In this document: one piece after another, positions 1 through 64,000 of the stretch
Layout of the letters: the number at the start of each line of letters is the position of its first letter
How positions within the stretch are numbered: the first letter of the stretch is position 1
Origin: Pocillopora damicornis
Lineage: Eukaryota
Direction of reading: 5' to 3'
Assembly (NCBI RefSeq): GCF_003704095.1
Contig: NW_020847344.1
Location: 355,696 to 419,695 of the forward strand
DNA length: 64,000 nt
Position numbers and translations under genes: made by a program
Notes under the pieces: model-generated
What the model was told of the DNA's origin: nothing
Databases searched by the model: none
Seen by the model: the letters and a program-made list of their open reading frames with translations, nothing else

Positions 1-619
1 AAAAGAGAATTAAACCGGATATCAGCCGTCACAAATATAAATTCGATAAATTTAAAAGAACATGAATAAGATTTACCGTAGATAGGTCGTTCCCGATCGC
101 TGCTAAACTAACCTTTCTGAGCACCGTGACATGTTGGGTTTAGTTTCGGATGTCGTAGTAGCAGTAGTAGTAAATTTCAATCGATTCTAGCATCTAACCA
201 GCGGCACAGCGTAACTTCAGGGCCTGAAACAAACACATTTAAGATGTTATTCTCGTTTCTCTTTGATCTCTTTCCATGTTAAAATCAGTTTTTCTCGCAA
301 AAAATCCTAAACCCCTTGGCAAAAGAAAAATTATCTTGCTTAGTACACGAACAAAATGAAATTACAAAGCGAAGCATTTCACTGCTACTAAGAAGGTACA
401 CATTTCGATCTATTAACGGAAAGGCCTTTTATGTACCTACGATTTGGCGATTTCTTTAGCTGACAGCTTGGTAAATTTGGCGATGAGTTCGATGCTTAGG
501 TGAATCGAAGAAAATCGGTTAGATATTCTTGTTGAGTGTACAAACCGGACCAGTTTGGAGGGCTTTTGTGGCCTCTAAATGCCGAATAGGGTCTGTCTGA
601 TTATAAATGTCACCTTGTA

Positions 620-705
620 AAGAACAATCTCTGCAACCAATCAGAGCGCAGCTACAGGTTAATGACTGCCCCTGATTGGCTCGTATTTCCTGCTGACGTC
701 CACTT
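620..705. promoter_or_regulatory. Promoter-like module: paired CCAAT boxes in opposite orientation (AACCAATCAGAG … CCTGATTGGCTCG) plus CRE-like TGACGTCC; no associated gene model in window
   Basis: ctctgcaaccaatcagagcgcagctacaggttaatgactgcccctgattggctcgtatttcctgctgacgtccac. The same extended CCAAT motif recurs in the dispersed repeat family, so this may be a repeat copy rather than a promoter. Confidence 0.3.
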
Positions 706-3700
706 CTTTGCCATCAATGAATTTACAGGCAAAGAAATATTTTATTACCAAATCAACCAACCAACTCGTGTCGCTACAACGCGGACTTTGTGAGAAATTA
801 CACTAATGAATTCAGTCTCACCTCACTCCAAACACAATGTCACTTTTGACACGATTGGCTTCCTATCCCTGCATTGTTGTGGAAGATAAACAAGTAAAAG
901 AAATTTGCAAGCCTTATTTATGTCCAGTCGAGCGCTTCCTCCCTTAAAAATGGAAACAGGATTATCGATGTGTGTATTATTTTTCATGTGCCAGTCGTTT
1001 ATATCTCTTTCTAAACAGGAATGTTTCGTACGTAGTAGCGAATCGTACAGGCGAAGGTTACAAATCCCTCGCGGGTTTACGAAAATAGGATTCTTAATTT
1101 ATTTTCCACCGAATTTTACTTTATTTCCTCTTGGTCTAAGTAAAATAGTAAAAACAAATTGAGGTCGTTGTAGTGGCAATGAATTATGCATATTCCATCT
1201 ATATACACAATTCTGATACGATATTCGATTATTCAAATAAGCTACAACCTATTTTTTTATCCTTCTGTAGAGTTTTTCTCGTTAATGTGACTCATAGTAC
1301 CTATTGTTAGCAGAACACACTCGGAGACACAACACAATTTTAGCATAACATATGAATATGCTTAAAATTCACCTGGAAAACAGTGTGAAAAGGCGGCAAG
1401 TGAAACCAATATCTTTAGCTGGCTGAATTAGATTTGTATGCCTTTTTCAGTTCAGTCTTGTCAATATGTTTGATTTGTTTGCCTCATGACGCAACATCTT
1501 TTGTTGCAATTCCGGAAAAAAATCCTTGAGTACTTAAGTAAATCTTACTGCCGAGCTGTTCTAAAAGAAAACATTTTAATACTGAAATTTGGTGGGTCAA
1601 CATTGCACAGCAAAAGCATTATACCACCGAACCAAAACAGCCCAGGGGGAATGTGGAGGTCGCAATACATCGCTTCACTAATCATAGTAAATATCTTCAT
1701 CAATCGGCGAAGATCAACTCAGGCCCCGTGAGCTTAAAGGCATGACACTTTAAAAGGAAAAGCTTAGCAGTTAATTTATTCACATGTCCAGGTTTGTTGC
1801 CGTGCAATTGCAAGGAGTTTGAATTGCTAAGCAGTTCAGTAAATAACTTAGTAAATTAAGCATATCTGGGTTTTTCATCACTGTCTCCAGTAGTGGATAT
1901 TTTCCAAACAACCTCATCACAGGCACGAAATGACAACAGCTTTACAAACTGCTTACTTTTTAGTTCATTTGCACTTAAGTGAGAGTTTTCTTTGGTAAAT
2001 AGCATTTCTAGCAGAGATGAAAGAGAGTGATCTCTGTTAAATGGAGAAAATAAAGCTGATTAAGGGAAACATCGCATGCATGGCAGTGAATACATACGGT
2101 GGGGAACTGAGTTTAAAAACTTCCTCCCTGTGAAAAGAAACCAATTAGAGAAAAACATTTTTGCATGAAATGAGGTTCTATGATGAGAAAAAATACAACT
2201 TCATTGTCTCTGTTCAAATGTATACCAATGTTAGGTCGAATATTTGTAAAAGCACGGTAAAAAAACAGCGGAAGCCACCATCAGGGTGTAATCTTGCACG
2301 CTAATTCACACTGAAAAATTGTCTTATTTCAAAGGGATTTCAGATAGAACTCCGTTGGTGATTCGAAACGCGCGCACTTTTTATATCTTTACAGGATACT
2401 TAACTCCAGCACCTGCCTTGGATATCACCGAGTGACAGCGACTAAACAAGCTTTATTCTTTCACCTTTTCAGCACGTCCTAGAACTTTTACAAATCTTGC
2501 CTAAATCCCGTTGTAAAAACATTTCGAAACTCGTTCATCATAGGTTCAGTCATCTGAAAAATGTAAGTTTCCATCTTAAGATACATTTGATGTTAGTTTT
2601 GAATGAAGCTATTCCGTAGATCCAAAAGGGAAACACTTCTGCCACCAGAATACGGCAGGGAAAGTTTTGAAACCAATGTTAGTAATAAGTACAATCGCAG
2701 GCCTATCATCACCTTGTATTCCTAGGCTGCAAAGGCAAATTTTCTGAAATACAAAATGAAGTGTCTTAAACTAGCCCATTCACGCGATGAGTCTATGCTC
2801 TGTGTGTAGTAAGATAGTATCTTCTTCACTCCGGACTGACTCAAAGATTCTAATCTCCATTTAAATATATAGTTATCACATAAATGCTCAAATCATGAAA
2901 TGGAAAGTGAATAATATTATAAATAATTCCACCTAGCTGGGAGCTTAGAGTGCCTCATTCTGCATCCCTGTTAACGGTAAATACTCTAAAATTAAACCAG
3001 ATTTAAACCGGCCTGCTTTTCTCTGACCTGCTCATAACGGCTTAAGAAAAATAATACGACCAGATATCTAAGAAATGTTGAAATACTTTCCTCGGGGAAA
3101 TGGAATATAGATATTGTTTTTCTCGTCCTTTAAGTCAACCGGCTCGAATCTTTTCCGTGTTCGAAGCCTTTTCTTCTTCATGTGATTTAAAACTTTACAG
3201 TTACCTTCTCCAGACAAATCTACACATTACCAACCGCAATCTTTTCGGAAAACAGCATTCTTGTATCGGAGATCAATACAGTCGCCGAATACTATAAAGA
3301 TCTTAAAAGCCGGCTTCGTTTCCAAATTTGTTCGCACACCATTAACATTTCATGCTGTCTCGAGAAGAACACTTCAGCTCACCTTGAATGTAGATTAATA
3401 ATATGCAAACCCATATCATGATTTGTACTTTTTTTTCTCTTTGAGGCAAATGTTGAAATAAATTATTTGAAAAAACGCGATCAAAACCTCCCAACGAATT
3501 TGTCGTGTTCTCAAGTGTTATCACGTTTATTTTCACACAATATCACGCTTATTTGAGTTACTAGCACATGGTCAATTCTCATGCTAGAAGCTACTTCATT
3601 TACATGAAATGTTCAGTGCCGTATTCTGCCTAAGGACTGAGTTGAAATGGATAACGAAGAATGAAGCTGAATGATTTGAAAATAAGACTTGAGTCTGTCC

Positions 3701-5837
3701 TTCGATAAATTGCATCCTTTCGTTATTTGCTAATATGGAAATCATTTAATGAAAATATTGTTCACCTTATAAACTAAACTAATTTCGATGAGGAATAAAA
3801 ATACAACAATTACTTCAATAAATACCGTGACTGGAAATCTCTAGATCATATTAAAGCAATTTTTTTTCTAAATCGCAAATTCAATCAGACACTTACCGAA
3901 CCTTTACGACAAAACTGACCGATCACTCGGCAATTTCAAGTAACGTCAACTGGGCGAGAGAGAAATCCAAGCCGGCTATCTGTCTCAACTGATAACCAAT
4001 TTACGCGTTTACTCCGCCTTTAATTTCGGAAGAAGAAGACTCACAAAGGTGACAATTCGTGACAAGCTTAAGTTCATTCATAAAGATATTTTCCCACCCG
4101 CGAGAGACGTCAATTTGTTGCCAGCTTGTCAAAGGAGAATTTTAACTTAGTTAAAACTCCTTAAAGGATGTTCTTTAAAATAAATTAATTTTGCTTCCAG
4201 ATATAATAAAAAGCTCTCTGTAACATTTTATTAGTGTTGTGCCAATAATTTTAAGCTAAATTTCACAATGTGCGTTTCCTTTTGTGTTTCAAGGTGTGTT
4301 CAAATCCCATCGATCTATGATTGGTTTGTCCGAGACGCGTGCGGAGAGAATTTCCATTCAGTAAGCGGTGTGAAGTGTGATAAGAGATTCAACAATTTCG
4401 TATCGATTCTCCGCGAACGAATTTTCATTTGCACATTTCATTGCCTTCATGCATGAGTGGGAAATATAATATGTGGTAAAAGAGTTTGATTTCCATATCT
4501 AAAAACGCGATGGTTTTTACAAAGAGAATATATTTTTGAAGTGGTTTTCAATAAAGATAATTTATGGAACAAAAGAAGTTGATTCCCAGCCTCACGAAAT
4601 ACACTTTTATCCAACAAATTAATGATGAAATTGCTACAACTCAGTAATATTTTTCCTGGATATTCTGCATTGTTTTGTGTTTCAAGTTGTTTTACATTTT
4701 ACACTGAGTGATATCAATTTAGCTGATGTTTGAACATTATACGATTAACTAAAGAAGCCACTCGCCGTTAATTACGTAAATAGCGCTCTTGGGTCACGAA
4801 CGACTCCGTATCTTGCATTCTATCTTTATTATCAGGCTGAAAAGTTTGGTTTGATATCTTGTAATGCTCTCTAATCAGAAGGGGTTTTAAGTTTGGTTTC
4901 AGAGGTCACGAAACTTTCACTGTTCCTGTACTCGAAGTTTTAGTTACTTGAAGAAGGATACCATGAAATATCGTGATAAAATAAGGTCAACTTCTACAAC
5001 TTAAAGTGAGCTAATAATTGATTTCAATTCAACAAGCTTCAAAAACACGAAGAATATCAACCTTTTAGGCTACATATATAACGACTTGAATTAATCCATA
5101 ACCCAAGCAAAATGTTAATTACTTTGCTCCTACCCTAAAAGCTTATTCAAAATTACACAGAGTCATACTTCAGGTGCACGTTCTATAGGTCACGAACCAA
5201 GCACCCGAAAGTACCCGTAACTGTTGCCTTGACAGATGAACCAAGGATTGATTAGAGTTCCAATTTGTAAGAATGCTCAAAAGTATTGCACAAGTATTCT
5301 TCCGTTTTCCTTTCATGGACTCAGAAATGAAGCCAAACGGTTTTTGTTTACGTTTCCAATATTGTTTAGCAATCACAAGATACTCCGTCAATATTTTGGT
5401 GCCTGCATGACCGGAGCCAGTCAGCCGTCTGCGCAAGGCATTATCCTGCCACACAATTCGACGAGGGCAGGAAATCTCTCTCAGGATATCTATCACTCCC
5501 GCACTGTATCGTGAAGATCTCCAAAATCCTAAGGACTTGTAGCACAAGTTTTGATATATTTAATTCTCTTCTTCTGCTGGCAATACAAAACTTTAGCTGT
5601 CAATTTATCTGTCTAGAAAGTAATATTTTCTCATTCCAAGAGCTGGGTGTGCTCTCGTTTGTCAAAGTTTCATTTAAACTAGCATTTTTCTGAGACGGTA
5701 ATTAGTCGCAATAAGGGCGAACGGGAAACAGAATAATTAATTTGGGGTTAAAACACAACAAACCTCGATATTTCTCGAAGGGTTAAAAAAAAATCCACTA
5801 AGAGAGCTTGCTGGGCTAGAGCACTTCTTATACCATT

Positions 5838-5870
5838 TCGATCTTCGGTTTTTTTTTTTTTTTTTTTTTG
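5838..5870. repeat. poly(T) tract (~29 T)
   Basis: cggtttttttttttttttttttttttgag. Confidence 0.8.
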
Positions 5871-8800
5871 AGAATTAAGCCATACACAGGAGAGCTTGTT
5901 TTCTTTCTGCGCTGACCGATATCAGACAGGAGCCGCATATCTTACGCCGTTCTCTTGATGAAAAGCCCTTGTTTTGCAGGGCCGGATATTCAGTACTTAT
6001 AAAAGGAAATACATTCAAATTTATAAGACTTGCCTTTCGCTTTTCCGTTCGCTAACAATGAGGTTGAGACTGAAATTTTCGGTCCCTTAAACGGAGTCCC
6101 GCCAACTCAATTCATATGGTACGGTATGCCTTTTGTAGAAGAAACAACAATGAAGGGGAAGGCGAGAGATATTTAAAGAGATGCTAAAATCCAACCGATA
6201 ACTATTAAATTTGCCAAGGAGGCAACAATTTTCATTTTCATCTGTTTATGCAATTAGGGGTGAAAAGGCTGCATTTATTTTCCCTTTCAACACAATAACA
6301 CAGGAAGCAACGAATTTGGCCAGCTTCCCACTTCTCATCATCAGAGTTTAAGATAAGCACTCACGGAGGTATTCTTTTTTTCATTTTATCGATCACGAAG
6401 GCGGGAACGAAATGTTTATAAAATTCTCTAAATCGCCTTAAGGGTTGACATGGATTAAGAACGATTGATATGTGTTTGAATAAACTCCCTTTCACAGTTG
6501 AGAACTCCTATAATTGTTATTTGGGTCCTTCCAGTCCACGTGGAATTAACAGAGCACGTCTATCCAATAAAATCCCACATCAATAAGTTTTGTATCACAT
6601 GCAATGTGATGACAAAAGAATGGGTATTACACGAACATTTATATCATGCATTGATAACAAAAAAGATTGGCTTCTTTTCGTGGAGAGAGCGAAAGAAAAA
6701 AAAACGTGCCTTGCCACATGTGTATTGTACAAAGGTAAAACGCTGAGTTAAAGAATAACTAGAAAGAGTACATGGGGAAAATCATGCTAATTTCTTGGAA
6801 AACGGAATACTGACTTGTCAGGTTCAGAAAACAAAGACAGGGGAAGAAGAAAAAAAAATTGCTATTTTCTTAACTGAATTACGGTGTATTATTTAATGAG
6901 TTTTCACTGGATGAATTTCAGTATTTCATTGTAATTTTACATGGAATAATTACGAAATCAGAGCCAAACTGCGGACGTGTTTGCGGTTTAGTAAAACTGA
7001 AGCCATGACGCGGACGTCATTAACTCCCTTGCGAAATAAACATTAGCAGCAAAAACCCAAATTGAACTTGTTTCAAGGCGTGTAAATCAGGTCATGAAAG
7101 ATTTCTAATGAGGTCAGGATGAAGATTCTTGTTGAGCGATAGCTTTCAACAACACTTGATTCGGATGTTCATTTTTTCTCTTCTTTTTCGTGTAAATGTG
7201 AACTGGAAATTATTTGAAATAAGGAAACACCTTTGATCTCCGAGGTCACGTAACCACCAAGTAACCAGCCCACTGTTTTGATTAAATTTCTACTTCTTCT
7301 TGCAAAATTTTGAAATTCACCCGGCCGCAAATATTGAGCGACATCGCTTGCCAAATTTTTTTGCACTTAAAAAAATTGATTCAGAGGTCGTCTTAATCTC
7401 GCGTTGAAAAAATAAATGTTTATCAAATTTTCTCAAATTTAGTAGACCACAAAATATTTCTAAGTATAAATAACTCGTAAAATGTCTTCATTTAAAATCA
7501 GGGTATTTGATTTAACTATCGAAACTAGAAATGCATCAAAATTGAACTCAAATTTGGGGTTTCCTTGAAAATAGAATTTGTTTCTTCAGCAAGGCGTCAA
7601 TTGCCACTTTGCTGCATCGTCAATAAATGAATTTGATTAGCAAGCTGTCAAATGACAGCTTTATAGGAACGATCTTAATGTCTTATGAGCAGATTTGAAA
7701 GTCATCCATTTGACTGAAACGTGCTTTGAATACAAATTAAATCACGCCGGCTATAAAAACTGACCTGAATGTACCGTGATGCCCGCAGCTTCCAAGCAAT
7801 AAATGACCTTTCACCAAAACCCCTTGCTTAATCACTTTTAAAATGACGAAAATTTTCACATTGTTCAGTCGACCTCAGTGCGTCGCTTAAGCTCTCTCAG
7901 TTTCAAATCAGTCCATTAATACAAGCCGCACTATTTTGCGAAAAGCTTACAGCAAATATATTGCAATGTATCCTTGGCAATATGTCACAAAACATAGAAT
8001 AATTGTTTACTGTGACTTTAATATATTCAAACAAAACGCTAGTAAAAAAATATTAATAATAAAAAAAAAAATAAAAACAGTCTCATTGAAATATAGCGCC
8101 GATTAGAATCTTTTGTATCTTGAGACTGAAGAGATTTTTAATAAGAAAATTTGATTTGTGTCAAAAGCAATCAGATCGGACAATTGTTACTACGGGTAAA
8201 ATTTCTATCCGCATGAAATGACAGCAGGCGAAGTAACACTTGTGAGCAGGTTAAGACAGGGATTCATAAAAAATTGTTTTTCTCACAATCCTTTTTGTTA
8301 ACTGGTAAACATTCATACTCCAACATGTCAAAGTTAACCGAGAAAATTAACCGCCCAAATTAATCATCGAAACCCGCACCATGCAATATTCATGCTGGAA
8401 TTTGAGGATCTTAACATGAACAGTTATTAAATATGCAAAGTTTGCCCGTAATAGTGCAGGTTTATCAGGATTCCCGTAGAAGCTTTTGTTTGGAAACCAT
8501 TCCTTTCTGGAAAAAAATATATTGGTTCATGTGGCATGCAGGGTCTGGGAACGTGCAGTGCGAGTCCTCGTGGACCTTGAGAGGATATAACGCCAACATC
8601 ACCGAGCGATGATTCGAAAGGAAATTTTGTGAATTTAAGAGGTCCTACACTTAAAAAAACTCTGATGCATCTTCCCTCTTACTTTTACACCCGCGGCATC
8701 TTTCACTTAGCAAGCTGTAATAAATCAGTTAGTTTCATAAGAGTCCAAAAATGTTGTCTTCAATCTCTTCTAATGACCCCAAGAAGTTCATAATTTTTAA

Positions 8801-10090
8801 TCTTTCAAGCCTTTAAAAGACTTTGAAAAGTTATACCAGGGTATAAATAATTCCACAACTTTTGAACTATTTTCAGTTCATAATTCTGGTAAGAATTGCT
8901 AGATAGCACTGAAAAATGACAGAAGATCAGGTTTCTATCAGTTTACAATCCTCTTGTTCAATATTAACTGCAATTAGATCAAATGCAAAAACTGTTGAGC
9001 CTGAAAAGGGAATAATTAACGCCAAACTGGGCACTAAAGTATTTATTCGACTCCATATAACGTTTTATCTGTTCATATGTTTCCCCATGAACTGAGTTAC
9101 TACTGATAGTAATAACTGATAGCTGATGTTTCGTTGAAAGAAAACTGACTGGGAACCAGATTGTGGCTTAGTAAAGAATGGTCTGCATTTCCTCTGTGAT
9201 CAATAAAATTACCCTCTTCCGCTAAAAGCCCTTAACTACAGAACTTATTCCCTAAATTTTTTAGCCATAACTCTTGAATTTCCAGCCTTGTTAAATGAAG
9301 CCTGCATAATCCGCTTTACTTAATGATCACTGAAGCTTTGACGAAATTATTCTTCGATGGTAGAAGTTTTAAAATAAGCGCATCTCACGTTTGTCAGATT
9401 TTAATCAAGCACGCAGGTTACGTAGTGCATGATTAAAACAATAACTTGATAAACAACCAAATGAAAATGAAAATGATGAGTCAGCAATTTCAGTTTCATT
9501 TTCTCGGGAATCCTTGTTACTATCACGAGAACTCTTGGAATAACGGCAAGTCGCATGACAATGCTGATGTAACGTTTAACTAAAAAATCGTAGTTTTATC
9601 ATATTCTAAACACCACTACATAAATCTCCATGCTCCTCAAGACTCAGTTTGCACATTTTCTATTCAAGCTTCAATTCTCACCACTGCATGTTTAGTACTA
9701 TATTATGTAAATTCTCTCCATCAAGTTCTCAATTTTGCCACTGACTAACGTTTTCACTCGTTAGCTCTACTAAGACGGAACGCAGCGAATTCAAACATGT
9801 CTAAGATGAGATCAGACTTATCGGACCGCAATATCAAGCAGCGCTGCTGATCTGAACAGGCGCTCTTAGCCTATGTCAGCTACTGAATACAGGTAGTAAA
9901 AGTCCAATGGACCTAGCAAATTTGTTCGGAAAAAATAATTATCGTAGCTACTGACCGTGAAAATAAAAAAATTGTCTGAGTTGTTGTCGATAAAAACAAA
10001 ATATTGTTGTACAACTTTTAGATTTAAAATCCGGATCATGTGTGACTGAGATTAGCGGACGACCTTTGGTTTTCGAGAAGGATTCAATTG

Positions 10091-10130
10091 TTCAGTTCAG
10101 ATATTATATATTATATTATATATTATATCC
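10091..10130. repeat. (ATATT)n / (TATATTA)n AT-rich microsatellite
   Basis: atattatatattatattatatattatatcc. Confidence 0.7.
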
Positions 10131-13100
10131 GTAGCAGTGAAGAGAGAACGTGACTGTATCTAACATTTACATCATTTTTCATCGTTAAGATCTCTTCCAC
10201 AAAACTTTTATTTCTTCCCTCGTTTTATCTAACGTCGACAATTATGTTTATACTCTTTTGTTTGGATACTTGTCATATTTCAGAACATAAGTGAATAAAG
10301 ACACTCGGATCCCAAGTTCTAGTAAATTCCGGTTCCCGTACCTTTGCAACTTAACGGTGAACATCATTGAAATACGAACATCGGTCTTAATTCTGTTAGT
10401 ACTGATGCCAATTCTTAAACCACAACTTACCCAAATAATGCCAGTCAGTTTGAAAATTGTTGTCTGAGTTGTTTAAAGGACGCTCTCTTTTTGTATCCAA
10501 ATCGTCGACATTCTGCACCGGAAATTTTAACGAAGTCAACAAGGAACTTTGACCTAATTCAGTTGTTAATGAAACATGACCGCCGCCCAAAGCGATATTG
10601 AATTTTCCGCGAGATGAGTGAGTGGGAGGCGAGCTGAACATTAAACGGAAATGTGAAAAAAACAAATATATCTTTGCCATTTTTCTATGAGTCTTGATTG
10701 TTAACTACTGACTGATAAACCGTCTGTTAATTATTATCCATTTTAGTTTATGGCTTTTAGTTAGCCGAGTACGACATGATGTTCGACATTATGATGCCCC
10801 CACAAGCTGGCACTTTACTTCAACACTGAGGCGATATATTGAGGCGCTTATATAAATAGCACGCTTTTTGCCGCAATTTTCAATTTCTAGAAACACGCAT
10901 ACAGGACTAGCACTCCTCAGGGGAATACTCTCAAAAAATTCGGGGGGGGGTTAGATAGAACGTCCGTTATGAATATTGAAACTCTTACCTTTTCTCAAAA
11001 AAAAAAGATAATTTTCTCATGGTTTTTTAAACCAGTTGTATAAATAATATAAAAATAGGCACAATTGTACCTAACAAATTATTAAAAAAATAACAGATCC
11101 TAGAACCTAGTTACGATGAGTATACAAAACTTTTCCCGATCTAAGACTCAAATGGTCAGATCTGACCCAAGTTAAAACCAGGAGTCTGTCAAAAGACACA
11201 AAACTTTGCGTCCTAACATTTACAAAAGTGAGTACGCCCCGAAGGTGAAAGAAAATTGAACAAAAAATTATAATAATAATAACACAACCTGACCTGATTC
11301 CATCATAAGCTGTGGCGATAACTCGTCGCACAAATTACAAATTTCACGTGATCATGACTAGCACTTCACTTTTTTCCATTTGACATTTTAAACTGTCTTC
11401 ACTAGCACTACCCTATTTTTTTCAAAATGCCCACCGAAAAAAATACAATTACCTGAGCAAATTTATCACTTCTTTATTTTTACACATCCCTGAATATCAA
11501 ACAAACTTAAAGATAAACCTAAGAACGGATCATCGTTGGTCCATATCACCAGTTTCTTTCGCAACTCACTGACCTTTCAAAAATCTCCACATCAACATCA
11601 CGGATTGTTCATCGCAGTTGTTTACGTTAATAGGCCGAAAAGAAACAAGCAGTTGGTTTTGCAAACGGCCAGTTCGGTAACGTTTTAGGTCGTCCAAGTT
11701 CGCTAACTTCTTACGCTCAAGTATCTACCAATCAATTCGTTTTACCTTCGACGCATACATCCCGCCGGTAATGTTCGAACGCCATTTTGTTTCCCAGAAC
11801 TCCAAGCAGTAGGTTGGCCGTAAACCGGAAGTTAGCGGTACGACCTAAGGTGTTGGCGAACCGGTCGTTAGCGAAGACCACTAAGGGTTACCAGCACATT
11901 GCACTCAGTATGGATGATTAAATTAAAAGGTTTAGCTTTTCTATTTATTTCCCTTCCTTCTCCTACCTCACGAAATAAATTAAAGTTGACTTATTCTTTC
12001 TGTCACTTTTCTTTTTTTCATATTAAAACATCTGACAGCCATCTCTGTTTAACACAGGCAATAACACGAAACACCATTCGTCATTTAATTAAAATTCATA
12101 AGCTCTGAGGAGCGTAAGAGAAAAAAAAAGTTATACCTATTGAGATCTGAGGAAACACAAATGGATATTGTGTAACGTGGTTTCCCCGATAAAATAACGG
12201 AAATCTTGTTAATCGGAGCGGAGAAATGTATGATTAATAAACGTAAGACTGGAGGGTGTGTTGAACAGAATAGGTGAAAAAACAGAAATCTGCTTCTTGC
12301 TGGATCTCACACTGTATCACCCGGAAATATTAAAGAATCATAATCAAGAAGACATACTTTTTATAAAACTGCTGATTATAAGTTTTTCCTTCAGGTTTAC
12401 TTACTCTTTCCTCAAAAAATATAATGAATAAAAGCTTGTCAACATGTCACTTCGGCGACAAAAGGAGGAAAAGGAACAAATGACTAAAAAAATGACCTTA
12501 GAATGAAAAATATAACATGGAGTATAGAGAGACATGAACAATTCAATGCCAATACTCACCTCTGTTCTCTACAACTGTTCAACCTTGCTCCACGAAAGGT
12601 TCTCTAATACCGAAACTAAACTGATGTCATTAATTTTCCCAAGTTAAAATTCATCACCGAGTTTATATATTAATACGTCAATAAAGAACCACGCAGATGG
12701 TAGATATATCATGTTGCTTATGCAAACCCATTCCGAATGAATGTCACTCTGTCAAGTATCTGTGACAGGTCCTTATGTTTTGTGTTGGCTTGGCGGATAA
12801 CTCACCTTCCTAATCGAATCAATATTATTTTGAGAAGCAACGACTTGACACATCAAATATTTAGACAAGTTATGTTTAGTAAACGTCTTTGGTTATTACG
12901 GTTCCTAACAATTGGGCAAAAATACGCCGAAGTAACAATTCGCCTGAAGTCATTTCGGCAAATGTCTCTGAAGACAGCTACCCGTTTTAGTTGTGAATGG
13001 TAATAACGTTATTACCCACATTGAAGGCATCAGCACATTCTGGAAATTGACAGCGTTATTTCGCACGTTTTTGCGGTCTTGGCTTGCAAAGTTTTCTCCG

Positions 13101-13755
13101 ATCATTGTAAATCACCTTATTTTCGTCTAAATTTCGGCATAACTAAATTTTATGAGGTTTGATTATGTAAGCCACTAATAAAAGTATGTGGATCTCTTAA
13201 GTTGTACAGAAACTGTATTCATCGACACGGTGTCTGAAATGGGATCTTCTGGTGAAATATCGAATGCAAATTGCAGATGATATTGCACGGGCCCCTTAGC
13301 AGTTGTCAGGTTCAGATGGCACCATACATCAAAGTTTAGCTTCAGTATCATCTTTCATTTCAAAAATTACAATTTCTTCTTCTTGTAAGACGAACGAAGC
13401 GAAACAACAACTTAACGGTGTCTTGCTCAGTTCATAATATTTTCCATGCGCAATTGACTCGCCAAACCATCTAGCGCGCGATTTTCGTCTCATCTTTGTG
13501 ATTTTAACATTAATATGCAAAGTAAACCCTCTTGGCCAGGTATGGAGGATAAAATTGTGCCTGAAATCGACTTAATCTTTTCCTTTTTCTTTCCTTTTTG
13601 CGATAAACTCTAACAGTTTTTGACTACAAAATAAAATCGGCAGATTCTTTTAATTTTTTCCAAAGTGTCAAAAGACTTCTGACTAAGAGTTTAAAAAAAT
13701 TTCGAAAAAAAAATTTGTAGCACAATGTTACGATGATAAAACTTATATATGAACG

Positions 13756-16096
13756 TTATATCCAGGCAATCTTTGCTGTACTTTTAGCGTCTCTAACTAC
13801 CTTCTTTAAATTCTCAGCATCACGCAAAGAAATATTCTTACAATGTGAAAGATTCAACTGAGAGAGACCTTTGCATGTTTTAACAAGCAATTCTGCTGAC
13901 TCTACTGATATTTTACTGCACATTGAAAGATTAACAGACCTCAAAAGTGATAAACCTGATGACTGTATAAACTGTAAAATGATTCCGTCACTCAGTTTTT
14001 CAATTCCAGATAAATCTAGCTCTTGTAATTCTGTTGACTTGGAGAAAATGGCTAAGAGATGTTCTGCGAGTGATTTGTGATGCGTAAAATTACAGCCATG
14101 GAGGTTAAGAATAGACAACTTTGGGCAAGCTTGTGTCAAGGTTATCCATTTGCTTTCCTCTGAAGTTGAAACACGTATGTAACTGCCAGTTACTTCAGTG
14201 CAGTCTGCCATATTTAGAGTTTGTAAGGACCTGCAGCAGACCCCAATGATCTCAGTATCCACTCTATCCATTCCAGAAATATCCAGCACAATCAACGAAT
14301 TTCCAGCTTTGACCAAGAATTGTGCAATATGGGGATGAAATTTCATTGCCTTGTTATCACCAATGTGCAGAACCTTCAGATGGGTTAGTGAAGCGATGAA
14401 CTCTAAAGACATTGCTGTGAGTGAAGTACAGCAGTTAAGTGATAGCTCACATAATAAGGGGCACCTCTTGCAGAGAACTTTCACGCATGTATCTATGATA
14501 AATGTGTACGACAAATCCAAAGAAATAAGTTTTAGGCTTGGAGCACTTATGTCAAATTCATCAACTGAGTTTGTCATTGCAAAAGACACCTTTTGTATTT
14601 CTTGTTGAGAGTTCAATAGTTTTTGTATTCCATAGCTGGTCACGCCAGTTGATGACAAGTTGACTTCTTTTAACCTCTGGCACTTTGGATTTTTATCATC
14701 TCCACACAAACCATCTATACCAGCATCTGTGAGAAGGGTGCATGACTCCACCCGCAATACTGTCAGCTCAGGACATGATGTTCCAAGTAAGTTTAACACT
14801 TCATCTGTACAAGCCAAACATCCACTGAGATCAATGGACTGAAGACGTGTTAAGTCTGAAGGAATCTCTTTCAATGCTTTTGCTGAGAGGCGTGAACAGT
14901 TCTTCAGACAGAGCTGTGTAATTTTCTGAAGAGAGACAATAAAATCTGTTGATAATTCTAGTCCTTAATTCAAAGAATCACTAATGAAAGTACCCTAAGA
15001 TGGCTTAGCACACCTTCCTAAGAGCATTGCCTCGACTTAACAGACAATTTCTTTTCAAAAAAGGAACGTTTTAGCTCAGTTTTCACAAAGGTATGTTGAA
15101 GAAATTTCCTGAAGTCCTAGATAATTTCAACTGTTTTCCTTTAAAACTAAGGCTTCATCCAGTTACTGTAAATGTGGAAAAGTAAGGTCAAAAACTGTGT
15201 TTGTGTATGACATCCATCCTGAATACTTCTATGATCAATAAGCATCAAGAGCATCATGTGCTTTATATTCTTTATAAAGAAGAATGAATCATTATGCTTA
15301 TAAACCTTTTAATAGAGGATCTAGGATTTATTGACCAGTAAAATTTTCTTTATGAAGCTGTTATATCCTAATAACAATCATCATGTTTTCTCTGATGACT
15401 AAACAATACAAACCTTACAACGAAATCCCACAGCAGAAATGATCTGATCATTGATGAGTGAGGAACAGACACTCAAATCCACATGCTTAACATTAGAGTG
15501 GAGAAGAATATGAAGGTGACACACTTTAATTTGCTTCTTTTGACTCAAAATATTCAAAAGTTCTTGAATAAGGCCAGAGTCTACAAAATAACAACAACAT
15601 ATCAAGTAAATGTTTGGATAACCAAAAATCTTCTTTTAAAGCTAGGGAAGGCTTCAGGCCCTCATTCATAAATATCACAGTTCAACAATTTATCATTTAT
15701 ATTCCAAGTTTCAAATCCAGCTAGTCTGACTCACTACTTAATTCATGCCATAAGAATCTAGGAAAAAGACACGAGAGATTCATGCAGTTACTCCACCTTC
15801 CTCGCCCCATTCCTCAAGAACCCCAGTTGACTCTCGACCACAAACAGAGTATGGCCCAAGTCATTACCGTGCATGTTACCTCAAAACAACTAAAATAATA
15901 ATTATTATAAGTGCTGGGTTACAAAACCGTTTAAAATAGTTCAAAGTACATGTACGCAGTTAAACTCACTCAAGCCATCAAACGGACCAAGAACATACTT
16001 GAACCGATTAAGATCTGCGATCGATGCGTTGCACCACAGGCTCATATCTTTCGCGATACTCTCGAGGCTAAATCTTTCTAAAGTTTGCATGCTCAT
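13756..16096 (-). CDS. F-box/LRR-repeat protein (FBXL/SKP2-like, cysteine-containing LRRs); proposed CDS complement(join(13756..14925,15414..15580,15970..16096))
   Basis: The last exon is an intact 390-codon frame with many CxxLTD-type LRR_cc repeats (…LDLSGCLACTDEVLNLLGTSCPELTVLRVESCTLLTD…LNLSHCKNISLRDAENL…). Its acceptor is ctcttcag|AAAATTACACAG at 14925. The middle exon (…SGLIQELLNILSQKKQIKVCHLHILLHSNVKHVDLSVCSSLINDQIISAVGFRCK) resembles the SKP2 post-F-box region (…GVIAFRCP), with donor aag|gtttgt. The putative first exon is MSMQTLERFSLESIAKDMSLWCNASIADLNRFKYVLGPFDGL, with donor ttga|gtgagt; the phases 1/1 and 2/… are consistent. A canonical F-box LPxE[IL]L motif is not clearly seen, so the 5' exon and start codon are tentative. 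Confidence 0.6.
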
Positions 16097-16379
16097 TCTT
16101 AACCTAATTTGAAAGATTTGGGATGTACAAAACGGTCACTGTCCGTTTGAAATTGATTAACTCTTCTCTTGCTTTAAGATTGCAAGAGGTGAAGTAATCT
16201 GTTGATCACTGCAACAATGCTCTATCCAGCGGTTATCGTCATTGAGAACATTTTATGTAAGTATCGTACACGTAGTGTTTCAAATGAATTAAATATGGTG
16301 GACGCGGAGCGATTTTGACGGTTTTAACTCAGCGCAGATTATTCGCTGTAATATACATAATATATCACCTTTGTACGGC
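16097..16379. promoter_or_regulatory. Putative bidirectional promoter shared by the FBXL-like gene (minus) and DCLRE1A (plus); start codons ~283 bp apart
   Basis: The two start codons at 16096 (minus) and 16380 (plus) are in head-to-head orientation. The region contains a YY1-like AAATATGGTGG and the GC-rich GGACGCGGAGCG. I saw no TATA box. Confidence 0.5.
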
Positions 16380-18706
16380 ATGGATGGAGAGGTGGAGGAG
16401 GGTGATATCTGGGATGAAAAATCCTTAAAGCAGCTTGAAAGAAAGCGTGGACAGTCGGTACGCAGAAATGAAAAACCAACGAATTTACCGCGCAAAAGCC
16501 CAAAATCAAAGCGCACTGCCAGTAATTTAACCAAACCTCAACGACGGTGTCGTTTACAAGTCTCACAGAAAACAAAGACGGATAATTCTCAGACAATCAT
16601 AAAGAACAGTGTGGGGAAACTAAAACGCAAGAGAGAAGATTCCTCCAGTAGTTGCAAGGAATTGAATGATGAGGACTCAACCTTCAGTCATCAATTATCT
16701 GGAAGCCAAGTTGACTCAGCTGTGGTTGACAACAAGATCACACCTCAAAAGAGCATCGTAGATGGGTACTGCCCTAGATGCCAGATGCCTTTCGTTGCAT
16801 TGGTTGGAGAATCTCCTGGGTGGCACGTCAGTGATTGTTTGGGAAGGAAATATTCTTTCATAGGTAATTAAAGCGTACTTAGCTTAGTAGATTTAGTTAG
16901 AACAATGTCATTAATATTTCATTTTCTGTAAGTCAGCCCAGCCAGAAGTATGTGTAAATTTACTTGTTAACTTTGCTCTATGCAGAACCTCAGGACATAC
17001 GTGGATTTGCATCAGGTAAAATTTCCTTGTGGGACCATTTGACTGCAAGGATAGGAAAACTTATTCACTGATTCAGATAAACAAATCCGATTCGTAAACA
17101 ACTGAATCAATACAAAACAGAGCCTTTCTTTTTTGTTAGGTGATTGTCCTGAAGGTGTCCACTGCAGATCAACATTTTCTCCTCATTATGAAAGATACTC
17201 TCACAAGCTTTTGGCTTCTGTCAGGAGTTATGGTCACATATACAGAGGAGATGAAGGAGAAAGTAATGGAAACATAGATAATCTGATGCACAAACAAGTA
17301 AGAGTTTGACATACTGTAAAGACCTTTTAACTCTAAATCATTTCTTTTCCTGTGGCATAAACTTAGTAAGGAATCTGAAATAATTTTGGTAAGTTTAAAA
17401 CCATATCTAAGGCATGAAAACTCTTACTATCAGACTTTCTCATGAATTGGTGTGGACACTAATTGGAACTAACTTTTATTCTTTCCTTAACAAAAGCATG
17501 AAAGAGCAATCAAGTCTTCAAGACAATTGAACTTTTCAGAAAAACCATTTTTGTCTGAATCACTCCATAAAGATGAAGATGAGTGTGAATCTTCTGGGAG
17601 CCCTGGTGCTACAGTAGGTTTGCCTTATGGTAGAGCAAATGGAGCAATAGAAGCAGTACAATTAGATGAAAATAAAACATCAAAGGAATTACCATGCAAT
17701 ATTCATAGTTCACCACAACATTCAAACCTTGGAGAATCTAGCAAATCTCATTCTTTGCCTCTACAAAGTGAGGCTTCAATGACCAAAGTCGAGACAGGAG
17801 ATTTTCAAATGTCCTCTGATGATGATCTGTTTGGAGATCTTGAAGTCTTGGAAAATTTGTGTGAAAGTTCTTATGCAGCAGATCAGTTAACAAAAGACCA
17901 ACAGAGTAATCACAGTCTTGAATGTTTTGATGTGTATGATAAGCCCAAGCAGTGTTTTATCCAACCTGTTGCTTCAGTTGTGGAGAAAAAGAGTAAAACA
18001 AGTGAACATACAAATGAGGCTGAGGTAAATTTTACACCAAGTCCACATCCTTTGGATGTAAAGAAAATTAATGTCGAAGAAGATAATCTGGGTGAGCACT
18101 CAAGTATAGGCCAGAAACAACAGTCAATTTTGGCATTTGTCAGAAAAGGGAAGGAAGCCTCTAAATCAAAGACATCTCTGAAACAAACTGATATAGGAGT
18201 GTTCTTTGGTTTGAAACCACTGAAGAAGCCAGCAAAAAATATAACAACTTCTCAGAATGGTGCCAGAATAACAAACTCTTCACAATCACAGTCTGCATCC
18301 CAAAGACAGGGTCACTGGGCAACAAGAAAAACATTCAACAATGATCGTAAAAACACAGAATTTACAACTGAAGGTCAAAGTTCAAGTCAAAGTGAAGGTC
18401 TAGCTGGTAGTAATAGAACCCAGACTCAACGCAGTTGTCCATTCTACAAGAAGATCCCTAACAGTGCCTTTACTGTTGATGCTTTTCGCTATGGCAACAT
18501 TCCTGGCTGTCATGCTTATTTTTTGAGCCATTTTCATTATGATCACTATATGGGACTGAATGGGAAATTCAAAAATCCAATCTATTGTAGCAAGGTAATA
18601 GACTGTAGGGTTTATTAATATTTGATGTGGGAGGGCACCCTAATCCTGAGGTTACTCGATCAGAAATGATAACTTCTTGATGTTCAAAAGAAATATAAAG
18701 GGGTTA

Positions 18707-18741
<35 letters not shown>

Positions 18742-21505
18742 AGAGTATATCCTTAATAATAGTAAGGATAATATTATAGTTGGGTTCTGTTTTTATGTAT
18801 CTCATGCATGGTGATCAGATTTGTGAAAGAATTTGGAAAGCTGGTTTATTAACTTAGAACAGACTCCTTTTTGACAGATGTAAACAATTACCTGCACCTT
18901 ATAAACCTCTTATTTAGAACATCAACACAACTTTGCTGATAGTTTGAAACTGACTGACACTGTTTGGCTCTGACAACCAGATGAACAACGGCAGAACTGA
19001 CCAATCGGTTTTCACATACCAAACCTCCAAAGCCTTAACTGACAAACAACTCTTCACTTGATTCTAGAAAAGACATATGCTCATATTTTTGAACTGTCAA
19101 TAAAAAATTTCTCTCAGAATTGGTCTCACTCAGACAATTAGAGAAGACAAGCATAATTGGGTAATATAACTCCACTATGGTATATTATTTGATAAAAACA
19201 GTCAGTAATTGATTGAAGAATTAGTGCTCACTTATAATTTTTTTGTTAAGATCACTGCAAATCTGGTGATATCCAAGCTGTGTGTTAAAAAAGAGTTTGT
19301 CCATCCACTTCCCATGAATGCACCAACCATTGTGGAAAATGTTCAAGTTACACTTCTGGAGGCAAACCAGTAGGGACTACTAAGTTTGTTACTTATCACT
19401 TTAAAATTAATAAGATTACTTTAAGTGAAATATGTTTAGTAATTAAAATAATGACTCATAATGACTTAGATAGAAGGATAAAATCTGTTTTGAGTGGCAT
19501 TCTCAGCAAAACATGGCCTATATTTTTCATTGAACTTTTTTTTTTTCAGTTGCCCTGGAGCTGTATTGTTTGTGTTCCAGTTCTCTTCTGGCCAGACTTA
19601 CTTACACACAGGTTTAGCTTCATTTTGGTTGATATTTAATTAAGATACTTTTGCCACATGTGATATGTAAGTATTCAAAAATGCAATTGCTCTCATGACA
19701 TAACCAACCAATTGATGAACAATGTCATGTCTTGAATGTGACCCTGAACAGTCCATGACATCCCAGCTAAAGAATGTCAGTTTACAATCAAAGTATCACT
19801 TTCTACATCCCTTGTGACAACATTACCTGCGGAAGTTTCCTCAAGTACATTTTAAAGTATTACTTAATTTATTTTTAAGGTGACTTTCGAGCTTCTCCTG
19901 AAATGGAAAGGTATCCAGAGTTACATTGTAAGATTGATGTCCTGTACCTTGACACCACGTAAGTACATCTACACTGACATGTTTTTTCAATCTGTTATGT
20001 AATTACTGAATAATCTTCAGTATTTACAACTTGTTTTTTTAAAAACATTTCAGGTACTGTGATCCAAATTACTCCTTTCCTCCTCAAGAGGAAACCATCA
20101 ACTTTGCTGTTTCAAAAGCTGTGCAAGCATGCAAACAAAACCCAAAGACACTGATAGTTTGTGGCTCATATACAATTGGGAAAGAACGTGTCTTTCTTGG
20201 TGAGGACTTTTAAAATCTCAGTTTAATATATTTTTGTGAGATGGTATAGAGGAGAGAATTCTTAATTCAGACACAGGAGACTGCGATTCTACAATTTCAG
20301 CAGATATGAAGGCTTTGTGTGATAGTCACTTTTTAATAAGATCGAATTCAATTTTGTTGCTTAACTATCATAGGCACCAATAATTAAATGGGAACTGTTT
20401 GTTGATATTGTTTTGTGTTTATGTTAAGCCATTGCAGAAGCACTTGGATGTAAAGTTTGTGTAGAAAAACAAAAGAAAAAGGTTCTGGACTGTCTTGAAT
20501 CCAATCAAATAAATTCTCTGATCACTACTGACTGGAAGGTGGGAAGAATTCATGTGTTGCCAATGGCAAAGCTAACGCTGCAGGTAAAAGATGAATTTTT
20601 AGTGCTGAAATTGTATTTTTCACTTTCATGGCTAAGATAAAGCAACTTGAAATTTATTATTATGGTGGAAAACAGAACATGTATTCAGTTAACCCTTTAA
20701 CTCCCATGACTGATGAAGACTGAATTTCTCCTTACAATATCAATAAAATATCAAGTACACTAGTTATGAGGGTAAAGAAAAGTATTAATCAGGGGATTAT
20801 TAGTTGATCCAATACCCAATTTTCAGAGCTGATATTATAAGAATTGTGTCACAGACAGTAAGGAGAATTTGATGTTATGAGTGAAACAAATTCTGAACTC
20901 CAGATATTTTTTTAGATGTCTCTGCTGTGGTTTTATCAGTTGCAAAGTATTCAAATTAAAATAAGATACATATAGAAAGATGTTTAAGATGGAATATAAT
21001 TTAAAAGCATATTTTCATCATCAATTTTATTTATTGATAGAATCTAACAACATATTTGGGGGCTCATAAGTCACAGTATGCTGAACTCCTGGCATTTAAA
21101 CCCACTGGGTGGGAATACAGTGAAAAGCGAGAGGACTTGTTGATGATTAAACCTTCCAAGAGAGGAAATGTGACAATATATGGTAAGTACAGTGATATGC
21201 TGGATTTAACTTACTCAGCCCATCTTTTTTTTTTCCACCCAACTTCACTCCTCTCCTAAAGTCAGTTTTTTTCATTACTGACAATGATGTAGTTCCTAGG
21301 GTTTGTTATATTGTTGTTTTCTTCGTCTTTATGCTTAGGTGTTCCTTATAGTGAGCATAGCAGCTTCAGGGAACTGGAGAGATTTGTTAAGTTTCTTCAG
21401 CCAAAGAAGATCATTCCTACTGTTAATGTCCATTCCGCAGAAAAAAGGGCTCAGATGCAGGCCATCTTCAACAGCTGGTTATTGAAGGATTCCTTAAAGT
21501 TTTGA
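16380..21505 (+). CDS. DCLRE1A: DNA cross-link repair 1A protein (SNM1A/PSO2 family; metallo-beta-lactamase + beta-CASP nuclease); CDS join(16380..16863,17140..17297,17497..18594,19251..19369,19550..19611,19880..19958,20054..20199,20429..20583,21041..21182,21339..21505), ~869 aa
   Basis: Hand translation shows the MBL signature …[54 protein letters not shown]. After a GT-AG intron it continues …VHPLPMN…[68 protein letters not shown]…[40 protein letters not shown]…[21 protein letters not shown]…[16 protein letters not shown]…[45 protein letters not shown]…*. This matches SNM1A (HxHxDH, beta-CASP motifs, C-terminal IIPTVNV). All ten exons have GT donors and AG acceptors with consistent phases, and the total length is 2610 nt. 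The N-terminal exons carry UBZ-type zinc fingers ([23 protein letters not shown]; [20 protein letters not shown]). The start at ATG 16380 is the first ATG of the ORF, reached after a TTG the track labels 'M'. Confidence 0.85.
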
Positions 21506-23169
21506 GCAATGTTAAGTCTTAATTTAATGGCAGGTTGTCAAAGAACATGCCAAAAGAGACAAATAATATTTGATGATCGTCTATGAAGCCTACAAAATGT
21601 TAAGTATTTTGTAATTCCCATGAAATGAAAAATTGTACAGTAGTATTTTTCTATAACCATTATTTATGGGTATTTTGTTGCATCAATCTTGAGAATTGTT
21701 TACAGTAAGTACTCAAGATGTAATTCAAATATAGGTACAGCACATATGGATAAGCATCATTTTTCTGTATTTAAAGCTACATGTAGCTGCTTTTATGTTA
21801 ATAAGTTTAAGCTCTCAGTTGATTTTCTGATGCTTCATTATTTTAAATACACTCAGATAGCCTTATTTGAACTGATGAATGGAGGAACTCTTATTTATCC
21901 ACAGAAGTGAAATATATATATATTCTTATTGTACTTATACTTACATGTACTTATTTATACATCACTGACATAAAATCATACTTGACTGTAAATCACTCTG
22001 ATTTTCTCACAATTTAGACTAGAAGGACAGTGTCAGTAATGATTCTAGTTGGCTTATCCTCAGATCACAACTAATTTCATACTAGACTAGAGTATCTGAA
22101 CTTTTTAAGAGATTAGCCAATAACCTGCTGATCTGCAGGAACATGCAAACTTTGCTTGTGGAGTGATTTAGCATTTGGAAGTTGATTTTGTGTTCAGCTG
22201 TGTGGAAAATAAACAATTTTGTTGGTAAAAGCAAAATTATAAAGGTTGTGTGAGTTTCTCAGACCCTTAGAGCATGTACAACCTAGGACCAAAAGTAAGG
22301 ACTGTATTGTAAAATCATATTTGTTTCTTGCAAAGTTACTGGTTCTTCATTTTCTATATGGTTCACAAACATCTCTACTAAAAATTACTTTTCATCTGCA
22401 AGACCATGTAGTCTTCAAATTAAAATTAAAAAAATTAAGTGACAATCAAAGTGTAAATTGAATTCTGAGTCAGTTTTTTACCTTACATATTTCATTAAAT
22501 ATTACCATTGTACTCTGTTTTTGGAATTTCAGCTTACTTCTAATTATTTAATAGAGAAAAAATGGTCTTAGACTAGAATATAAAAAGTACAGATTGAATG
22601 ATAGTATGGAAATAGTTTATTCACACCCTGTGGAAGCCAGCAATATTTTTATAGAATTGATATTATTAGAAGTTCAAGTACTTTCATACATGTTGGAAAC
22701 AATGCACTTTGAACTTGGCATTGAAAAGTATTGAACTTTTAAATGAGCCAGTAAGTCTGATACAAAGGTTTTAAACAAGGCAGAGGCAAGCTCTCCTATG
22801 AACACCTATGAACTTCGAGAAGCTTTGGGCATAGAAAAGTTTATTGCCTTGTCAAATTCTTATCAAAATCATTAATTACTGACTGTCACTTGAAGCAATT
22901 TTGTTTCATTCTTGCTGGCCAGTTTTCATTTACCAAGTGGACTGAAAGGGGTTTTTATTGCAGCTGATATTTTTAGCAATTTATATTTCAGACCAGTGGC
23001 TTGTTTTTTATATGAATCCTGAGATACATTTATGTGTGTCCAGCTTGTTATTCATTCCAGGAAATGAAGATTTTTCATCCTTTGGCATTAACTGCTTTCT
23101 GTTGTGACATTGCTTTCTCATCTGCATCATGTGCTCTAAAGTCAGAAACAATACAATGTGTCAATACGT

Positions 23170-23350
23170 TTGGGGAGGCAGGGTGGCTAAGTGGTTGGGG
23201 CACTATTCTTGTAATCAAGTGGTCCTTGGTTCAAGCCCTCTATCCTGTCTTTCACTGGATTTGTTCTTGGTTGCCTCAAGTTCAACTCCTTTGCTGCACT
23301 TTGTATATAGCCAACTGGACTGCCTCCTACCAATTGGGAATCTTGAACAT
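23170..23350 (+). repeat. tRNA-derived SINE-like element (A-box TGGCTAAGTGGTTGG, B-box GGTTCAAGCCC), copy 1
   Basis: This is a tRNA-like head without a pairable acceptor stem, followed by a unique body. It is similar to the copies at 23888-24000 and 32556-32690. It lies in the DCLRE1A/CCNJ 3' intergenic region. Confidence 0.5.
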
Positions 23351-23574
23351 TTTGTTTATGTTTGTTTACAATGTTTATTTACAATTTGTTTGAATTAATT
23401 ATTTCATGAAGACATTAGCTACTTAGCTACCTTGTTAATTCAAGATGAATTAAATTCTTTTTTTTCTTTTACTAAGATACAAAATCAGATTGCTCTTTCC
23501 TTTCACCAAGCTAAAGGATTGAAGTACCACCTTTAAATTGTAATAGATATTGCCATTCTTTGTTAATCTGAAGT

Positions 23575-25783
23575 CTATGTCTTCCAGTACCTTAACATAA
23601 TATGCACACAGGGTGCGATCTGCTCCCATGTGTAGGATGTAACCTTGATCAGTAGGGGTGTCCAGGATGGGCAGAGGTGAAGCCTCAGTCGTGATGCAGC
23701 TACCGCTGCTGATGTTATCACCGAGGGAGGAAATGCCAGGAATGAATGATCTAAAATGGAGAACAGATAAATAGTTAGGCAAATAATAGCAGAGCTCACA
23801 AAGCATAGCCCCATAATTATACAAAATAGTAGTAACCCATCAAGCTGAAAAAATTTGGTTGTATGACTGTACCATGGGCACGCCAATGCCACGGCTTTGT
23901 TCAGTAGTCCAGTGGTCAGTGCACTGGGCTCCGAGCAACCTGGGTTCTAGTCCTGGACAGGACAAGTTGTGTGGGGAAAAAAAATTGTGAGCTCCGCTTT
24001 TAGGCTTGGCTAAATCTATATATTAGTAATACTTCCTTACTGTACCTCACTGGAAAATCCCCTCCACTGTCATGATATACAAATGTAGCCATATGAGAGG
24101 GACCTAAACCCATGGAAGGACACTTTATTTGCTTGTTTGTTTTTGTTCCATTTTGAAATGGTTTAATGTTTGGGTGAAGTGTTATGATAAGCTCACATTT
24201 TGTCAACCAGGAAGTTCTAAATATGCCAAATTTTGAACTTGTGGGACCAAGGGATGTGAGATGCATTAAGTGTGAAGACAACCTTTAACTCCTTGCATCC
24301 TAACATCAGTACCCACATTCTCCTTACTCTTCTCTTTAAATTTCATCTGGATCTAACAAGGAAAATTTGTTTATTAATCCAAGCTTCTTAGGTTGGTGAC
24401 CATTTCCTCTGTTATCATGATTGTAATCAATGATTCAGCAGTATTGCTGTAGGGAGAAACTTTATGCTGGTCACTCAAAAGGTTTAAAGGGTTGAGGGTT
24501 AGTCCAAATTTTTTTTTAAATTATATCTTACCCTGCAAAGCAATTTCCAGGAAATAATGCACATATTTCCTGGTATAAGCCATTGGCTTGGTGTTATCCT
24601 CAAGACTTCTTCCACCAGACTGACAGTCTGTTGCTGAAATTGCATGAATCAAGTAGTATTCCATGAAGTGTACAGGTGTAGGTAAATCTAAGTTCCATGA
24701 GAAAAAATTCAGCAGCAGGAGTTCCATCTGATGAAATTCTGGTGCACTGAACAGGTTATGAACGTAGGCATTCAGTGTTGATATGGTTGGTATCTTGTCC
24801 TCATTTTCTTCAAACTTTGCTGTTAAAAAATAAAAAAGAACGCATGGTCAACACTTTAAAATACATCATTTTCCGGGTAGAAAGCACTAGAAAACACCTC
24901 CACCAAAGTTAAATTAAGAGTTTTGTTGGAATTTTCTAAATTCGTTTGGCTAAAATGGTCGAAGTGTTAAATCTTATCTACTTCTTACAGCAACTTAATG
25001 TCATTTTATAAAAAAGCGATTATCAGTTTGCCTATAAAATCTCTGCCAACGAGAAAAAGAATAGATGCCTAAAAACATTTTGTAATTCGGAGAAAAATTC
25101 CCCCAAGGGGAAAAACGAATACCTTATTGAACAATGTTAATTAGGTCGAAAGGCGCGCTTTGTTCGAAGGTTCAGAGGGTTCCGTTCTTAAGATCTTCAC
25201 AAAAGTTGGTTTACAGGGCATCAAAATGATTAATTAAATCTATGACTATATGACTCAAAGTTTTTCTTTTCTTATTGTGATCTATGAAGCAACAAAACAA
25301 TTTCTCTCAGTAAGGTACGTAAGCTCAATTTTTTTTGGAAATAACGATCAACTTTATTTTTTTTAACAAACTTGGATATATCTACTTATTATAGCATCAC
25401 AAAACGAAATATAACAATTTACTTCCGATAACCGTTTCTTCTAAATGCTAGAAAGGAGTGCTGGAGTCTTACCTTAAGCAGGCACCTGGAGCATAACACT
25501 TACCTGCCAGCAGCAAACATGATAACGCAACAAGATAAAGTTTGCGTTCATCTATGTCAAATTTATCCATAAAGAGGTCCATATAATACACAGCTAAATG
25601 AAGCACACCATGAGAACTTTTAATCCTCTCGGAGAATACAGCAAGCCAATCTACAAGAAAACGCCTGAGTTTTAACTGAGGTGAAGATGAAGTAAAAGGT
25701 GGCAATCTGGTTTCTTTCTCACGGAGAACGTCGTGTATTTCCAGAGCGAGCTGCGATTTCCACCATTCGTTTTCCACCATCAT
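23575..25783 (-). CDS. CCNJ: Cyclin J (cyclin-box protein); CDS complement(join(23575..23750,24532..24819,25504..25783)), 3' end uncertain
   Basis: Exon 1 is MMVENEWWKSQLALEIHDVLREKETRLPPFTSSSPQLKLRRFLVDWLAVFSE…LHLAVYYMDLFMDKFDIDERKLYLVALSCLLLA, with donor cag|gtaagt. Exon 2 is AKFEENEDKIPTISTLNAYVHNLFSAPEFHQMELLLLNFFSWNLDLPTPVHFMEYYLIHAISATDCQSGGRSLEDNTKPMAYTRKYVHYFLEIALQ, with acceptor ttttaacag|. Exon 3 is DHSFLAFPPSVITSAAVAASRLRLHLCPSWTPLLIKVTSYTWEQIAPCVHIML(RYWKT*). These align in order with human cyclin J ([22 protein letters not shown]…SPQLSLRRYFADLIA…HLAVYLLDLFMDRYDI…LVALSCLLLASKFEEKED…[34 protein letters not shown]…[37 protein letters not shown]…). The phases are 1/1 across both introns. 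An alternative donor aag|gtactg at ~23591 may splice to further 3' exons that I could not place. Confidence 0.75.
23888..24000 (+). repeat. tRNA-derived SINE-like element, copy 2 (…CAGTGGTCAGTGCACTGGGCTCCGAGCAACCTGGGTTCTAGTCCTGGACAGG…, A-rich tail)
   Basis: A- and B-box-like motifs are followed by an oligo-A stretch (gggaaaaaaaa). Confidence 0.45.
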
Positions 25784-26149
25784 CGTCTTGGAATATGCTT
25801 TTAAGAGGCAGCAAAGAAGATCCTGATCGCTGTATTTTATCTAAGTAGTTCTCCAGTGCTTAGCATTTCAATGTAAACTAAATTCCAAAACGGAACTCGA
25901 GTTCCAGCAATATACCTCTAGGGTAATGCAACGCGAAGTATCAATTTTGGACTTTAGCGGGAGTTCTATACAATGCCATATTTGGAACAAACACTCCAAA
26001 TATGGAGTAACCGTGGCGGACCCCAGAGAAGACGATGAGAGACTGGAAATAACAACTTTCTGTAAGATTTGCATAACATTCGTTTTCTCTGCACAAGTCG
26101 GACGGGTTGTGGTGACCTCTCTTAATTACATCGATTCAAGAGGAGAATA
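25784..26149. promoter_or_regulatory. Putative bidirectional promoter shared by CCNJ (minus) and MVP (plus); contains a palindromic pair of CArG-like boxes
   Basis: The CCNJ ATG at 25783 and the MVP ATG at 26150 are 366 bp apart. CCATATTTGG and CCAAATATGG (~25971-26012) are exact reverse complements separated by 10 bp, and each fits CC(A/T)6GG. TTTAGCGGGAG is E2F-like. Confidence 0.5.
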
Positions 26150-29100
26150 ATGAGTAATATTGTCCGGATTCAGCCTATGCAATATATTCATCTTCTAGAT
26201 CTGGTAGGTACATCGTAGTTATGCATTTGGATTATTTGCTCACTGACTCGCTCCTAACTGTTCTTCTATGGGGAGGAATTCTTCAGGGAGTTTGTAAGTT
26301 CTAAAATGTTCAGCTGCTAATCGTCGATGATTCCAAATGGTTTTTATCTAAGTAGTGACATTTTAATTCTGTCAATCTCTCCGTTTTGCCAGTTGATGCA
26401 GCTATTAAGGGCAAAAGAGCACAATATTTCGACAAAAATCGAAATGTATGTTCTGAAATTTTGAAAAGTTTCAATTTCGCTTAATTTTACGTAGCTTATC
26501 AGTTAAAGTTACTAATTCCACTTTTCCATGGGGATTTGAACGTTAAATGCTCCTAGATATTGAATGCATTAGCTCTACCAAATATCTTCTGAACTAAGTA
26601 TATTTTTCTTCGTATTGTGTTTAAAATGTTCTTCTTGTTCTTTCTTCTCACCTGGGAAAGTGAAACAGTTTTCGTGACGTCAATAGTGTTGGACGTCACA
26701 CCTGGGGGTGTAACCCTGCTGAAGTTGATAACAACAAGTAAACCGAGAATGAAATCAAACTAAGACAGATATGAAAGTAACTAGTTACATAGTCAGTTGG
26801 CTTTCTTCATCCTATGAGTCCTTTTGCTATTTTTAGAACACTAATGTGACTGTACTGGAAGTGGGTCCAAAGAGTTTGATTCTACAGGATAATCACCAAT
26901 TAGTGGCTGGTCCTTTGCCATTTGTTGTCATTCCACCAGGTCATTACTGTGTCATACAAAACCCAGTCAAGTGAGTCCTAAAAAAACTATTTTTGTGTTA
27001 TTTCTACAGTTATCTCCCTGAATATTTGTGATCTCAAACCATAACTGCATTTTCTCTTGCACATTTTAGACAGCCTTGTGAACCAGGAAAACAGTGTGAC
27101 TTGAACCATGGGCACAGAGAAATGAGATTTTTCAAGGTTTAAATAGTTTCTGTTACAAATGATGACTCTTCATATTTTTCTTAATGATTTAATGCATTTG
27201 GGTATCGAAGAAGCCTGTAATTTTACTTTGTGGTTTTTATCGTTTAGGAACCATTCCCTCTTTATCCTGGTGAAGCCATTGAAGGAGCAAGAAAAATGTC
27301 TGGTAGGTGTCCAGTTTGTTGATTTAGATTCATATTAATGTGTATGTTAAATTACATTATGGACAGTACTTTGTGATATCTTTGGAGTACAATTGTACAG
27401 AAGTGCTAGGACAGGTGATTCCTCTGAGGCAAACAATCCTTGATTAAAAATTAGTTACCTTTTCTAATTTGATTGCACAGGTGGTAAGTCTGGAATCAAG
27501 GCTCTCCCAGTTATTGGACCCGATGAAGGTCTTCAGTTAAAAGCCATTGTAGATCATATAGATGGTGAAGAGGAGCGAAAGGCAGGAGATATGTGGCAGC
27601 TGGAGGGACCTCTGACTTACAGACCAACACCATATGCAGTATGTTAATATTAAATGAAACAACTTATTTCTAAGAAATTTATTTTAACCTTTATCTATGA
27701 AAACAGCTTTGTTATGGGTGACTTTCCTTCAGTCTATTTAACGTCAGAAACGGCTGTAATTTCCTGCAGAAAATTGAAAAAAGAGTAAGACCTTGTATCA
27801 TCAAACATGGAGAAGCCTTGCGGCTGAAGGCCAGTCAGGGATTAGTGGATAAGACAGGAAAGTGAGTTAAATGAATTAATTCAGAGTAAACAAAGCAAAC
27901 CTTGGTTACTATTTTTATATAGTTAGTAACTGTAGAACTCAGGTAAACATAAACAAGAGAAATTTTCTCAAGGAAAAACCAATTTGGTATCAAGAAACTG
28001 AACTGGAATAGCTATGGTAGTAAGTTGTGGTTTTGAGATTTGCTTGCTTGTACTTAAATGCATTATGATTGTCAGTATAGAATTGACCTGTGAGAATTTA
28101 ATCAAATTGTTCATTGGTTTTTAGTTTGATGGAGGGAAAAAAATTTACCTTAGTATTAAAAACTATTCACTTAAGTGGAGGTGTATATTTACCAGGCTGC
28201 TAAGCATCAAGATAAATATCCACTGTTAGCCACTAATGTTAATTGTTGTTTTGGTGTATACTGAAACATTGAGATAATAAAGCACAACTAGATGATTTTA
28301 CCTGATTTATTCCTGCAATGGTTACAAAATTTTCAGATGCAAATCTTGTGCAAGTTGCTTTGAGGTGGATGACAAAGGATATTTGCAGTTTGAGTCCCCA
28401 ATCAGAGCATGCCTTCAATGCTATCCATTGTTTTACTGCATGTATACCAAAATCACATATATTATCCATTTACTTACCAAAAGTAATTTTATTTGCTGTA
28501 TATTAGTCAAGTGTTATATGATAATAGCAATTCCTTCTATGATGTAATAATTTGATCATTCTTGGATATGAATTTTAACTTCATTTAACTTCATTTCCTT
28601 TGTAGGAATCGTGTTACATCTGAGCAATGGTTAATAAGAGATCTTGGAGCTTATTTGCCTGGGGCCTATGAGGAGGTAAGTAGCCAACAAACCTTTGTCT
28701 AGTAAGAGTAACTGGACACTAGATTAGGACCATAACTATGATGCAATTTGTGCATCATCATCATTTTTGATGGATACTCTAACTAATTGGCTTAGGTATA
28801 ATCTAAAAAAAATAATATTTATATTACTGCCCCTGTTAGCCTGCACACCAGAAAAATATTTCCTTTGTCATTTAGTGACCAATGTTTAAACTGTGTAGAA
28901 AGTCAGTAAACACAAAGTGAGACACATAACCTCCCACAAGTTTTCCAAACCTTTTTGTAAACCTTTTTGCAATCTTAACAGGTGGGTGTTAAGTGTGTCT
29001 TTACTCTATTTCCACAACCAAATTGAAGGCAGTTTTTTCTGAAAAAAGTCCATCACTATATTGTGTTGCTAAGGGTAATCCATATGAAACAAGTAAGACT

Positions 29101-32100
29101 TAATATTTTGCAGTAAACAAATTTTTTTCTCCTATGCAAGCAATAGTGAGCACACTAAAACATGGAGGGTAGGGATATTGGGGGCTCTTTGCCCCCAAAA
29201 CTTCATTAAATGGGCTGATGTAGCCCTCCTTTCCTCTCCTGCCCTGCTGCCATCATTTAAGTTTCTGTCAGTGATGACTTATTCCATTCTTCTTCAGGTG
29301 GTGGGTGTAGAGAAAGCTCACACTCTGACAGAGACAATAGCCTTGCACATGAGAGCAAAACAGACGTGCATTGATGCACTTGGGAAAAAGAGGTTGGGAA
29401 TTATATTTTATCAGACAAGTGTAAAATTAAGTTGATGTGTTGAGTAGCTGTAAAGATATCAGACTTGGTTTCACTCTATGAATTATGGCTCATTTTAATA
29501 ACTGTAGTCATTCTGTAATAATCATTTAGTTGCTTTTTGCAAAAGTGCAAGTTTGCATTGATCTTTAGATTATTAATCAGACTGTCTAAAAACCAAATGT
29601 GAGAAATATGTTTGTTAGAAATGCAGGAGAGGAGTGGCTTGTTACCTCTGAGGATACAGAGATGTATATACCTGAAGTGTTTGAGGTAAAGTAGACAACT
29701 GAGTAGTATGAGAGCTATGTTATAATTGTTAATTCTTCTTTATCAAAACTGAAGACCAATTAAGTACAACAGCACATTCAAGGAAACTCCTTTAATGTGT
29801 TGTTTGAAATTAACAGGAAGTTGTTGCTGAAGTGACTCAGACAGTTTTGTCTCGTAAAGAATACTGTATTGTTATGGACCCTGTTGATAGCAAAGGCCGT
29901 AACCAGCTGGGCAAGAAAGAACTTCGCAAAGGAGTGGCCTCTTTTTTCTTACATCCAGGTAATTCTTAAGATTAAAAAGCAAACATTCAAAATTGGTGAA
30001 GCAACCATTTGATGGTATTATCTATCACCATTCTATCAATGACTGTTGATTGGTGAAGAAGGAAAGGAGCTCTGATTGAGTTAAGAAGGGCAATGCATGC
30101 TGTGATCATTTTACAGGGGCAACAAACACTAAAAGGAATGTCATATATTAAGTGACAATTCATTGGAGGATTGTTTAAATAACACATTCTTGTATAAATT
30201 TTGTGATTGCCAGGAGAAGACTTGGATGGTGGAATATTGAATTCTTATATCCTGGAGGCAGATGAAGCCTTGGTATTGTCAGCAGTGGATCATTTTGATG
30301 AAAAATATGCAAAGAGTGAGTGATTGCTACAAATGACATATAGTTAAAGATTTATGCATGGATAATAACTATTCTTTGAAGCATCCCTTAACTCTCAAGG
30401 AAACTCTGGAGAGTTCAAGAAAAAAGGCAGTCCAAAATCACCCTGGGAAAGGACTATAGAGAGAACAACTCAGGACTCTAGACCCAGCTGGAAGCAGGCA
30501 TTGTGGCTTTAAGAAGATTTAAAGGAAAGAAGCTAGTCAATGTCCTGTGCACCACTTGATGGGGAGAGGACTGATGACAATGATGACGATGATGACGATG
30601 ATGATGATGATAACCCTTTTCAAATCATGATGATGATAACCCCTTTCAAACCATCTGGAAGTTGTTCATCGTATGTTTTCTAAAATTCCCCATATAATGA
30701 CTGTACTGTGTTGATTTGTGATATTTATCCTTTCAGAGAAGTATCATCGTTCTCCAGGGGACCGCTGGATGATATTTGGTCCAGTTGAATACATTCCACC
30801 AATAGAAGTTGCTGTTAAAGCAAGAAGGTCTGGAGAGCTGTTTTTAATAAGTGTTGATGGCATTTTTTTCTTGAGTTGGGATGGTTTGAGACTTGACATT
30901 GGGATGGTTTGAGACGTGACATTGGGATGGTTTAAGACATGGTAGTTTGCTGGTTTGCAAGTTGGACTGTTGGGCTACCCAAACAGTCCATTTGGTTGTG
31001 ATGGTTAGATCATCTGTTGTCCATGATACTGACTGTCTTTTCAAAAGTCTGAGTAGAAGTTCTAGCATCAGCTTCACTTTACCTGATTACATCCACTCAG
31101 TTTGTCAAAATGTCACTTGCCCCTGTTTCCAACAACTTTTCATATCATGACTACTTTCACAGGATAATCAGACCACGTGATCAACTGTTACTGGTTCAAA
31201 CCACGTATATTGATTTGTGACTATTGTAAATGAATTATATGGGCAATCAGGAAAAAAGTAATAGAGAACAGACCACTACCAGTACCTGTAAGAGTTTATG
31301 ATCTTAAGTAAGCAGGGAAGCAGTGATCACAAAATACTTTTATTGTTATCTTTCCAAGATGTTTAATTAACATTCTGACTTAATCTGTATTATTTATTTC
31401 AATAGGAAGGCTGTCCCTCTTTGTGAAAATGAAGGGATTTATGTTAGGGACACACAGAGTGGTGCAGTGAGTAGTTACCTTTGGTTTAATTAATTATTGA
31501 TAATTATTAAGTTCTCACAGTGTTCATCTTTGTAATTTTGTCTCAGGTACGTGCTGTCATGGGACCACAAGCATATCTACTGGGGGCCTATGAGGAATTA
31601 TGGGAAAAGGACCTCACTGATGATGTGGAAAATATTCTTAAGTTTGTCTTCCGTAGTATTGGTTTTCTATATTCTTTTGTTGCTGTGAAAATGCATTTGT
31701 CTTGGTTAGTTTGTCTTCTTTAATTTTCTCTGTGTCTATCATATGAACTGGTAAACTGATTGTGTTTGAAATGTTAAAGGGTATTTGTACAGTAACATTT
31801 TAGAAACTGACATTTTCATTCATCTAATGTTCAGGAATGGTGGAGGCATTGGCTCTGGTGACATTCGGAAAATGGCATACTTTGAATCTTCTATGAATCC
31901 CTCATTCACAAGAGCTGAGGTGTGTGCCAAGTTATTTGCTTGCAACCCATTAAAGCAAAGACCAAGGGAAACATTTCTTTACTTTCGGAAAGAATTGAAT
32001 TGTAAAAAAAAAAAACAACAAGAAATAAAAATTAATGATGGAATAAAAAAGCTATTCATTGATATTATATATTTTAACTGTAAGATGTATGTTCTCCATT

Positions 32101-35100
32101 CAGGGAAGAGATAAGACTCAAGTTATTGTTTACCGCTGCCCAGGATATACTGCTGTTCAGGTAATTCTCCTTTTGCTATCCATGAAAACATATTTACAAC
32201 ATTTCATAAGCCCTTAAATTTCCTCATACATGAAGAGAAATGCAATGAGAACAATATTTTTGATGTGCTTTTCTCAGGTGTACGACTATTTAAGGAAAAC
32301 TGCAAGAGTCATCTTTGGACCAGACCTGGTATGTAGAAAAGTGAATGATTTCCATTATAATTTATTGTTACATTATGACTACGATGATATGGAAAATGAC
32401 TGATAGGAGGCCCCAACCACTTTGATTCATCAGCAGTCTAATTACTAGCAATCACTCACTTGTTTATCCAGCACCTTTCTGGCTGGTAACATGGAATTTA
32501 ACCCTCTGACCCCGAAGAGTGATCAGCATCTAGTTTCTCCTTACAATATCATCTAGGAACCAAACAGTCTCTTTGGCTCAGTGGTTGGAGCATCAGAGTG
32601 CAGAATCCAAAGGTCTGAGGTTCGATTCCTCATGGGGACTCAGAATTTTTCTTTGTCCCATGCTCATGACCAGACAAAAAAAACCATCTTTCTCCACACA
32701 TTAAGGTCATGAGAATAAATGAGATCACCAACTAAAACAAATTCTCCTTGCCAGCACCTCAGAAAATGTAGACAGAACAGAAAAGAAAATATGCATACTG
32801 ATTTTAGGGTGGAAAGGGTTCTTGAAAGCCTCTTGTTCATTTTTGTGCTTTTTGTATTTCAGGTTGTACTTGGACCACATGAGAACTTCAATGTGCTTAG
32901 CTTGAGTGGTGAGTGAACTTTCTATTCCTTTTCTTTCACTTCAAAAACCTATGCCACAACAAAACACATAGTCTTTCTGTGTATTACACAAAATAATTTT
33001 CCTTCATGAGTAATCTTATCAACCTGTTGACTTAAATTACCAGCTGGGAAACCTAAGAAGCCAAACGCCTTGAAAACCATCTGTCTGATGCTGGGAACGG
33101 ATTTTATAACAGATATTATAGAGGTAGGCAGTTAGTGTCTGTGTATCACTTGGTCTGCTACGTTTTCCCGCGCTTCAGGTAATGTGCCTTTTTCCACTTT
33201 CTCATTGGCTACTGATAATGTAAATCTTTTTTCTGATTGGTCGTCGGGATTACTTTGAGTTTGGTTCTTCGTCACTCAATTGAAAAATGCTCTATTTCAC
33301 TTCATTTCCACTTGTTAATACTCATTTATTTTTATTGCAGGTGGAAACATCTGACCATGCTAGGCTTAAGATCAGAATTGCAATGAACAACTTCTTTGAG
33401 GTAATTTGGTTTTTGAATTCTCTTAAGACGTTCAGTTACTTGTGAGCCAATCATCTTTCAGAATCTGGGAGAAGGCTAACTTGGTTTGGTGTACTTTCAG
33501 GTCGAGAGAGGGAATAATGAGTCAGAACAGGCAATTTTTTCTGTCCCAGATTATATTGGAAATGCTTGCAAGAGTGTTGGTAAGATACAGTATTACTCTG
33601 ATTCAAAAAGATAAACCTAGCATTTCTTTAAAGGGCTTTTCCAATTGGTTAAGAACTAAAACTCTTCTATAGATAAGTCTCCCGCTCTTTCCCCACCCTC
33701 TCCGCCCACCATTTATTAAGCATAAAAATGGAAGGTATGTGTGTTAAAAGAAACTTGCTTTCTTTCTCCATATTTAGCCAGTAGAATCCGCGGAAAAGTA
33801 GCACAAGTAGCGTTTGATGAATTTCATCGCCATTCCACATCTCTCATTAAGAAGGCCGTGTTCGGAGTCGAGAAAGATGGAACAATCAAACAACGCCTTC
33901 GATTTGACGCTAATCAACTGGTAAGGGAATGAAAAGCATTCTTTGTCGTCAGTTGAAGTCGATTTCTTCTAAAATAATCTTATCGGGACTTTTTTAATCC
34001 TGTTAAGTTGTATCAAGACACATGAACGCTTTTGGCACAGAATTCCTTGTAAAATTGCTTGAAAAGAAGACATTTGACCTAAAAAAGGCAAAGTCTAGTT
34101 CTAGCTTGTTTTAATACATGAGGTCAAGTTACGAATGGAAAAGTAGGAGTTGTTTTCCTTTTTTTTTTAATCACCAGGTGGTAACTAATGTTGACATCCA
34201 AAGCATCGAGCCTGTGGATTTGCAAATGAGTGAAAGCCTCAGTAAATCTGTTCAAATGGCCATTGAGATTTCTACAAAGTAAGTTCAGCAACCTTCCTTT
34301 CCAAGAAGCAACTTTCTACGTCAACACCCTATGATTGACTAGCATCTAATTTCTCCTTACAATAATATCCCTTAATCAATCATTAAGGTCACGTGAAAAA
34401 AGAAATGATTACCGACTAATGGAGCTCTTGATTGTTAAAAAAATTCTCCTTGTCCACACTAAGGAAATGTATAGAGAACAGTATAGAGAATATACATAAG
34501 GATGTAAAGATGTAAAGGGTTAAAAGACGCTGACTGTAAGTGGGCGCTAGGTGAGCAACGAGCCGGTGAAGTGTATCCTAGTATCGCTAGCAGTGGATGC
34601 GATGGTTGTATAGTTGGTAGTGTAAGGAGAAAATGAAACTGACCATAGTAGAGTTTACATATCAGGTCCATTGAGCGAGCTGCTGAACATGAAGCTAAAA
34701 GAACAGAACAAATGGCGAAAGGATTGTTAGAAAGACAGAAGCTTACTAACGAGAAGGTTCGTGCTGTGAAGGAGCTTACAACAAAGAAAGGACCAGTTTA
34801 TTATAAACTTGTGTTACGCGAATCAGTGATGGTAAAGGGTTTAGAAGCTGTTTTATCCACATCCAGTATTGTGGCCTGGGTTCCACTCCCGATTCTCAAG
34901 ACTAGATTTTGTTGAGTTCAGGCGCTTAATCCGCAATTTCTCTTGATTCCATAGTCTTCTCCTGTGCACAAATATTATGGTGATGTAGAAAAATTCCATC
35001 TCTCTGGATATTTCTCTCAGGGCCAAAGTCAAATTTATGTTTTTAAACTTGCCATAGCACCGCTTATGTTTTTATTAAGTGTTTTTGTCAATAGCCATTC

Positions 35101-37535
35101 GCTCTGATGAAGGGCTAACGCTCGAGACGTCAGCTTTGAAACTCTTTGCGCTGGCCAATTTACGTTATCAACTCAGTTGATAATACTAAATTACCCTATT
35201 TTTCCTTTTACCAAGTTGTTAGGAGAAGGGCAATGGAGTTTGGAGGGGGTTGCTTCCCTTTAAAACCTTTATTGGGTCGGAGTGGATGAATTTACAAATG
35301 CATTTATAACTTGACGAATAGATTTATTACTTTATTACACCCATTTTGAAATCACTGGTGGTCCCTGTAATCTGATTGGCTCTAATCGGTGCGATTTATT
35401 CACGAATCACATCATTCTTTGCTTTAAATCACATCTTTTTCCCAGCTAATGAGAAGGCTACACTAAAAACAAAACAACCAATCAGATTTCAAGGCTTTTT
35501 TAAAGTAACCTATCAAATTTCAAGAAAATAAAAGACAAATAGTATCATGTGGCAAATTTTGCAACGTTTGTTTCTAAAACTCTTATTCCCCCCCCCCCCT
35601 AAAATGGATGAATTTAATTTCAAATCAGCTCAGTACTGCATCAATAAAATAATTGAACTGACCAAGCCTGTATTTGGGCGATTTCAAAGTGGATGTAATA
35701 AAGTGATAATTGGACCTCGTGTCGTGCAATTTTGGTCTGAAATCATACTTGTGATTTCAAATCACGCGTATGATTTCAGCCCAAATTGTACTCCACTCAG
35801 TTCAATAACCATTATTAATTATACTCATTTTTCATTGTGAAAATAGAAATGGTAATTAAAAACGTGTCTTTCTCATTAGGAAGCTGAAAATGCGCGAGTG
35901 AAGTTATTTGAACTGAGAGCGATTACTGCCGCAGTAGAATCTTCAGGACAAACTAAATCTGAGGCACAGGTCAGCCAACTTCATATATACCCACCCTTTG
36001 CATACATATTGCTAATTTTCTGATTTTGTGGGACTTTTCAGAATTCTTCATATGACGCTTCTTTCGATAATGTACAAGTTCGTGTTTGTTTGTTTCATTT
36101 CAACAACCTCTTCGAGATTTAAATCAACGTTACTGTAGTAACAAAATGTTCTTATTATTCCAAAAGGCTCAGGCAGAACGTTTGCTTATTGAAGGGGAGA
36201 GTGCAATAGAAGGTATAGACGAGTTTGGTCGTGGAAGTTGTGCTTTACTTACGAGTAGTGTACGGGGGCACTATGGTCTACAGGCAATCAGATGAGATTA
36301 TTTTGTACCACTTGCGTCATTTCCGCGCAGCGTAACAGTATTAATCCTTGCTTGACACTTAGGCATGACAAAGAGATTGAGTTATTTCAAATCACCATCT
36401 TTGAGGCCAATCCGGCCATATGAATGGTTTATTTGTACCATGTGGTACAAAATACTCCTCTCTGATTGGCTGTGTATCATAGTACCCCTGTATACCACTC
36501 ATACATTATAGAAAGTGCAGATATGTTTGATTCTAACGTAGCTTTTCCCGTGTGTTTAGTCGCTAAACTCAAAGCAGAAGCTGCTGAAGTTGAGCTACTT
36601 GCTGAGTTAGAATCTCAAAGAATGGTGAGTTGGAGGATAATTGATCAGATGCAACTGTAGCGGAATGCGTGTATATCTTATCATTTCTCATTCCTTATTT
36701 AAGGAGAAAGATGGGGAACTCGAACACCAGAAGCGACTTAATGAACTCGATCTACAGAAGGCCAAAGAACTGGCAGAAATCGAGGTTTGTAGCATTGTGT
36801 TCTGGCATCAATTTCAAAGTGGTCATGACTCGTATCAAGAGAATATTTATATCCTCGTGCTTATTTTCAAACTCGATCATTATCGTAGACTGACAAGTTT
36901 GCCGCCATGGTGGAAGCCTTGAGTGCAAAGACGATCCGTAAGATTGCGCGCTCTGGTCCTGAGTCAGAGGTGAGGTTTAAACTTTACACTGTTACGCTGG
37001 GAGCGTTTTAATAACAGCGGAGGACGGATGGAGATGATTTTGAAGATGTAATTATTTGGTTGCTAACCAATATCTTAATCTTCGATGTTATGTGCGGGCT
37101 TGTGTTCTTTTTATCTAAATTTTAATACCTTTATTCGTACTTTTTCCGCGCTTATCTTCGTTTATGACTTGGCGTGCTTTTCCCGCGCTTTTTACGGATC
37201 ACATGTTTTGGTTTGATTTGCTCCCGGTTACTTCTGTTACCGCGTGTGTTGTGACGATCACTTAAAAAAAATTGAAAGTATTCCACCACGAGTAAAAATT
37301 GATAAAATCTACCAACTTCTCTTAAGCGTGGTAAACATTGCAACGCAACGCGGTAAATGGAAAGATATGACCCGAACTATATAGATATGTATTCTTTTAT
37401 ACTCTGCCGTTTTATCGACAGGCCGGGCTCCTCAAGGGACTGGGAATACAGAATGTCCTCATTACTGATGGAAAAACGCCTCTCAACCTGTACCAGTCCC
37501 CAAGCGGCTTTTCCCAGCCGGCAATGATGAGCTAG
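26150..37535 (+). CDS. MVP: Major vault protein; 30 coding exons, CDS join(26150..26203,26837..26970,27070..27136,27248..27302,27481..27638,27770..27861,28606..28675,29298..29392,29619..29685,29817..29958,30214..30315,30737..30827,31406..31466,31547..31641,31835..31919,32104..32160,32278..32328,32863..32908,33054..33124,33341..33400,33500..33578,33778..33920,34178..34278,34666..34756,35880..35969,36167..36212,36560..36624,36704..36784,36889..36969,37422..37535), 2544 nt / ~847 aa
   Basis: The exon translations are collinear with vertebrate MVP. They run [18 protein letters not shown] / [44 protein letters not shown] / …[18 protein letters not shown] / [53 protein letters not shown] / …[23 protein letters not shown]. 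They continue …[20 protein letters not shown] / [47 protein letters not shown] / …[24 protein letters not shown] / [20 protein letters not shown] / [23 protein letters not shown]…, then / [17 protein letters not shown] / [15 protein letters not shown] / [26 protein letters not shown] / [20 protein letters not shown] / …[36 protein letters not shown] / [33 protein letters not shown]. The C-terminal helical exons end …[37 protein letters not shown]. Every junction has GT…AG and all phases chain to a 2544-nt frame. Confidence 0.9.
30572..30660. repeat. (GAT)n/(GAY)n trinucleotide microsatellite followed by a tandemly duplicated ~33-bp unit (ccctttt/tcaaa[tc]catgatgatgataac), MVP intron
   Basis: gatgacaatgatgacgatgatgacgatgatgatgatgataacccttttcaaatcatgatgatgataacccctttcaaaccatc. 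Confidence 0.7.
30876..30942. repeat. 23-bp tandem repeat x3 (TTGGGATGGTTTGAGACNTGACA), MVP intron immediately 3' of exon 12
   Basis: ttgggatggtttgagacttgaca ttgggatggtttgagacgtgaca ttgggatggtttaagacatgg. Confidence 0.7.
32556..32690 (+). repeat. tRNA-derived SINE-like element, copy 3 (…TGGCTCAGTGGTTGGAGCATCAGAGTGCAGAATCCAAAGGTCTGAGGTTCGATTCCTCATGGGGAC…caaaaaaaacc), MVP intron
   Basis: It has an A-box and a B-box GGTTCGATTCC with a poly-A end. It directly abuts a fragment of the TTTCTCCTTACAATATCA repeat family at 32496-32555. Confidence 0.5.
33140..33262. repeat. Dispersed element carrying E2F-like (GTTTTCCCGCGC) and NF-Y CCAAT-box (CTCATTGGCT, TCTGATTGGTC) motifs; copy in MVP intron
   Basis: Homologous copies lie at 60488-60690 (…CGTTTTCCCGCACAGTC…CTCATTGGCTCT…TCTGATTGGCTGT…) and 37135-37235 (…TTTTTCCGCGC…GCTTTTCCCGCGCTTTTTAC…). 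Confidence 0.5.
34318..34540 (+). repeat. Interspersed ~200-bp repeat family (core …GA(C/T)TAGCA(T/C)CTAATTTCTCC(T/A)TACAATATCA…ATTAAGGTCAC…AGAACAGTATRGAGAATATACA…); five copies in window
   Basis: Full copies lie at 34318-34540 (MVP intron) and 56498-56700 (intergenic). There is a diverged copy at 58360-58540 (DUSP11 intron 1), and 5' fragments at 20690-20800 (DCLRE1A intron) and 32496-32555. The copies align over >150 bp with ~75-85% identity. Confidence 0.55.
35280..35790. repeat. Inverted-repeat (MITE-like) element in an MVP intron with TGAAATCAC / GTGATTTCAAATCAC ends and an internal CTGATTGGCT
   Basis: Near 35335 is …cccattttgaaatcactggtggtccctgtaatctgattggctc…. Near 35745 is …gtgatttcaaatcacgcgtatgatttcagcccaaattg…. 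Related sequence lies at 36330-36470 (…atttcaaatcacc…ctctctgattggctgtg…). Confidence 0.35.
37135..37235. repeat. E2F-motif-bearing element copy (two TTTYCCGCGC sites) just 3' of MVP
   Basis: ctttttccgcgcttatcttcg…gcttttcccgcgctttttacgg. Confidence 0.4.
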
Positions 37536-40019
37536 AGACCGATAACGAGAGCTCAGGAGTACAGTACAGTACTCAGTAATTTTAAGGTGAACTTTCTTCG
37601 TCAATATGATAACAGACTGGTTTTAAACTGTAAGTTCTGTCTGTGCACTCGCACTTAAAAACAGTAATGGAACCAAAAAATAAAGGACTTAGATTTGAAA
37701 AAGAAAAAATATAAAGATTTAGAATCTTTGGTTTAAAGCATTGATTCAGCACACTAACCAATTGGAAAGTTCCTTTTAAAGATGGACGATTCAAATGGCA
37801 ATAAATAGTGGTGGGAAAAGATCTGTGTATACCTGCCGTGTGTATCACATTTTACACAGACAAGAGTTGTCGCCGGAAAGAATTAATGACATGAATAATT
37901 TAATAAATAAGATTGTTGATGGTTTGTCTTGTCATTTGCTGATTTTTCTATCGCCACCTAAACTGCAGCACGTTTATTACTGTATTTAATTTTTGTCGGC
38001 TTTTATGAACACTTTCCTTATCTGAATCTGAGAGACGTGAATTTGACATTTCAGACCGTAACTGAGTAATATTTTCTTTATAACACCTTGAAGGAGGATT
38101 AAACAACAAAAAAATCGCTTACTAGAACATTTCAGTTGAAAGAAGGGACCAAGAATATTCAGCTCATCTTTCCACACTGAGACAATTCCTTCTCTAATGC
38201 CTTCAGGAGCCTTTGCGTCAATCACACGCGAGGTAGCCGCGCGCGATAAAGTTCGTGCTCCGCATCACGTTTGTATGAGGTGTCGACGACAACATGTTGA
38301 AAAATACGTAAAAAATCCTCTGATGCGCACCAGATCCTTTTTTCCCCTACGGTCATATCAAACATTTCTTGGCTTTTATTTAAAGATTCGGTAAAAGACA
38401 TTCAATGTAGCAAAGAAAACGGTATTTTCTTATGGAAAATAACTGTAAATACAAATTGAGTAAGGAAGTAGTATATTTAAAGAAAGTAAAATTTTTCACT
38501 TATAGACTGATATATATCGAATTAGAGTGGATTGTAGAGTAATATATTATTGTATTGACTTATGGTCAAGCATTATTTTCAATGAAAGTTCCAGAATTGT
38601 CCGCTAAAACACGGGTCACCATTATTTATGATGATAGTTTGAAATTCAACCTGATTCATCGATTTTATTAGTTTCCAGGGTCTTATTTCAACTCTTTAGC
38701 GAGCTTAAAATAACTTACCTCCCATGAATACTTCATTATCTAAATTCGACTAACTTTACTTAATAGCATATGCCATGAAACCAAGTAGGAAAAATTGCCC
38801 GTGTAAACATAACTTGTTTCTCCTCAAACGAAACATTGCATCCACCCACAACTCAGATGATTTTCGGAGCAGACTTGACTAAACCGAGTGTCTTGGAAAA
38901 TTTGTTGCAATCGCCAGTTCCTTCATTTTTCTGGAGACCGCATGTTCATTTTGTTGTTTTATTCAGTGGAGTACTCACGATCGAAGTTTATAATTTTTCC
39001 CAAATCCTTTTTTCATTCCCTTACCCTTGCAACTAAGCGATTAAAAACCTAGAAACTCCATTTTTGGTGTTTAATACGAGGGTGTCTTGGTCGTGTTACG
39101 TTTATTTGACTACAGTGCTGGGTACTCCTCAGCCTTTTCAGATGTATCGGTGGAAAATCTAGAAGAAAAAAAAAGACGAAATACATTTAGAGAATTATTG
39201 AAATTGGTAAAGGTAGTGGCAACTTTGCGCTTAATTATAAGAGTAGTCGGATATACAGAAATAAAAGCAATAACTTTAAAATTGAGAAAAAGTTTTCATT
39301 GCAGCTGTTCCCGTTACGGGAATTGCTACGAATTGCAAATTTGCGTGCCGCCTTTTGTTGAAAAAGCGGAACATATCCCACGGTGTTTGGAGATTGGCAA
39401 TGGAGTATATAATAATAGCAAAATAGCCTTGATAAACTATTTTGGAACGAATTTCACTTTGCAGTTTATCTATATAGCATTACATGAGTTCTTGCAATAC
39501 AAAAAATACATCCGCTTTTACTGAATTAGTAAAATTTACAAGCCATTAACCATTTTTTCGTGATTCGGGGGGATAAATTTTTTTTCATTAGCGAACCAAA
39601 CGTTGTCATCTGCCTCTGTTTGATCGAGGTTCAAAACATCTGTCTCAACGTGAAGATTAACATACTGCCTGATTATCATAACTGACCTCTTATTTTTTTT
39701 CTTTATTTTTCTTTTTGTCGTCTAAGTAAAAGAAAATCGCATTTCAGTCGCAAGCTGCGAAGGAAGTCATCTACTAATCAGCTAAATTTGTGATATCGGC
39801 CAAGAATTGGTGTAATTCGGGATTTCGTTTTTACACAGCGTTCTAAGCAATATTTTTTCATTGACAATCTTTGTGAGGAATCCGCCAATCAGCAGATATT
39901 CAATTACAATGGGCTTTTGTTCAATTATTTTCCTTGACAACCGCACTGTATAATTGGGATCAAATGTGTCTCACTTGTCTGTGAGAACAATAGACTGTGG
40001 AGGGCGGCTTTGTTACCAA

Positions 40020-40330
40020 CTTCCGCCATTCTCCGCCATACGGCATGCTTTCAATTCCTAGAATTCTATTGGCTCACAGCGGAACAAAGCGCCCCACACG
40101 CAGAATAGCCACAAGGAAAACAGATATTGTTCCATTCGGCATTGTTCAAAGACGGCTTGGATTTCCACCATTTGTTTCTATTCCAGTGTTGAAACTTCGC
40201 CTCGGGACCACCAAGAAGGTTCCGAGTTGAAGATTTGCGTCTGAAATTCGAGCTCGCTAGTTTGTATAACTCGCGCGTTTTGCGCCTCGTGACGTGTTTC
40301 CTATTCTATCACGTGATTACAAGAAATGTC
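40020..40330 (+). promoter_or_regulatory. Putative Sox gene promoter / 5'UTR motif cluster: tandem YY1-like CCGCCAT x2, inverted CCAAT (CTATTGGCT), CRE-like TGACGTG, perfect palindromic E-box ATCACGTGAT
   Basis: ccgccattctccgccatacgg…ctattggctcacagcgg…ttttgcgcctcgtgacgtgtttcctattctatcacgtgattac lies immediately 5' of the Sox ATG at 40375. Confidence 0.4.
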
Positions 40331-40374
40331 ATTTGTGTTCCAGTGATATTGCTAGTTGTGATCAAACTCCAACA

Positions 40375-41724
40375 ATGGCTACGGTTGCGAGTGGAATGAA
40401 TAACGCGATCCCAAACGGACCTGAACTTGGTGAAGTGAAAATAGAGAAAGTAGATCAGATCAAGACGAGCGATCAGAACTTCAACTGGAAAATAACGACG
40501 ACGGTGCCTTCATATAACGATGCCAATTCCCTGAACACAACAACAACCGTAACAGAAAACACGTCTTCGGACAACAGTAATAATGTAGTAGTGGCAGAAT
40601 GTCCTCAAATCGATGCTGCTACTCTAAAGCTTGCTACTTTGCCAATGAAGACACAGATCATGCCTGGCCCTTACTCTGAAGTTCAGCTGCCCAAGAAGGA
40701 AAATCATGTCAAACGGCCGATGAATTCGTTCATGGTTTGGGCGCAGTCAGCGAGAAGAAAACTCGCCGAACAGTACCCGCACGTACATAATGCTGAATTA
40801 AGCAAAATGCTCGGAAAACTCTGGCGAATGCTTCCCCCCGCTGAAAAGCAACCGTACGTGGATGAGGCGGCAAGGCTAGACAAAAGACACAAAGAGGAAT
40901 TTCCAGACTATAAATATCGACCAAGAAGGAAGCAGAAACCGATGAAACGTCCGTATGTTCAAACGCGAGTTGCTGTGACACCCGGGTGGCCTGCTGGACA
41001 GGCTCAAACTCCAATCGCAATGAACGGGACGGCTACCATCGCAGCTCAAAACGGTACCTTTCCCACTACAGCCTTGACACAGAATTCCCAAGTGGCTCAG
41101 GTTTTTCCTCAAGGAATTCAGACAGTCCCAGTACAAGCAGTGAACAATGGAGGCACGGTAACGTATGCGCCAATCGGTAGTGTAGGATACGTACCAACGA
41201 CTCCTATTCCGGGAGGAAGTATGATTCTACGACCAACGTTCGTTACAACTGCAGTAACGAATCCAACATCAATCCAACCTGCAGCTTCTGTAACCGTGCA
41301 GGCGGTCAGATCTACCGTAGCAACAACTCTGGCGACTCCAAGTTATGCTATCCCGTTAACACAGTACGCTGGAGCGCCGATTATTGTTTCGAGCGGTGTC
41401 AATAACCTGGTTAACTCTACCGACAATACAAACATGGCTACAGAAAAACCTACGGAAAACGTACCTCTGGCTACCATAAGCATTCCCGCTTCAATGGCTG
41501 GGCCCATGAACAATCATTTCGCCACTATTGCGGCTGCAGGACTTGTGGCGCCTAATTCGGATCCTGTCCAACCCAAAACCTCGGAAAGCCAACATGCGGT
41601 GGATAATAATTCCGTTCTGACTGTTTCTGTGTCGAGAAATGGCACTGAGAACCAAGTTGATGCGTCAAACGCAGAGCATCCACAGAGTATTGAGGTGAAA
41701 ACAGCTGAGGGATGTCGGATTTAA
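40375..41724 (+). CDS. Sox-family HMG-box transcription factor, SoxE-like (Sox8/9/10 group); single uninterrupted 450-codon ORF
   Basis: The HMG box is [76 protein letters not shown]. This is very close to vertebrate SOX9/10 ([77 protein letters not shown]). The likely start is ccaacaATGGct at 40375; the track ORF begins earlier at 40294, which is a non-ATG. The C-terminus is T/V/P/A/N-rich low complexity. No intron is required, since the frame is open from 40294 to the stop at 41722-41724. Confidence 0.85.
40705..40932 (+). other. HMG-box DNA-binding domain coding segment of the Sox gene
   Basis: RPMNSFMVW…[10 protein letters not shown] sequence-specific HMG box (Sox signature RPMNAFMVW). 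Confidence 0.85.
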
Positions 41725-44700
41725 TCTTAAATTACTGGCTGCCTCATAAATCTCGGTAGGCCATAGCGTGCAAGTACTAACCCTAAATTTTGTGTTTATT
41801 TATTTACTGTTAGTAATTTGTAACATGGTACTTTTCTTACGACTTCCTCGCTCGCTAGAACAGTCGTGTTACTCTCTGACTGTGGGTTCTCTCTGTCTTG
41901 CGATTGTAAATTCAGTGCACGTGTGACAGGCCTTTCTATTGTGTACCTAGTTGATGTACACTTGCATCAAGGGTCGACAATCTGGAGGCCACAAATGATT
42001 GTTCTTACAGAATGAGTTTATTATGTTTTTGCCCAATGTGCTTCACACGTCATCGCCTCTCTCTTTTGTACGATCCTTTCTACAAGAATGTACTCGTAGT
42101 ATTTTCTATTGTTCGGCAGTATACTCCGGTTCAAAAGATTTTTAATTGTATGTGAAATTAACAATTGTGACATGTTTGTTTCGTTTTAAAGCACGTTCAG
42201 CCCAGCGCTAAGCTGTAGTTTTACCGCGCACTATTCTAATTATGCCTGCGATTTCACACGCCTTCCAAAAGCAAGGTGTGTCTGAAGACAGTTCCAGTAT
42301 GTTCGAATCCTGACTTATTCGAACGATCAATCATTCGATTCGTGTGACCGATCATTCGTTCGTATACAAATAGCAATAGCGCTTTATTTATTGCGAACGG
42401 TGAAGACTGCAGTTGCTATTTATTTTATTGAATGGGGTATATTTGTCAGAGGTTAAAGGATATTACGAAATTACTTGTTTAAAATGATTATTACTTAGTG
42501 CGATTTCGTGAAAAAAAAAAACATCTGAAAGACATAAGCTCGAATGGTTTCTAAGCCATTTGTTTCTTTGAGCATTTGAAAAGGTTTTATTGTTTAATTT
42601 GACAGGACTGTGTACATTTCAAGAGAGATTTGTGATTACGAAACTGCTTGTCAATTGTTTTGAATTATTTCTGATCAAAATTTGGACAGACTAAGACATG
42701 TTGGTCGACAAATAGTTTTTTTTACCTTCAGTTGTTAATAATTTCAAGTACAGTTCTAGAAAAGAACATGAAAAATCAAGGAAAATCTTATATTGTATGT
42801 TTTGAATACTTTTGGTGATAACTTTTTTCTGGCATGTAATTTTGGTTGCTCACTGCTAACATTTCCTTGCAACAAATTAGAGCTTTGGTTTTCTGAGGAG
42901 TAAATTACTGCTGTGGTAGGTTAAATAAGTGTGAGACATCGGGCAAAGCATAGAAAAAAGGTCTTGTTATTTTATGGGGCTGGAGTTTGTTTGTTAGTTT
43001 GGCTCTCAAAGTCAAAAGACAAGTGCCATAAGGTATGCATGCAGAAGATCTGGGTCAAATCCTAAATATTAAATTCTACAATTGTTCTTGTCTGAGCTGA
43101 TAAATGTGAAGATGCAAACCAAAGTGTTGAAATTCTTCTGTGGCAAAATGTATGTAGATGATATTCCTTATTGTTCATTGTTCTTAGAAAGTTAAGCTTT
43201 TTCAATGGAAATCTTACTATTTCCAAGATTATTTTGTTCTTTTGAAACCAGCCCTGAGAAATTGTTTTTGTTTTAATTTTGAGCTTGAATGAGTAATTTT
43301 ACCCTGCATGTATACTTTATGACACTTTTTCTTGAGAGTACTATAATCTCCTTTTTAATTGCACAAGTGGACATTCACTTCTCAGTGAATAATTTTTTTC
43401 ATTTCTTTATTATTACATAATACTCATTATAAAGTTATTCTTAAGACAAAGTTGATCACATAAAACTGCTTCAGTGTTGGTGCAATGAACTTTTTATTTT
43501 CTTTTGTTTTGTAAAATGTAGCAGCATATTTATGAAAGAATACACATTCATCTTTCTGTAACAAAGATTAACTGTAATGGTATCTAGTTACTTTAGACTT
43601 CAAGAGCCATTTGTCTTATTTAAGTGTAGAAGTTTGTATTTTAAGGTGACTGTGTGTTAGTAGTGTACGTTCATCTTGTGACAGTGTTTATTACTGTACT
43701 TTTCATGTTTTTGTATTGTTTGTTTGCTATCATTGCTGAGGATGTTAAATTAATAGCAAAAACTATTGTTAAAGAAGAAAACATGAGAGACAATGTGCAG
43801 TTTAACAATCCAGTTCAGAATGTAAATTTAAGGTGGTGACAAAGTTTTTTACAGAATGTGAGACAGGTATACACACCGCAATCAGACATAGAATTTATGT
43901 TAAAGATAAACACCATGGAACCCCAATTCTTTGCCAAGGGTGGGATATGCTTACTACCTGTTATGCAGAGTTGACATTAATTGATATTTTCCAAAAGGTT
44001 GATGTTGAATAGTTAAACAATAGTAGTATGGAATGGTAGAATTCTAAATGTGATGATATAGGCTTATTTAACAAGGATTACATTACCATTCATATTCAAA
44101 GTAGTTTATAGACACAAAAAGTTAATAAATGATGAAAATACACACCATTCATTTATTGTATGAAAATAGATAAGCCAGGTTTCAATGCTATTACACAGTT
44201 GATTTTACTTTTTCAAATTATGATGGTAGAAGTAATCTAGTAATCAAGTCATAGGTAAATCAAAATAGTATGCTGAATCTCTAGGCTAATAAACAGTGAA
44301 TAGATTTTTACCATTTGTAAGATATTTTATGCCTCTGGTTACTGTGTAACTGACAGAGTAATTACCAGTAACTTTCTAAGATTTATGTGAACTTCATATT
44401 ATTGTAAAGAAAGGATTTGACTGTTTTGTGAAAGCCTTTGGTACAAGTTTTATTCATTATCATTAAGCAAATTCTTGGTATCTTGGAGATAGACCCATGC
44501 ACGCTACAAGTGCATTAGATTTTGATGAACTAGAGGAAGGCTGAAATGTTAATCTTTAAGTAGTACTGTACATTATGGTAGCAACTTCCCTCCTTTCATT
44601 TCTGTTGCCCTCCTTTTTTTATACCAAATGCAAAATACATTAAGAACCCATAATCTGATCAAAAGTCCTTGCTTTTGATCACACATCGTTCTGTGAAGGG

Positions 44701-46590
44701 AAAACCATTCAGGCCTTTCTCTTGTTTGTCTGGTGTATGGTATATTGGCAGTCGGCTCTGCATACGTTCATTATTAATCAGAAAATCATTATTTAAAATG
44801 TAGTGTTTTTAATTCAGAATAAACGTAATGAACATCTTTATGAATTTTGTGAATTTTTCACTTGCTTGTGTCATAGTGTATCTGATATTAAGTGTGATCT
44901 GCTGCACTTTCCCCTGTAATCATTTTATTAAACAGAAACTCAGGTGCTCTAGTATTTTAAATGTCATAAACTGTTATTACAGTGCCAGTATAAAAGTGCA
45001 AATTGAATTGGAAAGACTCAAAAGATATGGAGCCAGTTAACTAATTACTGGGCTTGGAAATCTACAAATGAGAACAACTTAACTTCTGACAAGTCTGTTG
45101 CTATTCATACTCAGTCAATTCCCTATTATCTCAAACAGGAGGTTGTGATCCTTTTACTCTCATTGATTTAGTATTGGCATGATTAAGAACCTGCTTTCAA
45201 GGTTTTTATAAAGTCAAGGCCAGTTTACTTTATAGCCTTGAGCTCTATTGTAGAATGGAAAACCAAATTGAATGTATTCAAAACTACAACAGCATCCATG
45301 TCTCCTTCCTAGATAAAATACCTTACAATCCCACGTTAATTTCCAGAGAATGTTTTGAAGTGGTCCTGCATGGTTCAAGTGTTACAAGCTCTAGTCCAGC
45401 TCAATGGGTTTCTTCTTTGAGGCAAAAATAGAAATTCAACTCTCACAGTGCACACTGCTATTGTAAACCTGACTTCTTTCTGAGTCTAGCAATTGTAAAT
45501 TTCCTTTGAGAAGGTTACAGAATCCAAGGAAAGCAACAGCTGAAGTGGGTTTCTGTGATCCCTAAAATACTGTTTTTAACACCCATAACATCTTTCTTCA
45601 TCAGTATTTTAAAATAGATTGAACAGCAAAATAAGACAAAGTTTCAACAAAAAGATGAAGTTTCTTAATAGTGTAATTTGATAATTTAAATTTAATAATT
45701 TGAATCCTGACAACTTTTATACAACAATATATAATTACACCATTAATTATTATGTTAAAGTAAGCATTCTTGATTCCTTGACTTGCCTTCGAGAAAAGCA
45801 ATACACAGGTCTGCAAAGTACATTAGCTAACCACTGCTCTAATTTCTAACATTTACTGCAACAGTTTCCTGACCCTTCTACAGGATCTTAATTTTGAAAA
45901 AAAAAAAACCTTAAATAATTTGTGAAAACATATCCAACTTAAGAAATCATTAGCTTAAAAGGTAAATAAACTTCTTGTTTTACTAGCTTTAAATAGTTTC
46001 AGTTTCTTCTGAGCATTCTAAGCTTGAGGAATTTCTCCTTGCTGACACAGTATTATGCTCTATTATTTGCAACATTTTCCTCTGGGACTTAAATATTCAA
46101 TACATCTCATGTTTAAGTTATTGTAATCCAATTCTTTTGTAGCTGAATCAGTGGCCATTTCCTCTTTTCATATGTTGGCCAAATAACCCATCAGAAACAG
46201 TATACAACAATACTTGAAGTTGTGGTTCTAAAATATATTACATGTCCAGAAGTATAACCAACTTGGCCAGTTAGCTCTAAAAATAAGTTATGACTTAACT
46301 TTTTCATCAGCTCTTGAAGAGTGAATGGTTTCTTTTGTACAACATGTCTTTCACAAAAGCCTGATTTCAAAGGCTGCATAAATTCATCTGCCTACACATC
46401 CAATTAATAACATTTCAGAAATGAAAGGGTAAACATATTTAACAATAATCATTTGTGATAATTTTAAAATATCATTCAGTTTAAAAACTTTCCTGAACAA
46501 TGAATAAATGCATGTCATCATCATCCTTCCATTTTGTTTTAAGAGTAGAATGGATCTGCAATTTGGTTCACAATAAATATGAGTAGATGC

Positions 46591-49500
46591 TCATTTCATT
46601 TCTTGCACCTTCAAGCAAAATGGCAATAACCCTTTCTTAGATTTTCCTCCTCGCAGACGTAGATCCAACCACTTCTGCCTGTTAGGAATTGTCTTGTCAT
46701 TGAGGACATCAATGTCATATGCATCAATATCCACCCCTGATAATGATGACAGAACTGAACTACTACTCATGGTACTAGCATTAGATTCAAATTCCCCATC
46801 ATTATCTTCAACACTTGATTTCTTCTTCCTTGGCTGCAACATCAGCAGACCGATAGCACCATCAAGATGCCGAAACACATCTAACTTCAAGAGGTGTGAC
46901 TGAATTTCAGATGAGAGGTTGCTTGAGTCAGACGCAATCCATACTTTGATGTAACCAAAATCTAAGCTAAGCTGCTGGGCACCATAAAAGCTGTGGAATT
47001 GATTTGAAAAGGAAAATAAATTCTTCACTTGCTGACTTCCTCTGTAATCAATACCACAATTGACTGGCAGCTCCTTCATTGTACAATCGTACAATGAAGG
47101 ACCTTAGACAATGAATCAAAAGAAAGCTATTAAGCCAGTTTCAAAGCTCCTAATCAGAGTATCTACTCAATAATTCCAGCCTGGGCTGTGCATAAGGAAA
47201 ATTCAACAATGATCACTGATAATTGAAAATGTTCCTCTCTTTTCCAGCTATTTTTCACTTTTGTTGTCTCACCAACTTGTCAGTTTTTGTGTTACTTAAG
47301 CCTGATCTTTCAAGCAAGGTTTAACATGAAGCCCTGTGGGGTGGGGCTGGTTGTCTTTTTCCAGAGATATCTGCATTTAAACACATTCTTTCTGAAATGC
47401 TAGTGAAAAGGCCATCATATACTACAAATTCTTACCTAAAAACAATTTCCTCTTTGAGAATGAAATCACTCCATGATTCCATCATGGTGTTGACAACAAG
47501 GGTCAGAACATTCAGTCGACTTTCAAAAGACAAACCCATGGAGCTCTCTACAACTGGTTCCAAAATCTGAAACACTGCGTGTTCTACATATTGGCTCCGC
47601 TGATGAGGAATCCCTGATTATAAGTATTACAAAACAAGTCATAAGAGAAAATGAGATATCATCAAAATTAAGTCATGCTATTAAGTCTGGCTCTCTTGAG
47701 AACAACTGTTAGGGTTGCCTGGGTTTTCTGTATTATGCTAGGAAAAAAGAATTTTCTTAGTTCATCTGGTTGATTAACTTTTTCAGTTGTCATCAAACCA
47801 AAATGAGACAACCAAAAAAATAACATGCATGCACATTTAATGAAGCAACCAAAATAATGCAACTTTCTCAAGACACCACTGGTGATTTCCTTCAATTCCT
47901 TTTCAAGCAATTTCTTTAAAAAATTTGAGTTGCCAAACTGGAGGGACAGGTTATCTGCAGTGCAACTTACATGCCTATGTTTACAATACTTTTAGGGTGA
48001 GTTGATAGAGCTGGTCCTATTTCACAGATGGATTCATAAGCATGCAAATCAGCAAAAAGCCATGGGAATCACACCAAAAGACCAAAATTGACTACAGTCA
48101 AACCTCGATTATCCGGACCCCAATTATCCGGACTATTCGATTATCTGGACTTTCTTCTCTGGTCCCAATTTTCCATGAATATTAATTAGTTGTGATCTTG
48201 AAAACTCAAAGTCGCAAAAAGCCCAATGATTCTTTCAAAAGACTGTTGAAACAGCATATTATCCTGTGCGCTTTTCAAAATTTGAAAGTGCGACGAGACA
48301 AAGAAATATTCTGATGCGTTCTGCGAAAATATGGTTGGCTCAATTGTTTTGTTGCCGAGGGAATTTCATGCTTGATTAGTTCCTTCCGCATGGGTTATGT
48401 AAACACATGAGCGATCAATAATTATTGTAAACTCAAATAAAAAACATGCCTACGAAGCAAAAGCTAGCCGTTCTATTGATTAAAGATAAGCAGATAATTA
48501 TTTCACATTTCTATCTCATTAATATTCATATTTTCAATTATCCGGACTATTTACCGAGGTCCCGATGAGTCCGGATAATCAAGGTTCGACTGTACTGTGT
48601 TTCCCCTGAACTTCTGAATGTGTAGAAATGTGATCACAGCTTTTACCATAAATTAAGGCAAAAAAAAAAAAAAAAAAAAAAGAATAACATCAGAAAATAT
48701 TCTGTTGGGAGATTTTGACCACTTCAGCCTAAACTAGTTGTGGCCTAAACAGTTAATCCCAGTGGAGGGTGATTTTAGTTTCAAATGATGGAAGTAAGGT
48801 TAGAGTTAGGGTTCCATTAATTTTACCAGAGTGGCGACTCTTCTTCCAACTCTTGCCAACAGGCATGGCCTCCTGAAAGAATTCTGTTGAAATTTTTGTC
48901 AGATCTCTTGAGAACAGAACCCATGACTTCTTCAATAAACCCTAGTGAACAGAAAAATCACAGGTTTTGCAAAGAGCACATCACAATCAAAATATATGCA
49001 ACTACCAGATCTTGGCACGAAGTATAAAGAACTTATTCCTGCCAGTCTCAGAAACCACCTTGCAACTTGAAACATTTTCAAGTGAATCCATAACACCTTT
49101 GTGCAGACTTAACAAAGTACTCTAAGATGGTGGCTGAGGACAATCAGACACATTTGATTGCTAAGCACTATATGACAATAATAAAGAAAATGTTGAAGAT
49201 GGACAACATTTATGACATTTCACATCAAGGAAATGACAAGAACTGACCTCCAAGTTGCTTCTTTGCTCCTGTAAAAGACTGTACTGTACAGAAAGAGAGT
49301 TCCAACTGATGCTATCACTGTGAACTGCACTCAGTGACTGTACAAGGAAAAATGTCTTCTTCACTGACTGTAGAAAAAGTGGTAAGTCCCACTGTGTCAG
49401 AAGCAGAAACTGCTCAAGGGACCATAAGGATAAAAAATGATGTATTTTGGTATCAAACCAGTTAAATCCAAAGGACAGCAACGAATGAAAGCGGCACAGA

Positions 49501-52500
49501 CTGGGAAAAACTGACAGTGTTAGAGCTCTGGCACTTCTATTGGCATGAGGTTCGAAGTGGCTAGATGATCGTTTCCAGTAACCTGCCATTTCAAAAATGC
49601 TTTCAAGTGGATCCAAGAGACAAACTATGGATTGTGCTGTCTGTGTACCTGGGATGCTGTCTGTAAGTTCACTGTCCATGCGGCATTTGTCAGACAGACA
49701 GGAACCAAGAACACCACTGAAAGCTAATGAGAAAAAAATGCAATAACTTCAGAACTGTTCACAGTAGAAGGCAAGGTAGGAGAAGCAATTATTTAATTAA
49801 CTATCAGTTTCAAATGAAATGAAACCTAGTAATGAACAGATACAAGAACCTTTAGGACTGTCACTAATTTAATTGTGTGGTGCAGAGTTGCACATAATAT
49901 AGAAACTATTGCTACTTTTATTGAAGAGCTTTTAGGGCAATGTTTATGTGCACACAGAGAAGATCAGCAGATCTTAATCTTACCTGAATCCCAGCTTGAT
50001 GCAGAGGCCAGACAATGAAGATAGCAGCTTACAGCTTGAAGGGAACTAGTACCAGCTGGTGGCAAACAGCCTGTGAACAGAAAGGAAAAATAAAACAATT
50101 CTCCTCCTTTAAAATTTATATTTGGCTCACTACAGCCATGTGTGGAGCCATTTTATCATACATGAAACAACCAGTGAACATTATATTCAATAATCTGTAC
50201 AAACATTTCAAGAAATCATTCATGGAAAGGATAGAACAGGTTATGTCACCCAGAACTATACAAGGAAAAACTTTAATCTTCAACCAGCTAACACATTAGA
50301 CAAGCAGTGGACATGGTTCTACCAGGATCCACCTAGAAAAATAACTGCATTCATAATAAGCAAATTTTGCCTAGTTGCACTGTAAATCCAGCTGTTTAAC
50401 AACATCTCTTAGAATTGTGATTCAACCAAAAATGAATTAATTAACATTTTCAGCTCTACTGACAAAGCCAAAAGGCACTATGCAAATAACAAGCACAAAC
50501 AACAAAAATAAATAAATCTATTGCATCAAAATCAAGGGAAGATATAAAATAAAATCTAGATGAATTAAAAAATTAATTTATTATGATCATATTAAACATC
50601 AGGCCAAGCTTGCAGAAAAAGTACAAGCATGTAATTTTTCAGAAATGACTTCAAATGAATCATGCAACTTGATAAATAAAGCATTTCTTGATAAGGATGA
50701 ATCATCATATTTTTTGCGATGATATTGCAATGTAAATTAAAGGTCATTGTTCAATATAAATAAGGACCTATCCCCTGGACTATAAAAGGTAATAATTTAT
50801 TCTCATTTTGCATGAGGCAGAATTTCCTCAAATCAAACAAATTTCCATCATTACAGCTGGTGTATCCATTAACATCTTCTCACACAAAGACGATAAATAA
50901 AAAACTTCATGTTACTTTATATTAAAATTGTAACTTAATTTACATCTGCAACTTACATTCAAAAAAAGAAATTTAATTAATCCTGAGAGAAAAAAAGAGA
51001 AGTCTAATTTCTTTCCAGCTAACAATTACTATTTAAAAATCATTCACTTTTAAAATATTAGGTTTGCTAGTGAGTGCAGTGTGACGTCAGAAATGAGCTA
51101 TAAATTTTTGGCATTTTAAAACCGAAGTATTGACCAATTCATAGATGTAATTCATAGAGTTTGAAAAAAATAATAATCCATTTGTTGCAGACCAATCTTA
51201 ATTACAAAAAAATATGAGAGCAAAATCCTCACACTGATCAATTAAGGATTTGACCACAAATGTAAATTTTACAAAAGCAGTGATAGCTGATATGATAGAT
51301 ATCACTCAAGAACACCATATGCAGATACAACAAAATGTACATGATAGGATTTTCATTGGCATAAATGTAGGTTTTAACACAATGCTTAATTAATTACTAT
51401 TACATGAAGTTTTCAATGGCTTTAGACTCAGAGGGAAGGAAGTAACTAAAACTAAATTGATGTTTCCCCAAAGAAGGAAAAACAAAATATCTTGGGGGTC
51501 TTAAAAAAAGAGAAATTTATCCACTGTGAGGCCAAAATTATTTCCAAGTTAAGAAAAAAGTCATCTTTACACATCCATTCCTGTTTGAGAATATGAAAGA
51601 GGAGACTGATGGGTCTGTATACAAACAGTTTTCTGAGCTTTGATCTTTATTCAACAGCTGGAACAATTATGCAGAAAAAGGCAAGAAAAAGGTTTGGTAC
51701 ATTATAATGGCTTATAAGGCATTTTAACCATTTTCTACATTTATCACACATTTGGGTATAATTGCATACATTTCAAGCAAAAATTAATAATTTCTTCATT
51801 CAAGATAACTCAACAGTTTGTATTTTCATATTCTGGATAAACTGCTAGTAAAGGAAATGTTTTCCTCCTTGTTTTTTTTTCCCCTCTACTTTCTTATTCA
51901 AACCTTCCTTTACTTCTCAGATGTCCCCTGTACTCTTTCAAACTTACCTGACAGACGTAGTGACTCCATCATGCGAACAACAACCATCAAAAGAAAATCA
52001 GACCACAAGAACAATGGACCCAAGGCCACATTTTGCGTTAAGTTGCCTATAGATTCTTGATTTTCTGCCATCAGTGCCACCAGCTGCTCTCCAAAACTGG
52101 CCCAAAGCATGGTGCTATAATCATAATGTAACTGCTTTGTTGTTTCAGAGTCTAAGGGTGCGTTCCACTGAACACGCTTGTTGAGTCTGGGTGATCCTGG
52201 ACTTGAGCTGTGCCTGAGAATGCCATGACCCTCCTGATGATGCAGTAATGAACTTGTTGACCCTCCAGCCTCCTCAGCTGTTGATGTCCCCTGCAGATCA
52301 GCATCTTCACTCCTTGAACTTGAGGTCAGCTGCTCTAATGGCGGCAACTGAATCACATTTTTCCTCTCACCACTAACATGGCGGCTTAAGATAAGTGTTG
52401 TTGAGGTAGCAAGTTGTGATATTAAATTACTGAAAAATTTCTGCTCCTCTGAATCAAATGAAAGCAATGGAGAGTCTGGCTCGAGTTTCAGGAGTGGGAT

Positions 52501-53547
52501 TTGGTTGCGGCTTAACACTGACAACACTCCATTTTTGAGTGTACCTCCCTCAAGTCTTACATTCCCTCCAGTACATACCACCCCAAAGTCTTTCCATTCG
52601 AAGTTTGTAGCAAAGTCGTACTTTAACGTCCGAGTAACCTCCTGATGTTCGCTTACCAATTCATAAACGTGACCGGCCAAAATACGAGAACGTTCACAAG
52701 CAACGCCATTCAAAAGTTTGTTCAGTGACAATAAACAAACACTAGAAACAGCTGTAGTTGAAACTGCAGTTTCTCGACCCTTCGACTGCACAAAATTTCT
52801 AATCTCGCTCACACTTAAAAGTTCTCTTTCATCGCTCTGAAAATTTCTAGTGTACTCAAAAAGGCGATTGAAATCTTCAATTCCCTGGCAAACAGCACTT
52901 AAACCTTGCTGACTCAACCACCATTTGCATTTTTCGGCAAGGCGCAACACGCACGATAAAATAATTGAAATGAGCGATATACTCGTATCTGCTAATTGCG
53001 AGAGCGCTTTATTCACCACTTCCAAGTCCTCCAGCATGTCTGGCACACATTTGCGAAGCCATGGATCGGAAAAGATAAGTTTTCTTATCGCCAGTCGGTA
53101 CATACATTGTGTTTTTGCTGCATGGCAAATGTCGTGAAATCTTTCAACTTTGAATGGGAACTCGCTTGGAATTGGCATTTCACCATCTAAATAGGCCATA
53201 TACTTTTCCACTGTTTCTTCTAGCTCTTGTACAAACTTAGCGGAAGATTCAAGGCGTACCAGGCACTCTCTCGCCAAAACAATCTTTGAGCGATCAAGAA
53301 ATTTCTGGCCGATATCGGTGAAAATCTCGCACAAAGGAACACCTTGCTCAAAATGCCCAAAGCTGCCGGGAACATGTTGAGGTTTCAAGCACGAATTTCT
53401 GGTTAAACTTACACTTTTGAACGCTTTTTTGAGAGTCCAAATGTTCTTTTTTATGTCCGTTGGGGCAATTTGAGTAACAGAGAGTCTTTGGAAAGAGTTG
53501 TTGATGCCATCGTTGCTAGCGGCTGCCGAAGACGAGCTGAAATTCAT
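46591..53547 (-). CDS. Large conserved-looking protein of unknown function (~968 aa); proposed CDS complement(join(46591..47041,47436..47613,48827..48941,49248..49723,49984..50070,51948..53547))
   Basis: The ATG at 53547 is the first start after an in-frame TGA two codons upstream. A 1600-nt first coding exon (MNFSSSSAAASNDGINNSFQRLSVTQ…MVVVRMMESLRLS) ends at the classic donor tcag|gtaagt. Downstream open exon frames chain with consistent phases. They are (GCLPPAGTSSLQAVSCYLHCLASASSWDS; phase 1/1, optional or cassette, least certain), (…CLSDKCRMDSELTDSIPGTQTAQSIVCLLDPLESIFEMAGYWKRSSSHFEPH…LLQEQRSNLE, donor gag|gtcagt), (GLLKKSWVLFSRDLTKISTEFFQEAMPVGKSWKKSRHS, donor g|gtaaaa), (GIPHQRSQYVEHAVFQILEPVVESSMGLSFESRLNVLTLVVNTMMESWSDFILKEEIVF, donor ag|gtaaga) and the terminal exon RGSQQVKNLFSFSNQFHSFYGAQQLSLDFGYIKVWIASD…KGLLPFCLKVQEMK*. 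The total is 2907 nt. I could not recognise the protein family. Confidence 0.5.
48095..48594. mobile_element. Non-autonomous Tc1/mariner-type MITE (~500 bp) with ~26-bp terminal inverted repeats and TA target-site duplication, inside an intron of the 46.6-53.5 kb gene
   Basis: The left end is TA|CAGTCAAACCTCGATTATCCGGAC (48095…). The right end is GTCCGGATAATCAAGGTTCGACTG|TA (…48594), whose reverse complement is CAGTCGAACCTTGATTATCCGGAC. There are 24/26 matches and the element starts CAGT, as Tc1 TIRs do. It contains internal ATTATCCGGAC sub-repeats and has no transposase ORF. Confidence 0.6.
48651..48682. repeat. poly(A) tract (~24 A) in an intron, ~60 bp after the MITE
   Basis: ggcaaaaaaaaaaaaaaaaaaaaagaataac. 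Confidence 0.8.
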
Positions 53548-56497
53548 AGCCCTTCAAAAAGAACTAGGCTGCCCTGCTTTCTTCCTTCAGCGGCACAACA
53601 GATTGGCAGAAAAAGCATAATCTTGGTAGTAGGACGTCTAACACAGGACTGGTTCGACAATAAAGATCTACATGGTAATAAAAAAGTTTATCTGTTTAGC
53701 GTTCAGTCAGTGCCTGATCTACCATCTTTGTTGATAATAACAAACTTCATGCCCAGTTCATCCGCGCGCTAATCCACCGGAAATAGAAAATTCCTAATTC
53801 CAAAGAAAAATTTCAGAAACCATTTTCTACCTCCAATTCTCCGCCGAAATAACCTGTCATAAGGCTAGACTTTTTGACGAAGACGATGGAAGTCAATACA
53901 GAATTAAAAAGCTAAAAATGCAAATTGAAACCAAGCCGGGGGGAATAAAAGAAGCCATAATTAGCAATGAACGCCCTTAAAATAAAGGAAAGGTTTTCTT
54001 TCGTTCAACTTACATTTTAATGAGTTGTTTTCTGGTGATTCTGGGAGGGAGAGATCTTGCTTACTATCTCGGCCAAGGAAGCTTGAATAATCTTTGAATT
54101 CGCTATCGTTTAAAAAAAAAAGAATATTATACACGAAAAAACAAAGCGTCTAAAATTTGCCAACAAAGAGCAGCAACTACTTGTACAACATCGGCACGAT
54201 TTTTAAATGTCTTTCAAAAACTTCACCCTAAGATATGAATTAGTGGTCAATATAGAAAAGAAATTAATTGTGGTTAATAACCTCGAGCTCTATAATATGC
54301 CATTAACTACGCTTTTTCAAATTGAAAAGACTCGCGTCGATTGATCCCTTCCATTAAAACAGGTGTACGCGGATAAGCAAGGCGAGAGTTTGAATTCAGC
54401 AAGATGATGTGAGACACACCGATTTCTTTTACATTAACAGATTAAAATTGAATTCGATTGGAGCGGGAAAAAGTGAAGAGGTGGTCTCTAGGTGATGAAT
54501 CGATGCCAGTCCAATACAATGACCGGATGGATATTTCAAGAGCACGATGCTAAAAATAGACCTCAATAACCACCTGGTGACCATCCGTGCATAAAACACT
54601 TCAAAAACCCATATTTCATTTCTTTTCCTTTAATTTTCCCTTCGTTTCAAAGCGTAAAAAGCTGACCTACGCTCAGTCATAGAAAAAAAAGCTTCACTGA
54701 TTCAATGAAGCAACAATACACTAATATCGATTAGTTTATTTTCTAGTGTCACCCAGTTTTAGCGCTCTTTAACAATTCACGTGAAGACCATGTTTCCATT
54801 TGCAGTACATCCAGTTCTAAGATATATTGCATAACACTTTGCTGAATATTTCTGTGTTCAAAGAATAGCTCAAAGCAGAATTTGTTTTACCGTTCTATTT
54901 TGGTATGGACTTTGAACTAAGTCTGTATTGAGTTTCATCTCTGGGCCCGAATAGAATTATTTCTTTTTTTACTATCGATTGCAGATTTCTTTGAACCAAA
55001 AATTCAAATAAATTATCGACAGCTCGCAAAAATTGAAATGACTGGAACAAATTTCCAACGTATCTTAGGAGGAAAAAAAGCGAAGTACTCTTGACACCAG
55101 TAACACGAAATGAAACACTTAACAGCAAATTTGACATGAAAGTTATTACGAAGATCCAAGGAAAACGTCAAAATGGCAGAACCAGAGTTATGTGTATGAA
55201 CAACTGGACAATATATTATAAGTCGTTCCATTCTACTTTATTCATCATTGTATTTCCAACTCGGATCTATAATGCATCCATCTTCCCAATTATAGCAACG
55301 TGCCGCTTAAGACTGGTTTCAAATCATTCTGCTAATTAACATAATAAAGATTTTAACATGTACACAGCTGAACCTCACAAAAGTTATAGGGTAGAAGGTA
55401 AACAATTTTTTTTTTCGCCAGGTTTACCGTACGAGACTACACCGCAACTGCCATAGTATTGACAGTGACTGAGATAAAAATAGTGACCTCTTTTGGCTTT
55501 GACTCCCTGAGGTGAACAACTCCAAAGAGATTCGTTTACTAGTACAATTTTTTGTGCCGCGAACCAGAGAAAGGTTGCTCCATATTGGATGGAATGTCAA
55601 ATTTTAATTTTTTTTCAGGAATTCTTTTCACACTCAAATCATGTAGCTTTGCAAGTCTTATGGATGTATCTACCTATTTATACCAGTGAGAAAAGGTCGC
55701 TAAAACCCCAAATGTTCGGTGTGTTGAATAATTAGATTTAGAAAAAAAAAACATGAAACTAACGCTGCTGACATAGCACTACTGAATGGGTTGTCAAAGC
55801 GTTTGTGGTTCAGATGATCCATTAAGTATGAAGGATGAAAGGAACTGAAACAGATAACAGATTACTATTGTTTGTGTCCAAAAATTAGTAGGCTGGACTG
55901 CTTAAATTGCAATGCCAACATAACTAACTGCATCAAAACTACTCTGAGTGTTGTGAAACAATTGTTGTCATATAACAAAGTAACTAAATACAGTGAATAG
56001 CTTGACAGTAACCAGTGGCTAGTGGAAAGGGAGAGGGACACTGGTTCATAATGCTTTGGTATAGAGCTGTCAGTAAATCTTTCTGTTATAACAAACCAGT
56101 AAAAAGAGCACTTCTTTCATACAACAATGTAAAGGATACAGACTAAAGCTTATGGAAACGTATAAATAAACATCTTTAGCAAATAAATGTTACTGTTTTG
56201 AGTTGTGTCATACAAAAGGTTTCCCACAGCAAAAACAGCACATAAAGATTGAAATACCAATATATACAGTGAAATTTATTTGAATCATTGCTGTTGCTTT
56301 AAGTCCATGAATAATAAATTTAATCTTATCCATCCTCTTCATTTGGTAGGAGTTCCCAAATTCATTTTTTTTTTCCAGATGTCACAATTTTGTTTTCAAA
56401 TAAATGGAAAACCTTGATTTTCATACCAAGACTTTTCCTTGGAAAAATTAAAAAGGTCTAAAGTATTGTCTTTAAATAAGGCTAGAGCTCCACTGCA

Positions 56498-56700
56498 ATT
56501 AATCCTTTCAACCCTAAGAATGACTAGCACCTAATTTCTCCATACAATATCACCCATGAGTCACACATTAGGGTCACAAGAATGAGGGAAATGATCATTA
56601 ACTAAAGAAGCTTTAAGCTGTTGAACCAATTCTCCCTGTCAGCACTATAGGACATGTATACAGAACAGTATGGAGAATATACACACAGATATTGGGGTTT
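56498..56700 (+). repeat. Second full copy of the TTTCTCC(A/T)TACAATATCA interspersed repeat family
   Basis: It is collinear with 34318-34540: caaccctaagaatgactagcacctaatttctccatacaatatcaccc…cagaacagtatggagaatatacacacagatattgg. Confidence 0.55.
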
Positions 56701-57036
56701 AAAGAGTTAAGATAGTAAATTCTTTAACTACAACCAATTGCCACAATTTAAACAAAAACTAATCAAGAAAAGATGACACAGATAAGATATTGACACAAAC
56801 AAATGATTTGACTTGACTTTTCCTTTTCTACGGGTAACATTTTATTTTCATCTTTTTTTTCCTTAGTTTTCTGCTGAACTTATGTCATATATGACAGGAT
56901 ACAGTGTTCTAATCATTATAAACATTGACAGCACAGACTGTGTTGAAAGTTTGCCAGCATCTCTCACATAATGATATCCTAGCCTTAGCAATGACTGGTG
57001 TTTGTTACAGAATAAAAAATCCCACTCTGTTAGCAG

Positions 57037-57917
57037 TCAACATCTGATAGCTGTGCCAACAGACATGAATACTCCAAATGTTCCTCCTCCTTGAAGCATG
57101 ATCTTGCCAACACTACTGACTAACTCTCTTCCTCTTAGTCCATATCTGGCGGGGAAAGAATAAGTGTCAAGTTTTCTAGCTTTCTGCAGTGTTTCTTTCA
57201 CTTTTCTAGCAATCAATCTAAAGAGTGATACTCTGAGTAGGACCTCTGCTTATAAACATGATCATCTGGACAATTTCAGTTACTAAAATCTTGCTTCACA
57301 ATAATCTCCTTTGTCATAAAAGTAATATAAAAATGCTACAATGCAATTGAGCCTGCCCACTGATGTCAAAGTTTTGTTTACTGCCTAACCAGGTTGTGAC
57401 CAAAGACAAAATAACTAACATTTGTACAACCCCACAAACCCTCCCCCTCCTTCTATTTTATTGACGTCAAAATGACACATCAAATGACACATTTCGGTAT
57501 TCACATATCTTCATCATTACTTTGGGAGGGGTATGGTGGTTAGCCGTTTCTTTTGATTCTATCCAGGATCTTAGGAAATTTATACATAAAACATTTCCAT
57601 ATAAACACTTTATCTGGAGTGTAACTGTGATGAACTTGCATCGAAAGACATCTTTTTCATCTCAGTAACCGGGCTGCGATTTCCATATGAACAGATGAAA
57701 ATTAAGTACAAGTAAAATAGAGTGAAAGAATTCCTCTAAATCTAGGTTTAGGTACTTATAACGCTACAGGTCCAAAAGTTGTAGTAGTAATATTAGCATC
57801 TTACTTGAACGCAGAATAGGTTCCAAAGAGCGCAGCAGAGCTCATTCCAATAGCAAATCCGATCATGAAGCCAACTTTAACCCGGTCAAAACAGCTTGGC
57901 TGAGGTGCTCTTTGCAT
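57037..57917 (-). CDS. ROMO1: Reactive oxygen species modulator 1 (small mitochondrial membrane protein); CDS complement(join(57037..57145,57805..57917)), 73 aa
   Basis: Exon 1 is [37 protein letters not shown], with donor aa|gtaaga. Exon 2 is [36 protein letters not shown]. This matches human ROMO1 (…[70 protein letters not shown]) nearly residue for residue. The intron phase is 2 and the acceptor is ccag|. Confidence 0.85.
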
Positions 57918-58214
57918 ACTTATCCTCTTCTTTATTTCCTAAGAGTTGCTAGTGTAAACTTGAAAGATACAGAATGAGAACAGCAAAAACAGCCCCACAT
58001 GCGAGGAGAGATGACTGCCCGTTAGTTCGTCAGAAGATTGGACATGAGCTTTCGCTAGCTCGTAAGAAAGAAACCGCTGGGCATTCCATCGCGTTCGCTT
58101 TGTTCCCATTCCTTCTCGTTTTCGGCGATGATGTTTCGCTTTTCACGAGAGCTTCCGGGATTTGTGTATTTAGGAAGGCTTTTATCTTTAACTTCGCTTA
58201 GATTTTACAGGAAA
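57918..58214. promoter_or_regulatory. Putative bidirectional promoter shared by ROMO1 (minus) and DUSP11 (plus)
   Basis: The start codons at 57917 (minus) and 58215 (plus) are ~297 bp apart. The region contains an ETS-like GCTTCCGGG, an E2F-like TTTTCGGCGAT and the GC-rich block cattccatcgcgttcgc. Confidence 0.5.
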
Positions 58215-61200
58215 ATGAATACAGAGGTAGTTATTGACAAAAGGATACCTGATAAGTGAGTATATATTTTTATTACCTCTTTATATCAAAAGGAACTTTG
58301 ACCAAGTTGGTTTGTGTGGTGTTCTTCATGAGTCTTCAATCTTCCATTATAGATTGATTAAGTGTCTCCACACTTAATCACCCCTGAATCAAACATAAAG
58401 TCACGAGAGTAAATGAAATGATCACCAACTGTAGCAGCTGTTGACTGTTGATTAAATTTCCATGTCAGTACCTTAAAAAATGTGTCGAGAACAGCGTGGA
58501 GAAGATGCATACTGACGTTATGGTGTAAAAGGCTTAAAGAACGTCATCAGTCATTATCATCATAAAATGGAATGGTGTTATGCCTTTCTAAAAGACATGA
58601 CTATTATAAAAGATACCATAAAAACCATCTGGATATGAGAAGGAACTACTTTTTCAGTGAACTGTATCACGATTTAAGTAAGCTGGACCTGCATGCTACA
58701 AAATTGATAACTATCCACCTATGTAGAGAAAGATGTTTTTTTCGTCTTGTCACGAGCACGCTATCCTCCTATTTCTTGGATTAGTGGCATACTTCAAAGG
58801 GCTGAGACTCAAAAAGGCATCTTCAGAAACTTTTGACGGTGGCCAATTTAATTTGACGGTTGCCAATTCATTTGACAAAACTAAACTATCTTGTAGTGCC
58901 CCCCCCCCCACCAATGCAGCACCTCTTTTTCTTCATAATCTTACCCCCTTCTGACAAACCAAGTGGTCAAAAATGAACATATTTTTGTTCACATATAATG
59001 TTAAAAGACAGGTTTGTTTGATGTATTTTAAAAAAACCTTTTAAAACCCCTTGAATTTGTTAGGAAATGTTAAGATTGTTTGTCAGCAATGATCAGCAAT
59101 GATCAGCAATGACTTTGATTTATTTTATAACAGGTGGAGAGACTATAAACCATGTGGGGTACCCATACCAGGAGAGAGAATTATTGCATTTAAGACACCT
59201 TTGTCACATGTAAGGTGAAATAACAACATGTTAGTGATTTCTGAAATGAAGTATTGCTCATGTTGTCAAGATATCAGTACTGAAAACAATCACCAACTGC
59301 TGTCTTTTTTAGCACTACCCTACATCTTAGAACTGACAAGGCTTTGAATTTACTTCGAAATACTATCTTGTTGCAGCGATATGACAATGAAAGTGATCAA
59401 GACAATGGAATCAAACCGCATGAAAGGTAGGTACAGTGTTATTTACTAGACATGTGGATGCTAATTTTTTAAAATTTCTGTTCACATTTTTTCATCACAC
59501 ACTTTAAAAACTGCGCTTTCAATATCTTTCATCAGTTTTTAATCTTTTTTAAGGTTTACACCGATGGATCTGCTGAATTGCCTCAACCGAAAGCATATAA
59601 AACTTGGAATGGTTGTGGACTTCACTAACACTTACAGATATTATAATTACAGGGTATGTAGATCAAAGAATAATGTTAGCTTCTTTTTTTCATACATATT
59701 TTTCATACATTTAATACAGCAACTCTGTGGGAGGAAAAATAAGTTAAAGGTTATTGCAATGGTGTTCACATTGAAAGATCTTGAAAATTAGACAAGCTTT
59801 GTTGTTAGGCATCATGATTTCTACCAAAACAGTAATAGATTTATTGATCATATATTGTTAAAGGAGCTCTCTGACCATGGCATACTTCATTGCAAGATCA
59901 AATGTGTTGGAAAAGAAATTCCAGATGAAAATGTGGTAACAAGGTAAGGAATAATTTGATTAATGGAATTGGGATCTGGATAACTGTTCTTGGTACATTT
60001 AAAAAGCAATGTTACATTCTTCCAAAGGTTTAAGACTGAGGTCTGCAGCTTTCTGGATAAGAGGAGTAACCCAGGTGAGAAACATAATGGCGCAAACGGT
60101 TTACTCCTTTAGTCTGTTGAATCCCATATGATATGTTACCATCTTTAATTTTTCTCCAGATGCTGTTGTTGGGGTCCACTGTACTCATGGTCTAAACAGA
60201 AGTGGTTATGTAGTTTGTAGGTGAGAAGAAGTGACATACAATAGTACAAAAAGTGATTTCATTATGTGATTGGGAAATTCTATTTCAACGAAGAACAACA
60301 TTTGAGTTTCAACTGATGTAATGAATCCACTTGTTCATTTTAGATATCTTATTGAATGCAGAGGATACACCCCTGAAGAGGCTATCAAAGGTACAATAAG
60401 CTGTGAGGTCAAAGACAAAATCTTTTCAGATAACGCTACAATGAGTGTTACACAAGTTGAATAATCAGAGATTGATTCTCTTTTGGGTGACTTTGCTTTG
60501 TGATTGGTCCTGAAAACTCCCGCTACTCTCTCAACCAATCAAATTCAAAGCTAACACTACTACGACTTGGTCGCCCTCGTTTTCCCGCACAGTCGCCTTG
60601 TTTTACTTTGAGTTCTCATTGGCTCTCAAAGGTATTTTTCTTTCTTCTGATTGGCTGTTGTGGTTACTCCAGTTTTGGTTTTACGATATTCAATCGAAAA
60701 GCGCTCTACTGAGTAAACCTCTCATTTACCTAAAAGGAAAATAGCTATTTTCGCCGTCATCTCTTCTTTGACCAGATTGTTTCTGAAAGTAATCTGCTAA
60801 CTTTCTTTTTATTTCCAACCTGTTGAGACCTACTGTTGTGATGAATGAATTTAGAATAACACTTAGAAACTTTTTTTGTTCTTAATTACTTTTCCAGCAT
60901 TTAATAAAGCTCGAGGACATGATATGGAGCGTGAGAATTACCTGGAGGATCTTCATAAAAAAATCCCCGAATTGTGAGTAAACTATTCAATTTCTTTTTA
61001 CACGATTTTGTTACGCTAAGATAAATGCACGTCACAAAGTAATGTATGGCAAGCCACTTCCTGCATACCATTTAAATTTGTATGAAAATTTGTCACTTTT
61101 AATAGCGATTTCACGTCTTTCGTTCGTGTTGGGGATAACCGGAAACAGGACGAAATTCAATTTGACAGACCAAGACATCTCCATACCAACTCAAGATATG

Positions 61201-61676
61201 CCTCAAGGAACGACGCATTTGAAGAGAACAAAACAAACTCGAGATCTTCTAACTACATCAGGGGAAGTACAAGTGGTTACAACGACTTCAGATCGCGTTA
61301 TCAACAAGTCGATCGTTATCAACCTACAGGCACCCCAACCCAACGTAGACATTACACGGAAAGGAGGTTTAGAAGTGAACGACACAGGGAAGATAATCAT
61401 GATACTTATTCTCGCTACGATGATTCTGATAGAATTTATTATAATCCTGAACGTGACCATCGTAATCATCCCGAAAGGAATTATAATGATCACGGTGATG
61501 GTTATTTTTATTCTGATAATTACTGTGAATATGGTAGGGAATATGAAACATATGCAAGCTCCAGTCGACCTAGAAGAAGTCGAGAGGACTCTTACAGGCG
61601 CGATCACGTAAAGAGAACTTCCTTAGTTAGGGATCGACCGAAGCCCTACACTCAGCGCAGAAAAGAACGTTCTTAA
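58215..61676 (+). CDS. DUSP11: RNA/RNP complex-1-interacting dual-specificity phosphatase (DUSP11/PIR1-like); CDS join(58215..58255,59134..59209,59377..59426,59554..59653,59864..59943,60028..60074,60160..60220,60344..60390,60898..60973,61106..61676), 382 aa
   Basis: Translation across GT-AG introns gives MNTEVVIDKRIPDK/WRDYKPCGVPIPGERIIAFKTPLSH/RYDNESDQDNGIKPHE/RFTPMDLLNCLNRKHIKLGMVVDFTNTYRYYNYR/ELSDHGILHCKIKCVGKEIPDENVVT/RFKTEVCSFLDKRSNP/DAVVGVHCTHGLNRSGYVVC/RYLIECRGYTPEEAIK/AFNKARGHDMERENYLEDLHKKIPE/F…. This matches human DUSP11 blocks (IPERWKDY…GTRFIAFKVPL; SPLDLFNKI…LGLIIDLTYTQRYYK; KIFTVGHQVPDDETIFKF; LIGVHCTHGLNRTGYLICRYLIDVEGVRPDDAIELFNRCRGHCLERQNYIEDLQ). The PTP active site is VHCTHGLNRSG. 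The terminal 571-nt exon encodes an R/D/Y/S/E-rich low-complexity tail (…ERRFRSERHREDNHDTYSRYDDSDRIYYNPERDHRNHPER…RPRRSREDSYRRDHVKRTSLVRDRPKPYTQRRKERS*). The phases are consistent and the total is 1149 nt. Confidence 0.8.
60488..60690. repeat. E2F/CCAAT-motif-bearing dispersed element, copy in a DUSP11 intron
   Basis: It contains TGTGATTGGTCC, CAACCAATCAAA, GTTTTCCCGCAC, CTCATTGGCTCT and TCTGATTGGCTGT. Confidence 0.5.
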
Positions 61677-62625
61677 AACTAAAAGGTCAAGGTTCATTAT
61701 TATTTTTACTTCAAAGGGCTTAGATGATCTAGTGTGCCGTGATGGGTTTCCTAAGTCATGCCACCTTCACGAACGATCAGATTCAAAACTAGAATCAATC
61801 GCGACTTGTTTCCATTCCTTTCACCCAGCTACAGGTAGTTGGTTAGTTGTTGCTTCCAGTCATTTGGATTACTTCTGGTTATTGCTTTTCGACAGCGCCC
61901 TAAGATTCGTGTATTGCAAGCTACCACATTTTAATCGAAAAAAATTTTAATCGCTCAGTTATACCTTAATATTAGTCTTTTTACTTTAAACAGTTCCCAG
62001 TTTAGAATATAAGCTGAGTTTTTCAATAGAAAACTGTCACGACGTTGAAAATGATTTTTTTAGTGCTAGTAATAGGTGAGGATGCTTTGATATCTTAAGA
62101 TTTTATGATATGTATCTTATACTTAGAGGTGGAGTGGAAAATATAGCTGAAAACCGACCAGAGTAATTTTATTTAAATCTGTATAAATACGTTTTCAAAA
62201 GGATTGGGTATGAGAAAGAAAAAAGCTAACAACTATTTTCCCTCTGAAACGCTAAATTCTTTGGACAGATGCAGTCACCCAGATAAAAAGAGAATTACTA
62301 ATTAAGTCCTCAAGACAGTTTGAAAAATTTACTTCTGGTCTACTTGCTCTGATTTTGGTTATTTAAAAACAAAGCTGACATTTTAGAAGTGATGGAACAC
62401 TTAAAAACATTTGAACAGATGACACTGAAATACAAACTGGCAAAAAAATTACAGGCAACGTAGCTTTATACATTTGAAATCAATACTGAAAGGGCTGGTG
62501 TACTCACGAACATGGAAAGCAGAGTATTCTTTGACTATTATATGTTTGATTATTATTAAAAGTAAATTACTAATTTCAAAGTCTCGGGCACCGCTGCGGA
62601 GCCTTTCGGGTATACAATGTGACTG

Positions 62626-63539
62626 TCACGTGGGGGCAAGAAATTCTGACAGTAAGCTTCCCTTCCGGGAGAGTAGAGCATTTGGACTATCCATTTCCAC
62701 AATCCTCCCTTGTTCCATAACAACAACGCGGTCGTGGTGCAGAATTGTTTCCAGTCCAATAGGTCCATACGCAACCGTGATCACTGAAGAATTGGCAAAC
62801 TGGTTCTTGACAACACTATGGATTATGCGCAATGTGGTGAAGTCGACGCCTGAGACAACTCCATCAAAAATCACGATTTTCTTCTTCTGTAGTATTGCAC
62901 GAGCGAGAGACAACAACAGCAGCCGAGAATTGGAGAAGTTCACAGACTGTGTCATCATGTAGTCTAGCCCCCCAGGCAGTCCTTTCACATATTCTTTCAT
63001 TGTCACGGTATCCAAAACGTTCCACAACTCTTCGTCTTCATGTTTCTCTTCCGGGTCAAGGTTTTTTCGTATTGAAGCCGTAAAAATGAATGGTGTTTGC
63101 TGAAGTGTGCAGAAAGCTTTCCTCGCTTCTCGGAGACTAATCGTTGCTAGTGAAATATCATCGACCCATACCTCCTGTTGGGATCCTTTTGACAGAAGCA
63201 TAAGTTTAGAAGCAAAGGAGATCGTCTTTGCGTTTTTTTGGCCTATGATACAAACTTTCTCTCTTGGCTCAATGCTTAAAGACAACGTTTCAAATGATAC
63301 CCGTCGACGACCGTAGGTGTGAGACAATAAGGAATCGCTGATACACACGGCGCCCTCCTTCGGCCAATCTTCGGGTGGCTTCGTGTCATTCTGGTGACTA
63401 GACTCGGAGCGCATGTCATGGAAACTCATCAATCGGGCCGCTGAAGTCATGTCCTGTTCTATGTTTTTGACGAGAAATGGAATAATAGCAATTCCTACAA
63501 CAAGCTGTCTGACAAATGTCAACGACAGAGCGACAAAAG
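62626..63539 (-). CDS. C-terminal exon of an ABCC/MRP-type ABC transporter (last TM segment + NBD2 + stop); gene continues upstream beyond the window end
   Basis: The ORF translates …AFVALSLTFVRQLVVGIAIIPFLVKNIEQDMTSAARLMSFHDMRSESSHQNDTKPPEDWPKEGAVCISDSLLSHTYGRRRVSFETLSLSIEPREKVCIIGQKNAKTISFASKLMLLSKGSQQEVWVDDISLATISLREARKAFCTLQQTPFIFTASIRKNLDPEEKHEDEELWNVLDTVTMKEYVKGLPGGLDYMMTQSVNFSNSRLLLLSLARAILQKKKIVIFDGVVSGVDFTTLRIIHSVVKNQFANSSVITVAYGPIGLETILHHDRVVVMEQGRIVEMDSPNALLSRKGSLLSEFLAPT*. It aligns over its whole length with MRP1 NBD2 (…[22 protein letters not shown]…[90 protein letters not shown]…[40 protein letters not shown]…). The likely acceptor is ttttttctttttcag| at ~63539. The ORF-track start at 63600 is a TTG, not an ATG. 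Confidence 0.7.
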
Positions 63540-64000
63540 CTGAAAAAGAAAAAATTCGTTCCTGGTCAGCCAGCACTATGTATGTTGGTAAGTGCTTCAA
63601 AGAAGTTAGTTACTCAATACTGTACCTTCAAGCCCTAGCTGGGGTAAGCTGGTTTTGCCTCAACGATTCCCTTCAATTTTTCCCGGACAAAAACTAAAAG
63701 TAACTTAGTCACATCTGACAAAATGTTTGCAAATAAGCTGGAGAATTAGCTACAAATGCTTCGGTTCCAGTGGAGAGGGGGGGCAACAGTTCTTCAATGT
63801 AACCCCATCTAATATCTCCTTAATACCACTAAAATATTCCTGACGGAAGGCGGTCATATCTACCGGGTTCCATTAGAGTCCGTTAACTTTCAGAAGTCAA
63901 GTTGGGATGCAAGTTAAGCAAAACTTCGACGTAGTCATTTAGGAGTTATTTAGTTTCATTTATCAGTCAATCATGACTTACACTTACTGTTGTTGCTTGT

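Follow-up and report, generated by a model that had tools for sequence, protein, structure and literature searches.

The repeat flagged at 33.1 kb in the window (the whole 64 kb stretch of DNA analysed here) is best explained as an old and decayed member of a family of non-autonomous DNA transposons (MITEs) that occurs at high copy number in scleractinian corals; judging from the sequence, we put the probability of this reading at about 0.85. The earlier note had described a dispersed repeat of mobile-element type with an E2F-like site and NF-Y-type CCAAT boxes, and this description is supported: the family has terminal inverted repeats (TIRs) and sharp ends, its flanks are unrelated, and over 1000 of its copies have been called as open reading frames (ORFs).

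Architecture and classification of the element

Full-length DNA copies measure ~283 bp with their termini, and the family HMM spans 262–278 bp in the nine full-length copies. The ends of the ~283 bp element are imperfect inverted repeats of 23–29 nt (5′-TAGAGCAATTTTCAATTGAGTGTCG... and ...CGACACTCAATCGAAAAGCGCTCTA-3′), with 86% complementarity over 29 nt in the L088 copy and 87% over 23 nt in the L087 copy. These termini recur in copies of differing loci and assemblies, and the element DNA is predicted to fold into a hairpin (z = −6.0). At independent loci (L078, L079, L087–L090 and L092) the DNA copies can be aligned end to end and the flanks are unrelated, with element boundaries that are sharp across copies. 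Coding capacity is nil, the sole ORF being an accidental frame of ~95 codons. The features that characterize MITEs, namely a small uniform size (under about 800 bp), shared TIRs, a lack of coding capacity and a high dispersed copy number, are each found in the family.

The element begins and ends with TAGAGC...GCTCTA. Most well preserved copies carry TA at both termini (5′-TA in 5/8 and 3′-TA in 8/11 of the termini inspected), which may represent either a target-site duplication or simply the terminal nucleotides of the TIR, and no consistent target-site duplication of 3 bp (TTA/TAA) or longer was found in the aligned flanks. The assignment as an MITE is based on the TIRs, the TA ends, the sharp boundaries and the unrelated flanks; the superfamily, probably Stowaway/Tc1-mariner-like, is provisional owing to the ambiguous status of the terminal TA. 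Mobilization would presumably have occurred in trans, by a cut-and-paste transposase that recognizes the TIRs and is most likely to have been of the TA-targeting Tc1/mariner type. The element is a fairly ordinary kind of repeat. It resembles Stowaway MITEs in its small and uniform size, 23–29 nt TIRs, TA ends, non-coding sequence, high copy number, frequent location in introns or near genes and strong hairpin potential, and differs from them in an interior that is unusually rich in consensus NF-Y sites; no autonomous Tc1/mariner element with matching TIRs came to light.

MITEs have been described in Acropora: the CMITEs are ~100 bp in length, with TTAA target-site duplications, piggyBac-type TIRs (CC[C/T]T...) and a conserved 60-bp internal consensus (AGGGGTTCCCCATTGACGAG...; Wang et al., 2010, PMC2872659). 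The present element is likewise a coral MITE with a notably conserved internal region, but its size, target-site duplication, TIRs and internal consensus all mismatch. Membership of this piggyBac-type group was rejected on the basis of the TAGAGC...GCTCTA termini and an internal sequence unrelated to the published consensus. The other repeat in the window (TTAA followed by CCCTTTAACTCCC...) does resemble the CMITE group.

Copies in the window and in other coral sequences

Four copies, all in the sense orientation relative to their host genes, are listed below; the 37.1 kb sequence is a borderline relic at most.

60427–60708, + strand: near full-length copy (~282 bp) in the DUSP11-like intron 60391–60897, sense to the host gene
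33148–33294, + strand: 5′-truncated copy consisting of the 3′ half (HMM positions 126–275; E = 1.5e-29; 77% identity to the consensus)
61733–61869, + strand: internal fragment (HMM positions 54–193; E = 5.6e-23; 69% identity to the consensus)
37165–37217, + strand: borderline relic (HMM positions 124–181, GACTTGGC...TTTTCCCGCGC...; 7.3 bits; E = 0.048 window-wide)

These matches were obtained with a family HMM built from external copies, for which the best of ten shuffles scored 5.6 bits; an nhmmer model built from two copies gave no further copies. The 60.6 kb copy matches HMM positions 7–275 at 60440–60706 (E = 1.7e-63, 79% identity to the consensus). Its 3′ TIR is intact (60685–60708, ...TTCAATCGAAAAGCGCTCTA) and its 5′ TIR is decayed to a remnant, CAGATAACGCTACAATGAGTG at 60427–60447, aligned by eye with TAGAGCAATTTTCAATTGAGTG. 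The earlier note had placed this copy at 60488–60690; the copy is genuine, but its true span is ~60427–60708. The 33.1 kb copy occupies 68% of the 217-nt MVP-like intron 33124–33340, sense to its host, and retains the E2F-like site, both 3′ CCAAT boxes and the 3′ TIR (33272–33294). The two copies can be aligned well beyond the short motifs: self-BLAST of 33148–33294 against 60565–60708 gives 68% identity over 154 nt (E = 3.4e-12), and a second alignment gives 61% over 158 columns with one 3-nt gap. In two further corals (L001 and L003), the orthologous intron does not contain the 33.1 kb element, although it has diverged too far to define a precise empty site.

The earlier list of three homologous copies holds for the 33.1 and 60.6 kb members but not securely for the 37.1 kb member, and it omitted the fragment at 61733–61869. 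This fragment lies 57 nt beyond the stop codon of the DUSP11-like gene (61674–61676), an exception to the claimed intronic location that applies to the other copies, and every CCAAT and E2F motif in it is mutated. The 37.1 kb relic, in the last MVP-like intron (36970–37421), reaches E = 3e-4 when the family HMM is run on that intron alone, scores E = 3.1 with the two-copy HMM and gives no alignment in self-BLAST. It has kept an E2F-like site (37177–37188) and lost the CCAAT boxes; a second TTTTTCCGCGC is found nearby at 37141–37151. It is 69% identical over 86 nt (E = 3e-7) to L001 19897–20048, a significant family copy (E = 1.1e-21) in the orthologous intron, and TTTTCCCGC is kept in both relics, at 37177–37188 in the window and in L001.

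Outside the window, the density is ~6 copies per 100 kb sampled (seven in ~107 kb of flanks versus four in the 64-kb window), and the copy number is extrapolated from ORF counts and ~200 kb of sequence, not from a genome-wide mask. A 70-residue accidental ORF through the 60.6 kb copy matched 222 cluster representatives (50% clustering, E ≤ 1e-3), most over the full ORF length, with homology that stops at the 3′ end of the element. A profile of the accidental ORFs matched 1192 clusters (90% clustering, E ≤ 1e-5), nearly all from ENA coral-type assemblies. No Pfam domain was present among the 120 matches listed, all of which are translations of other element copies. More than 1000 independent ORF-called copies are represented in coral assemblies, and the accidental ORF has seeded more than 1000 spurious ‘proteins’ in public metagenome protein catalogues. 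The copies lie in unrelated contexts (PLC, ZP-domain, ankyrin and other loci), and within genes ~10/11 scorable copies are in the sense orientation. A scan of metagenome contigs, a collection from which this genome is evidently missing, for the exact pattern CTCATTGGCT-N20-22-TCTGATTGG returned 70 matches, all unrelated: none of them shares flanks with the element, and most have spacers of 20 or 22 rather than 21.

NF-Y- and E2F-type motifs

The family consensus, 285 bp in length, contains six CCAAT/ATTGG pentamers arranged around one central E2F-type site (TTTTCCCGCGC); all but one of the pentamers fit the NF-Y form RRCCAATSR. On either side of the E2F site, adjacent boxes follow one another at distances of 27, 32, 22 and 32 bp, so that multiple RRCCAATSR boxes lie at least 19 bp apart, and a match to the E2F consensus TTTSSCGC (TTTCCCGC) is present in the family consensus and in 10/16 copies that cover the site. 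No CHR element (TTYGAA) is found in the consensus, in which TTTGAA, TTCGAA and TTCAAA are all absent. The motifs in the two best window copies are as follows.

33162–33173, + strand: E2F-type site GTTTTCCCGCGC in the 33.1 kb copy
33202–33242, − strand: NF-Y-type CCAAT pair in the 33.1 kb copy, 32 bp start to start
60579–60590, + strand: E2F-type site GTTTTCCCGCAC in the 60.6 kb copy
60501–60656, mixed strands: four NF-Y-type CCAAT boxes in the 60.6 kb copy

The pair in the 33.1 kb copy consists of AGCCAATGA at 33202–33210 and GACCAATCA at 33234–33242; the boxes of the 60.6 kb copy are at 60501–60509 (−), 60533–60541 (+), 60616–60624 (−) and 60648–60656 (−). Both copies contain GTTTTCCCGC(G/A)C, CTCATTGGCT and TCTGATTGG, with an identical 21-nt spacer in the CCAAT box pair. 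The motifs that the earlier note took to be common to three copies are shared by these two; of these motif types, the 37.1 kb relic has kept an E2F-like site and lost the CCAAT boxes.

Motif columns are more conserved than random internal blocks of the element (0.885 versus 0.805 ± 0.034 identity, P ≃ 0.005), also among the diverged copies alone (0.817 versus 0.717, P = 0.007); the test was run on 19 copies that come from several species and show subfamily structure, and constraint on master copies, as opposed to inserted ones, could account for the excess. Conservation of the TIR columns (0.869) is similar to that of the motif columns.

The proposed comparison with a shuffled background revealed an enrichment. 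The extended motif YCTGATTGGYT occurs at six exact sites in the window versus 0.20 expected, a count reached in 0/100 shuffles, RRCCAATSR at 17 sites versus 9.0 ± 3.2, and TTTCCCGC at four sites versus 0.88 expected. The earlier count of ten or more YCTGATTGGYT sites was therefore too high for the exact motif but is matched by a looser pattern, [CT]T[GC]ATTGG[CT][CT], with 11 sites. The family accounts for 6/17 RRCCAATSR and 3/4 TTTCCCGC sites within 0.94% of the window sequence. Across 214 kb of coral DNA, the densities inside the family and elsewhere are 11.3 versus 0.22 per kb for RRCCAATSR and 2.9 versus 0.02 per kb for TTTCCCGC; in this biased sample, about half of the NF-Y-type and about three quarters of the TTTCCCGC sites lie inside a family that makes up 2% of the DNA. 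The motif sites listed earlier do not, however, belong to one family: 5/6 of the exact YCTGATTGGYT sites are outside the MITE, and the sites across the window derive from a minimum of two repeat families, from one hairpin element and from promoter-like sequences. Sites 35371 and 35476 are in a second repeat family (35371–35486) with an invariant CAACCAATCAGA and a sequence unrelated to the MITE, site 36461 is within a separate inverted-repeat (hairpin) element, and sites 635/671 and 39878/40068 are promoter-like and non-repeat.

Origin and possible role of the motif cluster

Chance similarity in AT-rich noncoding DNA may be dismissed: the motifs are short for a 64 kb search and the listed 37.1 kb copy is near noise, but the pairwise E of 3e-12 and the family HMM values of 1e-23 to 1e-63, set against a shuffle maximum of 5.6 bits, together with motif counts far above those in shuffles, refute this explanation. 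A tRNA-derived SINE or a solo LTR would also be short, abundant and intron-rich, with promoter-like motifs in the case of LTRs, and a tRNA-like SINE-type repeat is present just 330 bp upstream of the 33.1 kb copy. This origin is nevertheless most improbable: the tRNA-like segment detected by Rfam and ARAGORN lies solely at 32567–32641, outside every copy, and belongs to a separate family with other ends (TTAA followed by CCCTTT...), and the element copies have mutually inverted ends, lack a tail of the A-rich or simple-repeat kind and do not show the TG...CA ends and 4–6 bp target-site duplication of a solo LTR. It is also very unlikely, though less so, that the copies are immobile host cis-regulatory modules of MVP and DUSP11 that are alike through shared factors or local duplication. 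An E2F site with two CCAAT boxes 32 bp apart does resemble the promoters of proliferation genes, and the introns that contain the 37.1 kb relic and the L001 copy are orthologous, with TTTTCCCGC retained in both copies. The family structure largely refutes this interpretation: the copies have TIRs and sharp ends in common and number more than 1000, in unrelated contexts. The absence of the 33.1 kb copy from orthologous introns, the 61733 copy without any motif and the consensus without a CHR element also speak against it. A duplicated host promoter was ruled out by the TIRs, copy number and unrelated flanks. A link to vault or Pol III RNA genes, considered in view of the MVP and DUSP11-like hosts, was rejected because Rfam was empty in the copies.

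With the element taken as an MITE, its CCAAT- and E2F-like motifs might still be transposase-binding subterminal or internal repeats, or leftovers of duplication, with only an incidental resemblance to host sites. The boxes do lie within short internal direct or inverted repeats (TGATTGGTTTAGA/TCTCAACCAATCA, and GTTCTGATTGG/GTTCCGATTGG at 32 bp), and a requirement for transposition would equally conserve the motif columns; the TIR columns have a similar value. We regard this explanation as unlikely, although clearly less so than those above: 5/6 boxes fit the extended RRCCAATSR form beyond the pentamer, box orientations are not mirrored between the element halves as in IR/DR-type transposase sites, all box spacings exceed the 19 bp minimum for double NF-Y binding (PMC4889920), and a second family of different sequence carries the same AACCAATCAGA. 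The occurrence of this extended consensus in two unrelated repeat families of the same genome argues for a host factor and against a transposase specific to one family. Binding of the motifs by host NF-Y and E2F is thus the more likely reading, which we hold at slightly better than even odds.

Comparable systems are known. Brassica MITEs amplify E2F motifs and other plant MITEs amplify transcription-factor motifs (Morata et al., 2018, PMC5950925), and the rice MITE Youren carries an NF-Y CCAAT motif (PMC9314911). In these elements, as in the coral family, a host transcription-factor motif in the consensus is multiplied across the genome; the coral element differs in its cnidarian host and in combining E2F with multiple NF-Y sites. 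In mammals, NF-Y binds CCAAT-rich LTRs of the LTR12/ERV9, MER and RLTR10 families (PMC12065363, PMC4889920); double binding needs boxes at least 19 bp apart (PMC4889920), and the double-CCAAT spacings in human ChIP data peak at 19, 24–27, 36 and 43 bp (PMC12065363/PMC4889920). The coral element shares consensus CCAAT arrays with a spacing compatible with multiple NF-Y, but the LTRs are retroviral and use CCAAT in a functioning promoter, whereas the coral element has TIRs and no known need for a promoter.

The likeness to cell-cycle promoters lies in the motif content and in the two 3′ CCAAT boxes, whose distance is fixed at 32 bp. Double CCAAT boxes in G2/M promoters are spaced by 32–33 bp. 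The analogy is limited to motif content, since a CHR is missing from the consensus and the copies lie in introns, not ahead of a transcription start site; the coral element is, moreover, a TIR repeat with six pentamers in mixed orientations.

If host factors do bind, the motif cluster would have benefited the element, or the autonomous transposon behind it, through open chromatin or through expression in proliferating cells, with potential NF-Y/E2F sites scattered through introns as a by-product. A regulatory effect of the decayed window copies on MVP, DUSP11 or other genes is more likely to be absent than present. The motif-less fragment at 61733–61869 and the absence of the 33.1 kb copy from orthologous introns argue against ancient conserved MVP enhancers, and nothing at MVP or DUSP11 suggests more than neutral intronic relics. 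A far bolder and improbable reading is that the family is a portable directional NF-Y/E2F promoter or enhancer co-opted on a large scale, tying thousands of intronic loci to a proliferating or stem-cell programme. On this view, the sense bias would stem from selection against transcripts that start in the element and run antisense to the gene, and the parent transposon would have coupled transposase expression to S phase.

Should the motifs bind in vivo, a large part of the consensus NF-Y/E2F sites in a reef-coral genome would come from a single MITE family. This would matter for motif-based prediction of promoters and enhancers in corals and would provide an animal counterpart of the plant MITE/E2F story.

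Identification and anatomy of the repeat family

The copies at 33.1 and 60.6 kb align with 68% identity over 154 nt by BLAST (E = 3.4e-12) and with 61% identity over 158 columns, including one 3-nt gap, in a two-copy HMM alignment. Both contain GTTTTCCCGC(G/A)C, CTCATTGGCT and TCTGATTGG in that order, with an identical 21-nt spacer before TCTGATTGG. The earlier note had claimed at least three homologous copies; homology beyond the short motifs holds for this pair, whereas the 37.1 kb copy gave no BLAST alignment to the others, scored E = 3.1 with the two-copy HMM and is a borderline relic.

A motif-pattern scan of metagenome contigs returned unrelated matches only. The protein collections include ORFs called in prokaryote style on coral contigs, and an accidental 70-residue ORF through the 60.6 kb copy (60500–60709) was used as a probe. 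At E<=1e-3 it matched 222 cluster representatives, the majority along the full query. The aligned ORFs have the common consensus ...RAIFNWVSKVIRDCIGFALLRSVIGPENSRH.LNQSDAKLKPI.TWS.AFSRA...FTLSSHWL...FLLIG.CDYFGFGFTTLNRKALY, and their likeness ends sharply on both sides. A profile built from them found 1192 clusters at E<=1e-5, nearly all from coral-type ENA assemblies; a Pfam domain was absent from all 120 listed. DNA was fetched for several ORF matches and searched by iterative nhmmer; the roughly 214 kb covered yielded 19 non-redundant copies. Seven extra copies lie in about 107 kb of DNA flanking these loci and four in the 64 kb of the window, a density of about six per 100 kb, which extrapolates roughly to tens of thousands of copies per genome.

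The family consensus keeps an accidental open frame of about 95 codons (window 60500–60712), and gene callers run on coral contigs have therefore put more than 1000 spurious protein clusters that lack a Pfam domain into public catalogues, an artefact that served well as a search probe. Copies bunch locally: a PLC-like gene (coral locus L079, 9990–19560) has five within 10 kb, and locus L087 (9990–14650) has three within 5 kb. Some ORF matches (P0014, P0100 and P0064) contain 2–4 tandem matches to the CCAAT-bearing segment, suggesting that some copies were amplified internally in tandem.

Intact copies are about 283 bp long and alignable end to end, with unrelated flanks; the consensus DNA, termini included, is TAGAGCAATTTTCAATTGAGTGTCGAAAGTAATCCGGGATTGCATTGGTTTTGCTTTACTTCGCTCTGTGATTGGTCTAGAAAACTCGCGCCACCCTCTCAACCAATCAGATGCAAAACTAAAACCAATCGCGACTTGGTCACTCGCGTTTTCCCGCGCTTCAGGCCGTTTGCTTGTTTTTACTTTGAGTTCTCATTGGCTCCTTGTGATATTTACCTTTGTTCTGATTGGCCGTTGTGATTACTTTGGTTTTGGTTTTACGACACTCAATCGAAAAGCGCTCTA. 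The termini are inverted repeats of each other, 86% complementary over 29 nt in locus L088 and 87% over 23 nt in L087; a long DNA hairpin is predicted for the element (z = -6.0) and most intact copies have TA at start and end, where no longer duplication is visible. Inverted-repeat ends, hairpin and TA termini are hallmarks of a MITE, and the terminal TA, a candidate target-site duplication, suggests a Stowaway/Tc1-mariner affiliation; no autonomous partner of the family turned up. The mobile element proposed in the earlier note was right in substance, as a family of MITEs in which NF-Y- and E2F-type motifs are clustered. The CMITEs of corals are about 100 bp long, TTAA-flanked and of piggyBac type (PMC2872659); the family differs from them in size, flank and consensus and is not one of them. 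It may already stand unnamed in some repeat library.

Window copies and their host genes

The window is eukaryotic sequence with ~36% GC and GT–AG introns. Its genes were named from ORF and exon translations:

F-box/LRR gene, SNM1/DCLRE1-like gene and cyclin exon
about 29.8–37.5 kb, + strand: multi-exon major-vault-protein (MVP)-like gene
Sox gene, single exon
51910–53547: 545-residue ORF with no assigned function
about 59.1–61.7 kb, + strand: DUSP11/RNGTT-like phosphatase gene
ABC transporter gene

MVP exon peptides have matches among ORFs of exon size called on Tara Pacific coral metagenome scaffolds and on large ENA contigs, cyclin–MVP synteny is kept in the matching coral contigs, and the 545-residue ORF recurs exactly in 164 index blocks of Tara Pacific coral metagenomes. 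The source is hence a reef coral from among those that this expedition sampled. The MVP-like and DUSP11-like RNA phosphatase genes lie ~22 kb apart on the same strand. In mammals, the substrates of DUSP11 are 5'-triphosphate Pol III transcripts, vault RNAs among them; the linkage may be a coincidence.

Four copies were delimited with the family HMM:

33148–33294, + strand: 3' half only (HMM 126–275, E 1.5e-29, 77% to consensus)
37165–37217, + strand: borderline relic (HMM 124–181, E 0.048)
60427–60708, + strand: near full-length, 5' TIR decayed (HMM 7–275, E 1.7e-63, 79% to consensus)
61733–61869, + strand: fragment (HMM 54–193, E 5.6e-23, 69% to consensus)

The first takes up 68% of MVP-like intron 33124–33340, and the element is absent from the orthologous introns of coral loci L001 and L003. 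The near full-length copy sits in DUSP11-like intron 60391–60897; the fragment, which the earlier note did not list, begins 57 nt beyond the DUSP11-like stop codon and has every motif mutated. The 37.1 kb relic, in the last MVP-like intron (36970–37421), scores 7.3 bits window-wide versus 5.6 bits for the best of ten shuffles. It gains credibility from the orthologous intron of L001, from another coral, which holds a significant family copy (19897–20048, E 1.1e-21) that aligns with it at 69% over 86 nt. The two have departures from the consensus in common, and the insertion therefore probably predates the split of the two coral lineages.

All four window copies are in sense orientation to their host gene. 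Elsewhere, so are four of five copies in the PLC-like gene, both copies after the ZP-domain exons of L090 and the L001 copy, or about 10/11 overall in a small, partly clustered sample with the orthologous pair counted once. Selection involving splice signals or antisense transcription could underlie such a bias.

Other motif sites and repeats in the window

Motif enrichment over background was borne out in the window: YCTGATTGGYT occurs 6 times (0.2 expected), the E2F-type site TTTCCCGC 4 times (0.88 expected) and RRCCAATSR 17 times (9.0 +/- 3.2 expected). The ten or more extended-motif sites reported previously are reached with a looser pattern (11), not with the exact one. Nor do the sites form one repeat family, as five of the six exact YCTGATTGGYT matches fall outside the MITE family. 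Other sites and repeats are:

635–681: inverted CCAAT pair (635/671) 36 bp apart, then TGACGTC (CRE-like)
35371–35486, perhaps reaching about 35830: second dispersed repeat, including the 35371/35476 motif pair
36250–36314/36439–36503: 65-nt inverted repeat, 78% complementary, with a 124-nt loop, in an MVP-like intron
39878–39890 and 40068–40080: two CCAAT boxes 230–420 bp upstream of the Sox ORF
54455–54475, minus strand: non-repeat and promoter-like TTTTTCCCGCTCCAATCG, in which CCAAT directly adjoins an E2F-like site, ~900 bp upstream of the 545-residue ORF
20689–20742, 32498–32818, 34314–34519, 56499–56706 and 58454–58532: separate repeat family starting TTAA, then CCCTTTAACTCCC...

The second repeat has 43 ORF clusters at 62–88% identity, across which its CCAAT-encoding segment (DNA ...CAACCAATCAGA...; 10 residues) is invariant, and contains two perfect NF-Y-type boxes in inverted arrangement, AATCTGATTGGCT/AACCAATCAGATT. 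A palindromic piece beside it (35696–35817) matches L003 7943–8073, L090 14729–14878 and L079 9906–9969. The separate inverted-repeat element at 36250–36503, which includes motif site 36461, has TCTGATTGGCT in one arm and a decayed partner, GGCAATCAGATG, in the other; it has the look of a further hairpin or MITE-type element, with no relatives in the sampled coral DNA. The 635/671 and 39878/40068 sites likewise matched no repeat in that DNA and look like ordinary promoter boxes.

In its TTAA flank and CCCTTT-type end, the TTAA-flanked repeat is like the AmiPB2 TIR and the coral elements related to piggyBac in PMC2872659. Within the copy at 32.5 kb lies a tRNA-like segment (32567–32641; Rfam tRNA, 34.6 bits), to which ARAGORN assigns an odd 4-base anticodon. 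This repeat may be either a SINE or a piggyBac-type MITE whose core is tRNA-like.

NF-Y- and E2F-type motifs of the family

The family consensus contains six CCAAT/ATTGG pentamers (HMM positions 35, 62, 94, 116, 186 and 218), five of which fit the extended NF-Y form RRCCAATSR, and one TTTCCCGC site (position 141). Adjacent boxes lying on the same side of the latter are spaced 27, 32, 22 and 32 bp apart, and each of these distances exceeds the 19 bp reported as the least at which double NF-Y occupancy occurs (PMC4889920). Motif columns are more conserved than random internal blocks (0.885 versus 0.805 +/- 0.034, P 0.005), also in diverged copies only (0.817 versus 0.717, P 0.007), and near-invariant residues of the ORF alignment fall on the CCAAT boxes, the E2F-type site and the TIR. 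The family makes up 0.94% of the window yet has 6 of the 17 RRCCAATSR and 3 of the 4 TTTCCCGC sites; the remaining 11 RRCCAATSR sites equal chance expectation. Across all sampled coral DNA, which is biased to copy-bearing loci, densities per kb inside versus outside the family are 11.3 versus 0.22 for RRCCAATSR and 2.9 versus 0.02 for TTTCCCGC.

We infer that the CCAAT boxes are putative host-factor sites rather than family-specific transposase sites, mainly because two unrelated repeats have the same extended NF-Y consensus. The boxes also lie within short internal repeats of the element, and for this reason a role as transposase sites is retained as a less likely alternative. Likeness to a cell-cycle promoter goes no further than motif content, since the consensus lacks a CHR element and the copies lie away from transcription start sites.

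The closest functional parallels to these putative host-factor sites would be MITEs of plants, which multiply E2F motifs and those of other transcription factors (PMC5950925), the rice MITE Youren with its NF-Y CCAAT (PMC9314911) and CCAAT-rich mammalian LTRs bound by NF-Y (PMC12065363). A regulatory function of the window copies seems unlikely; they are old intronic relics of what is one more MITE family, a known kind of element.
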